Assembly (NCBI GenBank): GCA_018400535.1
Contig: JAGYMQ010000090.1
Span: 1-58,979 of the forward strand
Source of the DNA: Candidatus Cloacimonadota bacterium
Lineage (GTDB): Bacteria; Cloacimonadota; Cloacimonadia; Cloacimonadales; TCS61
Length of the DNA stretch: 58,979 bases
Direction: 5' to 3'
In this document: piece after piece, positions 1 to 58,979 of the stretch
How the letters are laid out: every line of letters begins with the position of its first letter
Numbering within the stretch: position 1 is the first letter of the stretch
The notes under the pieces: generated by a model
Databases searched by the model: none
What the model was told of the DNA's origin: nothing
Seen by the model: only the letters and a program-made list of their open reading frames with translations
Translations under genes and position numbers: made by a program

Positions 1-51
1 GAAGGCGGCAGAACTATCGGAGCTGGCGTCGTTAGCGAAATATACGAATAA
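1..51 (+). CDS. tuf: Elongation factor Tu, C-terminal fragment (gene begins upstream of window)
   Basis: Frame 1 reads [16 protein letters not shown] then TAA at 49-51, matching the conserved EF-Tu C-terminus. It lies directly upstream of rpsJ, as in the canonical tuf-S10 junction. Confidence 0.85.
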
Positions 52-68
52 GCAAAGCGGAGGAAATA

Positions 69-389
69 GTGGCAAAAAAGAAAATTGATGACCGTATTAG
101 AATAAAATTGAAAGCATACGATTATCGTTTGCTGGATAAATCTGTTGCTGAGATCATAAATAATACTAAAAACACAGGAGCTCGCATTGTCGGGCCGATA
201 CCGCTTCCCACAGATAAATCAATTTACACGGTATTGAAATCTCCACATGTGAATAAAAAAGCTCAGGAGCAATTTGAAATGCGCGTTCATAAAAGATTGA
301 TCGATATTGTTAATCCTACACCGCAGACAACAGGAGCATTGAAAAAGCTAAATTTACCAGCAGGTGTTCATGTGGAAATCAAAACTTAA
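69..389 (+). CDS. rpsJ: 30S ribosomal protein S10
   Basis: 106 aa with [15 protein letters not shown]...[12 protein letters not shown], typical of S10. GTG start at 69. First gene of the S10 operon order. Confidence 0.97.
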
Positions 390-401
390 AGGAGTCAGCA
401 A

Positions 402-1025
402 ATGATAGGATTGATCGGAAAAAAAATCGGAATGACACAGATTTTTGCAGAAAATGGAGATAGAATTCCTGTGACTGTTATTAAAGCGGGACCCTGTCGT
501 GTCGTTCATCGTAAAACAAAAGAAAAACACGGATATGATGCTGTGCAGCTCGGATTTGAAGAAGTTGAAGAAAAGAAAATTAATAAAAGCCAGATTGGCC
601 ATTTCAAAAAACATAATAGTCCAAATTATCGTTATCTCAAAGAATTTCGTTTACGGATGTATAAAGATATTGCAGAAGGTGAAGAATTCAACGTCAGTAT
701 GTTCAGAGAAAATGAAATTCTGGAAATATCAGGCACTTCCAAAGGAAAAGGATTCACTGGCGTCATGAAAAGACACAAATTTCACGGATTCAAAGCAACG
801 CATGGTGTTCATGAATCATATCGCGGACCGGGAGCTATTGGACAATGTGCTACTCCGTCCCGAGTTCACAAAGGGAAAAAGATGCCAGGACATGCTGGCA
901 TGAAAAAAGTATCTTTCTTGAACGCAAAAGTTGTCAAAGTGAACATTGATAAAAACCTGGTGATGATAAAAGGTGCTATCCCCGGTCATCGAAATGGTAT
1001 TGTCCGACTTAGAAAAGAAGTTTAA
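402..1025 (+). CDS. rplC: 50S ribosomal protein L3
   Basis: 207 aa. The N-terminus [15 protein letters not shown] is the L3 signature. Synteny after rpsJ. Confidence 0.97.
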
Positions 1026-1038
1026 TCTGGAGACATTA

Positions 1039-1674
1039 ATGTTAAAGGTAGATAAATATTCAATTAGCGGTGAAAAACTTGAACAAATAGAATTGCCAGA
1101 ATCTCTTTTTGCTGCACAATCTAAAAACAACAAAGCTGTTCTTTATGAAGTGATAAATCTCTTTTTGGCGAATCAAAGACACGGAACATCCTCAACGCAG
1201 ACAAGAGCAGAAGCGCACGGTAGCAAACGCAAATTATATCGGCAAAAAGGAACTGGAAATGCGCGGGCTGGAAATTTGCGAACGCCGATCCGTGTGGGCG
1301 GCGGAAGAGCTTTTGGTCCAAAACCTAAAAAATGGTATAAAAAGATTCCTCGCAAAAAGAAAAGATTGGCATTGAAGCTTGCTCTCACCCAAAGAGCTGA
1401 TAACCAGGAAATAATTATATTGGAAGATCTAAAATTTGATGAGCCCAATACCAAAAAAGCTTTGGAGATCATAAAGAAAATCGCTCCAGAAAAAGGCAGG
1501 AAACTACTACTCATTGATTCAAATGATCATAATATCATTAGATCTTTTAACAATATACCCAAAGTTGCGATGGGAAAAGCAGATTCAATTTTTGCCTATC
1601 AAATATTGAAGACTAAAAATCTGATCATCACAGAATCAGCACTGAAAAAAATGAAGGAGGTATTTGCCAAATGA
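1039..1674 (+). CDS. rplD: 50S ribosomal protein L4
   Basis: The track ORF is 973-1674. I chose the ATG at 1039 ([14 protein letters not shown]) because the earlier part overlaps rplC. The [11 protein letters not shown] motif is present. Stop is TGA. Confidence 0.93.
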
Positions 1675-1958
1675 AACAACCAAGAGAAATATTGATCGCA
1701 CCGATCATCACCGAGAAATCTTCTTCATTACAAGCAGCCTATAATTCATACACTTTTCGCGTCAGTAAAAATGCCAATAAAATTGAGATCAAAAAGGCAA
1801 TTGAAAAGACATTTAATGTAACTGTCTTGAAGGTGAATACAATCCGGCAACGAGGAAAGGTCAAAAGAATGGGAAGATTTTCCGGAAAAAGAGCAGATTG
1901 GAAAAAAGCAATCGTGAGATTGAAAACGGGCGATTCCATTGCAGAATTTGAAGCGTAA
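1671..1958 (+). CDS. rplW: 50S ribosomal protein L23
   Basis: 95 aa. ATGA overlap with the rplD stop. PIITEKS...YTFRV is L23-like. Synteny supports the call. Confidence 0.95.
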
Positions 1959-1969
1959 AGGGAGCTATT

Positions 1970-2812
1970 ATGGGAATCAAGACATATAAACCAATTAATC
2001 CGACAATGAGATATAAAACTGGATATACTTTTGATGAGATCACAAAAAAGAAACCAGAAAAATCTCTGACCAGACACAAACATCAAAAAGCAGGAAAAAA
2101 CCATCACGGCAGGATCACAGTTCGTCATCGCGGTGGCGGAAGCAAAAGACATTATCGCATCATAGATTTTAAAAGAGATAAGATAGATATTCCGGCGCGT
2201 GTCACATCAATTGAATATGATCCAAACCGCAGCGCAAGAATAGCTCTGCTTTTCTATCAAGATGGAGAAAAACGATATATTCTGGCGCCAAAAGATTTGA
2301 AAGTGAATGATCGAGTTATTACCAGCCCAAAGGCAGAGATAAAAGTTGGAAATGCTTTGCCACTTGATCGAATTCCACTCGGCACGATTATTCATAATAT
2401 TGAGTTGAAAGAAAGACAAGGTGGTAAAATCGCACGTAGCGCAGGCTCATATGCTCAGATCGTTGCCAAAGAAAAAAATTATGTTCATATCAAGATGCCT
2501 TCTGGCGATATTCATCTGATCAGAAAAGAATGTTTTGCCACGATTGGACAGGTGGGAAACTCCGAACATAATATGATCCAATATGGAAAAGCTGGTAGAA
2601 AAAGATGGCTCGGAATTCGACCAACTGTTCGTGGTGTAGCGATGAATCCCGTCGATCACCCGATGGGTGGCGGTGAAGCAAAAACTTCTGGTGGTGGTCA
2701 TCCCGTTTCACCTTGGGGAGTTTTGGCAAAGGGTGGACAAACACGCAAAAAGAAAAAGTATTCAGCGAAATATGTGATTAAAACCAAAAAGAAAAAGAAA
2801 AAAAATAAATAA
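1970..2812 (+). CDS. rplB: 50S ribosomal protein L2
   Basis: 280 aa with the [16 protein letters not shown] and [12 protein letters not shown] motifs. Confidence 0.97.
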
Positions 2813-2824
2813 GAAGGAATAACT

Positions 2825-3103
2825 ATGGCTCGTTCGATTAAAAAAGGACCTTTTGTCGATCAACATCTCGAAAAAAAAGTCGATGAGATGAATAAAAAAA
2901 ATAAGAAACAAGTCATCAAAACCTGGTCAAGAAGGTCAACGATTCTGCCAAAATTTGTAGAACATACCTTTGCCGTTCATAATGGACGCAAATTCGTACC
3001 CGTTTATGTTACAGAAAATATGGTGGGTCACAAACTGGGGGAATTTTCTCCAACCCGAACATACCGTGGTCACAGAGTAGGAAAAGAAACGAAGAAAAGA
3101 TAA
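2825..3103 (+). CDS. rpsS: 30S ribosomal protein S19
   Basis: 92 aa with [12 protein letters not shown] and [23 protein letters not shown]. Confidence 0.97.
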
Positions 3104-3119
3104 AATGGGAGCTTAACTA

Positions 3120-3482
3120 ATGGAAGCAATAGCAAAAGTAAAAAATCTGAGAGGTTCAGCACGAAAAGCAAGATTAGTTCTTGATCTAATTCGCGGCAAG
3201 TCTGTGCCTGTTGCTCAAAACATATTGCTTTTTTCAAAGAAAAGAGTAGCTTCTGATATTGCAAAATTGCTCAAATCTGCAATCGCAAATGCTGAAGTTA
3301 AAGAAGGTAAAACAGATATTGACGCTATGTATATCGATACTGTTTATGCTGATGATGGTCCGATCATGAAAAGGTATCGCCCTCGTGCGCAAGGAAGAGC
3401 GACTGTCATCCGAAGAAGAACATGCCATATCACGATGAAACTCAAAAACAAACAGGAGGAATTCAGTGGGTCAAAAAGTTAA
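3120..3482 (+). CDS. rplV: 50S ribosomal protein L22
   Basis: 120 aa. SARKARLVLDLIRGK is L22-like. Synteny supports the call. Confidence 0.95.
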   Translation: MEAIAKVKNLRGSARKARLVLDLIRGKSVPVAQNILLFSKKRVASDIAKLLKSAIANAEVKEGKTDIDAMYIDTVYADDGPIMKRYRPRAQGRATVIRRRTCHITMKLKNKQEEFSGSKS

Positions 3483-4113
3483 TCCAATTGGTTACAGAAT
3501 CGGCATAAACAAAAAGCAAGAATCTGTTTGGTTTGCACAAGGACAAGAATATATTGAAAATTTTCATGAAGATCTGAAAATAAAAAGATATATCAATAGA
3601 AGATTAGAAGATGCCATGATCTCCAAGATAAAAATTTCTCGTAAGACAAAATCCATCACGATCGATATCAGCACTGCTCGTCCCGGCCAAGTCATCGGAA
3701 GAAAAGGTTCTGAAATCGATAAATTGAGAAATGAGCTCAACGTCTTGATCAATAAAAATAAGAAAGTTAAACTTAATGTCCTGGTCAATGTGACTGAAGT
3801 GAAAAATCTCTGGCTGGATGCAGCGCTGGTGGGAATGGAGATCGGTAATCAATTGAAACGCCGAATATCTTTTCGTCGAGCAATGAAATTTGCGATCCGC
3901 AACACAATGAAAAATGGTGCGCAGGGTATCAAAGTGCAATGTGCAGGTAGATTGGGTGGAGCAGAGATGGCTCGCACAGAAAGATATCACGAAGGAAGAA
4001 CACCATTGCATACATTGAGAGCAGACATTGATTATGCTCTCACAAAAGTTGAGACTGAATATGGAATAATTGGCGTAAAAGTTTGGGTCTATAAAGGCGA
4101 TATTCTCGATTAG
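3466..4113 (+). CDS. rpsC: 30S ribosomal protein S3
   Basis: 215 aa. GTG start. N-terminus [12 protein letters not shown] and a KH-domain region. Confidence 0.96.
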
Positions 4114-4124
4114 GAGATGAAACT

Positions 4125-4541
4125 ATGTTATCACCAAAAAAAGTTAAATATAGAAAAAAGCAAAAAGGTCGAAGAAGAGGAAAAGCCTATCGTGGTTCCA
4201 GCTTGAGTTTCGGGGATTATGGTATTTTGGCACTCGAAGCAGGATGGATAACCAGTCGTCAAATAGAGGCTGCACGTGTGGTCATCACTCGACAAATGAA
4301 AAGAGCTGGTAAATTATGGTTGCGTATCTTTCCAGATAAACCGATCACCAAAAAGCCTGCTGAAACAAGAATGGGAAAAGGAAAAGGCGTTCCAGAATAT
4401 TGGGTCGCAGTCGTCAAACCAGGCAGGATCCTATTTGAATTTGAAGGCGTGGATGTTTCCATCGCCCGCCGAGCTGCCCGTCTTGTTAACTATAAATTGC
4501 CGGTCAAAACAAGAATAGTTATCAGAGAAGGAGCAGAATAA
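4125..4541 (+). CDS. rplP: 50S ribosomal protein L16
   Basis: 138 aa with [16 protein letters not shown] and RMGKGKG. Confidence 0.97.
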
Positions 4542-4738
4542 TGAAAGCTTCCGAAATTCGCGATTTGACTTTAGAAGAAATGCAGCAGCAATTGCAAGAT
4601 TCTGAAGAAGAATTATTTAATTTGCGCTTTCAACAATCAATGAACAGATTGGAAAATGCTGATAGGATCAAACGTGTTCGCAAAGATATTGCCAGATTAA
4701 AGACAATCATCACAGAAAAAGAAAAAGATATTAGATAA
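4541..4738 (+). CDS. rpmC: 50S ribosomal protein L29
   Basis: 65 aa. EELFNLRFQ is L29-like. Its start overlaps the rplP stop. Confidence 0.94.
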
Positions 4739-4748
4739 AGAGGATAAC

Positions 4749-5000
4749 ATGGCAAAAACGAAAGCTACAAAAATCGGCATTGTTGTGAGTGATAAAATGG
4801 ATAAGACCATTGTTGTCAACGTCGAAAGGCAATTCAAACATCCATTGTATAAAAAGATAGTTAGAAAGAATAAAAAGTTTAAAGCTCACGATGAAAAAAA
4901 TGAGTGTAATATCGGAGACAAAGTAGAAATTGTCGAAAGTAAACCGATCAGCAAACAAAAAAAATGGGCTTTAAAACAGATAATTGAACGTAGAAAATAA
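4749..5000 (+). CDS. rpsQ: 30S ribosomal protein S17
   Basis: 83 aa. [14 protein letters not shown]...HPLYKK is S17-like. Confidence 0.95.
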
Positions 5001-5011
5001 AGGAGTTTGCT

Positions 5012-5380
5012 ATGATCCAAGCTCAAACTAAATTAACCGTCGCAGATAATTCCGGAGCAAAAAAAGCTCAATGCGTCAAAGTTATTGGCGGTTCTGCCAG
5101 AAGATATGCCAGTATCGGCGATGAAATTATCGTGGCGATCAAGACGGCTATTCCTAATAGCAAAATAAAAAAAGGGACTTTGCAACGAGCAGTCATCGTG
5201 AGAACCAGCAAAGAAATTTCCAGAAAAGATGGATCTTACATCAAATTTCAAGATAATGCTGCTGTTATCATCGATGAAAGAGGAGAACCGATCGCTACCC
5301 GTATCTTTGGTCCAGTAGCACGAGAATTGCGCGAGAAGCATTATTCTAAGATCATTTCTCTGGCACCAGAGGTTTTGTAG
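5012..5380 (+). CDS. rplN: 50S ribosomal protein L14
   Basis: 122 aa with [17 protein letters not shown]. Confidence 0.97.
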
Positions 5381-5388
5381 GAGTTAAT

Positions 5389-5715
5389 ATGGCAAATAAG
5401 AAAAACAAAATGCGGATTAAAAAAGGTGATACTGTTGTTGTTATCTCAGGAGAATACAAAAACGTGAAAGGTCAAGTTCTGAAAGCTTTACCAAAAACTA
5501 ATCGGGTGATCGTGGAAAAGGTTAATATGATCAAAAAACATGTTCGTCCCAATCAACAGAATCAGCAAGGTGGCATCATCGAGCAAGAATCACCGATACA
5601 TGTATCCAATGTGAAGCTTTTCAATGATAAGATCGATGATGTGACAAGAGCGGTTTTTAAAAAAGTGAAAGATTCCAGGATCAGAGTTTGTCAAAAAACA
5701 GGTGATGAGATCTAA
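5389..5715 (+). CDS. rplX: 50S ribosomal protein L24
   Basis: 108 aa. KOW motif IKKGDTVVVISGEYKNVKGQV. Confidence 0.95.
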   Translation: MANKKNKMRIKKGDTVVVISGEYKNVKGQVLKALPKTNRVIVEKVNMIKKHVRPNQQNQQGGIIEQESPIHVSNVKLFNDKIDDVTRAVFKKVKDSRIRVCQKTGDEI

Positions 5716-5730
5716 AAAAGGAGCATCAAA

Positions 5731-6270
5731 ATGAATAGACTACACAAGAAATTCAAAGAAGAAGTCATTCCTGAAATGATGAAGCAATTTGAATACAAGA
5801 ATGTGAACCAAGTTCCCAAGCTGGCAAAGATCTCTTTGAATATGTCGGTGGGTGAAGCCACCGAAAATAAGGCACTTTTGGATAATGCTGTGAAAGAAAT
5901 GATCCAGATATCTGGTAGGAAACCAATCATCACAAAAGCAAAGAAATCGATTTCGAATTTCAAATTGCGAGAAGGTATGCCGATCGGTTGCAAGGTAACT
6001 TTGCGCCGTGAGATAATGTATGAATTTTTGGATAGATTGATATCGATCTATATTCCTCGCGTCAGAGACTTTCGCGGCGTCTCTCCTAAATCTTTTGACG
6101 GTCGCGGAAATTATACGCTGGGAATAAAAGAACAAACGATCTTTCCTGAAATAGATTATGATAATATCGATGCCCTCAGAGGTTTGGGAATTTCAATCAT
6201 AACAACTGCGGAGACTGATGACGAAGCGCGTGAATTGCTTCGAAAACTTGGTTACCCTTTAAAAAAGTGA
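5731..6270 (+). CDS. rplE: 50S ribosomal protein L5
   Basis: 179 aa. [20 protein letters not shown] is L5-like. Confidence 0.96.
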
Positions 6271-6286
6271 AATAAAAGGAGTCATT

Positions 6287-6472
6287 TTGGCAAAAAAATC
6301 TTGGGTTGTAAAACAAAAAAGAGAACCAAAATTCTCTACCCGGAAATATAGCAGATGTAAAGTTTGTGGACGTTCCAGAGCATATATGAGAGATTTTGGT
6401 ATCTGTCGTATTTGTTTCAGAAAATTAGCTTCGGAAGGTAAGATCCCCGGAGTGAAAAAAGCAAGTTGGTAA
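6287..6472 (+). CDS. rpsN: 30S ribosomal protein S14, type Z (zinc-ribbon form)
   Basis: 61 aa. TTG start. Cys pairs in [21 protein letters not shown]. Confidence 0.95.
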
Positions 6473-6484
6473 AAGGAGAAAATA

Positions 6485-6898
6485 ATGAGTTTAACTGATC
6501 CGATCGCTGATGCTATTACTAAGATCAGGAACGCATATCGGGCCGATCATAAGACTGTGGCAATCAATTTTAGCAAGATCAATGAAGCGATTGCAAAAAT
6601 CTTGGATGAAGAAAATTTTATTAATAGTTATGAACTTTACGAACGAGATGTCAGAAAAAACATCACTCGCAAAAAAATCTTTATAAATCTGCGATACACA
6701 AATAGTGGTAAACCAGTACTAAAAGGAATCGAGAGAGTGAGCAAACCAGGTTTGCGTGTTTATGTGAATTCAAAAAATATTCCTTCCGTCTATAATAATA
6801 CGGGTTGTGCGATCATTTCCACCAGTAGAGGTGTGATGGTTGATCGTGATGCCAGAAAAGAAAAAGTCGGCGGAGAATATATCTGTAAAGTCTGGTAG
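6485..6898 (+). CDS. rpsH: 30S ribosomal protein S8
   Basis: 137 aa with MSLTDPIADAITKIRNA. Confidence 0.96.
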   Translation: MSLTDPIADAITKIRNAYRADHKTVAINFSKINEAIAKILDEENFINSYELYERDVRKNITRKKIFINLRYTNSGKPVLKGIERVSKPGLRVYVNSKNIPSVYNNTGCAIISTSRGVMVDRDARKEKVGGEYICKVW

Positions 6899-6907
6899 GG
6901 AGGAAAT

Positions 6908-7486
6908 ATGTCACGAATTGGAAATACTCCTGTTAAGTTCAACAAAGATCTAAAAATCAATATTAAAAATGATCAGATCACGATCTCCGGTAAAAAAGGA
7001 GAATTGTCTTGTGAGATAAAAAAAGGCATCAGTATCAAACAGCAAAATGATGAATTGATCGTGGAAAGAAGTGATGATTCCAAACAACAAAAATCTTTTC
7101 ACGGTTTGGTTCGTTCACTGATCCAAAATATGATCATTGGGCTCACTGAAGGTTATATCAAAGAATTGCAGGTTATCGGAACTGGATACACAGCAGAGAT
7201 CCTTGGTCCTTGGCTACGTCTGAATGTGGGTTTTGCTCATGATATTTTGCTGGAGATACCTGATAGTATCACGGTCGAAGCAGAAACTGTGCCCCGACGA
7301 GAACAAGGTCCTTTGGGTGTGCAGGCAAAGATCAAGGTGAGTGGAATAGATAAAGAAGTTGTCGGAAAATTTGCCGCTGAGATAAAAAGCTGTCGTCCGC
7401 CGATCAATTATGCAACTGGAAAGGGCATCAGATTCAAAGGTGAATATGTCCGTATCAAGCCAGGTAAGACAGCGCAAACGGCATAA
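6908..7486 (+). CDS. rplF: 50S ribosomal protein L6
   Basis: 192 aa. MSRIGNTPV start and two L6 repeats. Confidence 0.95.
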   Translation: MSRIGNTPVKFNKDLKINIKNDQITISGKKGELSCEIKKGISIKQQNDELIVERSDDSKQQKSFHGLVRSLIQNMIIGLTEGYIKELQVIGTGYTAEILGPWLRLNVGFAHDILLEIPDSITVEAETVPRREQGPLGVQAKIKVSGIDKEVVGKFAAEIKSCRPPINYATGKGIRFKGEYVRIKPGKTAQTA

Positions 7487-7496
7487 TGAGGTAATC

Positions 7497-7871
7497 ATGA
7501 AAAAAAAGAGATCTGAACAAAAAAAGATATATAATCGCAGAAAACGTAAATATTCGATAAGAAAGAAAATATTTGGGACAAAAGATGCTCCAAGATTATC
7601 AGTTTATCGAAGTCTAAAAAATATAAGCGCTCAATTGATCGATGATGCAAATAGCAAAACATTGTTAAGCTTATCTACAAACTCGAAAGATATTAAGATC
7701 GACAAATCAAAAAAGAAAGTAGAGCAAAGTTTCGAGCTGGGCAAAAAATTCGGGGAGATTGCCAAAAAAGAAAATATCGACAAAATAAAATTTGATCGTA
7801 ATGGCTATCTTTTTCATGGTAGAGTGAAAGCTCTTGCTGATGGTATGCGTAAAGCAGGCTTGAAATTTTAG
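7497..7871 (+). CDS. rplR: 50S ribosomal protein L18
   Basis: The track ORF is 7410-7871. I chose the ATG at 7497 because the earlier part overlaps rpl[20 protein letters not shown] is L18-like. Confidence 0.92.
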
Positions 7872-7879
7872 GAGGAACT

Positions 7880-8443
7880 TTGAAACATAGACAGAAACAA
7901 AAAAAGAACAAAAAACACAATCAACAAGAAAGCCAGTATGAAGTAGAAAAATTGGTCAGCACGAATCGTGTGGCTAAGGTCGTGAAAGGCGGCAGAAATT
8001 TTAGCTTCAATGCCACTGTAGTGGTTGGAAATAAAAATGGTGAAGTCGGTGTCGGTGTCGGTAAAGCAAATGAGATCGTTTATGCGATCAACAAGGCGAA
8101 AGAACGGGCTGGCAAAGATATGTTTCGAGTTCCTATTGTGAATGGCACGATCCCGCACGAATATATTGGAAAATTTGGATCAAGCCGAATACTACTTAAA
8201 CCAGCATCACCAGGAACAGGAATTATTGCTGGTGGACCTGCTCGCGCAATTCTGGAAGCAGCTGGTGTGGAAAATATCCTCACAAAATCTTTGGGCTCAA
8301 ACACGCCTTCAAACGTTGTTAAAGCTTGTGTGAATGGTTTGAAAAATCTGCGCACAATATCGCAAGTAGCAAAATTAAGAAATAAAACAGTCGCAGAATT
8401 GACTGGTCAAGAAAAAAAGTCTGATCAGGAGGAAACAGAATGA
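7880..8443 (+). CDS. rpsE: 30S ribosomal protein S5 (with about 20-aa basic N-terminal extension)
   Basis: 187 aa. TTG start. [25 protein letters not shown] is the S5 core. Confidence 0.95.
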
Positions 8444-8781
8444 AACTGAAAATTACGCAAATTCGCAGTACGATCGGGCGCAAAGAAGATCAAAAAAGAA
8501 CGATAACTGCATTGGGTTTGGGCAAGATCAGGCGAACGAAGATTCATGATGACAATTCTGTGATCAGAGGAATGATCAACAAAGTTTCACATTTGCTTTC
8601 TGTCGAAGAGTTTGAAGAAGATATGATCTCTGATAAAAAAAATGAGAGCGTTTCATCCCAAAATGAAAAAAACACAGAAATTGAACAAGCAGGATTTGAA
8701 GACGAATTAGAATCCAAAATCAATGATTCAGCAAAAGAGACGACAGAGCAAGACAATAGCGAAGTAATTGATAAAGAGTAG
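8440..8781 (+). CDS. rpmD: 50S ribosomal protein L30 with an acidic C-terminal extension of about 55 aa
   Basis: Residues 1-57 ([29 protein letters not shown]...VSHLL) form an L30 fold-length core. The ORF then continues in frame to 113 aa through an E/D/S-rich tail. Confidence 0.9.
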
Positions 8782-8795
8782 TTGAATAAGGAGAA

Positions 8796-9251
8796 ATGAT
8801 GAATCTTCATGAAATGAAAAGACCGAAGATCAAAAAAAATAAAAAAAGGCTTGGTAAAGGTCATGGTAGTGGCTGGGGTGGCACTTCTGGCAAAGGTCAT
8901 AAAGGACAAAAGTCTCGTTCTGGAGGAAATATTCCTGCCTGGTTTGAAGGTGGACAAATGCCTTTGCAAAGAAGATTACCCAAGCGCGGATTCAATAATC
9001 GTAATAAACAAGATTATCGGATCGTGAATCTATATACTTTACAGAAGATCGATAAAACAGAATTTGATATTTCACTACTTGAAGAATTGCATTTGATCCG
9101 AAAAGCGCAGGCCAATGAAAAAGCACCTGTGAAGATTTTGGCGACAGGCTTCGAAATTTTTGATAAAAAGATATCGATCAAAGCGAATGCCTTTTCCCAA
9201 AAAGCAAAAGAAGTGATCGAAAGCAAAGGTGGCAAAGCGGAGGTAGTCTAA
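8796..9251 (+). CDS. rplO: 50S ribosomal protein L15
   Basis: 151 aa. KRLGKGHGSGWGGTSGKGHKGQKSRSG is L15-like. Confidence 0.95.
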   Translation: MMNLHEMKRPKIKKNKKRLGKGHGSGWGGTSGKGHKGQKSRSGGNIPAWFEGGQMPLQRRLPKRGFNNRNKQDYRIVNLYTLQKIDKTEFDISLLEELHLIRKAQANEKAPVKILATGFEIFDKKISIKANAFSQKAKEVIESKGGKAEVV

Positions 9252-9252
9252 A

Positions 9253-10560
9253 GTGTTAAAAAGTATTAGCAATATTTTTAAAATTCCCGATCTTAAGAAA
9301 AAAGTCCTATTCACCGCACTGATCTTGATCATTTACCGTTTGGGAAGTTTCATTCCAATCCCTGGCATAAATGCAAAAGCGATCGAAGAATTCATCGGTT
9401 CCGCTTCTCAAGGTGGAGGAAACTTGTTTGGTATGTTTGATCTCTTTGTGGGTGGAAATTTGGGAAGGGCCTCTGTTTTTGCTCTGGGTATCATGCCATA
9501 CATTACCACGTCGATCGTGATGCAGCTTTTGGGCGGCGTTATTCCGTTTTTTGAAAGATTGAAAAAAGAAGGCGCTGAAGGTCAAAAAAAGATCGCACAA
9601 TACACTCGTTATGGAACTGTCGTGGTTGCCAGCTTCAATGCTATCGGCATCACAATGTTTTTGCGGTCAATTGAAGGAGCTGTTTATAATCCAGGTTTCT
9701 TCTTCATTTTTACCAGCGTCCTCACAATGGTCACAGGCGTGATGTTCATTATGTGGCTGGGAGAACAGATCACAGAAAATGGGATCGGCAACGGAATATC
9801 TTTGATCATTTTTGCTGGAATCATTGCCCGTTATCCGCAAGGTTTCATCAGTATGTTTCAGATGGTGCAAGCTGGTGCGATGAGCATCTTCATGGTGGTT
9901 GCTGTCCTCGTTGTTATGATAGCAGTGACTGCTTCTGTTGTTTTGGTGACAGAAGGTGTGCGTAAAATTCCAGTTCAATATGCCAAAAGGATCGTAGGTA
10001 GAAAAGTGTATGGTGGACAGAGCACGCATATTCCTTTGAAAGTAAACACAGCAGGCGTGATCCCGATCATTTTTGCTCAGGCGATTTTGATGTTTCCCAG
10101 AACAATAGCGACCTTTTTTAAAGATAGTGATTTTATGAATACAATTGTGCAATTGCTATCACCTGGTGCATTTCTCTATACATTTTTCTATGTTGGATTA
10201 ATCATTTTCTTTGCCTATTTCTATACTGCAATGGTTCTCAATCCGATCGAAATGGCAGAGAATATGAAAAAATATGGTGGTTTTATTCCGGGTAGAAAAC
10301 CTGGTAAAAGAACTGCTGATTATATTAATAGCGTACTGGTTCGGATCACTTTACCTGGAGCGATCTTCTTTGCCTTTGTAGCGGTTCTTCCTCAATTTAT
10401 GCAGCAATGGGCAAATTTACCTTTCTATTTTGGTGGAACCGGATTGATCATTATTGTCGGTGTTGCTCTGGATACATTGCAACAGATCGAATCACAGCTC
10501 GTAATGCGTCACTACGATGGTTTTATGAAAAAAGGTAAGTTGCGTGGTAGAAAAGGTTAG
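9253..10560 (+). CDS. secY: Preprotein translocase subunit SecY
   Basis: 435 aa, polytopic. GTG start right after the rplO stop. GIMPYITTSIVMQLL is the SecY signature. Confidence 0.97.
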   Translation: MLKSISNIFKIPDLKKKVLFTALILIIYRLGSFIPIPGINAKAIEEFIGSASQGGGNLFGMFDLFVGGNLGRASVFALGIMPYITTSIVMQLLGGVIPFFERLKKEGAEGQKKIAQYTRYGTVVVASFNAIGITMFLRSIEGAVYNPGFFFIFTSVLTMVTGVMFIMWLGEQITENGIGNGISLIIFAGIIARYPQGFISMFQMVQAGAMSIFMVVAVLVVMIAVTASVVLVTEGVRKIPVQYAKRIVGRKVYGGQSTHIPLKVNTAGVIPIIFAQAILMFPRTIATFFKDSDFMNTIVQLLSPGAFLYTFFYVGLIIFFAYFYTAMVLNPIEMAENMKKYGGFIPGRKPGKRTADYINSVLVRITLPGAIFFAFVAVLPQFMQQWANLPFYFGGTGLIIIVGVALDTLQQIESQLVMRHYDGFMKKGKLRGRKG

Positions 10561-10596
10561 TTCTTTGAAAATGAATATGATAAAACGGGCGAGAAG

Positions 10597-11355
10597 ATGA
10601 TCGCGATAAAAAGTCAACAAGAAATTGAAAAAATGCGAGAAAGTAATCGCATCGTTGGTGATCTATTGGTCAATCTTAAAAAGGTTATTAAACCGGGAAT
10701 TTCTACGCTTCAAGTGGAAAAATATGCCAATAATTTCATTTTGGAACAAGGCGGTATTCCTGCTTTCAAAGGTTATTCCATACCTGGTCTATCTCCCTTT
10801 CCCGCGGCTATTTGTGCTTCGATCAATTCCTGCATTGTCCATGGTATTCCCAGAAAGGATGTGATCCTTGAAGAAGGTGATATTATCGGTGTGGATGTTG
10901 GCGTTCTTAAAGATGAATTTTATGGAGATGCAGCTTACACTTATCGTGTTGGCAATATCTCAGAGCGCGCAAATAAATTAATGCAGATCACAAAAGAAGC
11001 ATTAAATATCGGAATATCTCGTGCGAAAGTTGGTAATCGTGTGGGCGATATTTCCTACGCGATCGGGTCTTTCGTTGCAAAAAAGGGTTATTATGTTGCA
11101 GATAATTTGACAGGTCATGGAATCGGAAGAAATTTGCATGAAGATCCAATTGTTCCAAATAATGGATTTGCTGGTAAAGGACCTCGTTTGCGAAAAGGTA
11201 TGACAATAGCAATCGAACCGATGGTGAATATCGGAACGAATGAGGTTCTGGAAAATGGCTGGGAATTCTTTACTGGTGATGATTCATTGTCAGCGCATTT
11301 CGAAAAGACAATATTGATAACAAATGAAGAACCCGAAATTTTATCTATTTGGTAA
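10597..11355 (+). CDS. map: Type I methionine aminopeptidase
   Basis: 252 aa with the CASINSCIVHGIP, GDIIGVDVG and HGIGRNLHEDP metal-ligand motifs. Confidence 0.95.
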   Translation: MIAIKSQQEIEKMRESNRIVGDLLVNLKKVIKPGISTLQVEKYANNFILEQGGIPAFKGYSIPGLSPFPAAICASINSCIVHGIPRKDVILEEGDIIGVDVGVLKDEFYGDAAYTYRVGNISERANKLMQITKEALNIGISRAKVGNRVGDISYAIGSFVAKKGYYVADNLTGHGIGRNLHEDPIVPNNGFAGKGPRLRKGMTIAIEPMVNIGTNEVLENGWEFFTGDDSLSAHFEKTILITNEEPEILSIW

Positions 11356-11371
11356 AAAAGGATAATTTATT

Positions 11372-11590
11372 ATGGCAAAAGAAGGCGTAATTGAAGTAGA
11401 AGGTGAAGTACTCGAAGCATTACCCAATATGACGTTCAAGGTGCAGCTGGAAAATGGGCACGAGATCTTGGCTCATAGTTCCGGGAAAATAAGAATGCAC
11501 TATATTAAGATCTTACCTGGCGATAAAGTGAAAGTGGAATTATCTCCCTATGATCTTAATCGCGGAAGAATTGTTTATCGTTATAAATAG
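11372..11590 (+). CDS. infA: Translation initiation factor IF-1
   Basis: 72 aa with [41 protein letters not shown]. Confidence 0.97.
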
Positions 11591-11600
11591 GAGTGAAAAA

Positions 11601-11717
11601 ATGAAAGTCCAGGCATCTGTAAAAAAAATCTGTAAAGATTGTAAGATAATCAAAAGAAAAGGCGTGATCAGAGTTATTTGCTCTGCCAATCCAAAACATA
11701 AACAACGTCAAGGTTGA
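11601..11717 (+). CDS. rpmJ: 50S ribosomal protein L36 (zinc-binding form)
   Basis: Not in the ORF track. The ATG at 11601 gives [38 protein letters not shown] and a TGA stop at 11715-11717. GGAG lies upstream. It sits in the canonical infA-rpmJ-rpsM position. Confidence 0.93.
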
Positions 11718-11729
11718 TAGGAGGTTTAG

Positions 11730-12077
11730 TTGGCACATATAGCAGGAATTGATTTACCAAAAGATAAACGAATAGTCATCGGTTTGACTTATATCTTTGG
11801 GTTGGGTAAATCTTTGGCACAAGAGATCCTGAAAAAAGCAGGAGTCGAAGAGAATATCAAGGTGAAAGATCTTTCAATGGAACAGGAAAAAGCGCTGCGT
11901 GAGATCATCCAAAATGATTATATTGTCGAAGGCGAATTGAGAACACAAAGAACTTTGGACATCAAACGTTTAATGGAAATTGACTGTTATCGCGGTATCA
12001 GACATAAAAAAAGTATGCCCGTTCGCGGTCAACGCACTCATACAAATGCGAAAACCAGACGTAAACGCCGTCGCTAA
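11730..12077 (+). CDS. rpsM: 30S ribosomal protein S13
   Basis: 115 aa. TTG start. [13 protein letters not shown] and CYRGIRH. Confidence 0.96.
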
Positions 12078-12100
12078 GATAAAAAGACAGGAGAATATCA

Positions 12101-12514
12101 GTGGCAAAAAAAATTAGAAAAAATACAAAAGCAAGAGCCAGAATCAAGAAAAAGAAAATCCGTGTTTCTTTTAATGAAGCAGTTGCTACGATCCATTCAA
12201 GCTTCAATAATACTGTGGTTTCTTTGACAGACAAAGCTGGCAACGTGCTGACCTGGTCAAGTGGTGGAAAGATCGGTTATAAAGGTTCAAAAAAGAGCAC
12301 GCCCTTTGCTGCTCAACTGGCAGCAGAAGAAGTAGCAAAAGCTGCTTTGGAAATGGGAATTAATAAAGTGCAGGTGAAAGTCAAAGGCCCAGGTGGCGGT
12401 AGAGAATCTGCAATTCGATCTCTGAATGCCAATGGACTCGAAGTAACAATGATACAGGATACCACACCATTACCACACAATGGTTGCAGACCAAGAAAAG
12501 CTAGGAGAATTTAA
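12101..12514 (+). CDS. rpsK: 30S ribosomal protein S11
   Basis: 137 aa. GTG start. [16 protein letters not shown] and [13 protein letters not shown]. Confidence 0.96.
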
Positions 12515-12518
12515 CATT

Positions 12519-13154
12519 ATGGCAAGATATACAGGACCATCATGCAAACTTTGTAGAAGAGAAGGAAAAAAACTTTTCCTAAAAGGTGCACGCTGCAGTT
12601 CTCAAAAATGTGCTATGGAAAAAAGACCAAATATTCCAGGTGAACACGGAAGTGGAAAAGGCTTTCGAAAACGGTTGAGCGATTATGGAGTTCACCTTCG
12701 TGAAAAACAAAAAGTGCGTAGAATTTATGGTGTTTTAGAAAAGCAATTCCGCCGATATTTTGCTATCGCTGCCAAAAAATCTGGAGTTACTGGTGACAAT
12801 CTTTTACAATTATTGGAAACCCGACTGGACAATGTTGTCTATCGCATGGGCTTTGCTCCATCTCGAAAGGCAGCTCGTCAAATCGTGCGACATGGTCATA
12901 TCTGCGTGAATGAGAAAAAAGTCGATATTCCTTCCTATCAGGTGAGAGCGGAAGATGAAATATCAGTCAAAGAAAATAAACAGCAGATACCTTTGATCCA
13001 AGAAGCATTGGAAGCAGCCACAGAAATTGATGCGATTGAATGGTTTCAAGTAGATAAAGATCATTTGAGCGGCAAGATTCTGAATATTCCAAAGCGTGAT
13101 CAAATTCCGCTGGATGTCGATGAAAGACTCATCGTTGAGTATTATAGTAAGTAA
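12519..13154 (+). CDS. rpsD: 30S ribosomal protein S4
   Basis: The track ORF is 12480-13154. I chose the ATG at 12519 (MARYTGPSCKLCRREG) to avoid overlap with rpsK. Confidence 0.94.
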   Translation: MARYTGPSCKLCRREGKKLFLKGARCSSQKCAMEKRPNIPGEHGSGKGFRKRLSDYGVHLREKQKVRRIYGVLEKQFRRYFAIAAKKSGVTGDNLLQLLETRLDNVVYRMGFAPSRKAARQIVRHGHICVNEKKVDIPSYQVRAEDEISVKENKQQIPLIQEALEAATEIDAIEWFQVDKDHLSGKILNIPKRDQIPLDVDERLIVEYYSK

Positions 13155-13166
13155 AAGGAGATTGAA

Positions 13167-14180
13167 ATGAAATTTCTTGAACCTTTACAATTACCTGAAA
13201 AAGTTCAAGTGGATGAAGAAACGTATTCTTCTACAAAAGGACAATTTGAGATCGGACCGTTAGAACCAGGCTTTGCTATCACGGTCGGCAACACGTTCAG
13301 AAGAGTTTTGCTCTCTTCGATCCAGGGCGCTGCTGTGCGCTTTGTGAAAATCGAAGGCTTGCATCATGAATTCACGCCGATACCAGGTTCCGATTCCGAT
13401 TTTATAGATCTTATCCTTCGCCTAAAACAGCTTGTGATCAAAACAGAATCCATTAATGAAAAGAAAATGGTTCTCGAACATAAGGGAATTGGAAAAATTA
13501 CAGCAGCCGAGATCGAAGATAATGAAGAATTTCAGGTCATAAACAAAGATCTGGTTTTATTGGAAATGACAGAGGATGTGGAATTTCGAATGGAAATTTG
13601 GATCGGAAGTGGAAGAGGATATGAATCAGCTGAAAATCATGATCTCGAAGATAAACCAGTTGGTGCTGTTCCAATCGATTCGATCTATTCTCCTGTCAAA
13701 GAGGTTAGATATTCAGTGGAAAATCAGCGTGTGGGAGAAAGGATCGATTATGATAAATTGATCTTGGAAATGACAACCGATGGCAGCATCGATCCAAAAG
13801 ATGCTCTCTATCTTTCAGCAAAGATTTTACGCGACCTTTATGACAAGATCGTTCTTTTTGAAACAGAACCAGAATACATCGAAGAGATCGAGATGGATCC
13901 TGAACTGGAAAATCTGGAAAAGATCCTCGACAGCAGCGTGCATGAGCTTGAACTTTCGGTGAGATGTAGCAATTGTCTTTCTACTGCAAACATTGATAAG
14001 ATCGGAGAATTGGTTTCCAAGACAGATAATGAAATGTTGAAATTTCGTAATTTTGGAAAAAAATCTTTAGAAGAGATAAAAATGTTGCTATCCAAATATG
14101 ATCTTTCGCTGGGTATGGATGTGAAAGGACTCAGAAAAAAGATCGAAGATGCAAAAAATCAAGTGATTATCAAAAAATAA
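13167..14180 (+). CDS. rpoA: DNA-directed RNA polymerase subunit alpha
   Basis: 337 aa. GFAITVGNTFRRVLLSSIQG in the N-terminal domain and ELSVRCSNCL in the C-terminal domain. Confidence 0.97.
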   Translation: MKFLEPLQLPEKVQVDEETYSSTKGQFEIGPLEPGFAITVGNTFRRVLLSSIQGAAVRFVKIEGLHHEFTPIPGSDSDFIDLILRLKQLVIKTESINEKKMVLEHKGIGKITAAEIEDNEEFQVINKDLVLLEMTEDVEFRMEIWIGSGRGYESAENHDLEDKPVGAVPIDSIYSPVKEVRYSVENQRVGERIDYDKLILEMTTDGSIDPKDALYLSAKILRDLYDKIVLFETEPEYIEEIEMDPELENLEKILDSSVHELELSVRCSNCLSTANIDKIGELVSKTDNEMLKFRNFGKKSLEEIKMLLSKYDLSLGMDVKGLRKKIEDAKNQVIIKK

Positions 14181-14191
14181 GGAATGACATT

Positions 14192-14578
14192 ATGAGACAC
14201 AGAGTGAAAGGAAGAAAATTCGGAAGAGAAAAAGGACACCGTGACCTGATGATGAAAAATCTGGTTAAATCACTGGTCGAGCACGGCAGGATCAATACCA
14301 CGCAAGCAAAAGCAAAAGAATTGCGCGGCTTGGCTGAAAGGATTATTACTTATGGGAAAAAAGGAACTGTGCATCATCGAAATCTGGCTTATAAATTCCT
14401 GCAAAATAGAACATTAGTAAAAAAAGTCTTCGATGAGATCGCTCCAAAATTCAAAGACGTTGAAGGTGGCTATACACGCGTGATCAAAAATGGTTACCGA
14501 AAAGGTGACTGCGCTCCAATGGCGATCATCGAATTCGTCGGCCACAGTATTGAAAAAGAAAACAAAGCAAAAAAATAG
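14192..14578 (+). CDS. rplQ: 50S ribosomal protein L17
   Basis: 128 aa with MRHRVKGRKFGREKGHR. Confidence 0.96.
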   Translation: MRHRVKGRKFGREKGHRDLMMKNLVKSLVEHGRINTTQAKAKELRGLAERIITYGKKGTVHHRNLAYKFLQNRTLVKKVFDEIAPKFKDVEGGYTRVIKNGYRKGDCAPMAIIEFVGHSIEKENKAKK

Positions 14579-14591
14579 AGAAAACCTCCTC

Positions 14592-14625
14592 AAACCCTGT
14601 CTTTAATGACGGGGTTTCTTTTTTT
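14592..14625 (+). terminator. Intrinsic terminator 1 after rplQ
   Basis: AAACCCTGTC (14592-14601) pairs with GACGGGGTTT (14608-14617) with one mismatch. A T-rich run follows, ending at 14625. Confidence 0.7.
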
Positions 14626-14652
14626 ACGCTCTTGTTTAAGAGCGTTTTTTTT
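14626..14652 (+). terminator. Intrinsic terminator 2 (tandem)
   Basis: Perfect 8-bp stem ACGCTCTT/AAGAGCGT with loop GTTT, followed by a T7 run. Confidence 0.8.
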
Positions 14653-14720
14653 ATAAAAAAATAATCGACAAATATTACTGTATTTTTCTCCAAAAAAGAA
14701 ATCTAAAATATGGAGCGAAT

Positions 14721-16055
14721 ATGAAAAAATTGAATTTCCATAAAATTCTGCATTTATTGGAAAACAAAAAATTTATCTCCCTATCCAAAATTCTGAATAG
14801 ATCCCATCCTGCTGACATTGCTGAGATCATAAATGAGCTACCAGAAGAATTGCAGATCAGAGTATTTAAATTGTTAGGTCTGGAAAATTCTGCTGGTGTT
14901 TTATCTGAAGTTCGTGAAGAAGTTCTGAAAAATATTTTGAAAAATACCAATAAAAAACGGCTGTTTTCAATACTTAATGAATTGGAATCGGACGAAGCGA
15001 CAGATATTGCTTCAGAATTGGAAGAAGACTTGCTGAAAGAAATATTGGAAAATATCGACGAAAAAGATTCGCAGGAGATCAAACAGCTGCTCGTTTATGA
15101 TGAAGATTCGGCCGGCGGCATCATGCAGAAAGAGATCATTTCTGTCGAAAAAGAAATGCTGCGTGATGAGATGATCACTCATATTCGTGAAAATTATCAA
15201 GATGTGGGAAATCTTTATTATGTTTTTGTAGTCGATTCAGAGAATAAATTGATCGGAATTTTGGAAGTTTCCAAGCTCTTACTTTGTAAAGCAGAAAAAA
15301 GAGCAAGTGATCTCATGGAAAAAGATGTTATCTTTGCTTATGTTGATCAAGACCAGGAAGAGGTGGCAAATATTTTCCGTAAATATGATATTTACATTTT
15401 ACCAGTCGTGGATCGGAAAGAGCATTTATTAGGTAGGATAACGGTTGATGATATCATCGATGTGATCGATGAAGAAGCTTCTGAAGATGCATATAAAATG
15501 GTTGGGCTGGACAATGAAGATAAGGTTTTCACCAGTCCTTTCAGTTCTGTGCGCAGAAGATTGCCCTGGCTGGTTTTGAATCTTTTCACCGCTCTGCTGG
15601 TTTCCAGCGTGGTAGGAATCTTTGAAGAGACAATTGCAGAACTATCATTTCTCGCTGTTCTAATGCCGATCGTTGCAGGGTTGGGTGGTAATTCAGGAAC
15701 TCAAACTCTGACAGTTATCACGCGCGGAATTGCTTTGGGTGAACTAACGATCCATAACACTTCGCGTGCGATTCTTAAAGAGATAACAGTTGGCGTGATC
15801 AATGGCTTGATGATCGGTTTGGCCGCGATGATTATCGCTTATTATCTGAAAGGGAATTTATGGTTAGGAGCGGTGCTCGGAATCTCGATGATCTGTAATA
15901 TGTTTATTGCTGGATTAGTTGGCTCGCTCATTCCGGTTTTAATGAAAACGCTCAAGATCGACCCAGCGCTTGCTTCCAGCGTGATCATCACAATGCTGAC
16001 CGATATCGGTGGATTTGCGTCTTTTCTAGGATTAGCAACGATTATTCTACTATAG
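14721..16055 (+). CDS. mgtE: Magnesium transporter MgtE
   Basis: 444 aa. Acidic MgtE N-domain, CBS pair and C-terminal 5-TM domain with GNSGTQT and TDIGGF motifs. GGAG RBS. Confidence 0.93.
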   Translation: MKKLNFHKILHLLENKKFISLSKILNRSHPADIAEIINELPEELQIRVFKLLGLENSAGVLSEVREEVLKNILKNTNKKRLFSILNELESDEATDIASELEEDLLKEILENIDEKDSQEIKQLLVYDEDSAGGIMQKEIISVEKEMLRDEMITHIRENYQDVGNLYYVFVVDSENKLIGILEVSKLLLCKAEKRASDLMEKDVIFAYVDQDQEEVANIFRKYDIYILPVVDRKEHLLGRITVDDIIDVIDEEASEDAYKMVGLDNEDKVFTSPFSSVRRRLPWLVLNLFTALLVSSVVGIFEETIAELSFLAVLMPIVAGLGGNSGTQTLTVITRGIALGELTIHNTSRAILKEITVGVINGLMIGLAAMIIAYYLKGNLWLGAVLGISMICNMFIAGLVGSLIPVLMKTLKIDPALASSVIITMLTDIGGFASFLGLATIILL

Positions 16056-16075
16056 ATTTCAGAAAGAAAGTTTTG

Positions 16076-17488
16076 CTATTTTTCGATAGGAAGTTCCATT
16101 TTTTGCCAACCGTAAAATCCATCTTCCAAATTATAAACTTCTTCGAAATCCAATTCTCGCATTATCTCAGCAGCTTTTGCGCTGCGAATGCCTTTTTGAC
16201 AATAGACCAGATATATCTTTTTTCGGTCCAAAAGATCGATGATATGTTTGAATTTTTTCTTTTGGACATCGATATTTTTTGCTTTGGGCAAATGACCTTC
16301 AGCAAATTCGGAATCGGAACGAACATCCAAGATAAATAATCTCCCATTTTCCAAATATTCATTATACAATTCTTGTCCTTGCTCTAAAGAGATATTTTTG
16401 GATAAAAAAACGGTGCTTCTTTTCTTTGGGGGAAAAATTACCAGACCATTTACCTGCAGCTTGATGATGCTGTTTTGTGGATCATTGGAGATCACGTCTA
16501 TCTCTGTCCTGATCGTGTTGATCTTCTTCGGATTCGTTTGCAAATGGATCTTGCCTTGTTTTCCACTGACTAAAAGACTATCGAAAGAGACCAGCTTGAC
16601 GCGTGGGTTGTTCAATTGTACATTATGAATGCGAAGAGGTTTTTTCCCACGATTTTCGAAATGGAATTCCACTTTTCCCACCTGTCCAATTTCGATCTTA
16701 CCAAAATCTGCTTTTTTGTTTTGAAAAACAATCTGTGGTGCTTTTTGGAGTTGCTCTGGGGTCAGCTGGGAAAAATCTTGTTTCACATTTGCCCTGACCT
16801 GAAGATAGCCTGTCGTTACGCCAGCTTGATCTTCAAAATTAAATCTTATCAGATCATTCGTATTGCCGAAAAGAACCCGTTTTTTCGTATCGAAACAAAC
16901 AGTGATCGAATCAAGTTTCCCAGCTGCAATGTTCTGATCTCCAAAAGAAAAATCGATGTATGATGGTTTTGAAATAACAGCTATTTTGACATTTTCAGCC
17001 GAAGAATTTTTTATCTTGAAAGTTACACACTCTTTTTGTGGAAAGAAAATATCACCAAAATTTATAACGCGTTCCTCACTGCTCAAAGTTCCTAAACGGT
17101 GTCGCAATTTTCCAGGCGTTGGAATGACATTTCCTTCCAAATAAAGCTGGTCTATGCGTCCTGAATTTTCCCAATAAATTCTTGTTTTTTTTCGAAATTT
17201 ACCCGGTCGATTATTGGATTTGTATGCTGTTTCCACATAACCAGAATCGCCAGGTGTGATGATCTCGGTTGACCAACCGACCGCTGTGCAGCCTCAACCT
17301 GGAGTAACTTTCAAGATTTTGACGCTTGTTTCTCCATAATTATAGAATTTGAAACGATATTTGTGTGGTCCTTCTTCTTCTTTGATCTCACCAAGATCAT
17401 ACATCTTTTTTTCAAATTTGACATTGACCTCAGCAAAGATCGTTAGAGCAAATAAAAAAAACAGTATTAACGATAATATTTTTTTCAT
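16076..17488 (-). CDS. Secreted DUF1573-repeat / rhodanese fusion protein with one in-frame TGA at 17296-17294. Either a candidate selenoprotein or a disrupted gene.
   Basis: Track ORFs 17488-17294 and 17236-16076 are in one frame (1413 nt) with a single TGA between them and no other stop. Read-through gives ...ILKVTPG-[TGA]-GCTAVGWSTEIITPGDSGY..., the DUF1573 CGCT motif position. Signal peptide MKKILSLILFFLFALTIFA. C-terminal rhodanese domain with the YCQKGIRS loop. Confidence 0.7.
17265..17280 (-). promoter_or_regulatory. SECIS-like hairpin downstream of the in-frame UGA
   Basis: On the minus-strand RNA: UGA, then 13 nt, then UCGGUU-GGUC-AACCGA. This is a 6-bp stem with a GGUC apical loop at +23 to +26 from the U of UGA. 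Confidence 0.5.
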
Positions 17489-17648
17489 ATAATGTTCCTT
17501 TTCGCTTGATTGCGTTCATCGAGAAGAGAACAAAATCTATGTCAAGCAGGAATACAGATTTTCCTGATCTTCAAATCGATTTTTATATTGACATTAATGA
17601 TAATACATGATGAAAAGCAAAAAATATTTTTCCTGAAATTGAGGTGAT

Positions 17649-18203
17649 ATGTTAGAAACAATAAACGATGAATTGAAAAGATTGCGTAATATTTTCCAAA
17701 AAATGGATTTCCTTTCAGCGTGCAAATATTTCTGGTTTTTAGTCTATAAGACGCTACGACCAAAAAGTCACAAATTCGAATTAACCAGAGAACGTTTGCT
17801 GCAAAGATCTGAACGTGAGGATTTCCAGATCAAGATAATAAATTCTTTTGCAGAACTTTCTAAGGAACAATTACAAATCTTGCAAGAAGAGATGCTCTAT
17901 AATACGATCTATGATCTAAAAAATTATTTTACAGAAAAGGAAGTGATGTGGCTGGGTTTTTATCAAGAAAAATTAGCAAGCTACACTTTCATTTTATTAG
18001 ACAAACAGAAAAAAGAAGCGTTGTTATCTCATTCAGAGACTTTTGCCAGATATCGCGGGAAAGGATTATCTCCATTGTTATTATATCTAATTTGTAAATA
18101 TTATTTCGAGAATGGTTACAAAAAAATCTTTTCGATAGTTCATTTTAGCAATAAACAAAGTATCAAAGTCAAAGAGAAATTGGGATTTAAAAAATTGTAT
18201 TGA
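17649..18203 (+). CDS. GNAT-family N-acetyltransferase
   Basis: 184 aa. The acetyl-CoA loop-like ARYRGKGLSPLLL is followed by a beta-bulge region. GAGG RBS. Confidence 0.65.
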   Translation: MLETINDELKRLRNIFQKMDFLSACKYFWFLVYKTLRPKSHKFELTRERLLQRSEREDFQIKIINSFAELSKEQLQILQEEMLYNTIYDLKNYFTEKEVMWLGFYQEKLASYTFILLDKQKKEALLSHSETFARYRGKGLSPLLLYLICKYYFENGYKKIFSIVHFSNKQSIKVKEKLGFKKLY

Positions 18204-18210
18204 GCTTTTT

Positions 18211-19263
18211 TCAGGTAAATGGTTGCGGCGTCGTTTTCTCAATTATTTTGAAAAGGAATGTATCCCAAAGCGATTTTCCGACTTTCCTGCTTTTTGTTGC
18301 ACGAAAAGAAAATTCTTCTATCATACCTAGACCAGCAAGCAAAGACAATTCCACATAATTCACACCAGCAGAGAAATGATAGAGAGTCGAAGCGGGAAAC
18401 CGTAGATTCATTTCCAAAAAGTTAAAAGAATTATCTTCTGCAGCATTTCTGATATCAAATAGTCCAGGACCATTATATTTAAATTCCGACACAATTTTTT
18501 CACAATATTTCATAACTTCAGGGATTTTGACAAAACTACGAAATCCACGATTTTCCATAAAGCACATTGACCAGGCTTGCAGTTTACCTTTGGTAGCAAA
18601 AACGAAAACCTGTAAATCTTTTCCTGGCAGATATTTTTGGATCAATAACGGCGTTTTTGTTAAATCAAGTTTAGCATTATCCAAATAAGATATTAGATCG
18701 TTTTTTTTTTGGAAAACGTGAATTCCGAATCCACCCGCACGGTCTAAAGGCTTTATGATAATTGGAAAAGAAATATCAAGCTCGCTCAGTAATTCGCGCT
18801 TGTTTAGCAATCTGGTTTTTGGTTGGGGAATTTCCAGATCATCCATTAAATTTGCGAAGTTCCATTTATTATTGAGGAAGCGTAATTTTTCTTCAGATAA
18901 AAAAGGAGCAATATTAATGTTCTCATCCAATTTATCTGAATAGCGCGAGAGCGGTAATATTACGGTGAAATCGATCGGTAAAACGACATCAATCTGATTT
19001 TCTGAACAAACTTGATTCAAAAGAAGGATGAATTTTTCGGAAAAGGAAGAAATAGTGGGACTATAATCATATCCCATTTTTTTTGCGTTGTAACTGATAT
19101 ATTTTTTAAAAAAAATTTTTTTTCTTAATAGGAAAGAACGAGCATTTGGTCCCAAAATATATGGTTTGATCTTCATTTTGTTCAATATCCGCAAAATCCC
19201 AAATGATAATTCCAGATTCGCGGTTATCAATAAAATATTTTTTTCTTTAAGAATTTGCTGCAT
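18211..19263 (-). CDS. ATP-grasp domain protein (carboxylate-amine ligase-like)
   Basis: 350 aa. FPIIIKPLDRAGGFGI and FLEMNLRF (E-x-N-x-R) are ATP-grasp hallmarks. AGGAGA RBS. Confidence 0.7.
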   Translation of the reverse strand: MQQILKEKNILLITANLELSFGILRILNKMKIKPYILGPNARSFLLRKKIFFKKYISYNAKKMGYDYSPTISSFSEKFILLLNQVCSENQIDVVLPIDFTVILPLSRYSDKLDENINIAPFLSEEKLRFLNNKWNFANLMDDLEIPQPKTRLLNKRELLSELDISFPIIIKPLDRAGGFGIHVFQKKNDLISYLDNAKLDLTKTPLLIQKYLPGKDLQVFVFATKGKLQAWSMCFMENRGFRSFVKIPEVMKYCEKIVSEFKYNGPGLFDIRNAAEDNSFNFLEMNLRFPASTLYHFSAGVNYVELSLLAGLGMIEEFSFRATKSRKVGKSLWDTFLFKIIEKTTPQPFT

Positions 19264-19495
19264 ATGCTCTCCTGCTATTTTTTTTTCAGAAAAAATAAAA
19301 CTATCATAGATGGCAATTTAGAGTCAAGTTTTTTGAATATTTTACCATAAAAAGTGAAATTGTGTATAGATTGAGAATATGATTTTTTCAACAAAAGAAT
19401 GTTTATTCCAAGCAGAAAAAAATTTTTTGTTGTCAAAAAAATAACGATTTATAAGTTACACACGAAAAAGAAAAAATTAATGTGCGAGGTAACAG

Positions 19496-20854
19496 ATGAA
19501 AAATGCACCGGCTCTGATCGTGATTATAATTGCGGTTGTAGCGATAATGATCGCTATCGGACTTGTTATTGCTAACCTTACACATAAATATGCGGTGGAC
19601 AAAGCGAAGGAACTGGCGCTGGAAATGGAAGCTAAAAAAGAGGCGCAAAGGGAAGAAAGCGAATATTTTCCTGTTTATGAAGAATATTTTGCTCTGCAGA
19701 TCATGGCGAGTAATAACTATGAAAAGGTGGAACATCTTCAAGATAAATTGCAAAAAGCGGGATATCAGACGAAGATCACAAAAGTGAAACGAGAAGGAGA
19801 AATCTTATATCGTTTGAGATTGGAAGAACTTTATAAAGAAGAAAAAGCGATTGAGCTTGGCGAAAAATTGAAATCAAGTTATCCTGATATCAGCAGTTAT
19901 TGGCTGGAAGAAAGAAAAACTGAATTAGTGCAAAAAAATGAAAAAAAGCCTATTCAAGAAAAAGCTGAAAAGCAGGAAATTCAGCCAATCCAGCCAGAAC
20001 CCAACATAGCTTCAACACCACAAAAATATGAAATCCAGTTAATGGCGACAGTCGATTTTGAGAAAATAAAAAGGATCAGTTCGAGCTTGGAAGCGATAGG
20101 ATATCCGACAAAAATTTTAGTGGTCAAAAAGGGAGGGACGAATTTCTATCGATTGCGAATTGATGGTGCTTTTGTGGAAATGGAAGCAAATAATCTGGGA
20201 AAGGAAATTGTCGCAAAGTCTCCTTCTATCAGCGATTTTTGGTTAGATGAAAAATTAACAGGCAAAGGAATTGCAACCCCTGTTAAAACAAAAAAAACAG
20301 AATCTAGACAAACTTTTACCCACGGCGAGTATAAAGTTCAATTATTAGCAAATCCAAACCTTTCATTTGTGGAAGAAAGGAAAAAGCTATTAGAAGACCA
20401 AGGTTATGCTGCGGAGATCACTTCTGCTGTCGTGAAAGGTAAAAAATTCTATCGATTGCGCACAGCAAATGCCTACACTCGAAGTTCTGCAGAGAAAATT
20501 GGTCAGGAAATCAAAAATAAATTCGATTTCATCGCAGATTTTTGGGTAGCAAAAGTGAAAGGTGAACAAAGCGTTGTGAGAAAAACTCCGACAGAAAAAG
20601 TTCAAACGCCAGCAGTGAAAGAAAAAGAAAAGGAATCAAAGACGAGAAAAACCTTAGAAGTAATGGTTTGCAATAAGGATAATGTAAATATTCGGATTGG
20701 ACCGGGAGATTACTATGCACTTGATCCGATCGGAAAACTGATGAAAGGGATCACAGTATTCGTTTTGGAAGAAAAAAATGGGTGGGTACGTTTTACGATC
20801 TCAAAAAACGATGAATCCTGGTCAGGATGGGTGAATAAAAAATATTTAGATTGA
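19496..20854 (+). CDS. Membrane-anchored protein with three SPOR repeats and a C-terminal bacterial SH3 domain
   Basis: 452 aa with an N-terminal TM helix. Three repeats of about 75 aa, each with Y.(I/L)Q(I/L)(M/L)A...GY...(I/V)......YRLR. C-terminus NVNIRIGPG...GWVRF...GWVNKKYL is SH3b-like. Confidence 0.75.
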   Translation: MKNAPALIVIIIAVVAIMIAIGLVIANLTHKYAVDKAKELALEMEAKKEAQREESEYFPVYEEYFALQIMASNNYEKVEHLQDKLQKAGYQTKITKVKREGEILYRLRLEELYKEEKAIELGEKLKSSYPDISSYWLEERKTELVQKNEKKPIQEKAEKQEIQPIQPEPNIASTPQKYEIQLMATVDFEKIKRISSSLEAIGYPTKILVVKKGGTNFYRLRIDGAFVEMEANNLGKEIVAKSPSISDFWLDEKLTGKGIATPVKTKKTESRQTFTHGEYKVQLLANPNLSFVEERKKLLEDQGYAAEITSAVVKGKKFYRLRTANAYTRSSAEKIGQEIKNKFDFIADFWVAKVKGEQSVVRKTPTEKVQTPAVKEKEKESKTRKTLEVMVCNKDNVNIRIGPGDYYALDPIGKLMKGITVFVLEEKNGWVRFTISKNDESWSGWVNKKYLD

Positions 20855-20891
20855 AAAATTCAGCAGTCGATTGAATAACCGAAATCAGATC

Positions 20892-20926
20892 ATTCCGAAA
20901 CTTCAGGCTGAAGAAATTTTCGGAAT
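20892..20926 (+). terminator. Hairpin downstream of the SPOR gene (possible terminator)
   Basis: ATTCCGAAA pairs with TTTCGGAAT (9 bp), enclosing an inner CTTC/GAAG stem. The trailing T-tract is weak (TATTT). Confidence 0.4.
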
Positions 20927-21261
20927 TATTTAGAAAAAATATATATAATTACCCCTTTTTGTTATGTTACAATATTATAATCGATCAGACGTTTTTCTAG
21001 ATCAGCTTTTCAGCATATTTGTCAAAACTATGATGAAAAATAATTGTGATATGAGATAATAGACAATTACAACATTACCAAAACTTAATTATATACAATG
21101 GAAGATCAAGAAATCAATAGCTATCAATATCTCAATATTTTTACAACAGACATTCTGTTTTTTTGAATCTTGGCTGAAAGGATCATTTCTTTTTCAAGCT
21201 TTATCTTGACACATCTCAAGCAAGATAACTTTTCTAACGAAAATAAAATCAACAGGAGGTT

Positions 21262-22707
21262 ATGGTGAATTATGCTTTAATGGCAATTGACATAGCCCGT
21301 TCTCTGGGCGCAGATTATGCTGATATCAGAATCCAAAAAACAACAACCGAACAAATTTATCTGCGTAATCTTAGCCTGAAAAATACTTCGCAGTCAGAGA
21401 TCTATGGTTATGGAATCAGAGTTTTTAAAAATGGAGCTTGGGGCTTTGCTCACAACAATGTTTTCCGCAAAGATGCTGTTGAGAAAACAGTGAAGGAAGC
21501 TTTCAATATAGCAAAAGAATCTGCTCGCGTGAAATATGGAAATGGCTTAACGCTTGCTTACGAAAGAGGTTATATTGATTCTTATAAAACACCTTACAAA
21601 ATCGATCCCTTTTCCATCTCCATAGATCAAAAAGTCGATCTGATGATCGAAGTAAACAAAACACTTTTGAATTATGATAAGATCAAACGCACCATGTTCT
21701 TGTTGGAATGCAAAAAAGATGAAAAACACTTTGCTTCCACGCTGGGCAGCGATCTTGAAATCGAAACACTTTACATCAATCCCATTTTTACCGCCACAGC
21801 TGTGAATGCAGAAGATAGTCAATCACGAACCTTTAATGACGGAGGAAAGGCAGTTGGTTGGGAATGGATCGAAGGTCTCGATCTGAAAATGATCGCTGAG
21901 AAAACAGCTGAAGAAGCGATCATGAAATTGGAAGCTGGTAGTCTGAAAACCGAAGAAAGACGGACTCTTATTCTCGATCCGATGCATCTTGCTTTGACAA
22001 TGCACGAATCTGTAGGTCATCCGACAGAATTGGATCGTGTTCTTGGTTGGGAAGCAGATTTTGCTGGAATCTCTTTTGCCACTCCCGAAAAATTAGGCAA
22101 ATATCAATATGGAAGTCAATTGGTAAATTTCGTGGCGAATAACACGCTGGAAGGCGGATTGGCTACTGCTGGCTATGATGATGATGGTGTTCCCAATCAA
22201 AAATGGTATATCGTGAAAGATGGGATTTTGAATGAATATGGCACAACCCGCGCCACTGCTCCGATCATTGGTCTGGAAATGAGTCGCGGCTGCAATCGTG
22301 CCACACATTATTATGACTTTCCCATCAATCGCATTCCAAATCTTTATCTGGAACCTGGAAAAGAAGAACTTACTCCGCAGGAATTGATCGCTGATACAAA
22401 AGATGGAATTTATATCGAAGATCGCGGTTCTTTCTCAATCGACCAACATCGTGTCAATTTTCAATTTGGCGGTGATATCTTCTGGGAGATCAAAAATGGC
22501 AAGAAAACGCGACCACTGAAAAAAGTGATCTATCGTTCTAATAATCCTGAATTTTGGAATAGCGTAGATGCGATCTGCGACAAAAGATTTTTCCGCACTT
22601 TTGGAGTGGTGAACTGTGGAAAAGGTCAACCAGGACAACGTGGTAGAATGACGCATGGCGGAGCTACAGCACGTTTCAGAAATATCATGGTGGGAGGCTC
22701 AAAATGA
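21262..22707 (+). CDS. tldD: TldD-family metalloprotease
   Basis: 481 aa. HESVGHPTELDR (HExxxH) and a GxC-containing C-terminus typical of TldD. AGGAGG RBS. Confidence 0.9.
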   Translation: MVNYALMAIDIARSLGADYADIRIQKTTTEQIYLRNLSLKNTSQSEIYGYGIRVFKNGAWGFAHNNVFRKDAVEKTVKEAFNIAKESARVKYGNGLTLAYERGYIDSYKTPYKIDPFSISIDQKVDLMIEVNKTLLNYDKIKRTMFLLECKKDEKHFASTLGSDLEIETLYINPIFTATAVNAEDSQSRTFNDGGKAVGWEWIEGLDLKMIAEKTAEEAIMKLEAGSLKTEERRTLILDPMHLALTMHESVGHPTELDRVLGWEADFAGISFATPEKLGKYQYGSQLVNFVANNTLEGGLATAGYDDDGVPNQKWYIVKDGILNEYGTTRATAPIIGLEMSRGCNRATHYYDFPINRIPNLYLEPGKEELTPQELIADTKDGIYIEDRGSFSIDQHRVNFQFGGDIFWEIKNGKKTRPLKKVIYRSNNPEFWNSVDAICDKRFFRTFGVVNCGKGQPGQRGRMTHGGATARFRNIMVGGSK

Positions 22708-23990
22708 TCCAAAAAGAAAAATTTCAAAAAATCAGTGATTTTATCAAAAAACATTGCACGGCAGATGATTTCTCAATAAATATGTTCAGCTCAGAAAATC
22801 TTACGACACGATTTGCTCAAAACGGTATAACTCAACATATTAAAGGTGATAATCTGCGCATGAGATTAGAGGTCGCTTTCGATAATAAAACTGGCGCCGC
22901 TGTTTGCAATAGTCTGGAGGAAGATACGTTGCTGCGATCTATCCAAAAAGCAGAATCTCTGGCAAAATTAAATAAACCGGATCCAGAATTTATTCCATCT
23001 GAACCAGCTCATGATTTACCAAAAACCGATAGCGCCAGTGAAAACACAGCTCAGATAACAACTGAAATGATGGTCGATGACATCCAAAAATGCGTGAAAA
23101 ATGCTGAACAAAAAAAAGCAAAGATTTCAGGATTATCCGAAAAGACGCTCTATAATCATTTTCTGGCAACGAAAAACGGTTTTCTTGGTTATTATGATGT
23201 CAGCAGTTTTTCTCATTCGATGACTCTCAAAAAGGGTGGAGTGGAAACGAAAATCGCTCATTCTGTGCAAGATCGAGAAAAATTCAGGATGGAAAACCTG
23301 ATCGCAAAATTAAATAAACAATTTGATTCTCTGAAAGATCCAGAAAAGATCGAGCCGAAAAAATTACCCGTCATCTTACGACCGGAAGCTGTTGCAACAT
23401 GGCTATTTTATCTGGTCTGGGTTTTTGATCGAAGAGAAGCTGATGAAGGTGTTTCGCCTTTTGCAAAACAGATGGGAAAAGAATTTTTCGGAAAAAATTT
23501 CACTTTCCGTTCTAGTATTATAGAAGAAGATATTTTCTCTCCACCGTTTATTATGAGCGGAATTCCCACTACCGACATTGATTGGATCAAAAATGGTGTG
23601 ATCAAAAATATGCGTATGTCTCGTTATTATGCTAAAAAGATAAATGAAACAGCGATCTATCCATACAATATCATCATTGACGGAGGAAATGCAACCGAAA
23701 CAGAAATGATGAAAAAAGTCAAACGTGGAGTGATCGTCAACAACCTTTGGTATATTCGACCAGTCGATCAAAAAAGAGGAGAATGGACAGGTCTGACCAG
23801 AGATGGTGTTCTCTATTTTGAAGATGGAAAGATCATTAAATCGGTGAATAATTTCCGCTGGAACGAGATATTGCACGAGGCGACTTGTCGCATTCTGGCT
23901 TTGGGAAAAAGTGAACAAAAAGAATATTATGTTAAAGTTCCCACCTTGTTGATCGATGATTTTAATTTCGTGGATGTGACAACATTCTGA
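22704..23990 (+). CDS. TldE/PmbA-family protein (non-catalytic partner of TldD)
   Basis: 428 aa. ATGA overlap with tldD. PmbA_TldD fold-type sequence lacking HExxxH. Confidence 0.8.
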   Translation: MIQKEKFQKISDFIKKHCTADDFSINMFSSENLTTRFAQNGITQHIKGDNLRMRLEVAFDNKTGAAVCNSLEEDTLLRSIQKAESLAKLNKPDPEFIPSEPAHDLPKTDSASENTAQITTEMMVDDIQKCVKNAEQKKAKISGLSEKTLYNHFLATKNGFLGYYDVSSFSHSMTLKKGGVETKIAHSVQDREKFRMENLIAKLNKQFDSLKDPEKIEPKKLPVILRPEAVATWLFYLVWVFDRREADEGVSPFAKQMGKEFFGKNFTFRSSIIEEDIFSPPFIMSGIPTTDIDWIKNGVIKNMRMSRYYAKKINETAIYPYNIIIDGGNATETEMMKKVKRGVIVNNLWYIRPVDQKRGEWTGLTRDGVLYFEDGKIIKSVNNFRWNEILHEATCRILALGKSEQKEYYVKVPTLLIDDFNFVDVTTF

Positions 23991-24007
23991 TAAGTTATTT
24001 TATCTAG

Positions 24008-24065
24008 CCTTGCGGAAGTTTGGATTGTTTTCTCATTTTAATGCTCCGTTTTCGCAAGGTTTTTT
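24008..24065 (+). terminator. Long-loop hairpin plus T6 after the pmbA-like gene (possible terminator)
   Basis: CCTTGCGGAA (24008-24017) pairs with TTTCGCAAGG (24050-24059), including one G-U pair. TTTTTT follows. Confidence 0.4.
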
Positions 24066-24117
24066 GGGTTAAGGATTTTTTAAATTTTTAGCAGAAAAAT
24101 ATAAAATTGTTTATCTT

Positions 24118-25338
24118 TTAATGAATGTATTCAAAATAGAATCTTGATCTATCTAAAAGCGGAAAATTCATGATCCAAACTTGAGCTGTTTTCAATTCAT
24201 CCACAAATTTTTCATAAGGAAGATCATAGTCTGGCAAATCTTTGGAAGCACGGCGATTTCCAAAGAAAATATTATTTTCGATAATGAAATTATCTGGAAC
24301 TTGATGTTCTGCCAAAGCACATTGATAACCATAATAATCCGGGCTGTCATAAAGACTGTCTTGAGCGGTTTTTATGAGAATGTTTTCTGTGAAAAAACCG
24401 GGATCTACGGGCGTGGAAAGAGTTATTCCGCTCCCCATCGCACCTGTATCAAAAATGATGTTTTTGTTGATCTTGGCTCGTGGTTCTCCTTTCTTAGCAT
24501 CCCAAACAGAAATTCCCCAAGCTGTCATTTCTTCTACGATATTATTCTGGATGATCACATCAGCATCGACAAATGCTCCAATGCCTTTCCAATAACGTTT
24601 CACCAGATTATTCCTAATCGTTGCTTTTGCGTTCCAGGTGATACCGATTCCCACACCTCTTCCTCCTGAAGGGAATTTTTTCTTTTTCGCTCCATCTATC
24701 AAATTGTTTGTAATAAAAGCTTCGGCATCTCGAAATAGAGTGATACCATCCCAGGAATTTTGAATAATTTCATTTTTTTCGATCTGAAGCGTGGAATTTT
24801 CTCGTCCGCAAATTCCCATAATTCCAACAACATTTTCTTTGATCAAAGTTGAATCTCCTAAATTTTTTTGGATTAGATTATTGCGGATAATGACATCGCT
24901 ATTTTTCACTACGATCGCCGCATCTGTCGCTTTGGCGCTGCTATCACGAATACCATCAGTGATCGTTAATTTCTCGATCACACAATTTGAGCAATTATTT
25001 ATATAAATTCCATATCCAGCATTTGTATGGATCACAGCAGAGCGCGAATTTGGACCTTTCAATTTGACGTTTTTACCCGAAATTTCTAAACCTTTCGTTG
25101 CAATAACCTTTGTATCAGGATCATCACAATTACCGCAGCTCATTTCTGTGAATTCTTGTGAAGATAGAAAATAATCACCTTCGGCTAAATAAACTTCAAT
25201 ATTTTTTTGAGGAATAGAGAATACTTTTTCTAATTTTTGCGAGGAATCCACATAAATTATTTCTGCTGGTTTCAAATATAAAATGTTGAAGATAAGGATC
25301 AAAACAAACAGGATTGCAGAAATTGTCTGTTTCTTCAT
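24118..25338 (-). CDS. Secreted or membrane-anchored right-handed parallel beta-helix repeat protein
   Basis: About 406 aa. N-terminal hydrophobic segment ISAILFVLILIFNILYL. Periodic (I/V)xNNxI repeats (IRNNLI, ITNNLI, IRNNLV, IQNNIV, IENNIF). I chose the ATG at 25338, which forms an ATGA overlap with the upstream stop. Confidence 0.7.
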   Translation of the reverse strand: MKKQTISAILFVLILIFNILYLKPAEIIYVDSSQKLEKVFSIPQKNIEVYLAEGDYFLSSQEFTEMSCGNCDDPDTKVIATKGLEISGKNVKLKGPNSRSAVIHTNAGYGIYINNCSNCVIEKLTITDGIRDSSAKATDAAIVVKNSDVIIRNNLIQKNLGDSTLIKENVVGIMGICGRENSTLQIEKNEIIQNSWDGITLFRDAEAFITNNLIDGAKKKKFPSGGRGVGIGITWNAKATIRNNLVKRYWKGIGAFVDADVIIQNNIVEEMTAWGISVWDAKKGEPRAKINKNIIFDTGAMGSGITLSTPVDPGFFTENILIKTAQDSLYDSPDYYGYQCALAEHQVPDNFIIENNIFFGNRRASKDLPDYDLPYEKFVDELKTAQVWIMNFPLLDRSRFYFEYIH

Positions 25339-26132
25339 AGATGATACCATTTTGTGCGACGATCTTTGAAAGCGTGATTGAATTCGGTGATGTTCTTATC
25401 CAAAGCTTTACCCGGATCAATATCTACAATATTAACTTTTTCTTCGATCTTATCTGCTCGAGAAAGAATATTTCCTTTTTCGTCTGTGATCTGGCTCATG
25501 CCGGTAAATTCAAACTCTCGTTCCAAATTGATCTCTTTTCCGATCCGATTGGCGGTGATCGCGAAGATCCGATTTTCTAAAGAACGTGTAATCATCGCCT
25601 GTTGGCACCAGGGCAAAACCAGATTTGCTGGATGAGCAATTATCTGTGCGCCTTGCAAGGCCAATGACCTGGCTGATTCGGGAAAGATCCAATCGAAACA
25701 GATCATCAAACCAATCTTGATCCCGTTTTTTGCAGAAAAAACTTTGAAACCAGAATTGCCTGGAGTGAACCATTTTTTCTCTTCAAAAAAAAGATGCGTT
25801 TTACGATAAATAAAAATTTCTTGATCAGGATTGACCAGCATCGATGAATTATAGATCTTTGCATTGTCCTTTTCGGCAAAACCGACTACGTAGCTTGTAT
25901 TATTTTGTGCTGCCAGTTCCCGGAAAAGCTGTGCAGTTGGTCCTTTGCGCGGATCCTCTGCAATAGATTCCAATTCTTTTTTTGAATTGAAGATGTAACC
26001 GGATGTGGCTAATTCTGGCAAAACGATCAGGTCAGCCGAAACAGATTTTAAAGACCTTTTCATTTTCAACAAATTTTTTTCAGATTCGAACAACTCTGGT
26101 TTGAATTGAAAATAGCCAACAGAATATTTCAT
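25335..26132 (-). CDS. Carbon-nitrogen hydrolase (nitrilase superfamily amidase)
   Basis: 265 aa. The catalytic triad context comprises LPELATSGY (Glu), YRKTHLF (Lys) and GLMICFDWIFPE (Cys). AGGAGA RBS. Confidence 0.85.
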   Translation of the reverse strand: MKYSVGYFQFKPELFESEKNLLKMKRSLKSVSADLIVLPELATSGYIFNSKKELESIAEDPRKGPTAQLFRELAAQNNTSYVVGFAEKDNAKIYNSSMLVNPDQEIFIYRKTHLFFEEKKWFTPGNSGFKVFSAKNGIKIGLMICFDWIFPESARSLALQGAQIIAHPANLVLPWCQQAMITRSLENRIFAITANRIGKEINLEREFEFTGMSQITDEKGNILSRADKIEEKVNIVDIDPGKALDKNITEFNHAFKDRRTKWYHL

Positions 26133-26337
26133 AATTCTCCTTTATCAAATCAGATACCAATTTGTTTATTGAAAATGTAATATGATAAAATCAGTCAAGA
26201 TTTTCACTGATAAATTTTCAATATTTTGTCAATTTTCGAAAAAAGATATCGAACAAAAAAATATTTTAAAATAAATATCTGCTGTAAGAAGCTATCGTGG
26301 AAGATATTATTCTATAAAAATTTATGCTCTAAAATTA

Positions 26338-26347
26338 TATCTTGACA
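26338..26347 (+). promoter_or_regulatory. TATCTTGACA motif, candidate -35 region of the rimP-nusA-infB operon promoter
   Basis: Contains an exact TTGACA. The 9-mer ATCTTGACA recurs upstream of tldD and mreB, and the full 10-mer TATCTTGACA also occurs upstream of tldD. No convincing TATAAT at 17 bp. Confidence 0.35.
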
Positions 26348-26407
26348 ACAGTAACAAGTAAATTTTTTTTAGTTAAGTTTAAAAAAGAAAAAGTGCATAT
26401 TTTTTTT

Positions 26408-26432
26408 GCTGACAAAAAGTCAGCGTTTTTTT
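26408..26432 (+). promoter_or_regulatory. Terminator-like hairpin in the rimP/nusA leader (candidate attenuator)
   Basis: GCTGAC-AAAAA-GTCAGC followed by GTTTTTTT. It lies 60 nt upstream of the rimP ATG. The upstream gene is divergent, so the hairpin terminates no preceding gene. Confidence 0.5.
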
Positions 26433-26444
26433 GATAAAAATTGG

Positions 26445-26467
26445 AAACCACTGCAAAACAGTGGTTT
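26445..26467 (+). promoter_or_regulatory. Second leader hairpin (9-bp perfect stem)
   Basis: AAACCACTG-CAAAA-CAGTGGTTT, immediately upstream of the rimP RBS. Confidence 0.45.
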
Positions 26468-26491
26468 AATCTTATTTACAGGAAAGATGAT

Positions 26492-26947
26492 ATGTTGAAA
26501 AAAATTGAAGCTATTGCCAAAAACGTCTGTGCGAAACATGGAGTTTCACTCTATGACGTCGAATTGAAGCACGCCGCCAAAGGTCTTGTCATTGTGATCT
26601 ATATTACAAAGATCCAAGGAATCGGTGTGGAAGATTGCTCGGTGGTCAGTCGAGATATTGGACGTACTATGGAAGAAGATAATCTGGTTAATTCCAGATA
26701 TTTTTTGGAAGTATCTTCTCCAGGCCTGGAGCGAAAACTGAAATTGAAAAAACATTATGTCAGTGCAATCGGTGAAAAAGTTAAGATAACATATAACGCA
26801 GAAAACGAAAGCAGAATGGCTATCGGTATATTAAAAGAAGTTGATCGCAATGAGCTCATACTTGAATTAGAAGCAGAAGAGCTCACTATTGCATTTAATG
26901 ATATCAAAAAAGCAAAAACGTATTTTGATTATAAAAAAGGTAATTGA
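26492..26947 (+). CDS. rimP: Ribosome maturation factor RimP
   Basis: The track ORF starts at TTG 26441. I chose the ATG at 26492 with a GGAAAG RBS. LEVSSPGLERKL is the RimP signature. Synteny with nusA. Confidence 0.88.
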   Translation: MLKKIEAIAKNVCAKHGVSLYDVELKHAAKGLVIVIYITKIQGIGVEDCSVVSRDIGRTMEEDNLVNSRYFLEVSSPGLERKLKLKKHYVSAIGEKVKITYNAENESRMAIGILKEVDRNELILELEAEELTIAFNDIKKAKTYFDYKKGN

Positions 26948-26964
26948 GAAAATTAGAGGTAAAT

Positions 26965-28197
26965 ATGAGCACGAATTTAATGGGGACACTCACTCAATTA
27001 GCAAATTTGAAACAGTTAGATAAAAAGCAATTAGAATCTATCATTACTGATGGACTATTTCAGGCGATCTCAAAAAAATTGACTTCAGAAAATGATCTGA
27101 AGATCAATGCAGATTTTGATTCCAATAATGTGGAAGTACAATTTAACAAGATCGTTGTCGAAAGAGATATGTCGCTTGGTGAAATCAGTTTGGAAGATGC
27201 CCGAAAAATAGATCCGGATTTGGAAATCGGCGATACAATTCCCGCAGAGATGGAACTTTGTGATTTTGAGCCAAAAGTGATCAAAAATGCCAGAAAAGCC
27301 ATTTTGGAACGGATCAAATCTCTAGAAGAAGATCGCATTATGTTCGATTATGAAAAACAAAAGAATCAGATCGTCTCAGGTCGCGTCAGAAAAGAAGATT
27401 ATAATGGATATTTAATCGATATCGGATATACAAGCGCATTGCTTCCTATCGATGAACAGGTCGATGATGAATATTATAAAGCGGGCGATATTATTCGTGC
27501 CTATGTCGTGAATATCCGGAAAAGAAAAAAGGACGTTGTCGTAATTCTGTCTCGCACCAGACCAGAATTTGTGAAGAGATTGTTTGAAAACGAAATCCCG
27601 GAAATTTCCAATGAATCTGTTCAAATCAAAAAGATCGTAAGAGAACCCGGAATAAAATCAAAAGTTGCAGTGAAATCCCAGAAAGAAAAAGTCGATGCTG
27701 TCGCTGCTTGTCTGGGACCACACGGTATGCGCATAGAATCGATCCGCCAGGAGCTTAATGGAGAACAGGTTGATATCGTGCTTTGGGATAATTCACCAGA
27801 GCAGCTGATAGCGAATGCGATCGGTGCTGACCTTGTGGATAAGGTCTATCTGGCAGAGCGCGGTAAATTTGCACGGATCATTGTGAGCGAAGAAAATAAA
27901 AATCTGGCTATTGGTAAAGGAGGAAAAAACGTTAAATTAGCAGCGAAATTAACAGACTACAAACTTGATATTTATCTGGAAACAGAATTTGAGGAAAAAA
28001 TATCAGAAGAACGCAGAATTACCAGTCACGTGAGTGATCTGGACGGAGTAACAGCTAATGTATCAGAAATATTGAGGACACATGGTTACACTTCGGTTCA
28101 GGATATTTATGAAGCGACCATCGAGGAACTTTGTAATCTCGAGGGTTTAGGCGAGAAGACTGCTCGCAAAATAAAAGAATCAGCGAAATTATTTTAG
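26965..28197 (+). CDS. nusA: Transcription termination/antitermination factor NusA
   Basis: ATG at 26965 after an AGAGG RBS. S1 and two KH domains (IGKGGKNVKLAAKLT) and a C-terminal HhH. Confidence 0.95.
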   Translation: MSTNLMGTLTQLANLKQLDKKQLESIITDGLFQAISKKLTSENDLKINADFDSNNVEVQFNKIVVERDMSLGEISLEDARKIDPDLEIGDTIPAEMELCDFEPKVIKNARKAILERIKSLEEDRIMFDYEKQKNQIVSGRVRKEDYNGYLIDIGYTSALLPIDEQVDDEYYKAGDIIRAYVVNIRKRKKDVVVILSRTRPEFVKRLFENEIPEISNESVQIKKIVREPGIKSKVAVKSQKEKVDAVAACLGPHGMRIESIRQELNGEQVDIVLWDNSPEQLIANAIGADLVDKVYLAERGKFARIIVSEENKNLAIGKGGKNVKLAAKLTDYKLDIYLETEFEEKISEERRITSHVSDLDGVTANVSEILRTHGYTSVQDIYEATIEELCNLEGLGEKTARKIKESAKLF

Positions 28198-28202
28198 GCA
28201 AA

Positions 28203-28442
28203 ATGGTAAATCAAGCTTCCAATGCAAACCATATTCCTCAACGAACTTGTGTTATATGCAAAAAGAAAACTGCCCAAAAAAACCTGATCAGATTTGTAAT
28301 TTTGCAAAATGAAATTGTTTTCGACCTGAAGAGAAATTTAAAGGCAAAAGGGCATTATGTGTGTGATGCGAATGATTGCATTTGCAAATTAGAAAGATGG
28401 AGAAAAAGAAAAATTAAAAATGCAAAAAGAAAAGATTCTTAG
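28203..28442 (+). CDS. ylxR: YlxR/DUF448 family RNA-binding protein
   Basis: 79 aa with RTCVICKKK...LIRFV. Canonical position after nusA. Confidence 0.85.
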   Translation: MVNQASNANHIPQRTCVICKKKTAQKNLIRFVILQNEIVFDLKRNLKAKGHYVCDANDCICKLERWRKRKIKNAKRKDS

Positions 28443-28728
28443 TTTATTGCACCTGACGAGAAAAGCAGGAAAATTACAATTTGGATTCGATGCCTGCGAA
28501 CGTTCTTGTTTGCGGGGCAAGGCAAAATTATTGATCTACGCTTCTGACTTGAAAGATAGAAGAAAAAGAGATTACGTCACGATGGCAGAAGCTTTTAATG
28601 TTAAGATTATTGAATTTGCCAGCAAACAGACTTTCCAAGAATCTTTCAAAATGCGCAAAGTGGGTATTTTATCCATCGAAGATAAAAATTTTGCGAAAGG
28701 CATCACAGCAAAATTGGAGGAACAATGA
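28420..28728 (+). CDS. L7Ae/YlxQ-family RNA-binding protein
   Basis: 102 aa. LTRKAGKLQFG...LLIYASD is L7Ae-like. Canonical position before infB. Confidence 0.8.
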   Translation: MQKEKILSLLHLTRKAGKLQFGFDACERSCLRGKAKLLIYASDLKDRRKRDYVTMAEAFNVKIIEFASKQTFQESFKMRKVGILSIEDKNFAKGITAKLEEQ

Positions 28729-31196
28729 CAATACGAGTGCATCAACTGGCGAAAGAGCTAAAAATTTCGACTGCAGCTCTCAAAAAACATTTGGCTGATA
28801 TGGGCATCCATGTCAAAAGTCATATGAGCCCACTTAATGATGAAATTGTGAAAAAGATCAGATCAATGTTTCAGCAGCAAACGGCGTCCATCAAACAAAG
28901 ACAGCATGATAGTGAAGCATATCATAAAAAGATCACATTACGGAAAGTAAAGCAAGGAAAAGTGGCGAAAAAAGATTCCCAAAAAGACAAAAAAGAAATT
29001 CCGAAAGAAACAGTTAAAAACAAAGAGAAAAAGCAGAAACCAAAAATAGAAAAGAAAAAACAGGAACAAAAACCAGAGGAAAAAAAGACACCTCCCAAAA
29101 AATCAAAAGAAATCCCTACTTATATCAAAAAAGATATTAAAAAGAAAAAAAAGCGGAAAACAAAAGTCGAAAAAAAATCACCAGAAAAAAAAGCACCACC
29201 GAAGCAACCAGAAGTCATTCCAGAAAATATTTCAAAACGCGAACGAAAAAGAAGAGAAAAAGAACAGAAAGAGCAAGAAGAAAAGAAATTTGGATTCGCA
29301 AAGAAACATTTCAAAAAATCGAAGAAGAAAAAAACTTCCGAACAAGAAGAAGCTGAAATTACGAAAAACATAAAAAAAACATTGAAAGCAACAGCAAAGA
29401 GAAAAAAGAAATATAAAAAAGATAAAACCGATAGAAAGGAAGATGCAAAAATCGTCGTTAATGAATTTACTTCTGTCAGCGAATTGGCAAAATTGATGAA
29501 TATCGCTCCGACAGAAATTATCGCCAAATTCTTTAATCTGGGTCAAATGGTAACGATCAATCAAAGGCTGGATAAAGATTCTCTGGAAATGATCTGTGAT
29601 GAATTTGATTTTGATGTCGAATTCCGCGATGAATATGGCACTGACATTATCAAAGAAGAAAAAGCTGAAGTTCTGGAAGAAGCAAACAAAGAACTAAGAC
29701 CGCCCATCGTGACCGTGATGGGACACGTCGATCATGGAAAAACCGCCATCCTGGACCGAATCCGCGAAACGAATATCGTTGCCGGCGAAGCCGGCGGGAT
29801 CACGCAACACATCGGTGCTTATCAGGTTAGTTTTAATGATCAAAAGATCACCTTTCTTGATACGCCAGGACACGAAGCTTTTGCCGCAATGCGCGCTCGC
29901 GGTGCAAATATTACGGATATCGCTGTCATTGTCGTCGCTGCAAATGAAAGTGTGAAGCAACAAACGATCGAGGCAATTGATCATGCCCGGGCGGCTGGAG
30001 TTTCCATTATTGTAGCAATAAACAAAATCGATCTCAAAGATGCTAACGTAGATCGCACTATCTCTGATCTGATGCGACAAAATGTGATGCTAGAAGATTA
30101 TGGCGGAGATATTCTCTGGGTAAAATGTTCAGCAAAAACAGGGGAAGGAATAAACGAATTATTGGAAATGATATTACTTTCAGCTGAAATAGCAGAACTT
30201 CAAGCAGCTTATGATGTTCCAGGAAAAGGAATTGTTATCGAAGCGAAAAAAGATGATCGGATGGGAACGATCGCAACAACTCTTCTGCAAGAAGGCATTT
30301 TGGAAAAATCTGATAATATTGTCTGCGGTGCCACTTATGGCCGCATCCGCAAAATGGAAAATGAACGCGGTAAAGAACTGGAAAAGATCCTGCCATCAGA
30401 CGTAGCTGTAATATTTGGATTAAATAATGTTCCCAAAGCAGGAGATATCATTAATAAAGTGGAAGATGAAAAAACGGCACGATCGATCGGAATGGAACGG
30501 ATGCATGTTCGCAAGGAAAGAGAACGATATCAAAGCAAAACTAATCTGGATAATCTTTACCAAAAGATCAAAGAAGAAAAAATGTCAGAATTGAAATTGG
30601 TTGTTAAAGGAGATACAGATGGCTCTGTAGAAGCTCTTTGCGATTCTTTCCAAAAATTGAGCACCGAAGAAGTTGCCGTCAATATCATCCACAAAGCTGT
30701 GGGCGGAATAAACGAAGCCGATGTGAATCTAGCAGCGGCATCAAATGCTATCATCATCGGATTTCATGTGCGAACGCAGAGTTCTGCTCGCCACCTTGCA
30801 GAAGAAGAAAATATTGATATTAAAAATTACAAGATCATATACGAAGCGATCGAAGACATCAAAAATGCTATGCAGGGAATGTTGCGTCCAAAATTTGTGG
30901 AAAAATCTCTGGGTAGCGCTGTCGTGAAACAAATATTCCGCATTTCTGGCGTTGGCACGATTGCCGGCTGTGCTGTCGAAAAAGGTAAGATCACAAACAG
31001 CGGGAAAGTTAGACTATATCGCAATGATATTCAAATACATGAAGGTGATCTGGCATCATTGAAGCATTATCAGGACGAAGTGAAAGAAGTGAAAGCAGGA
31101 AGTGAATGTGGCATCGGCATTAAAGATTATAATGATCTTAAAACAGGTGATCTTATCGAGAATTTTGTCATGGAAAAAGTAGAACGAAAATTATAG
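28725..31196 (+). CDS. infB: Translation initiation factor IF-2
   Basis: 823 aa. Lys/Glu-rich N-terminal region. G-domain motifs [13 protein letters not shown] and NKID. Confidence 0.97.
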
Positions 31197-31208
31197 GCAG
31201 GTGATATT

Positions 31209-31568
31209 ATGTCTAATATTCATATCAAGCGCATGGAAAGTGCATTAAAAAAATTGATAAGCAACACCTTGAATTTTAAAATGCGTGATAAAAATTTACA
31301 ATTTATCACCATTACAGACATCGAATTGACAAACGATCTTTCCTATCTGAAGATCTACTATTCCCATCTGGAAGATGACAGAAAGGAAAATGTGCAAAAT
31401 GCTTTGGATGGTTCGGTTGGCTTCCTGAAAAACGAAATTGCCAAAGCAAAACTGATGCGAAAAATCCCAGAGCTTGTTTTCAAATATGATGAAGTTGAAG
31501 AAAAAGCAAGAAATCTGGAAACCATTTTTGCCAGAATCCATTCAGAAAATGAAAGGAAACAAAAATGA
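31209..31568 (+). CDS. rbfA: Ribosome-binding factor A
   Basis: 119 aa with a KH-like fold. Synteny after infB. Confidence 0.88.
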   Translation: MSNIHIKRMESALKKLISNTLNFKMRDKNLQFITITDIELTNDLSYLKIYYSHLEDDRKENVQNALDGSVGFLKNEIAKAKLMRKIPELVFKYDEVEEKARNLETIFARIHSENERKQK

Positions 31569-32548
31569 ATCAAGATATGGCAGAGCTGAAAAATGAATTG
31601 GGTTCAGCAATTGAAAAATTTGACTCTATTTGCATTTTAACACATAAAAATCCTGATGGTGATGGATTGCCAGCATCTTTGGCTTTGCAAGAGCTCATTC
31701 GAAGCAAAGGAAAAAAAGCCGATGTGCTTTTGGAATATGAAGCTCCACCTCTCTATGATTTTTTGGCAGGACGACAACGCACAAAAGTTTATTCAGGTCA
31801 TTTTCTCTATGATTTGATCATTATCCTCGATTGTCATGAGATCGAAAGGATCGGAAAATGTGCACCACTATTACACACTGCGCAAAAGATCATTGCAATT
31901 GATCATCATCCCCAAAGAGAATTGATCAAAGAAGCTTATACTTTTATTGATACTAAAAGCGTTTCTGTGGGAACGATCATTTTTGAAATCTTTGAAAATG
32001 AAATGGACGATCTGCGGCCAAGATCTTCCAAATTTATCGCTGAAGCTATTTACACGACGATCTTGAATGATACGAATAATTTCATCAACGCTAATACAGA
32101 TCAAAAAACTTTTGAGATCGTTGCCAAACTTTTCCGATATGATCTTGTGCCTGGCGAGATCGCTGAATTTTTTCTGATGAATAAAACGCCAGATTATATG
32201 CGTTTCTTGGGTGAAGCGCTATCCACGATCCAAACCTATCAAGATGATCAGATCCTTTTTCTGGATGTGAAACTCGCTATGTTGAAACGAAATAGATTAT
32301 CAAATGAAGATACTTCAAAGATCACCAGTTGGGTGAAAGGCACAAAAAAAGTGAAAGTAATCGTTTGTTTCCAGGAAATTAGACAAGATCGCTTTCGTCT
32401 CAGTCTGCGATCAAATGTTATCGATGTTAATAAGATCGCCACAAAATATGGTGGCGGCGGCCATCAAAAAGCTTCTGGCTGTGAAATTAAAGGTGAATTA
32501 AAGAAAATTAAAAGAGGAATTTTGGACGATATTTATGAACAATTATAA
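31565..32548 (+). CDS. nrnA: DHH/DHHA1 phosphoesterase (NrnA-like oligoribonuclease/pAp phosphatase)
   Basis: 327 aa with HKNPDGDG, AIDHH and GGGGHQKASG motifs. ATGA overlap with rbfA. Confidence 0.8.
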   Translation: MNQDMAELKNELGSAIEKFDSICILTHKNPDGDGLPASLALQELIRSKGKKADVLLEYEAPPLYDFLAGRQRTKVYSGHFLYDLIIILDCHEIERIGKCAPLLHTAQKIIAIDHHPQRELIKEAYTFIDTKSVSVGTIIFEIFENEMDDLRPRSSKFIAEAIYTTILNDTNNFINANTDQKTFEIVAKLFRYDLVPGEIAEFFLMNKTPDYMRFLGEALSTIQTYQDDQILFLDVKLAMLKRNRLSNEDTSKITSWVKGTKKVKVIVCFQEIRQDRFRLSLRSNVIDVNKIATKYGGGGHQKASGCEIKGELKKIKRGILDDIYEQL

Positions 32549-33401
32549 AATTAAAAGTGGATTTCTTTTGGTTGATAAACCTGAAGGGATGCCTTCTTTC
32601 AGCCTCGTCAAAAGAATCCGTAAGATTACAAAGATAAAGAAGATCGGTCACACCGGAACTCTCGATCCGTTTGCCTCAGGCTTGATGATCGTTTGTTTGG
32701 GAAAAGCTACAAAACTTGCCTCCAAGCTGATCACAGAAACAAAAGAATATGAAGTTAAAATGAAACTCGGCATCAAAACTGAAAGTGGAGACCTTTATAC
32801 TGATGTGCTCAAGATCAATGATCATCCAAATATCACAGAAGCTGATCTGGAAAAGATCAAACCGAAGATCCTAGCCATGAAAGAACAAGTTCCACCGCAA
32901 TATTCAGCAGTGAAATATAAAGGGAAACCAGCTTATACATACGCTCGTAAAAATGAAAAAATCCCTTTGAAACCAAAACCGATCAAGATCTATGATCTGG
33001 AATTTCAGAAGATCGATCTTCCCTACATCCATTATAAAACCTGTGTGAGCAAAGGCACTTATATTCGGGTGCTAACAGAAGACATCGCAAAAGAATTGAA
33101 CACGATCGCAGTCACTTCTGGTTTGCGCAGAACAAAGATCAGCAACTATGATCTTTCAAAAGCAACAAAATTGAAATCCTTACAACCAAATAACTGGAAG
33201 AAAAAATTGATTGAGATCGCTGATTTTATGACTGATTATCCCACGATAAAGATCCGAAAAGTCTATGCTTTCAGACATGGTAGCGAAATCGAGGTTGATG
33301 CTCCTGATGAAGAAGAAGTGATGGTTTTGAACAAAGGGAAATGCATCGGTTTTGGCAAGATCAAAAATGGTGTTTTATTTCCCCAGAAAGTATTTATCTA
33401 A
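32535..33401 (+). CDS. truB: tRNA pseudouridine-55 synthase
   Basis: 288 aa. GFLLVDKPEGMPSF and GHTGTLDPFASGLM (catalytic Asp). Confidence 0.94.
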   Translation: MNNYKIKSGFLLVDKPEGMPSFSLVKRIRKITKIKKIGHTGTLDPFASGLMIVCLGKATKLASKLITETKEYEVKMKLGIKTESGDLYTDVLKINDHPNITEADLEKIKPKILAMKEQVPPQYSAVKYKGKPAYTYARKNEKIPLKPKPIKIYDLEFQKIDLPYIHYKTCVSKGTYIRVLTEDIAKELNTIAVTSGLRRTKISNYDLSKATKLKSLQPNNWKKKLIEIADFMTDYPTIKIRKVYAFRHGSEIEVDAPDEEEVMVLNKGKCIGFGKIKNGVLFPQKVFI

Positions 33402-33458
33402 CTTTCCTGACTTCGCCAATATGTAACAATTAAAAAATAAATTTCGATAGATTTTCCT

Positions 33459-34394
33459 ATGAACTATTTTAAAAATCAGAACTGTCATTTCCTTGAACCA
33501 GTCGTGACGATGGGAACGTTTGACGGAGTTCATTTGGGACATCGCAAAGTTCTGGAAAAATTGACAGAACAAGCGAAAAAGCGAAAAAGGAAGTCTATCG
33601 TTATTTCTTATTTTCATCATCCTTTGGAAACGATCCACAAAAAAACTTTTCCCTATCTGCTTACCGAAAGAAAATATAAAGAGCAATTAATCAAAGAATT
33701 TGGAGTGGATTGTGTTCTATATTTAGATTTTAATCTGGAAATGGCTAAGATGCCTCCTTTGGAGTTCTTGCGCGAGATCATTATCAAAGAAGTGGGCGCA
33801 AAATCACTCATCATCGGATATGATACGCATTTCGGATGTGAACGGAAAGGTAATTATGGTTTTCTTAGAAAATATCAAAAAACATTTGAATATGAAACGA
33901 TCCTGGTCGAACCTTGCCGCATTAAAAATAAGATCGTGAGCAGCAGCTTGATCCGAGATCTTATTCGAGAAGGCGATATGAAAAACGCAGAAAAATTCCT
34001 GGGCAGAAATTATTTTCTTTTTGGAAAAGTGGAAAGTGGTGAACGTATCGGCAGAAGTCTCGGTTTTCCCACGATCAATATCAAGCCAATCGACAAAAAT
34101 AAATTGATCCCGGCACTCGGCGTTTACTTCTGCAAAGTGAATATCGCAGGAAAAATTTATCATGGAATTTCCAATATTGGATATGCACCTACTCTAAAAA
34201 AATCGCAGATAAAAGAAATAGAGACGCATCTTCTTGATTTTTCTGGTGATCTTTACCAAAAAAATGTGAAAATGTGTTTCCTGAAAAAGATCAGAGATGA
34301 AAAAAATTTTTCTCAAAAAGAAAAATTGATTGCTCAAATAAAAAAAGATGTGCAAAAAGCACGCAAATATTTTGCAAAAAGGTTGGAAAAATAG
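33459..34394 (+). CDS. ribF: Bifunctional riboflavin kinase / FMN adenylyltransferase
   Basis: 311 aa. TMGTFDGVHLGH at the N-terminus. GERIGRSLGFPTINI in the kinase domain. Confidence 0.93.
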   Translation: MNYFKNQNCHFLEPVVTMGTFDGVHLGHRKVLEKLTEQAKKRKRKSIVISYFHHPLETIHKKTFPYLLTERKYKEQLIKEFGVDCVLYLDFNLEMAKMPPLEFLREIIIKEVGAKSLIIGYDTHFGCERKGNYGFLRKYQKTFEYETILVEPCRIKNKIVSSSLIRDLIREGDMKNAEKFLGRNYFLFGKVESGERIGRSLGFPTINIKPIDKNKLIPALGVYFCKVNIAGKIYHGISNIGYAPTLKKSQIKEIETHLLDFSGDLYQKNVKMCFLKKIRDEKNFSQKEKLIAQIKKDVQKARKYFAKRLEK

Positions 34395-35729
34395 ATGTTC
34401 TTCTGTTCTGAATGTGGGGCCGAAACTTCTAAATGGAGTGGAAAATGCCCAGCTTGTGGAAGCTGGAACACTTTGAAAGAGATCACGAGTGTGACAGGGA
34501 AGAAAAGAAAAAAAAAGAAGATCGACAAATTGGTTTCCACGCCAGATAATATCGTGAAAAAATTGGATCAGATCAATATTCAAGAAAATAGCCGTCTCAA
34601 AACCGGAATTGATGAATTTGATGGCGTATTGGGTGGTGGTCTGGTGCCTGGAATGGTAACTTTGATCGGTGGTGAACCTGGAATCGGAAAATCGACGCTT
34701 CTTTTGCAGATTGCTGATAAATTGGCAGAAAAGAATCCGATCCTTTATGTGTCAGGAGAAGAAAGCGAACAGCAGATCAAATTGCGAAGTAAACGTCTAA
34801 ATTGTCAAGCTGTGGAACTTTATCTCTTTTGCACGACGGAATTGGAAGAATTGATCAATGCTTTGAATGAACTAAAACCGCAGGTTATCATCATTGATTC
34901 CATCCAATCTATTTACACGAATTCTTTAGACTCTGCGCCAGGCACGATTTCTCAATTGCGCGAATGCACCGCTCTCTTTACAAAAATTGCCAAAAAAACA
35001 GCTATCCCGATTTTTTTGATCGGACACATTACCAAAGAAGGTTCGGTGGCTGGCCCAAAGATCATTGAACACATGGTCGATACCGTGCTTTATTTCGAAG
35101 GTGAGATAAAAAATCAATATAAAATTTTACGCGCCACAAAAAATCGTTTTGGTTCGACGAACGAAATTGGAATATTTGAAATGCAGGCAACTGGATTGCA
35201 AGAGATTAAAAATCTTTCTCAACTATTCTTTGATCAGCATTCAAACATGACAGGAACTGCGATAGGGAGTTTGTTAGAAGGCTCGCGGGCCTTTCTCGTG
35301 GAAATTCAGGTTTTGGTTTCTCCCGCAAGCTATGGCACTTCGCAAAGAGTAGCTGTCGGGCTGGATCATCGAAAATTAAGCTTGCTGCTGGCTGTCATCG
35401 AAAAAAATCTGGGACTCGATCTGAAAAATAATGATGTTTTTTTGAAGATAAGCGGTGGACTAAAAGTGAATGACGCTGCTCTGGACCTTGCTATCATTGC
35501 TGCGATCATTTCCAGTTTTCGTGAAAAGCCGATCCAGCCAAATACACTTTTCATCGGCGAGATCAGTTTGAATGGTGAAGTGCGTCCCGTTTCACAGATC
35601 AATAAACGATTGAAAGAAGCAAAAAAAATTGGTTTTAACCGGATCATTATTTCACAGAGAACCAAAAACATCAGAACAAAAGTTCACAAGATCGATTATA
35701 TCAATGAAATTGACGGAGTTTTGTTTTAG
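34395..35729 (+). CDS. radA: DNA repair protein RadA/Sms
   Basis: 444 aa. Zinc finger CSECGAETSKWSGKCPACGSW, Walker A GEPGIGKST, KNRFG motif and a Lon-like C-terminus. Confidence 0.95.
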   Translation: MFFCSECGAETSKWSGKCPACGSWNTLKEITSVTGKKRKKKKIDKLVSTPDNIVKKLDQINIQENSRLKTGIDEFDGVLGGGLVPGMVTLIGGEPGIGKSTLLLQIADKLAEKNPILYVSGEESEQQIKLRSKRLNCQAVELYLFCTTELEELINALNELKPQVIIIDSIQSIYTNSLDSAPGTISQLRECTALFTKIAKKTAIPIFLIGHITKEGSVAGPKIIEHMVDTVLYFEGEIKNQYKILRATKNRFGSTNEIGIFEMQATGLQEIKNLSQLFFDQHSNMTGTAIGSLLEGSRAFLVEIQVLVSPASYGTSQRVAVGLDHRKLSLLLAVIEKNLGLDLKNNDVFLKISGGLKVNDAALDLAIIAAIISSFREKPIQPNTLFIGEISLNGEVRPVSQINKRLKEAKKIGFNRIIISQRTKNIRTKVHKIDYINEIDGVLF

Positions 35730-35972
35730 AAATTATTGCTCGATTTATCACTCATTAAACTGTCAATGAGCAAGAAAAGAGTAAGTTATTTTTTACTAAT
35801 TGCAATAACTGAACTTATTTCAAGATGATAATTCTTTGTTTATCCAAGATTACAAAATCAAAAAAAACCAATATTTTCATTTTGATGTAGCCAGGAGATA
35901 AAAACAAGAAAGGTTGACGGTTTAATTATAGAAAAAAATATAACAACGAAATTTTTTGATAGGAGAAAAATC

Positions 35973-36167
35973 ATGAAATTTGTTTTTGAAAAAACCAATA
36001 TCATCTTATTTGTCGTTGCTATTTTGGTGACGATCTTGGGTTATATTATCATGGCAACGGGTGACAATACGATATCACCGATCCTGCTCGTGATCGCTTA
36101 TATCATTCTGTTTCCAGCAGCGATAATCGTGGGCACGAAAAAAGCCGATCAAAAAGAAAAGCACTGA
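35973..36167 (+). CDS. Small two-TM membrane protein (DUF3098-like)
   Basis: 64 aa with two hydrophobic helices. AGGAGA RBS. Confidence 0.55.
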   Translation: MKFVFEKTNIILFVVAILVTILGYIIMATGDNTISPILLVIAYIILFPAAIIVGTKKADQKEKH

Positions 36168-36178
36168 TCTTATATTGT

Positions 36179-37066
36179 ATGAAAGAAAAATATTTTTCCG
36201 ATGAATTTCTGGTCAGCTTAGACAAGTTCAATCTTCGTGCTAGATTGATCGTCGAAGGATTTATCACTGGTTTACACAAATCACCTTATCATGGTTTCAG
36301 TGTGGAATTTTCCGATCATCGACAATATAATCCCGGTGATCCGATCAAAAATCTGGATTGGAAGGTCTTCGCTAAAACTAATCGCTATTACATAAAAAGA
36401 TTTGAAGAAGAAACTAATCTTCGTTCCTATCTCATTTTGGATCACAGTGCTTCGATGGGCTATCACTCGGGAAAAACTTCCAAACTGGAATATGCCAAAG
36501 CGATCGCCTCTGCTCTCACTTATTTGATGATCTCACAACAAGATGCAGTCGGTTTGCTTTCCTACACTGATAAGATAACAAATCTAATCCCGCCACGCTC
36601 GATGAAATCCTATTACAACGAGATAAATAAACACATTTTCAGTTTGGAAGCAACCGCAAAAACAAACACGATGGAAATTTTACATTCGCTGGCAGATCGC
36701 ATCAAAAAACGCAGTTTGATCATTCTTATTTCTGATATGATCGATGAGCCTGATATGATCTTGCAAGGATTACGTCACTTCCGTCACAATAAACATGAAA
36801 TCATTTTATTTCATATTCAAGATATCAAAGAGATCGATTTTGATTTTAAACGGGAGACACAATTTATCGATTCAGAAACAGGTGAAAAAGTAACGGTTTC
36901 TCCCTGGCAGATCAAAAAATATTATTCTCAAGCATATCAGGAAAATGTGGAATATCTAAAAAATCGTTGTCATCAGGCACACATTGAATACAATCCGATC
37001 ACGACGAATACTTCTTACGAAGAGATCTTATTGAATTATCTGATCAAGCGATCACGTTTGATGTAA
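36179..37066 (+). CDS. DUF58 domain protein (vWA-like, normally MoxR-associated)
   Basis: 295 aa. SPYHGFSVEFSDHRQYNPGDPIKNLDWKVFAKTNRYYIKRFEEE is the DUF58 hallmark. Confidence 0.85.
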   Translation: MKEKYFSDEFLVSLDKFNLRARLIVEGFITGLHKSPYHGFSVEFSDHRQYNPGDPIKNLDWKVFAKTNRYYIKRFEEETNLRSYLILDHSASMGYHSGKTSKLEYAKAIASALTYLMISQQDAVGLLSYTDKITNLIPPRSMKSYYNEINKHIFSLEATAKTNTMEILHSLADRIKKRSLIILISDMIDEPDMILQGLRHFRHNKHEIILFHIQDIKEIDFDFKRETQFIDSETGEKVTVSPWQIKKYYSQAYQENVEYLKNRCHQAHIEYNPITTNTSYEEILLNYLIKRSRLM

Positions 37067-37151
37067 ATCTTGATTTCTCAAATAAATATCTTGGATCAAA
37101 CTCAGAAATTTCCAAGAATCATTGTGGTTAATATTTTTAACAGGAGAAAAT

Positions 37152-37826
37152 ATGGCTCAAGTAAAATTGAATAAAGAAAGTCTGAAAAAAATTAGCGAAG
37201 CGGTCAGAAAAGCTGAAAGCAAAACCAGCGGAGAGATCGCCACTGCCGTCATCAAAGAAAGCTATGATTATGCGATCTATGAACTCATCTTTGCTGTGAT
37301 CACTGGCTTCATCTATCTCTTGATAATTATGATGTTCTATAATCCGATCACCGCTTGGCTGCAAAGTATTTTTTGGGATTATTCTCCCTTCTATCTTTTG
37401 ATGTTCTTTGGATTTTCCACTTTTATCGTCATCACGATTTTTTACTTTTTAGGAAACCTTCCGTTTCTCGATAGAATCATCGTATCCAAAAAAATTCGAA
37501 ACAAGAAAGTTAAAGAAAGAGCAATTCGACATTTTATGGAATCTGGAGTGGCAAACACGCGTGACCGAACTGGCATTCTCATTTTTGTTTCGCTTTTAGA
37601 AAAACGCGTAGAACTAATTGCTGATAGCGGAATCAATCGCAAAATCGATCAAATCCAGTGGCAACACATCGTGGATAACATTATCATCGGAATAAATGAA
37701 AAAAAATTTGTAGAAAATCTGGTGGATTCCATTACTGAATGCGGTGAAATATTGAAAAAACATTTCCCGATCAAGGAAGATGACACAAATGAACTTAAAA
37801 ATGATATCGAAATACTGGAGTCCTAA
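37152..37826 (+). CDS. TPM-domain (DUF477-like) membrane protein
   Basis: ATG at 37152 after an AGGAGA RBS. AESKTSGEIATAV, then TM helices, then a TPM-like C-terminal region with NTRDRTGILIFVSLLEKRVELIADSGI. Confidence 0.7.
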   Translation: MAQVKLNKESLKKISEAVRKAESKTSGEIATAVIKESYDYAIYELIFAVITGFIYLLIIMMFYNPITAWLQSIFWDYSPFYLLMFFGFSTFIVITIFYFLGNLPFLDRIIVSKKIRNKKVKERAIRHFMESGVANTRDRTGILIFVSLLEKRVELIADSGINRKIDQIQWQHIVDNIIIGINEKKFVENLVDSITECGEILKKHFPIKEDDTNELKNDIEILES

Positions 37827-37828
37827 AA

Positions 37829-38572
37829 ATGAAAAAAATATTATTTCTACTCACTATTTTCGTTACAATTCAATTATTCGCTTTGGATGTGCCAAAATTA
37901 CGCAAAAGAGTGAATGATAATGCAAATATCCTAACTCCCTATCAAGAAATGGAATTAGAACAAAAATTACAATCTGTCGAGACGCAGACTTCTTCTCAAA
38001 TCGCAGTATTAACGATCAGTTCTTTACAAGGAGAAAATCTGGAAGATTATTCAATGCGCGTGGCAGAACAATGGAAACTGGGTCAGCAAGAATTTGATAA
38101 CGGAGCATTGCTGCTGATCGCACTGAAAGAAAAAAAGATCAGGATCGAAGTGGGCTATGGATTGGAATCGATCATTACCGATCTCAAAAGTGGCTACATT
38201 ATCCGCAACTTAATCGTTCCATCTTTTAAAGAAGGAAATTATTTTCAGGGAGTTTCAGCAGGACTAACGGCGGTTTCAGGACTCATCACCGAAGAATTTG
38301 AGATCACTGATGAACAATTGCAGAAATATCAAGCTCAAAAAAAAGAAAATAAAAAAATCCATTTACCTTTTGGATTGATCGTATTTCTTTTTATGATCAT
38401 CTTTGGAGGTTTTGGCCGACGCCGACGAGGTGGACTTTTCACAGCGCTTTTCCTTGGTAGTATGCTAGGCGGAAGTGGACGCAGCAGTAGCGGATTTGGC
38501 GGCGGCGGATTTGGAGGATTCTCCGGCGGTGGCGGCGGATTCGGAGGAGGCGGTGCCTCTGGCGGCTGGTAA
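37829..38572 (+). CDS. TPM-domain protein, YgcG-like, with Gly-rich tail
   Basis: 247 aa. Signal peptide. VNDNANILTP...TSSQIAVLTI...GALLLIALKEKKIRIEVGYGLE. C-terminal TM helix plus GGGGFGG repeats. Confidence 0.85.
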   Translation: MKKILFLLTIFVTIQLFALDVPKLRKRVNDNANILTPYQEMELEQKLQSVETQTSSQIAVLTISSLQGENLEDYSMRVAEQWKLGQQEFDNGALLLIALKEKKIRIEVGYGLESIITDLKSGYIIRNLIVPSFKEGNYFQGVSAGLTAVSGLITEEFEITDEQLQKYQAQKKENKKIHLPFGLIVFLFMIIFGGFGRRRRGGLFTALFLGSMLGGSGRSSSGFGGGGFGGFSGGGGGFGGGGASGGW

Positions 38573-38649
38573 TATTGAGCTTCCTTTTCCCAAAAAATTT
38601 TGTCCTGATCCTGGCTTAAATTTCTGAAAAAAATTAACTCGAGGAAATA

Positions 38650-41625
38650 ATGAAAAAAAACGTCCTATTTCTGATTTTATACCAAATATCTATATTTCTA
38701 ATTGCTTCAGAATTACCTGATTTCAACAGAATTGTGGCAAAACAGCAAAGAGCCGCTGAATTAAAGAGAACAAGTTATGCACGCTGGTTCGATCTAATGC
38801 AGGAAGATAATCGTGAGATGGAAAATTACGACGTAAAATATTATCACATAGATATTGAGATCGATTTTGCTCAGCAATTTGTTCTGGCTTCTGTGCTGAT
38901 GCAAGCCGAAATTGCAGAGAATAATGTGGATGAGATACAGCTTCATTTTACAGACGACCTCGATGTTCTTAATATCCAGCAAAATAATCAAGATCTCACA
39001 TTCACCCACAACGATGGATTGGTCGATATTCAACTTTTGCAGACAGCTAATTCAGGTGACGAAATAGAGATAATTATTTCCTATGAAGGGTTTCCGCAAA
39101 ACCGCTTGAACGACGGCATGAAATTTCAGCAACATAGTGGAACTCCAGTGGTTTTCACGATGGTTTCTCCCAAAGGTGCACGCAAATGGTGGCCCTGCAA
39201 AGACACTCCGGCAGATAAACCCGATTCACTAGCCATCACGATCACCTATCCCAGCCAATATATTTCTGCATCCAACGGAACCTTGATCTCACAGGTGAAT
39301 AACGGGAACGGAACGATCACCAGTCACTGGTTCGAAGCCTATCCGGTTGCTACTTATCTCACCTCACTGGCGATCACAAATTACCAGATCTTCACCTTTA
39401 GCTGGCAATATGCCGGAGAACAGATGGTTGTGGATAATTATCTCTACCCGGAGTTATACGATGTCAGCTCCGCTCTTTTCGCATTAAGTGAAGATATGCT
39501 GACCTTTTACTCCGACACCTATGGGCTCTATCCATTTATTTCTGAGAAATACGGACACGCGACCTGCACTAACCTGGGTGCACTGGCAATGGAGCATCAG
39601 ACCTGTACATCTTTCGATGCTTCCTACATCACCGATCCCGATGCCGAATACACAGTTGCCCACGAGCTTTCACATCAATGGGCAGGAAATTGCCTGAGCA
39701 TCGGTTCCTGGGCACACGTCTGGCTGAAAGAAGGTTTTGCATCCTACAGCGAAGCACTCTGGGCAGAACATCTTTACGGCGAAGATGCGCTTCATGCTTA
39801 CATGTTGAGCGAAGATGGCGGATCTCAACTCGATGAATGCCTCTATCGCGATCCGGATGGAACTGCCAACCATATATTCAACTGGGTGATCTATGCCAAA
39901 GGTTCCTGGACGCTGCACATGCTGCGTGGCGTTCTGGGTGATGACCTATTTTTCCAACTTTTACAGGACTTCATGCAGGATCCCGACCTGATGTATGACA
40001 ATATTCTCACCGACGATCTGGAAAATGCCGCAGAAACAGTAAGCGGAGAAGAACTGGACTGGTTTTTCGATGAATGGTTCTATAACTACGGGCGTCCCCG
40101 CTACAAATATGTGATATATCGTTCCACAGAAGTGGATTCGATGAAAGTTGCGCTGTATTCGGCAGGCAGTGCGGGAGATCCTTTTTCCATGTTCGTTCCC
40201 TACACGATCGGGCAAAACGAAGATCGGTTCTGGGCGGAAGATGGTTTCAATTACTATGACCTGGCAGTGCAGAATATCACAGATTCTTTGAGCTTGGATC
40301 CCGATAACTGGGTGCTGGATTACGGCTACACAAAACAGGTTCCTGTCCTGGAGGAAATACAACCAGAACGCGATGGATCTATTGTGATCGTCTGGGAAGA
40401 ATTTTTCGATCCAGCAATCGACGGCTTCAATATCTACCGCAAACAAGCAGGCGAAAGTTACGAACAGATAAATGCACAACCGGTAAGTGGTAATGCCTAT
40501 TTTGATGCTGATGTAACAGCGGGAACGGAATACTATTACAAAATCGCTGCGGTTTACCAGGAAGCAGGAAATTACATCAGCGATTATTCCAATGAAATTA
40601 CGATCGAACCTGTAAACTATACTTTCGATGAAGGATTATTGCTGGTGGATGCAACGTGGGATTATCCCGCTACTTCACCTTTCCCCGGCGATGCTGAAAT
40701 GGATGCTTTCTACGAAACGGTCATCCCGATCGATCATACTGTTTGGGATATCAATGCTGCTGGTTATCCTCCACTGCCCGAGCTGGCAAAATATTCCAGC
40801 ATTATCTGGTTTACCGACGATATTGTGAATTTTCCCTTCCATAACGAATTGTATTCCATAAAAAGTTACCTGATGGCTGGTGGTAACCTGATGCTTTCCA
40901 GCTGGAAATTACTCTATGATGTTGAAACAGATTTTCAGGAAGAATTTCTGGGATTCACCGATGCCGAAACTCATGTGAATGCAGATTTCTGCGGAGCTTT
41001 CGGGCAATCAGATTTTCCCGATATTGCTATCGATCTCGACAAAGTGCCGCTCACACTCTGGGAAGATAACCTGATGTTCGTAAATAAATTCCAACCGAGC
41101 GCATCGGCAGAAACCATTTACACATACGATTCTTCTACAGACGACCCCGACTGGGAAAATATGCCCTGTGCACAAAGATTCGAAAACGGCTCAATAGCTT
41201 ACACATTCGGCTTCCCTCTCTATTTTATGGAAGAGAGCGAAATAGCCCAGATAATTACAAAGGTTCTGGATGATTTTGGAGAAAATGTGATAGCTGGTCA
41301 GCATGAAATTCCTAATTCCCCGTTACTAATCACCGATCTGGCTAATTATCCAAATCCCTTCAATCCTTCTACAACTATTTCTTTTTCTCTCACCATGGAG
41401 TGTGCTGAGAATACGAAGATCATTATTTATAATTTGAAAGGACAAAAGATTTGCACTTTGAAGTGCATTGACTACGTCGATGTTGCATCATCTCAGATGA
41501 TGCACTCCAGTGTCTGGGATGGAAGAGATGAGAATAATAAATCTGTCTCAACCGGGATCTATTTTTACAAATTGCTGATCGATGACCGAGAAGTCGCTTC
41601 GAATAAAATGCTTTTGCTCAAATAG
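38650..41625 (+). CDS. Secreted M1-family zinc aminopeptidase with FN3-like domain and T9SS/FlgD-type C-terminal sorting domain
   Basis: 991 aa. Signal peptide. HELSHQW with WLKEGFASY (HExxH-18-E). FN3-like FNIYRK...YYYKIAAVY. C-terminus NYPNPFNPSTTISF...GIYFYKL. Confidence 0.88.
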   Translation: MKKNVLFLILYQISIFLIASELPDFNRIVAKQQRAAELKRTSYARWFDLMQEDNREMENYDVKYYHIDIEIDFAQQFVLASVLMQAEIAENNVDEIQLHFTDDLDVLNIQQNNQDLTFTHNDGLVDIQLLQTANSGDEIEIIISYEGFPQNRLNDGMKFQQHSGTPVVFTMVSPKGARKWWPCKDTPADKPDSLAITITYPSQYISASNGTLISQVNNGNGTITSHWFEAYPVATYLTSLAITNYQIFTFSWQYAGEQMVVDNYLYPELYDVSSALFALSEDMLTFYSDTYGLYPFISEKYGHATCTNLGALAMEHQTCTSFDASYITDPDAEYTVAHELSHQWAGNCLSIGSWAHVWLKEGFASYSEALWAEHLYGEDALHAYMLSEDGGSQLDECLYRDPDGTANHIFNWVIYAKGSWTLHMLRGVLGDDLFFQLLQDFMQDPDLMYDNILTDDLENAAETVSGEELDWFFDEWFYNYGRPRYKYVIYRSTEVDSMKVALYSAGSAGDPFSMFVPYTIGQNEDRFWAEDGFNYYDLAVQNITDSLSLDPDNWVLDYGYTKQVPVLEEIQPERDGSIVIVWEEFFDPAIDGFNIYRKQAGESYEQINAQPVSGNAYFDADVTAGTEYYYKIAAVYQEAGNYISDYSNEITIEPVNYTFDEGLLLVDATWDYPATSPFPGDAEMDAFYETVIPIDHTVWDINAAGYPPLPELAKYSSIIWFTDDIVNFPFHNELYSIKSYLMAGGNLMLSSWKLLYDVETDFQEEFLGFTDAETHVNADFCGAFGQSDFPDIAIDLDKVPLTLWEDNLMFVNKFQPSASAETIYTYDSSTDDPDWENMPCAQRFENGSIAYTFGFPLYFMEESEIAQIITKVLDDFGENVIAGQHEIPNSPLLITDLANYPNPFNPSTTISFSLTMECAENTKIIIYNLKGQKICTLKCIDYVDVASSQMMHSSVWDGRDENNKSVSTGIYFYKLLIDDREVASNKMLLLK

Positions 41626-41687
41626 AATAAGGGAAACCAGCTTGATCCTGAATATATTCCAAGTCGTGATATGTTATGATCATCAGT

Positions 41688-42320
41688 TTATCCGGACAAT
41701 ATTTTTTTTTTACAATCGGGACAGACGCTGTGTAACAAATGCGATTTTGTCTGGATTCTGATATATTCTTCAGCTTCTACCCATTCTCCTTCTTCTGTGC
41801 GGATCTTCTTGCAATAGGAACACATTGGCACAAGTTCTTCAAGGGTTTTAATACGCTGGATCGCATCTTTCAATTCTTCGATCGTTTCTTCCAATTTACG
41901 TTCTGCTTTTTTGCGGACTTTGATCTCTAACAAAAGGTCTTCTTTATAATCTTCGATCGCCAGAGCGCTTTTGATCATTCCTCTAAGCTGATAAATATTT
42001 ACTGGCTTTTCTGTGAAAAATCTGACACCAGTTTTGTAACAATCGCGAATAGATTTATCAGAGGCATATCCTGTGAGAACAATCACAGAAAAATTATCTG
42101 TCACAGAAGGTTTTAGCAACGAAAGGAATTTTGGTCCATCCAAAACTGGCATTTTCAGATCAAGAATGATCACATTTGGTTTGTGCTTTTTTACCAGCGT
42201 TAATCCTTCTTTTCCATTTTCCGCAAAATACAGCTGATACTTTTCTTTTCTCAAGATCGTCCGAATTGACTCTCGCACCGAATCATCGTCATCAATAATC
42301 AAAATTACAGGTTCTTTCAT
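41688..42320 (-). CDS. Response regulator: receiver domain, coiled coil and C-terminal four-Cys domain
   Basis: ATG at 42320, 8 nt after AGGAGG (the track start 42344 would include the RBS). REC domain with DDDD and ILDLKMP. C-terminus CSYCKKIRTEEGEWVEAEEYI...HSVCPDCKK. Confidence 0.85.
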   Translation of the reverse strand: MKEPVILIIDDDDSVRESIRTILRKEKYQLYFAENGKEGLTLVKKHKPNVIILDLKMPVLDGPKFLSLLKPSVTDNFSVIVLTGYASDKSIRDCYKTGVRFFTEKPVNIYQLRGMIKSALAIEDYKEDLLLEIKVRKKAERKLEETIEELKDAIQRIKTLEELVPMCSYCKKIRTEEGEWVEAEEYIRIQTKSHLLHSVCPDCKKKILSG

Positions 42321-42396
42321 AAATATCTTCCTCCTAAAAGACAATAAAATCTAAATTATATATTTCTCTTTTCAAAATCAGGAAATATTAGGCAAA

Positions 42397-44985
42397 TTAT
42401 TTTTTTGTTTTTTCTATCTGTCCATTTTCTATTGGCAAAGAAATTCGGAAATTCGTTCCTTCCCCTGGAGTTGAAATACATTCTGTTTGTCCGCTGAAAC
42501 TATCAATAATCCCATAAACGATAGACAAACCGAGTCCTGTTCCTTTGCCCACTTCTTTTGTTGTCCAGAATGGATCAAAAAGGTGTCTTTGAATTTCTTC
42601 TGGAATTCCCGGTCCATTATCAATGATATTAATTTCAATTTTTTCATTTTTCTGTTTTTTGATGCTCACAATTATTTTGGGTTCATCGATATTATATTCC
42701 AAAGCATCGATCGCATTCTGCAATAGATTGATAAATACCTGCTCCAGTTTGATAGAATTTGCTTTGACTTTTGGCAGTTTTTTTTCCAGATCTTTTTGCA
42801 AAACAATATTGCGTAATTTGATCTTTTGATAGAGGATCAATAAGCTATTCTCAAAGGTTTCAGTGACATCGATCTTTTCCAGAATATTATCATCGACTCG
42901 TCCAAAAGTTCTTAGATGGCTGATGATCTTGACAATTCTCTGCACCTGATATTCGCAATTTTCCAATCTTTTCAATGAACTTTCTGGATCTATTTCGTCG
43001 AGCTCAAAATCTTCGATCAGAGTTTGGATGACCGTATTGATGTAAGTTAATGGTTGATTGATCTCGTGAGCGATTCCAGTCGCGATCTTTCCCAAAGAAG
43101 CCATTTTGGAATGAGTGAACATTTGCAATTCCAGTTCTTTGGCCATATTTTCTGCGATCTTTTTATCTGTGATATCACGGAAAATACTGATAGTGCCAAT
43201 ATATCTATCTTCATCGAAGCGTGGAGAAACGGTTACATCGATGATCTTTTCCTTTTTATCTGCACCAGAAATCATTAATTCATAATTGCTTGTAATTCCC
43301 ATTTTACGATGCTTGATCTGCTGATCTATGATCTCTTTGCCTTCTTCATCCACAAATTCATATAAAGATTTGCCGACCAGGTCATTATTATCCATTGCAA
43401 ATATTTTGTTTGCTGCATCATTTGCTACAGTGATCTGCTCTTTTTCATCAACCTGACAGATACCTTCGCCCACGCTTTCAAAGAGATTTTGATATTTGAT
43501 CTCTGCCAGCGTTCTATTTCTGATCTCGGTTTTGAGTTTCTCTGTCAACTTTTCCAGTTCTCTGGTTCTTGCGATTATCCGATCTTCCAATTTTTCATTC
43601 ATTAAAAGCAATTCATTTTTATACAATGCCCGACTGACGAAATTCCCTATCTCGATCCCAATCGTTTCCAAAAGGTCTTTTTCAAAATCATCGAAATAGT
43701 ATTTATGATATTGAAAAACATTTACCGCTCCAATCACATCATTTTCTGCAATAATTGGGATGCTGGCCACAGCTTTAATATTATATTCTTTCGCAATACG
43801 TGGATGTAACTTTTCGTAATTTTCCAGAAATAGTGGTTTCTTTTCCACAAAGATCAGATCATAGGGTTTTTTATGAACATCCACTATTCTAACTTCTCTT
43901 TCAAATAGTTCATCCACGTTTTTCTTTGCAACCAGTTCTGCGAATATTTTGTTTTTTTGATTTATGATATAAATTCCACCACCATCAATATCTAAAAGCT
44001 TTGTGGTCTGATCCAATACATTATCTAAAAGCTTTTGATAATCTTCAAATTTACTGGCGGAACAAGCAACAATTCTAAGGATCTCTGCCTTTTTTCTGGA
44101 TTTTTCCAAGATCTTTTCTGCTCTATGTCGTTCAGTGACATCACGCGAGATTCCGAATATGCAAGGTTGATCTTCCCAGTTTCCGATCCAGGCTCGAGTT
44201 TCAACTGGAATTTGAGATCCATCTTTTCGTTTCAAAGAAAGAGGGCAGGTATTTCTTTTTCCTTCCAGCATTTCTGCAATGATATTTTGTGCGTCAGCTT
44301 GATCTTCTTCAGGATGGACATCGATAATTTTCATCGTTTTCAATTCTTCCAAAGAATAGCCAAGTGCATCAATTGAGGCTTGATTGGCATACAAAATTTT
44401 GCCTTCTTCAGCTGTCCCGATTATGATCATATCCTGGATAGTTTCCAGAAAGGAATGGTAGTTTTTCACGTTTGACTCATATCTTTTTGTGATCTTTATT
44501 CTTTCTAAAAAATTTGAATATATTCCCGACAGGATTTTTGCCAGATCAATTTCTTTCTTTGTCCAATGATGAAATCTATCACAAATATCAAAGCCGATAA
44601 ATCCATTCATTGTATCATTTTTGGTGAGAGGGAAGATCAAGATGGATTTAATGTTTTGCGGTTTCAAAATATCATAAAGGTCTTTGGGCAGATTTTTGAT
44701 ATCATCAGCAAGAATGATCTTGTCCATTTCCAAAACTTTTTTGTAGGATGGTATGATACTATAAGGTATGTTCTGCAGGTTTCCTTTTTCTGGTTTGATA
44801 CCTTTATTACACCATTCATAGGTGTTGGATGTCATCAGTCTCAGTTCGTCATCTTCAAAAATATAGACTCTGCTCACATTCAAATATTTTCCCACATAAC
44901 CTAATGTTTCATCGATATTTTTTTTCGGGTCATGTAGTTTTGATAATTTCAATCCGATCTGTGACAGCAATTCTTGAATGTCCAT
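42397..44985 (-). CDS. Soluble sensor histidine kinase (GAF-PAS-GAF-PAS-HisKA-HATPase)
   Basis: 862 aa with no obvious TM segment. H-box GIAHEINQPL, N-box LLQNAIDAL, G-boxes DNGPGIP and GTGLGLSIV. AAGGAG RBS. Confidence 0.9.
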   Translation of the reverse strand: MDIQELLSQIGLKLSKLHDPKKNIDETLGYVGKYLNVSRVYIFEDDELRLMTSNTYEWCNKGIKPEKGNLQNIPYSIIPSYKKVLEMDKIILADDIKNLPKDLYDILKPQNIKSILIFPLTKNDTMNGFIGFDICDRFHHWTKKEIDLAKILSGIYSNFLERIKITKRYESNVKNYHSFLETIQDMIIIGTAEEGKILYANQASIDALGYSLEELKTMKIIDVHPEEDQADAQNIIAEMLEGKRNTCPLSLKRKDGSQIPVETRAWIGNWEDQPCIFGISRDVTERHRAEKILEKSRKKAEILRIVACSASKFEDYQKLLDNVLDQTTKLLDIDGGGIYIINQKNKIFAELVAKKNVDELFEREVRIVDVHKKPYDLIFVEKKPLFLENYEKLHPRIAKEYNIKAVASIPIIAENDVIGAVNVFQYHKYYFDDFEKDLLETIGIEIGNFVSRALYKNELLLMNEKLEDRIIARTRELEKLTEKLKTEIRNRTLAEIKYQNLFESVGEGICQVDEKEQITVANDAANKIFAMDNNDLVGKSLYEFVDEEGKEIIDQQIKHRKMGITSNYELMISGADKKEKIIDVTVSPRFDEDRYIGTISIFRDITDKKIAENMAKELELQMFTHSKMASLGKIATGIAHEINQPLTYINTVIQTLIEDFELDEIDPESSLKRLENCEYQVQRIVKIISHLRTFGRVDDNILEKIDVTETFENSLLILYQKIKLRNIVLQKDLEKKLPKVKANSIKLEQVFINLLQNAIDALEYNIDEPKIIVSIKKQKNEKIEINIIDNGPGIPEEIQRHLFDPFWTTKEVGKGTGLGLSIVYGIIDSFSGQTECISTPGEGTNFRISLPIENGQIEKTKK

Positions 44986-45328
44986 TGTAACTCCTTCAGT
45001 AAATAATTCTTTTACTTGAAAAAAATTTACCTGAATGCAAACAAGCTGTTTTGCAAATTATTTTTTTGTTTGAAAATCTTTGATCATTTTTTCTTTCAAC
45101 ATAAAGAATTTTTGATTTCAATAGCGTTCCGTTTTTTTTTGATAATATCACTATCATCATCTTTGACGTGTCGTCAGATTTCCCAAGCTCTGTTTTGATC
45201 AACGCAAAAAACATGATCTTTTTTTGTGAATTCTTATGTGATAAATTCAATATCTTCAAAATATTCTGTTTTTGTTACTGGAACGCAATTCTTTTTATCA
45301 TAGATAAATTTTTTTGCCATTATTTTTT

Positions 45329-45910
45329 TTATTTTTGAATCTTATATACTTTATAACTTTCTACATCATCAATCCAATAAGTTTTATCATCTTTATCTGG
45401 AATCGAGATGACGATCCTTCCAAAACGAGCTGTGCTGTTGAAAAAACCAGAAGTCAATTCTGCTTTGGTCCAATCAGTTCCAGGATAGACCTTTTGGCTA
45501 AATTTACTCACCTGTTTTCCTTTTTCATTGAAACCTAGAAAACGAAGATAGACTTGATGATTGGATTGATAATTTGTTTTTATAAAGCAACGCGTGTAGT
45601 AAACAAATTGTGGATTGATTGGAAATGCATCGGAGACGATATTAATATTTTCTTCAGGATTTTCCACGCGCAAACTTTTGTTACCTTGATGAATATACTT
45701 ATCATCCCAAAAGAGAAATTCAGTATCACCATCCAAAGATATCCAACCTTTGGGCATTTGCTCTAAATCTGATCCTTGTTCAAAACTGGAATTGAGCACA
45801 TTATTTTCCTGACTTTTTATATCATCTTCAGAAAAATCTGTGATCGAACCAAAAACACAGCTTGTAATAACTGAAGCGATTACCAAGATTTCTACCACGA
45901 CTGTGAACAT
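45329..45910 (-). CDS. Membrane-anchored beta-rich protein of unknown function (CBM/galactose-binding-like); last gene of the mre/rod operon
   Basis: 193 aa. N-terminal TM helix. Starts 9 nt after the rodA stop. NSSFEQG...PKGW...GNKSLRVEN resembles a CBM4/9-type fold (weak). Confidence 0.55.
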   Translation of the reverse strand: MFTVVVEILVIASVITSCVFGSITDFSEDDIKSQENNVLNSSFEQGSDLEQMPKGWISLDGDTEFLFWDDKYIHQGNKSLRVENPEENINIVSDAFPINPQFVYYTRCFIKTNYQSNHQVYLRFLGFNEKGKQVSKFSQKVYPGTDWTKAELTSGFFNSTARFGRIVISIPDKDDKTYWIDDVESYKVYKIQK

Positions 45911-45918
45911 AATAACTC

Positions 45919-47127
45919 CTATAAAAAAATACTTTTCTCATTGATAAATTTTAGGATCAAACCGACAGCGAGCACATTGATCAAAAGATTCGATCCGCCA
46001 TAACTGATGAACGGCAGAGGAATTCCCGTCGTCGGCATAATGCCTATATTCATTCCAACATTCACGACTATTTGAAAAGACAGATAAGCCAGCATGCCGA
46101 CTGCTGCATAACGAAAGACTTTTCGATTTAAACTCAAGATCCTGTTGCTGATCCTGAACAAAAACAAAAATAAAAATAGCAAAAGAAACATGCAACCTAA
46201 AAAACCAAATTCTTCTCCAATTACCGAAAAAATAAAATCAGTGTGATGTTCAGGTAGAAAATTTAGATTTTTTTGAGTGCCAGACAAGAACCCCTTTCCC
46301 AGAAGGCCACCCGAGCCGATTGCGATCTTTGACTGAATGATCTGGTAGCCGCTGCCAAAGGGACTGTGCATTGGATTGATGAAAGAAAGGATGCGCTCTT
46401 GCTGATAAGTTTTCAGATTATTCCAGATAATTGGCGTGATGAAAAAGAAAAATGAATTTATCACTACGGTGAATCCAATCACAACTTTACTCAGATTTAT
46501 TCGGAGTAAGATCAAAATAAGCGCAACGATATAAATGCCATACAACAGCAGCGAGAAAGAGGTGATGATACTGAAAAGAGGGCTGATGAAAAGAATCAGA
46601 TAGAAAAATGGAAGGTCTGAAACTGCGAGAATGGCAAAGACGCTGAAGATGATCGTGAGCGCAGTTCCCAGATCTGGTTCCATCAAGATCAAAATGATCG
46701 GACCGAGAGAAAATAGAATTACTGTTCGAAGGATCGCAATTTCACTCAAACGTGATTTTGAAAGAAATTTTGCGATGATTAGGATCAAGCTGAGCTTTGC
46801 CAGTTCGGAAGCCTGGAAATTCATAAATCCCAGCTGAATCCAGCGATGTGAACCTTTCACCTGCGGAAAGAAAAGGGCCAGAACTAATAGAATGAGCGAA
46901 AAAATATAAAGTGGAACAATAAAAATATCGATTATATTATAAGGAATTTTTTGCAAAATAAAAAGCATAATAATCGAGATGATGATCCAGAGTATCTGTT
47001 TTAAATAATAATTTTCTGTAGTGATTACATTGCCCACTTTCGTTGAAGAAGCAGAATAAATAAAAAATACGCCACTAAACATCAAGAGTAAAAGCAAAAA
47101 GAAAATGATCCAGTCAAAATTTTTCAT
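45919..47127 (-). CDS. rodA: Peptidoglycan glycosyltransferase RodA (SEDS family)
   Basis: 402 aa, polytopic. QLGFMNFQASELAKL, PEHHTDFIFS and GIPLPFISYGGS motifs. Confidence 0.93.
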   Translation of the reverse strand: MKNFDWIIFFLLLLLMFSGVFFIYSASSTKVGNVITTENYYLKQILWIIISIIMLFILQKIPYNIIDIFIVPLYIFSLILLVLALFFPQVKGSHRWIQLGFMNFQASELAKLSLILIIAKFLSKSRLSEIAILRTVILFSLGPIILILMEPDLGTALTIIFSVFAILAVSDLPFFYLILFISPLFSIITSFSLLLYGIYIVALILILLRINLSKVVIGFTVVINSFFFFITPIIWNNLKTYQQERILSFINPMHSPFGSGYQIIQSKIAIGSGGLLGKGFLSGTQKNLNFLPEHHTDFIFSVIGEEFGFLGCMFLLLFLFLFLFRISNRILSLNRKVFRYAAVGMLAYLSFQIVVNVGMNIGIMPTTGIPLPFISYGGSNLLINVLAVGLILKFINEKSIFL

Positions 47128-47128
47128 A

Positions 47129-48874
47129 TTATAAACTCAAATAAAATCTGATGATCTTTCGGGCTAATGGAGCTGCCACACTGCCGCCATGCCCGGCATT
47201 TTCTAAAAATACAACGAACGCTAGATCAGAATCTTTTTCACGCATAAAACCAGCAAACCAGGCATGTGTTTCAGTGCCCATATGATTTTCTGCTGATCCT
47301 GTTTTTCCATAAACTGTTGGTTCAGAAATGCGGGCTGCCCCGCCCGTTCCATAAGCTTCGTTCACCACTTTGAACAAAGAATTTTCAATGATCGCAAAAT
47401 TTTCTGCCGAGATCGGTAATTTTTTCTTTGTTTGAATAAACCGTGTTGTTCGTTTTTCTGTGATACTACGTGCGAAGAGATGTGGTTCGACCCATAACCC
47501 ATCATTGCACAAAGCAGCGTAATAAGCACATATCTGCAGGGGAGTTACTAAAATCTCGCCCTGTCCGATCGCCAGATTAACTTTTTGTCCTTCAATGCTA
47601 ATATATTTTCCATAATTATCTACATACCATTTTTTATCGGGAAAAAATCCAGTTCTTTCACCAGTCAGATCGATTCCGGTTTTGATCGTCATCATATTCT
47701 GGCGTGTGTGAACTTTGATCTCGTCCAAAGTCAATTTTGTGGAAAGATCGTAGAAAAAAACATCGCAGGAATATTTTATAGCATCGATCACGTTAAGCCT
47801 GCCATGTCCTTGTTCCCACCAGCATTTGAAAAACCGATTTCCCACCTGCAATCCGCCGGTGCAGTTTGCCAATTTTGTCCTAGCATCAATGATCTTTTTT
47901 TCCAATCCCAGAGAGGCAATGATCGGTTTATAGACAGAACCTGGCGGATAAGTGCCGTGAATCACTCTATCCAACAAAGGATTATCAGGATCATTAATGA
48001 GCGCATTCCATTCTTGATTGGAAATATTGGAGCTGAAAATATTCTGGTCAAAATCTGGTTTGCTCACATAGGCCAGAACTGCGCCATTTCTTGGATTCAT
48101 CAAAACGACAGCACCTTTTCTATCTTTGGGAAAAATTTTTGAAATCTGTTCTTGCAACCTGTTGTCAATTGCCAGGATCAAGTCTGCGCCGTTGGTCGCT
48201 TTTTTTTCCAGATTATTTTTGAAGAATTGCAGATTTTTTCCGCTGGCATCCACCTGAATTATTTCATAGCCATTTTCTCCGCGTAATAGTGTTTCATATT
48301 TTTTTTCCAGACCATTTTTTCCCAGGAAACTATTTATCGAATAACCATTCTCTCGGAGTTTATCATATTCATGTGTATTGATCCGGCCAAGATGTCCCGT
48401 GAAATGATTTTCATAGTGATATTTGCGAACAGCTTCTGCTTTATAGCTTAGAGAAGGAAAGTAATTAAATTTCTCTGCAGCTTTCACCAGTTTGTCATAA
48501 TTGACATTTTGTAAAATCAAAATTTCCTGAAATAGACGGAAGCGATTTTCATAAATAACTTTTTGGATCTCGTCACGAGGTAGGGCAAAGGTTTTACTCA
48601 GAAAATCTGTTACTTTTTCTCTATCGATGATCTTTCCTGGAGAAATGTAGATATTGTAGGAAGGTTTATTGGTGACGATCGGTTGATAATTTCGGTCATA
48701 GATCTCTCCTCTGACAGGATAGATTGTTTTAATGCGCAAAAAATTATTTTCTGCGGTGATCCGATATTTATCGTGTTCGATGATCTGCAAATTAAAGATT
48801 GAGATCATTAACATAATGAATATTATAAAAATTGGATATTGGAGTATTTTTTTGAGAGTTTTTCTATTATACAT
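47129..48874 (-). CDS. mrdA: Penicillin-binding protein 2 (elongasome transpeptidase)
   Basis: The track ORF extends to TTG 48901. ATG 48874 is preferred, but the start is uncertain. SVYKP (SxxK), SCD (SxN-like) and KTGSA (KTG) motifs. Confidence 0.9.
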   Translation of the reverse strand: MYNRKTLKKILQYPIFIIFIMLMISIFNLQIIEHDKYRITAENNFLRIKTIYPVRGEIYDRNYQPIVTNKPSYNIYISPGKIIDREKVTDFLSKTFALPRDEIQKVIYENRFRLFQEILILQNVNYDKLVKAAEKFNYFPSLSYKAEAVRKYHYENHFTGHLGRINTHEYDKLRENGYSINSFLGKNGLEKKYETLLRGENGYEIIQVDASGKNLQFFKNNLEKKATNGADLILAIDNRLQEQISKIFPKDRKGAVVLMNPRNGAVLAYVSKPDFDQNIFSSNISNQEWNALINDPDNPLLDRVIHGTYPPGSVYKPIIASLGLEKKIIDARTKLANCTGGLQVGNRFFKCWWEQGHGRLNVIDAIKYSCDVFFYDLSTKLTLDEIKVHTRQNMMTIKTGIDLTGERTGFFPDKKWYVDNYGKYISIEGQKVNLAIGQGEILVTPLQICAYYAALCNDGLWVEPHLFARSITEKRTTRFIQTKKKLPISAENFAIIENSLFKVVNEAYGTGGAARISEPTVYGKTGSAENHMGTETHAWFAGFMREKDSDLAFVVFLENAGHGGSVAAPLARKIIRFYLSL

Positions 48875-49352
48875 CGAGCACGATATGAATTCTTTTGGCA
48901 ATTTGGAAAAAGTATGATAGCAAGAGTGTGATCATCGTATTATAGAAAACAGCAAAGAGCAAGATCAATCCAAAAGATTTATCAATATTTTGCGTTATCA
49001 GATAAAAAAGTAAATAGATAAAATAATAGACTATATTCAGCAGCAGAAGAGAAAATGTGACAACGATAAATCTTTTTTTGTTTATACTGAGATGAAAAGA
49101 TTGCACGAGTTGAGAAATGATCAAGAAGCTTAATGTGTTCAAACCGAGGAATAGAGGTTGTGTAAGATCAAGCGCTACACCGATAAAAAAAGCTAAGGTC
49201 AGGCTTTTTGTCATTTCCAATTCCAGATTAATATAAATAATATATGCCAGTAAGAAATTTGGAATGATGCCTAAGATCATAAATTTGGCAGCAAAAATTA
49301 TCTGAAAATAAAGAATCAATAAACCAAAAATGGTGAGTTTGAAAACTTTCAT
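48867..49352 (-). CDS. mreD: Rod shape-determining protein MreD
   Basis: 161 aa, very hydrophobic. FFIGVALDL is MreD-like. Operon position supports the call. Confidence 0.8.
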   Translation of the reverse strand: MKVFKLTIFGLLILYFQIIFAAKFMILGIIPNFLLAYIIYINLELEMTKSLTLAFFIGVALDLTQPLFLGLNTLSFLIISQLVQSFHLSINKKRFIVVTFSLLLLNIVYYFIYLLFYLITQNIDKSFGLILLFAVFYNTMITLLLSYFFQIAKRIHIVLDV

Positions 49353-50023
49353 TTTACCTCGCGGATCAAACAGATCGGAGTGAGCTCTGCGCCTTGACCC
49401 TGCGGATTATCGTTCATCACTTCTTCCAGAAATTCTTTGTCGATATCTTCGCTTCCACCGATCATCCAACAGCCGCCGATATCATTGATATCCATCACGG
49501 CGCAAGGATTTCCTAATTCACGTTTTATGCGGCGTGCTACTTTCTCCGGCGCTTTCGGCCCTTTGATCACACATTTATCATAAGGTGGAATGGGTGAAGT
49601 CGTTGCCGCATCAATGAGAGCGGCTTGTTTCCCAGCAATTCGATAAAAATCTCCTTTTCTGCCGATCAATTTTCCCAGTGCTCCGAGGAAAGCGGCGAAT
49701 AAAATGCGGATAGCACCTACTTCATCGACGGCACATTGCATGCTGGAAGGAGAATGCAGGCCAATGCCATATTTCACATTGGAAACGAATCTCCAGAGCA
49801 GTCTGGCGATCCAGCCAATTTTGATCTTGTCTATTGGGATCGCACGATTTTGTGTGATCGCCAACGGACTTTCGCTGATCGTGATGATATCATGCGGTTG
49901 CAAAATACCTTTGGTGTTTTTTTTGATCACTTCCAGTATGTCGTCATTTGGTTTCAAAATTTCAGTTTTGATTGGAAGGCGTTGAAATCTCTTAGCGTTG
50001 ATCGTTCTGAAATTCTCTTTCAT
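49349..50023 (-). CDS. CofE-like (F420-0:gamma-glutamyl ligase family fold) protein of unknown role
   Basis: About 224 aa from ATG 50023, which has AAGGAAA 8 nt upstream. ITISESPLAITQNRAI...GIGLHSPSSMQ...DAATTSPIPPYD...AVMDINDIGG resembles the PF01996 family. ATGA-type overlap with mreD, and it overlaps the mreC 3' end by about 32 nt. Confidence 0.65.
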   Translation of the reverse strand: MKENFRTINAKRFQRLPIKTEILKPNDDILEVIKKNTKGILQPHDIITISESPLAITQNRAIPIDKIKIGWIARLLWRFVSNVKYGIGLHSPSSMQCAVDEVGAIRILFAAFLGALGKLIGRKGDFYRIAGKQAALIDAATTSPIPPYDKCVIKGPKAPEKVARRIKRELGNPCAVMDINDIGGCWMIGGSEDIDKEFLEEVMNDNPQGQGAELTPICLIREVK

Positions 50024-50780
50024 AATCTTTTTCCTTTTCGTAATAAAGGACAATGACCTGATCCAATGAGGCTGATTCTACAAAAGTTTTGATCTCTGCT
50101 TTCATAAAAATTTTGTTTGGAGACTCGATCAGTTTAATAACTTTTCCTACGGGATAGTTTTTTGGGAAAATTGAAGAAATATTGGAAGTGACAACTTCGT
50201 CATCCAATTTAATATCCGAGCCCAATTTGATCATTGTCATATAAGTTTTGCCATAAATATCTGTTTCCAGGATTCCCTGCAAATTATTTCGTTTCAACAT
50301 CACACCCAGACGGCAGCTGTGATGCGTCAAAGGTAAAACGATCGCATAATTCAGAGAAACGCTGATGATCTTTCCAGCAATACCGTCGGAATGCAGAACA
50401 GGAAAGTCTGGTTTGATGCCTTGGACTCTGCCTTTATCGATGATCAGATTTCTTTCGAGAAATCGACCATCATATCCGACAACTTGAGCAAGAATAAATT
50501 GTTGTTTTCCCACATCAAAATTTGTTTGAGTGGTTTTCAGCTTATTTAATATTACTTCCAGATCTCTGATCTCATTTGTTTTTTGGGCTAATTTTTTTGA
50601 TAATTCCTGATAATTTTTCTGAAGCTTGAAAAGATTTTCGATCTTATCAACTGAATTGATAAAAGGAGAATATAGCGTTGAACTCAAAAAATTTGCCTTT
50701 ACCAGTCTCTGTTCTTTGTTTCCCAAAAGCAAAATGAAGGTAAAGATCAGATAAATGATGAAATAAAGATGCTTTCTCAC
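49992..50780 (-). CDS. mreC: Rod shape-determining protein MreC
   Basis: 262 aa with an N-terminal TM helix, a coiled coil and beta-barrel domains (VLHSDGIAGKIISV, VVTSNISSIFPKNYPVGKV). Confidence 0.9.
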   Translation of the reverse strand: MRKHLYFIIYLIFTFILLLGNKEQRLVKANFLSSTLYSPFINSVDKIENLFKLQKNYQELSKKLAQKTNEIRDLEVILNKLKTTQTNFDVGKQQFILAQVVGYDGRFLERNLIIDKGRVQGIKPDFPVLHSDGIAGKIISVSLNYAIVLPLTHHSCRLGVMLKRNNLQGILETDIYGKTYMTMIKLGSDIKLDDEVVTSNISSIFPKNYPVGKVIKLIESPNKIFMKAEIKTFVESASLDQVIVLYYEKEKDYEREFQNDQR

Positions 50781-50783
50781 TGT

Positions 50784-51821
50784 TTAATCTTCGATCTTTT
50801 TAATCAGGACTTCCTTATATTCTTCCATATTATCTAAAACTCTGCCGCAGCCATTCAGAACGCAAGTGAGAGATTCTGGGAAAACATGCACGGGTAGATC
50901 AACTGTTTCCTGGATTCTCTTATCGAGTCCTTTCAAATTTGCTCCGCCACCTGTGAGGATCAATCCTCGTTCGGCGATATCTGCTGCCAGTTCTGGAGCT
51001 GTTTTTTCAAACAATCTTTTGACAGCATCGATCATCGCTTCCACATTTTCTGAAAGTGCATCACGGATCTCTTCAGAATTCACTTCGATCGTGATCGGGT
51101 AGCCATTGATGATATCACGTCCCCGCACTTCGATCGTTAATTCCTTTTCCAATGGATAGGCAGAGCCAACGCCCATTTTGATCTTCTCTGCAGTTTGAAT
51201 CCCTACGTGAATATTGTTCTTTTTTCGTAAATAATCAACGATCGCCTCGTCCATCTTATCACCACCGACGCGGATTGAGCTGTGAACAACAATATGCGAA
51301 AGTGAAATAATAGCAATTTCAGTTGTTCCACCACCGATATCCATCACCAGGTTTCCCTGCGGTTTGTGAATCGGAAGGTCAGCTCCGATCGCTGCTGCAA
51401 CTGGTTCAGAGATGAGATGAACTTCACGGGCTCCAGCATGCAGAGCGCTATCACGCACCGCCCTTTTTTCTACTTCGGTGATGCCAGAAGGAACACAGAC
51501 AAGAACACGCGGTTTGATCAAAAGGCGTTTTCTTTGCGCCCGCAAGATCAGATTGCGCAGCATCAATTCTGTGACCTGAAAATCTGCGATCACACCATCT
51601 TTCAGAGGTTTGATGATCCTAACCTCCGCTGGATTTTTTCCAAGCATATCTTTGGCCGCTTCACCAATTGCTATGATCTTGCTGTTATCGTTCGAAATTG
51701 CTACAACAGACGGTTCATCGATCACAGTTCCATAGCCTTTTCGGTAAACTAAAGTGTTTGCAGTTCCCAGATCGATAGCGATATCATTGGAAAATAATGT
51801 TGATATATTATTCCAAAACAT
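50784..51821 (-). CDS. mreB: Rod shape-determining actin homologue MreB
   Basis: 345 aa with DIAIDLGTANTLVY, EPVAAAIGA, MDIGGGTTEIA and LTGGGANLKGLD. Confidence 0.97.
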   Translation of the reverse strand: MFWNNISTLFSNDIAIDLGTANTLVYRKGYGTVIDEPSVVAISNDNSKIIAIGEAAKDMLGKNPAEVRIIKPLKDGVIADFQVTELMLRNLILRAQRKRLLIKPRVLVCVPSGITEVEKRAVRDSALHAGAREVHLISEPVAAAIGADLPIHKPQGNLVMDIGGGTTEIAIISLSHIVVHSSIRVGGDKMDEAIVDYLRKKNNIHVGIQTAEKIKMGVGSAYPLEKELTIEVRGRDIINGYPITIEVNSEEIRDALSENVEAMIDAVKRLFEKTAPELAADIAERGLILTGGGANLKGLDKRIQETVDLPVHVFPESLTCVLNGCGRVLDNMEEYKEVLIKKIED

Positions 51822-51956
51822 ATTTTCTCCACTATTATACTTTTAGATTTTTTAGGAATTTAATTATGTTTCTATTGTCAAGATTTGTTTTGATTTAATT
51901 CAATAGAAATTCGACTGAAGTGAATCTCCAGCAAAATTGTAAATATGAATTGATAT

Positions 51957-51991
51957 AAAAAAAAATCCCGGTTTAAAAGCCGGGATTTTTT
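51957..51991 (-). terminator. Intrinsic terminator after the ECF stress operon (hairpin flanked by A- and T-runs)
   Basis: ATCCCGG (51965-51971) pairs with CCGGGAT (51980-51986). The plus-strand A-run upstream gives a U-tract on the minus strand. Confidence 0.7.
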
Positions 51992-52009
51992 CAGGGGAGT
52001 TAGGTTGTA

Positions 52010-52498
52010 TTATCTCTTTCTCGGTTTATTATGATTTCTAAGGCGAGGCTGTTCCTTGCGCAATTCATCTGCTTTTACTCGCTGCTCTGGCGTTAATAAA
52101 TCCCAGATCGCTTCGTGATGATCAATGCGCTTCATGGCCATTTTTTGTCTTTGTTCTCCGATCTGTGTGATGATTTTCTTCACCTTATCATAATTATGCT
52201 CCTGCATTGACTGTCGTCTATCAATGTTCAATTTTTCCAGATCAGCACGCAAGTCGATCATCGTTTTACGATGTTTGATCCGCAAATCATCCCACTTATC
52301 TTGTTGCTCACTGGTAAGTTCGAGTTCGTCATACAATCTTCCCACGCTGTCATTTTCATTATAGTGCATTCTTTTGCTTTCAGCTGGTCGTCCCTGCATC
52401 TGATCAGGTCTTGCTTTACGGTCCCATTTTCCTTCATAAGCTGTCAATAAGCCGATCACGACTATTACAGCCAGAATTGTCATAACTGTTTTTTTCAT
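52010..52498 (-). CDS. Periplasmic Spy/CpxP-family (LTxxQ) protein
   Basis: 162 aa. Signal or anchor segment. LELTSEQQDKWDDL and LLTPEQRVKADEL are LTxxQ repeats. AGGAGG RBS. Confidence 0.8.
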   Translation of the reverse strand: MKKTVMTILAVIVVIGLLTAYEGKWDRKARPDQMQGRPAESKRMHYNENDSVGRLYDELELTSEQQDKWDDLRIKHRKTMIDLRADLEKLNIDRRQSMQEHNYDKVKKIITQIGEQRQKMAMKRIDHHEAIWDLLTPEQRVKADELRKEQPRLRNHNKPRKR

Positions 52499-52971
52499 TT
52501 GTTCCTCCTATTTAAGTTATTTTTATTATTTGTTTTAGGAAATCTCTGCGTTGGCAGATCACGAGCGTTTTCCAATCTTCGAGGACGACGCAATTGCAGA
52601 TATTTTTTAATTTGATCTGCCGTCATTGATTTGCGCATCTGGATCAGATATTCGCCCAATTTTTTCTCGACTTGTTTCTGTTTTTCCAAACTTAGTTGCA
52701 ATTTTTCCAGACTTTTTTTTTCATCAAAATCATTTTGCATCAAGCTTTCCAAAAAATTTCGTCTTTGCTTTCTCAATTCTTGATGATAGGGTTCCAGCAA
52801 TTTTCTTTGTGTAAAATATTTTTCTCTGTATTCAGCAGGAATTAATCTTTCTGGTGGAATACGATGCGGTGGAACAGGCGAGAGAAAGCGCAGGTAAAAA
52901 AAAGTACCGATAAAAGCAAGATTAAAAACAACCGAGACCAGAAAAATGATCGTTAAAGTTTTTTTAGACAT
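52495..52971 (-). CDS. Membrane-anchored helical protein (periplasmic heavy-metal-sensor/Spy-like)
   Basis: About 158 aa from ATG 52971, with one TM helix and then a helical K/E/Q-rich region. Overlaps both neighbouring genes, indicating an operon. Confidence 0.6.
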   Translation of the reverse strand: MSKKTLTIIFLVSVVFNLAFIGTFFYLRFLSPVPPHRIPPERLIPAEYREKYFTQRKLLEPYHQELRKQRRNFLESLMQNDFDEKKSLEKLQLSLEKQKQVEKKLGEYLIQMRKSMTADQIKKYLQLRRPRRLENARDLPTQRFPKTNNKNNLNRRNK

Positions 52972-53374
52972 CATCTTCTCCCATAAAATATGTGTAATAA
53001 GAATCTTCACCGAATTCAGCGTAATCGCTATTCAAATCAGAAAAAGTCAATTTGCTGATCAAAATTCCTGCAAGCAAAGAAACTATTAGCATTGCCGCGA
53101 TAGGCAGTTTCATCAATATTTTCCAGATAGAAATTCTGTTTTGTTGAGGAATTGCGTTAAAAATTTTATTTGCAAGAGATTCTGGCAGATCCTCTTCTTG
53201 ATATTCCGCTAACAAATGATTGATTGAAATCAATTCTCGCAATGTATTTTGACAAATATTGCAACTTTGGAGATGAGTTTTCACTTCTGCTTTTTCATCA
53301 GAAGCCAATTCATCGTCCAGATAGGCATTCAATTTCTTTTCGTAACTGCAATTCTTCATTTTCATTTTTTTCAC
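52964..53374 (-). CDS. Anti-sigma factor (zf-HC2 type)
   Basis: 136 aa. The HLQSCNICQNTLREL zinc-finger motif is followed by a single TM helix. Lies directly downstream of the ECF sigma gene. Confidence 0.8.
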   Translation of the reverse strand: MKKMKMKNCSYEKKLNAYLDDELASDEKAEVKTHLQSCNICQNTLRELISINHLLAEYQEEDLPESLANKIFNAIPQQNRISIWKILMKLPIAAMLIVSLLAGILISKLTFSDLNSDYAEFGEDSYYTYFMGEDDV

Positions 53375-53380
53375 CTCATT

Positions 53381-53893
53381 TTATAAGACAAATTTTTCGC
53401 TCTTTTCCTGCATTTTTTCTTTTGCGATAATATCACGAAGTTTTTTCTTCGCTCTGACTAATTTGGAATCAACTGCGGAAGTCGTCGTTCCAAAGACCTT
53501 AGCAATATTTTTATAGCTCATTTTTTGATAGAACTGCAATTCGATCAACGTCTTTTCTTCTGCATTCAGTTTGGAAAGTGCTTTTCGCACCAGTGCATTA
53601 TTGGGATTTTTCGCTGGTGGTTGTTTTGCTTTCAATAATTCTGTATTTTCCAACAAAATAGGGTCTTTTTTCTTTTTCGAGCGAATGAGATTGAGAGCTC
53701 TGTGATAAGCTGTTTTGAAAAGGTAGTTCTTGCGGGAAGAAGCCGCTATTGTTTCCCATTTTTCATAAAAAGCGAGAAACGTTTCCTGCGTTATATCTTC
53801 GGCATCTTCTTTGTTGCGCAGCATTTTTAGAAGATAGTTATATATCTTTTTTCCTTCAGAATGCACTAAACTCTCAAAATCAATATTTTTCAT
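53381..53893 (-). CDS. ECF (group 4) RNA polymerase sigma factor
   Basis: 170 aa. Region 2 (DAEDITQETFLAFYE) and region 4 HTH (SYKNIAKVFGTTTSAVDSKLVRAKKKL). Confidence 0.9.
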   Translation of the reverse strand: MKNIDFESLVHSEGKKIYNYLLKMLRNKEDAEDITQETFLAFYEKWETIAASSRKNYLFKTAYHRALNLIRSKKKKDPILLENTELLKAKQPPAKNPNNALVRKALSKLNAEEKTLIELQFYQKMSYKNIAKVFGTTTSAVDSKLVRAKKKLRDIIAKEKMQEKSEKFVL

Positions 53894-54057
53894 TTTTCTC
53901 TTTTTTTGGATTTATTTTATTAGACAAGATAAGGAAAAATGTCTGCAGGAAAAGTTACAATATTTTTTATTTAGATAGAAAATACTTGCCAGATAAACCA
54001 TCAGAAATTCTTTTGCATCAAAAGATTATGCAAAATTAAATAACAGGACGGTGCATT

Positions 54058-54249
54058 ATGGCAAAAAGATGTGATATTTGCGGCAAAGGCGCTCAAAGAG
54101 GAAATTATCGAAGTCATTCTTTGAATGCGAAGAAAAGAAAATTTTATCCAAATCTGGTTAAAATGAAAGCAGAAATTGACGGCGAAGTTAGACGTGTGAA
54201 CGTTTGCACTTCTTGTCTGAAAAAAAATAAAGTAAGAAAAGTTTTATGA
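54058..54249 (+). CDS. rpmB: 50S ribosomal protein L28 (Cys-containing form)
   Basis: 63 aa with MAKRCDICGKGAQRGNYRSHSLNAKKRKFYPNL...CTSCLKK. Confidence 0.93.
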   Translation: MAKRCDICGKGAQRGNYRSHSLNAKKRKFYPNLVKMKAEIDGEVRRVNVCTSCLKKNKVRKVL

Positions 54250-54256
54250 TTTTGAA

Positions 54257-54287
54257 AAAGACTGCGCTCAGCGGTCTTTTGATTTTT
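54257..54287 (+). terminator. Intrinsic terminator after rpmB
   Basis: AAAGACTGC-GCTCA-GCGGTCTTT (one G-U pair), then TGATTTTTT. Confidence 0.7.
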
Positions 54288-54316
54288 TAAAAAAATTCTG
54301 AATAATGGGGATAAAG

Positions 54317-54799
54317 ATGGAAATTATTGTGGAAGATCTTAAAATACCAGCAGGTTACAACATCATTTTTGGCATGTCCCATTTTATCAAAACTGTGGAA
54401 GACCTTTATGAAGCGATGGTAAACTCTGTGCCAAATATCAAATTTGGATTAGCTTTCAACGAAGCTTCCGGCCCCTGTCTGGTGCGCAAAGAAGGCACAG
54501 ATAACGATCTGATGGAAATTGCTGTGGAAAATCTGCGTCGGATTGGAGCAGGGCACGCCTTCCTCATCGTTATGAAAGAAGTTTTTCCGATCAATGTGCT
54601 ATCGGCTGTAAAAAATTGCCGAGAAGTTGTGAATGTTTTTTGTGCAACAGCGAATCCGGTGCAAGTCATTCTGGGAAAAACGGATCAGGGGAAAGGCGTA
54701 TTGGGTGTGATTGACGGCTACTCTCCCAAAGGAATTGAACTCGATACCGACATTACCCAACGCAAAAAATTTCTGCAGGATATCGGCTACAAGCGATGA
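54317..54799 (+). CDS. DUF355 / adenosine-specific kinase family protein (PAE2307-like)
   Basis: About 160 aa from ATG 54317. GMSHFIKTVEDLYEA...GLAFNEASGPCLVR...GAGHAFLIVMKEVFPINVL matches the PF04008-type family as I recall it. Confidence 0.7.
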   Translation: MEIIVEDLKIPAGYNIIFGMSHFIKTVEDLYEAMVNSVPNIKFGLAFNEASGPCLVRKEGTDNDLMEIAVENLRRIGAGHAFLIVMKEVFPINVLSAVKNCREVVNVFCATANPVQVILGKTDQGKGVLGVIDGYSPKGIELDTDITQRKKFLQDIGYKR

Positions 54800-55347
54800 T
54801 CCGCACTTTTATTGCACTGAATCTACCAGAGCAGATCAAGGACGAAATTACAGACATCATTCACAAATTCGCAAATGCATATTTGGATGGTGTTAATTGG
54901 GTAACCCGAGAAAATCTGCATATCACTTTCCAATTCATCGGCAATACAAAACCAGAAGATATTCCAGAAATTTCCATTGCCCTTACACGATTTTTTGAAA
55001 AGATCAATGAGTTTGAATTTTATGCTCCGCAAATCCAGATCATTCCTGGAAAAGATCCAAAAATTATCTGGATCGGTCTGAAAACTGAGAATACAGAAAT
55101 TTTCAAAATATCCAAAAAACTAAAATCTTTTTTACGTAGAATGGATTATAAAATTGATTCCAGAAAATTGAAACCACATATCACTTTAGGAAGAATAAAA
55201 AAAAGATTGCCAGAAAAACTTATCAAAAAAATGTTAAATATAGATCTAAATTTTGGAAAATTGAAAGTCAATGAAGTTGCTATCTATAAAAGCACTTTGA
55301 CTTCTTCCGGACCCGTGTATGAGGAAATCGGCAAAATTGAATTTTAA
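54796..55347 (+). CDS. thpR: RNA 2',3'-cyclic phosphodiesterase (2H family, LigT/ThpR)
   Basis: 183 aa with two H-x-T/S-x motifs (HITFQF, HITLGR). ATGA overlap with the upstream gene. Confidence 0.88.
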
Positions 55348-55367
55348 ACTTTTTACGAGGAGTAAAC

Positions 55368-56405
55368 ATGGCAGATAAAGACAAAAAAAATGCTTTGAAA
55401 ACAGCACTCAGTCAACTTGATAAACAATTTGGAGTTGGAACTATTATGCGACTGGGCGATAAACCCAAAGAAGTAGTTGGTTCGATTCCGACAGGGGCGA
55501 TCAATCTCGATGCTGCGCTCGGTATCGGCGGAATTCCCAAAGGAAGAGTTACCGAAATTTATGGTCCCGAAGCTTCGGGCAAGACAACGTTGGCTTTGCA
55601 TTGCGTGTCGGAAGCACAGAAGAAAGAAGGCGTCGTTGCATTCATCGATGTGGAACACGCCCTCGATCCTGTTTATGCAGGAAAGATCGGTGTGGATACT
55701 GAGAATCTATTGCTTTCTCAACCTGATGGAGGCGAGCAAGCTTTGGAAATCGTGGAAACGCTTGTGCGTAGCAATGCGATCGATTTGATCGTGGTCGATT
55801 CGGTAGCAGCGCTTGTGCCCAAAGCCGAGATCGAAGGTAGCATGGGCGATTCTCATGTTGGCTTGCAAGCACGCTTAATGTCACAAGCTTTACGAAAATT
55901 GACTGGGATCATAAGCAAATCCAACACTGCTGTGATTTTTATTAATCAAACCAGAATGAAGATCGGTGTTCCAGCTTATGTCAATCCAGAAACGACTACC
56001 GGCGGAGTAGCGCTAAAATTCTATTCTTCTGTAAGATTGGAAGTAAGAAGAGTTGGATCGATTAAACAGATCGGTTCTGGTGCTGATATCGTTGGAAATA
56101 AAACCAGAGTAAAGATCGTGAAAAATAAATTTGCTCCACCCTTTAAAAAAGTGGAATTTCCTATCGTTTTTGGTGTCGGCATTTCTCATTTCGATGTGCT
56201 GGTAGATATCGCAGTCGAACATGACATTGTCAAGAAAAGCGGTTCCTGGTATTCTTATGGAGAAACAAAGATCGGACAAGGTGCAGAAAAAGTGAAAGAT
56301 TTTCTTTCCGAAAATGAAGATATCCATGCTGAGATCGAAAAGAAAGTGCGAAAAACGCTGGGTTTAGATAAATCTGATGAAGATCAGAAGGATAAAAAGA
56401 ACTAA
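55368..56405 (+). CDS. recA: Recombinase RecA
   Basis: 345 aa with [25 protein letters not shown] and NQTRMKIGV. Confidence 0.98.
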
Positions 56406-56988
56406 AACTACTTCGTTGATATTTATCAATGAAGAAAGTTGGGGGATTTTATCAGATAAAATCCTCCATTTTTTTTCTATTCCCTTTGACGATGATTTTT
56501 TTTTAGCTGAAAAAGAAACGCAACAATTGAAAGAAGAAATTCATAAATTTGCCTGGCAAAAATTCCTCAATTACCTTTCCTATCGCGAAAGATCACTGTT
56601 TGAATGTCGGCAATATCTCAATAAAAAACTCTGTTTATCAAAAATCCTTGAAAATATTTTGATTAAAAAAGCTGAAAATTTGAATTATCTGAATGAAGAA
56701 AGATTCACAGAACTTTATTGCGAAGAACTTATCCAAAAAAAAAAGAGCTACCAGGAAATCTATGAAAAAATGCTGGCAAAAAAAATTGAAATTAAGCTGA
56801 TCGAAAAAATTCTATCACAAAAATATTCAAAAAAAATAAAATTGGAAAATCTACGCTTGAATCTGGAAAAAGCAATTAAACGTTATGGATTGCCGAAGCA
56901 TCGAAAAAATAAAGAAAAGATCCTCAATTTTATGACCAGAAAAGGATTTTCCTATTATGATGTGATAGAATTTCTGGAGGAAAAGTGA
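56377..56988 (+). CDS. recX: RecX-like regulatory protein
   Basis: 203 aa, helical repeats. [19 protein letters not shown] is RecX-like. Overlaps the recA 3' end by 29 nt. Confidence 0.75.
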
Positions 56989-58076
56989 ATAAAATAAAAG
57001 TTAATGACATTATTGCTCATCTACACAAGATCGCCGATCCAAAACTCGCTTATGATTGGGATAATGCTGGTTTTCAATTGGGCGATGCTGATCAGGAAGT
57101 GAAAAAAATTCTCCTAACTTTAGATGTGACAAAAAACGCTATCGAAAAAGCTATCTGTGAAAATGTTGACCTCATTATCTCGCATCATCCTTTTATTTTC
57201 CGACCGATGAAAAAAGTTACCAACCCCTTATTTTTAAAATTGATCAAAAATAATATTTCCGTTCTTTCAGCACACACAAATCTCGATGTGATCAAAAACG
57301 GTGTCAATTTCGCTTTAGCAAAAAGAATCGGTCTATCCAATCTAACTTTTATTTCACAAGATATAAACGCAAAACTATTCCAGCTCGCTGTTTACGTTCC
57401 AAAATCGCATTCTGGACAGGTAAAAAAAGCAGTGATGAGAAATGCAGGCAAGATAGGTAATTACATCGATTGTCTGACTGAATACGAAGTGGAAGGACAA
57501 TTTAGACCGGAAGCAAAAAGCAAACCGACAATCGGCAAAAGAGAAAAACTGGAAAAAGTATCGGAGCAAAAACTGGAATTTTTTGTGGATTCGATCCATC
57601 TCCAAAAAGTGATCGCTGCTCTGAAAAAAGCACATCCTTATGAAACTCCAGTTTATGCTGTTTTTCCGCAGGAAAGAGCGAGCGAGAATTTTGGTCTGGG
57701 CTTGATCGGTGATCTGGAAGAGAATATGACTCTCACAGAATTTGCTAAATCTGTAAAACAGAGCTTGCAAGCTCCATTTGTGAAGTTATGGAAAGCAGGT
57801 AAACCTGATGATTTTCAGGTTTCAAGAATTGCAATTTGCGGCGGCACCGGAACATCACTAGTTTCGAAAGTTTACGGTAACGCCGATGTTTTCGTTTCTG
57901 CCGATTTCACCTATCACACAATTATCGACAGCAAGGTTCCGCTTATTGATGCCGGACATTTTTACACAGAAAATCCGGTGCTGGCAAATTTAAAAGAGAT
58001 GCTGTCGGAATTCGAGCTAGAAATAATTGAATTAACTGCTGATGAACACGAGATAAGTGAGGAGATAATAATTTAA
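56985..58076 (+). CDS. Nif3-family dinuclear metal-centre protein (YqfO/YbgI-like) with PII-like insert
   Basis: 363 aa. GTG start in a GTGA overlap with recX, after GGAGG. DWDNAGFQLG, ISHHPFIF, SAHTNLD and DAGHFYTE motifs. Confidence 0.88.
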   Translation: MNKIKVNDIIAHLHKIADPKLAYDWDNAGFQLGDADQEVKKILLTLDVTKNAIEKAICENVDLIISHHPFIFRPMKKVTNPLFLKLIKNNISVLSAHTNLDVIKNGVNFALAKRIGLSNLTFISQDINAKLFQLAVYVPKSHSGQVKKAVMRNAGKIGNYIDCLTEYEVEGQFRPEAKSKPTIGKREKLEKVSEQKLEFFVDSIHLQKVIAALKKAHPYETPVYAVFPQERASENFGLGLIGDLEENMTLTEFAKSVKQSLQAPFVKLWKAGKPDDFQVSRIAICGGTGTSLVSKVYGNADVFVSADFTYHTIIDSKVPLIDAGHFYTENPVLANLKEMLSEFELEIIELTADEHEISEEIII

Positions 58077-58144
58077 TACTGTTTGATATTCCAACAATTA
58101 TTTGACGCATATTCCGACACTTCAATTATGTGCTTGGAGGAGTT

Positions 58145-58912
58145 ATGAATAAATTTAATAAAACTTTGGGAAAAAGGATCAAGCAGTTAAGGCTTGAAAC
58201 GGGGATTTCCCAGGAACTTCTTGCACAACACTTAAACCTGAAACGAACAGCAGTTTCACAGATTGAAACTGGTAATAGAAACTTAACAGCTGCCGAGATT
58301 ATAAAGATTGCTCATTTCTTTAACATTTCTGCTGACGCCCTTCTCGAACCTGAAAATGATATAAAAGTTATCTTTGAAAAGAGAGAACCCAAGGCTCAAA
58401 ATAAACCTGAAATACGCATAAATGTTCCTCAAAAAAACTTGAAAAAATTCAAAGAAGTTCTGTTGTACATACTCAACAAAGTAGGATCAAAACCAAACAT
58501 AGGTGAAACAGTTCTTTACAAGCTCCTTTATTTTATTGATTTTGATTATTATGAAAAATATGAAGAGCAGATTCTTGGAGCGACTTACATTAAAAATCAT
58601 CACGGACCTACTCCCAAAGAGTTTATCAAAATAGTTAAAGATATGGAAGGGAAGGATTTACACAAAGTAAAAGATAAATACTATAAATATCCTCAAACTA
58701 AATACCTACCGCTGAGAGAACCTGACCTCTCATCATTAACAGCAAAAGAGATAAAACTGATCGATCAGGTTATCACTAATCTAGGCGAAAAGAATGCAAC
58801 TCAGATAAGTGAATATTCACACGGTGACGTTCCCTGGATCGTTACCGAAGAAGGAAAAATCATTGAGTATGAAAGTGTGTTTTATCGTAAGATACAATAT
58901 TCTGTAAGATAG
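58145..58912 (+). CDS. XRE-family HTH fused to Panacea/DUF4065 (SocA-like antitoxin) domain
   Basis: ATG at 58145 after GGAGGA (the track start is GTG 58130). The N-terminal HTH is LGKRIKQLRLETGISQELLAQHLNLKRTAVSQIETG. The C-terminal region has LYKLLYFIDFDYYEKYEEQILGATYIKNHHGPTP and SEYSHGDVPW. Confidence 0.75.
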   Translation: MNKFNKTLGKRIKQLRLETGISQELLAQHLNLKRTAVSQIETGNRNLTAAEIIKIAHFFNISADALLEPENDIKVIFEKREPKAQNKPEIRINVPQKNLKKFKEVLLYILNKVGSKPNIGETVLYKLLYFIDFDYYEKYEEQILGATYIKNHHGPTPKEFIKIVKDMEGKDLHKVKDKYYKYPQTKYLPLREPDLSSLTAKEIKLIDQVITNLGEKNATQISEYSHGDVPWIVTEEGKIIEYESVFYRKIQYSVR

Positions 58913-58979
58913 TGTTTAATAATAATAAAACCTAACCTGATCGATCGGAAATAGGTTGTCACCTTTAAGTGTTTTATAT

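Follow-up and report, generated by a model that had tools for sequence, protein, structure and literature searches.

Two inventories, from 2022 and 2026 (PMC9312934, PMC13188914), list among the predicted selenoprotein families a DUF1573 domain-containing protein (PF07610) whose motif is UGC, and both cite Zhang and Gladyshev 2007 (PMC1976440), the source of the family OS_HP2 from Olavius algarvensis symbionts. Judging from the order of the tables in these reviews and from the name of the NCBIfam model NF041425, "OS_HP2 family (seleno)protein", OS_HP2 would correspond to this DUF1573 entry. The family, found in Deltaproteobacteria, carries Sec-Gly-Cys at the first Cys of a CGC block in an Ig-like domain, has Cys-containing homologues and is without an assigned function. 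Rhodanese and Sec are combined in a single polypeptide in the rhodanese selenoproteins (forms 1-5; NF041203, rhodanese_LYCAU; NF045694, TsoB), where Sec lies in or adjoining the rhodanese or DsbD module; TsoB, which resembles a rhodanese/DsbD fusion, joins its rhodanese to a separate redox-carrier module. The periplasmic sulfurtransferases PspE, GlpE and Wolinella Sud (PDB 1qxn) are stand-alone proteins of ~100-140 residues with a rhodanese fold, a C-x5-R/S loop and a signal peptide, and contain no selenium. The SECIS of Escherichia coli fdhF, in the form of its minimal upper stem-loop, is a short stem within the coding sequence directly 3' of the UGA, whose GGUC tetraloop at +22 to +25 is the SelB-binding loop.

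The gene described here lies in a 58,979-nucleotide stretch of Candidatus Cloacimonadota DNA, referred to as the window. Members of the phylum Cloacimonadota abound in anoxic sediments and anaerobic digesters. The features of the gene are as follows.

16076..17488, minus strand: complete selenoprotein gene (predicted), 470 residues plus a TAG stop at 16078-16076, with the ATG at 17488-17486
17432..17488, minus strand: Sec-type signal peptide, residues 1-19 (MKKILSLILFFLFALTIFA, followed by EV), from direct reading
17294..17296, minus strand: in-frame TGA, codon 65, predicted selenocysteine at the first position of the U-G-C motif, from the homologue alignment
17265..17280, minus strand: SECIS-like hairpin UCGGUU-GGUC-AACCGA, 6-bp stem, GGUC tetraloop at 17274-17271
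17126..17422, minus strand: DUF1573/OS_HP2-type Ig-like domain 1, residues 23-121, carrying U65-G-C67 (PF07610, NF041425)
16445..17085, minus strand: two more Ig-like domains (DUF1573/HYDIN-VesB type), residues ~135-348 (Pfam, AF2 beta domains, Foldseek)
16100..16366, minus strand: C-terminal single-domain rhodanese, residues 375-463 (PF00581, E 1.5e-18)

An ORF listing breaks the gene into two minus-strand ORFs of the same frame, 17294-17488 (64 aa, ATG) and 16076-17236 (386 aa, GTG). Translation of 17488-16076 gives 471 codons with the TGA at 17296-17294 as the sole internal stop, and the 19 codons between this TGA and GTG 17236 (GCTAVGWSTEIITPGDSGY) contain no stop, reproducing what the initial annotation had read from the DNA. 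A Shine-Dalgarno-like AAGGA box is located at 17500-17496, 7 nt 5' of the ATG, and the read-through length agrees with that of 33 full-length homologues (455-495 aa). A promoter and terminator scan of 15900-17800 produced nothing above chance. The neighbouring ORFs include mgtE, a GNAT, an ATP-grasp protein, an SPOR/SH3 protein, TldD/PmbA and the nusA-infB operon; among 30 of them searched against Pfam and NCBIfam, no functional link and no Sec machinery gene was found.

The homologues place the TGA within a conserved motif. It had been proposed that the UGA takes the place of the leading Cys in the C-G-C pair of DUF1573, and the alignment bears this out: among 39 distinct copies of homologous genes, 37 have TGA at precisely this position, and the other two (L008 and L009) have TGC, for Cys, in the same column. 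Nearly all of the copies carry the label Candidatus Cloacimonadota, and their protein identity is 28-40%. Cys is also found there in P0013, P0015, P0016, P0017 and P0020, of which P0016, P0017 and P0020 are more distant Bacteroidia relatives with CGC at this site. The TGA-bearing copies are drawn from metagenome contigs and from at least 15 species-representative Cloacimonadota MAGs. Most of the homologous copies read through to ~470-480 aa without a second stop, the 33 homologous genes of at least 450 codons have an internal TGA count of one or zero, and the coding sequence is conserved on both sides of the TGA. The 19 codons that follow it rank with the most strongly conserved of the family (GCTxPSWST..PG..G), and the tryptic peptide spanning residue 65 of the window protein would read VTPG-U-GCTAVGWSTEIITPGDSGYVETAYK. 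Because 37 related genes retain the same TGA together with the hairpin, the TGA at 17296-17294 is read here as a selenocysteine codon, very probably, rather than as the end of the gene. That the U-G-C of the window gene is a SelB/SECIS-decoded selenocysteine motif is, on sequence evidence, a strongly supported prediction.

The hairpin begins 13 nt past the UGA, and its loop lies at +23 to +26 counted from the U of the UGA; the initial annotation had given the same coordinates, and had placed the fdhF loop where it is indeed read in the fdhF sequence. Criteria of the bSECISearch type call for a stem-loop shortly 3' of the UGA with a G in the apical loop; here the apical loop contains a G, and the synonymous sites of codons 70-74 are frozen, as under selection at the RNA level. 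The consensus of the hairpin in the family is CCAGUU-GGUC-AACUG(G), at the same offset as in the window, with a conserved core of CAGUU-GGUC-AACUG at +18 to +31, and the RNAalifold consensus structure is this same hairpin. The alignment proposed earlier as a check shows the TGA-bearing genes keeping the hairpin codons as well. In the 351 kb of DNA searched, GTTGGTCAAC occurs 51 times, every time at this hairpin site. When codon entropy was compared over the 73 conserved columns of amino acids with at least 3-fold codon degeneracy, the lowest four values belonged to Pro70 (CCC in 29/29), Ser71 (AGT in 32/32), Ser73 (TCA in 33/33) and Thr74 (ACT in 32/33), with 0-0.2 bits as against 0.55-2.31 bits for the other 69, and these four codons coincide exactly with the hairpin. 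The divergent stem of the window is compensated at two pairs (A-U to G-C, and C-G or C.A to U-A), a covariation that depends on one divergent sequence, the window itself.

Thermodynamically, the hairpin does not rise above chance, with a z of 0.23 for the 71-nt fold, no stabler than shuffled sequence, and in the naked 60-nt window RNA it loses to an alternative fold involving the UGA region. Stability was thus dropped as evidence and comparative data were used instead; judged against its relatives, the predicted element is clearly beyond chance. The isolated window hairpin has a folding energy of about -5.4 kcal/mol, compared with -4.2 kcal/mol for fdhF. Comparison with covariance models, also suggested earlier, turned up no curated SECIS: no Rfam 15 family reached its gathering score in the whole window, and none matched 17100-17400 even at E ≤ 10. 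This missing match weighs little, as the curated models are lineage-specific and the element measures only 16 nt.

Both TGC forms, L008 and L009, keep every hairpin codon, and since they are only 52% identical to one another the hairpin may have a role other than Sec insertion. It could be that their hairpin still recruits SelB, with Sec inserted at UGC by a tRNASec with an altered anticodon, or that it serves some other conserved purpose, for instance by pausing translation while the U/C-G-C turn folds or is exported, but such explanations appear improbable. Sense-codon recoding of the kind proposed for these two genes was reportedly described by Mukai and colleagues in 2016.

With Cys in place of the stop, the window protein matches DUF1573 in three stretches (PF07610; E 1.4e-43, 147.3 bits against a cutoff of 26.1), the best of which, residues 23-121, spans all 98 profile positions, and Pfam also gives a HYDIN/VesB Ig-like domain. 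The homologue P0002 has an AF2 model with a pTM of 0.53 and an unreliable domain arrangement, in which residues 2-17 form a lone N-terminal helix before the first beta domain, strands 56-63 and 68-72 are connected by a turn at residues 64-67, and an alpha/beta domain is found at the rhodanese. Direct reading of the signal peptide region revealed no lipobox Cys. Foldseek searches of the PDB returned only generic HYDIN/ASH-type Ig matches and 2qsv for the Ig-like domains, which give no clue to function. The rhodanese domain (67.5 bits against a cutoff of 22.2 for PF00581) matches PDB chains 6mxv and 3iwh, with a best E of 5.5e-15, and its predicted catalytic residue, Cys430, encoded by TGT at 16201-16199, stands at the head of a six-residue active-site loop (C430-QKGIR-S). 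The signal peptide and the C-terminal rhodanese with this loop had been recognized in the initial annotation and stand; its description of the further repeats as Cys-less does not, since the CGC motif is absent from Ig-like domains 2 and 3 but the middle domain has C154 and C198, neither of them conserved. Altogether, the reading as a predicted exported protein with a signal peptide, fused to a Cys-type rhodanese and with the UGA and hairpin in its DUF1573 domain, draws strong support from the 37 TGA-bearing homologues and from nucleotide-level selection on the hairpin. The YLVYC-x-x-G-x-RS loop is kept in most TGA-bearing homologues, and the rhodanese Cys is missing from both TGC forms and some paralogues. 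A strict coupling of Sec to the rhodanese Cys was considered and rejected, as L023, L049 and L010:2010 carry TGA without the rhodanese Cys.

The window protein shares with OS_HP2/DUF1573 the PF07610 Ig-like domain, a Sec-Gly-Cys motif in which Sec takes the place of the leading Cys of CGC, the existence of Cys-containing homologues and its standing as a predicted selenoprotein without an assigned function. It matches NF041425 over profile positions 5-85 of 98 (residues 29-110) with 82.8 bits, below the curated cutoff of 100; the Cloacimonadota relatives score 54-92 bits, likewise below the cutoff, and the Bacteroidia Cys relatives 109-139. Unlike OS_HP2, it consists of three Ig-like domains and a C-terminal rhodanese, and it belongs to the Cloacimonadota rather than the Deltaproteobacteria. 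The DUF1573 UGC selenoprotein family itself is already known, through the two inventories and NF041425, and the earlier statement that DUF1573 is not among the known selenoprotein families does not hold. The rhodanese-fused, Cloacimonadota-wide variant is treated as new, because its NF041425 score is below the cutoff and public annotations split or mistranslate such genes.

Resemblance to the fdhF SECIS lies in the GGUC tetraloop at nearly the same offset, in the short stem within the coding sequence directly 3' of the UGA and in a similarly low stability, whereas the stem sequence is unrelated and the window hairpin has neither a bulged U nor a conserved long lower stem. As in the rhodanese selenoproteins, rhodanese and Sec occur in one polypeptide, and as in TsoB the rhodanese is joined to a separate module; however, the window rhodanese carries a normal Cys, with the Sec ~365 residues away from it in an Ig-like domain. 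The scores with both models fall far short of the cutoffs (46.4 against a cutoff of 115 for NF041203, and 35.1 against 805 for NF045694). With PspE, GlpE and Sud the window protein has in common the rhodanese fold, the C-x5-R/S loop and the signal peptide, although here the rhodanese is the C-terminal module of a 470-residue predicted selenoprotein.

A split gene or pseudogene, in which the TGA is a true stop and a 64-residue exported fragment is followed by a separate 386-residue protein initiated at GTG 17236, is exactly what the NCBI, ENA and JGI gene calls show, in line with the two ORFs of the listing. This is nevertheless very improbable. The 19 codons between the TGA and this GTG are among those best conserved, GTG 17236 has no Shine-Dalgarno box upstream on direct reading, and initiation there would cut the DUF1573 domain in half and leave the larger part without a signal peptide. 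Moreover, the signs of a pseudogene that had been named in advance, a stop without hairpin and decayed downstream sequence, are not seen in the relatives: 37 diverged copies share the same "defect" without further decay. An error of sequencing or assembly in this contig, from TGC or TGT to TGA, would take a single base from a Cys codon, but its probability is negligible given the same TGA in independent NCBI, ENA, JGI and Logan assemblies from at least 15 species. No greater chance is given to the idea that UGA has become a sense codon throughout the lineage (code 4 or 25), for which the W (Trp) at this site in database proteins P0002-P0007 and P0011 might speak, some pipelines having translated contigs in this way. 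TGA terminates 16 of the 65 other window ORFs, including rplD, rplE and rpsE, so the genetic code is standard and, as had been noted earlier, TGA is an ordinary stop elsewhere in the window; this stop-codon usage refutes reassignment. Only this gene in the 59 kb has an in-frame TGA between two coding-looking halves, and the code-4 call P0003 overruns the real TGA stop of its gene into non-homologous sequence. Searching the window and all related loci for other TGA-interrupted genes and for additional 5-bp hairpins with a GGTC loop brought up no further selenoprotein candidate.

Read-through independent of Sec, in which a near-cognate or suppressor tRNA (Trp, Cys or Gly) decodes the UGA and the hairpin acts as a general stimulator of read-through or pausing rather than as a SelB site, would accommodate the hairpin of the two TGC forms, which hints at a role apart from Sec, and the lack of an Rfam SECIS match. 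It would also suit the absence of selA, selB, selD and tRNASec from the 59-kb window and the related loci examined: ARAGORN found no tRNASec in the window and 36 loci, and a tblastn search of the window and loci DNA with the E. coli proteins SelA and SelB matched only IF-2 and other GTPase domains. Against this, the UGA codon aligns with the Cys of the C-G-C motif, DUF1573 UGC already figures in the catalogues of selenoprotein families (PMC9312934, PMC13188914), and a "Cloacimonetes type" tRNASec is described in PMC5330540 (citing Mukai 2016), the only publication that turned up on Cloacimonadota selenoproteins. The GGUC loop and its offset, furthermore, copy the SelB-binding loop of fdhF, and with leaky read-through it would be hard to explain why TGA has not given way to a sense codon in 37 of the 39 diverged copies. 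Such read-through is considered very unlikely, if slightly less so than a split gene.

Under decoding as selenocysteine, a ribosome positioned at the UGA would hold the first ~13 downstream nucleotides in its mRNA channel, leaving the hairpin at +17 to +32 (5-6 bp stem, GGUC loop) free to bind SelB-GTP-Sec-tRNASec, like the minimal upper stem-loop of fdhF. Selenium would be incorporated as Sec at codon 65, and translation would then continue to the TAG at 16078-16076. The signal peptide of the resulting 470-residue precursor would direct Sec-dependent export to the periplasm or surface of the Cloacimonadota cell. The mature protein would present an N-terminal DUF1573 Ig-like domain with Sec65-Gly-Cys67 in a beta-turn, followed by two spacer Ig-like domains and the rhodanese with its catalytic Cys430. 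As for its chemistry, the rhodanese Cys may take sulfane sulfur, or selenium, as a persulfide, and the U-x-C selenol/thiol pair may serve as a resolving or accepting redox centre, in which an Se-S intermediate closes to a selenenylsulfide. The protein would on this view be an extracytoplasmic sulfur/selenium relay or reductase, a possibility offered tentatively.

The window gene represents no new kind of biology. Rather, the DUF1573/OS_HP2 selenoproteins gain a rhodanese-fused, signal-peptide-bearing subfamily, and with the fusion comes the first concrete hint at what the U-G-C motif may do, pointing to sulfane-sulfur or selenium transfer outside the cytoplasm. The very short and sharply conserved candidate SECIS (CAGUU-GGUC-AACUG) could serve as a search pattern for the selenoproteome of the Cloacimonadota, which is largely undescribed. 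The finding also corrects a systematic annotation error across the MAGs of this phylum, in whose public annotations the gene is either split into pieces of 64 aa and ~370-386 aa or translated with the wrong code. One of the truncated pieces is labelled "phage shock protein E" by JGI.

Translation of the minus strand from 17488 to 16076 gives 471 codons with one internal stop. As the initial annotation had described, a single TGA joins two minus-strand ORFs of one frame and is followed by 19 stop-free sense codons before a GTG; both translation and the mechanical ORF list reproduce this.

Features of the gene
17294-17488, minus strand: upstream half ORF, 64 aa, ATG start
17296-17294, minus strand: in-frame TGA, sole internal stop of the 471-codon frame
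17280-17265, minus strand: hairpin UCGGUU-GGUC-AACCGA, starting 13 nt past the UGA, loop at +23 to +26
16076-17236, minus strand: downstream half ORF, 386 aa, GTG start, same frame as the upstream half

Insertion of selenocysteine (Sec) at this TGA is highly probable. On comparative sequence grounds, this is a real, well-supported predicted selenocysteine gene whose domain family is already catalogued among the selenoproteins. What is new is a rhodanese-fused, Cloacimonadota-wide subfamily, predicted to be exported, with a compact and sharply conserved SECIS.

A protein search recovered full-length relatives at 30-38% identity that, in alignment, show W against the stop itself or start just past it; in the DNA of all these relatives the codon is TGA. 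Code 4 translation produced the W, and the shortened entries correspond to downstream halves of split gene calls, with a separate 64-aa DUF1573 ORF upstream. A scan of species-representative genomes gave 15 full-length loci, labelled Candidatus Cloacimonadota (12; Tenebribacter, Cloacimonadales), Cloacimonadales MAG (one) or just “uncultured bacterium” and “uncultured archaeon” (one each), and a metagenome scan contributed further loci. Across 39 distinct sequence contexts the codon is TGA in 37 and TGC in two. Among 33 genes of at least 450 codons (pairwise protein identity 28%-100%, median 39%) the TGA is the sole internal stop, and the two TGC forms have none. The alignment and its retained hairpin codons lend strong support to the proposal of Sec at the first Cys of the DUF1573 CGC motif. 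Public annotation does not call these genes selenoproteins: among the calls (database proteins P0002-P0011 and P0059; locus position L004:1730) some are split into pieces of 64 and roughly 370-386 aa, one of them named “phage shock protein E” by JGI, and others use code 4 with W at the Sec site. Many Cloacimonadota loci hold two tandem TGA-bearing paralogues.

Tandem TGA-bearing paralogue pairs (locus:positions within the locus)
L007:1860/3351
L010:520/2010
L015:345/1787
L021:144/1591
L046:241/1693

In the L010 pair the rhodanese Cys is present in a single copy (YLVYCKSGIRS), while its partner reads FILYSDDNMLS and lacks it. Because some TGA-bearing paralogues are without this Cys, its coupling to Sec is not strict.

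The 6-bp GGUC-loop hairpin was read where it had been placed. The position given for the Escherichia coli fdhF loop also proved correct, the fetched sequence having GCA-GGUC-UGC after its UGA with the loop at +22 to +25. The isolated hairpin (-5.4 kcal/mol) is akin in stability to the fdhF minimal element (-4.2 kcal/mol). The 71-nt hairpin region is no more stable than shuffled sequence (z = 0.23), and naked window RNA favours an alternative fold involving the UGA region, which cannot form while a ribosome sits on the first ~13 nt past the A site. The covariance-model check suggested earlier yielded nothing, an Rfam search of the window giving no match. By itself the hairpin is not beyond chance, and the comparative data carry the case. 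A second GGTC-loop hairpin (ATCCT-GGTC-AGGAT, a perfect 5 bp) lies at window positions 20815-20828 on the plus strand. It immediately follows an out-of-frame TGA towards the 3' end of a SPOR/SH3-domain gene (19496-20854) and is probably due to chance.

In the codon alignment of the 33 genes, 73 conserved columns of amino acids with at least three codons were examined. The four lowest codon entropies belong to Pro70 (CCC, 29/29), Ser71 (AGT, 32/32), Ser73 (TCA, 33/33) and Thr74 (ACT, 32/33); all other columns span 0.55-2.31 bits (median 1.54), and Gly66, Cys67 and Thr68, just before the hairpin codons, wobble freely. With Trp72, the four codons spell CC-AGU-UGG-UCA-ACU-G, that is, CAGUU-GGUC-AACUG, the same 5-bp hairpin that RNAalifold returns as consensus. 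The sole divergent member is the window (GUC-GGU-UGG-UCA-ACC-GAG), whose stem changes are compensatory (A19-U30 to G19-C30; C17-G32 or C17.A32 to U17-A32); this covariation comes from one sequence, the other four pairs being invariant. All 51 copies of the 10-mer GTTGGTCAAC in the 351 kb of DNA searched lie at this site of the gene family. These patterns indicate selection on the hairpin at the RNA level. In the TGC forms (L008:3644 and L009:328), which share 52% protein identity and 52% codon identity at identical residues, every hairpin codon is kept (GCC AGT TGG TCA ACT GGA), and the catalytic Cys of the rhodanese has been lost from both (YFIIGKDF, YYVIGYDF). Their hairpin may be a fossil SECIS, may have a second function or may serve Sec insertion at UGC.

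Global reassignment of UGA is excluded: TGA ends 16 of the 65 window ORFs, with rplD, rplE and rpsE among them, confirming its role there as an ordinary stop; no other gene of the window or related loci is broken by a TGA; and the code 4 product P0003 overruns the gene's true TGA stop into unrelated sequence. Nor can a sequencing error have made the codon, since the same TGA recurs in independent assemblies from four sources. A pseudogene or true split gene is very unlikely, as the 19 codons between TGA and GTG rank among the family's best conserved, and a split would cut the DUF1573 domain in two and leave the larger part without a signal peptide. Moreover, direct inspection found no Shine-Dalgarno box before the GTG at 17236, in contrast to the AAGGA 7 nt upstream of the ATG at 17488. 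Sec-independent read-through, which we consider improbable, leaves unexplained both the codon's place at a Cys of the C-G-C motif and the loop's copy of the SelB-binding loop of fdhF.

With Cys put in for the stop, a Pfam search of the window protein matched DUF1573 (E 1.4e-43) in three stretches, the best (residues 23-121) covering the whole profile, as well as a HYDIN/VesB Ig-like domain and a rhodanese domain (residues 375-463, E 1.5e-18) with the loop C430-QKGIRS. The N-terminus (MKKILSLILFFLFALTIFA followed by EV) is a plain predicted signal peptide. The signal peptide and C-terminal rhodanese proposed initially are therefore both seen; the two further repeats are present as Ig-like domains, but the middle one has two non-conserved cysteines and is not Cys-less. 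An AlphaFold2 model of the homologue P0002 (mean pLDDT 87.3, pTM 0.53) predicts a signal helix, three domains of beta-sandwich type and a rhodanese of alpha/beta type, with residues 64-67 (G-U-G-C) as the turn joining strands 56-63 and 68-72; the domain arrangement in this model is not reliable. The only Foldseek matches are Ig domains of the HYDIN/ASH type and 2qsv, an uncharacterised protein from P. gingivalis.

The initial annotation did not place DUF1573 among known selenoprotein families, but “DUF1573 domain-containing protein, pfam07610, motif UGC” stands in the tables of PMC9312934 (2022) and PMC13188914 (2026). Both cite Zhang and Gladyshev 2007 (PMC1976440), whose family OS_HP2 came from deltaproteobacterial symbionts of Olavius algarvensis; NF041425, “OS_HP2 family (seleno)protein”, is its NCBIfam model. 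The window protein shares the Sec position of this family, and its match spans profile positions 5-85 of 98. Its score of 82.8 bits is under the curated cutoff of 100, so the protein is a relative, not a curated member; its three Ig-like domains plus rhodanese also differ. Other Cloacimonadota members score 54-92 bits, and Bacteroidia Cys-type relatives 109-139, above the cutoff. Known rhodanese selenoproteins carry Sec inside the rhodanese or DsbD module or next to it, whereas the window rhodanese is a predicted Cys enzyme, and scores against their models fall far under cutoff.

For selenoprotein motifs, UxxC/CxxU among them, a general redox role has been proposed (PMC13188914). Drawing on this, on rhodanese chemistry and on the chemistry of CxC motifs, a tentative and rather doubtful scheme can be suggested, in which the exported rhodanese Cys430 would form a persulfide, with thiosulfate or polysulfide as the source, or a perselenide. 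The Sec65/Cys67 pair would accept or resolve it via a Se-S intermediate, and both middle Ig-like domains would serve as spacers.

The window holds no tRNA, selA or selB, its sole SelB-like match being the IF-2 GTPase domain. A “Cloacimonetes type” tRNASec with a 7+5 acceptor/T stem is described in PMC5330540 (citing Mukai 2016); apart from it, the open literature barely mentions the Cloacimonadota selenoproteome. The gene appears monocistronic, and the related loci showed no conserved functional neighbourhood. The other window genes are housekeeping.

Other genes of the window
1-14578 and 26441-34394: S10-spc-alpha ribosomal protein operons with secY, map and rpoA; rimP-nusA-infB-rbfA-truB-ribF cluster
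14721-16055, plus strand: mgtE magnesium transporter gene, convergent neighbour
17649-18203, plus strand: GNAT acetyltransferase gene, divergent neighbour
Also present: ATP-grasp protein, SPOR/SH3 protein, TldD/PmbA, radA, mreD-PBP2-rodA

This content, the GC of 37.5% and the stop usage (TAA 34, TGA 16, TAG 15) fit a standard-code Cloacimonadota chromosome fragment. The rimP-nusA-infB cluster also holds an L7Ae-like gene after nusA and a DHH/DHHA1 phosphoesterase gene between rbfA and truB.
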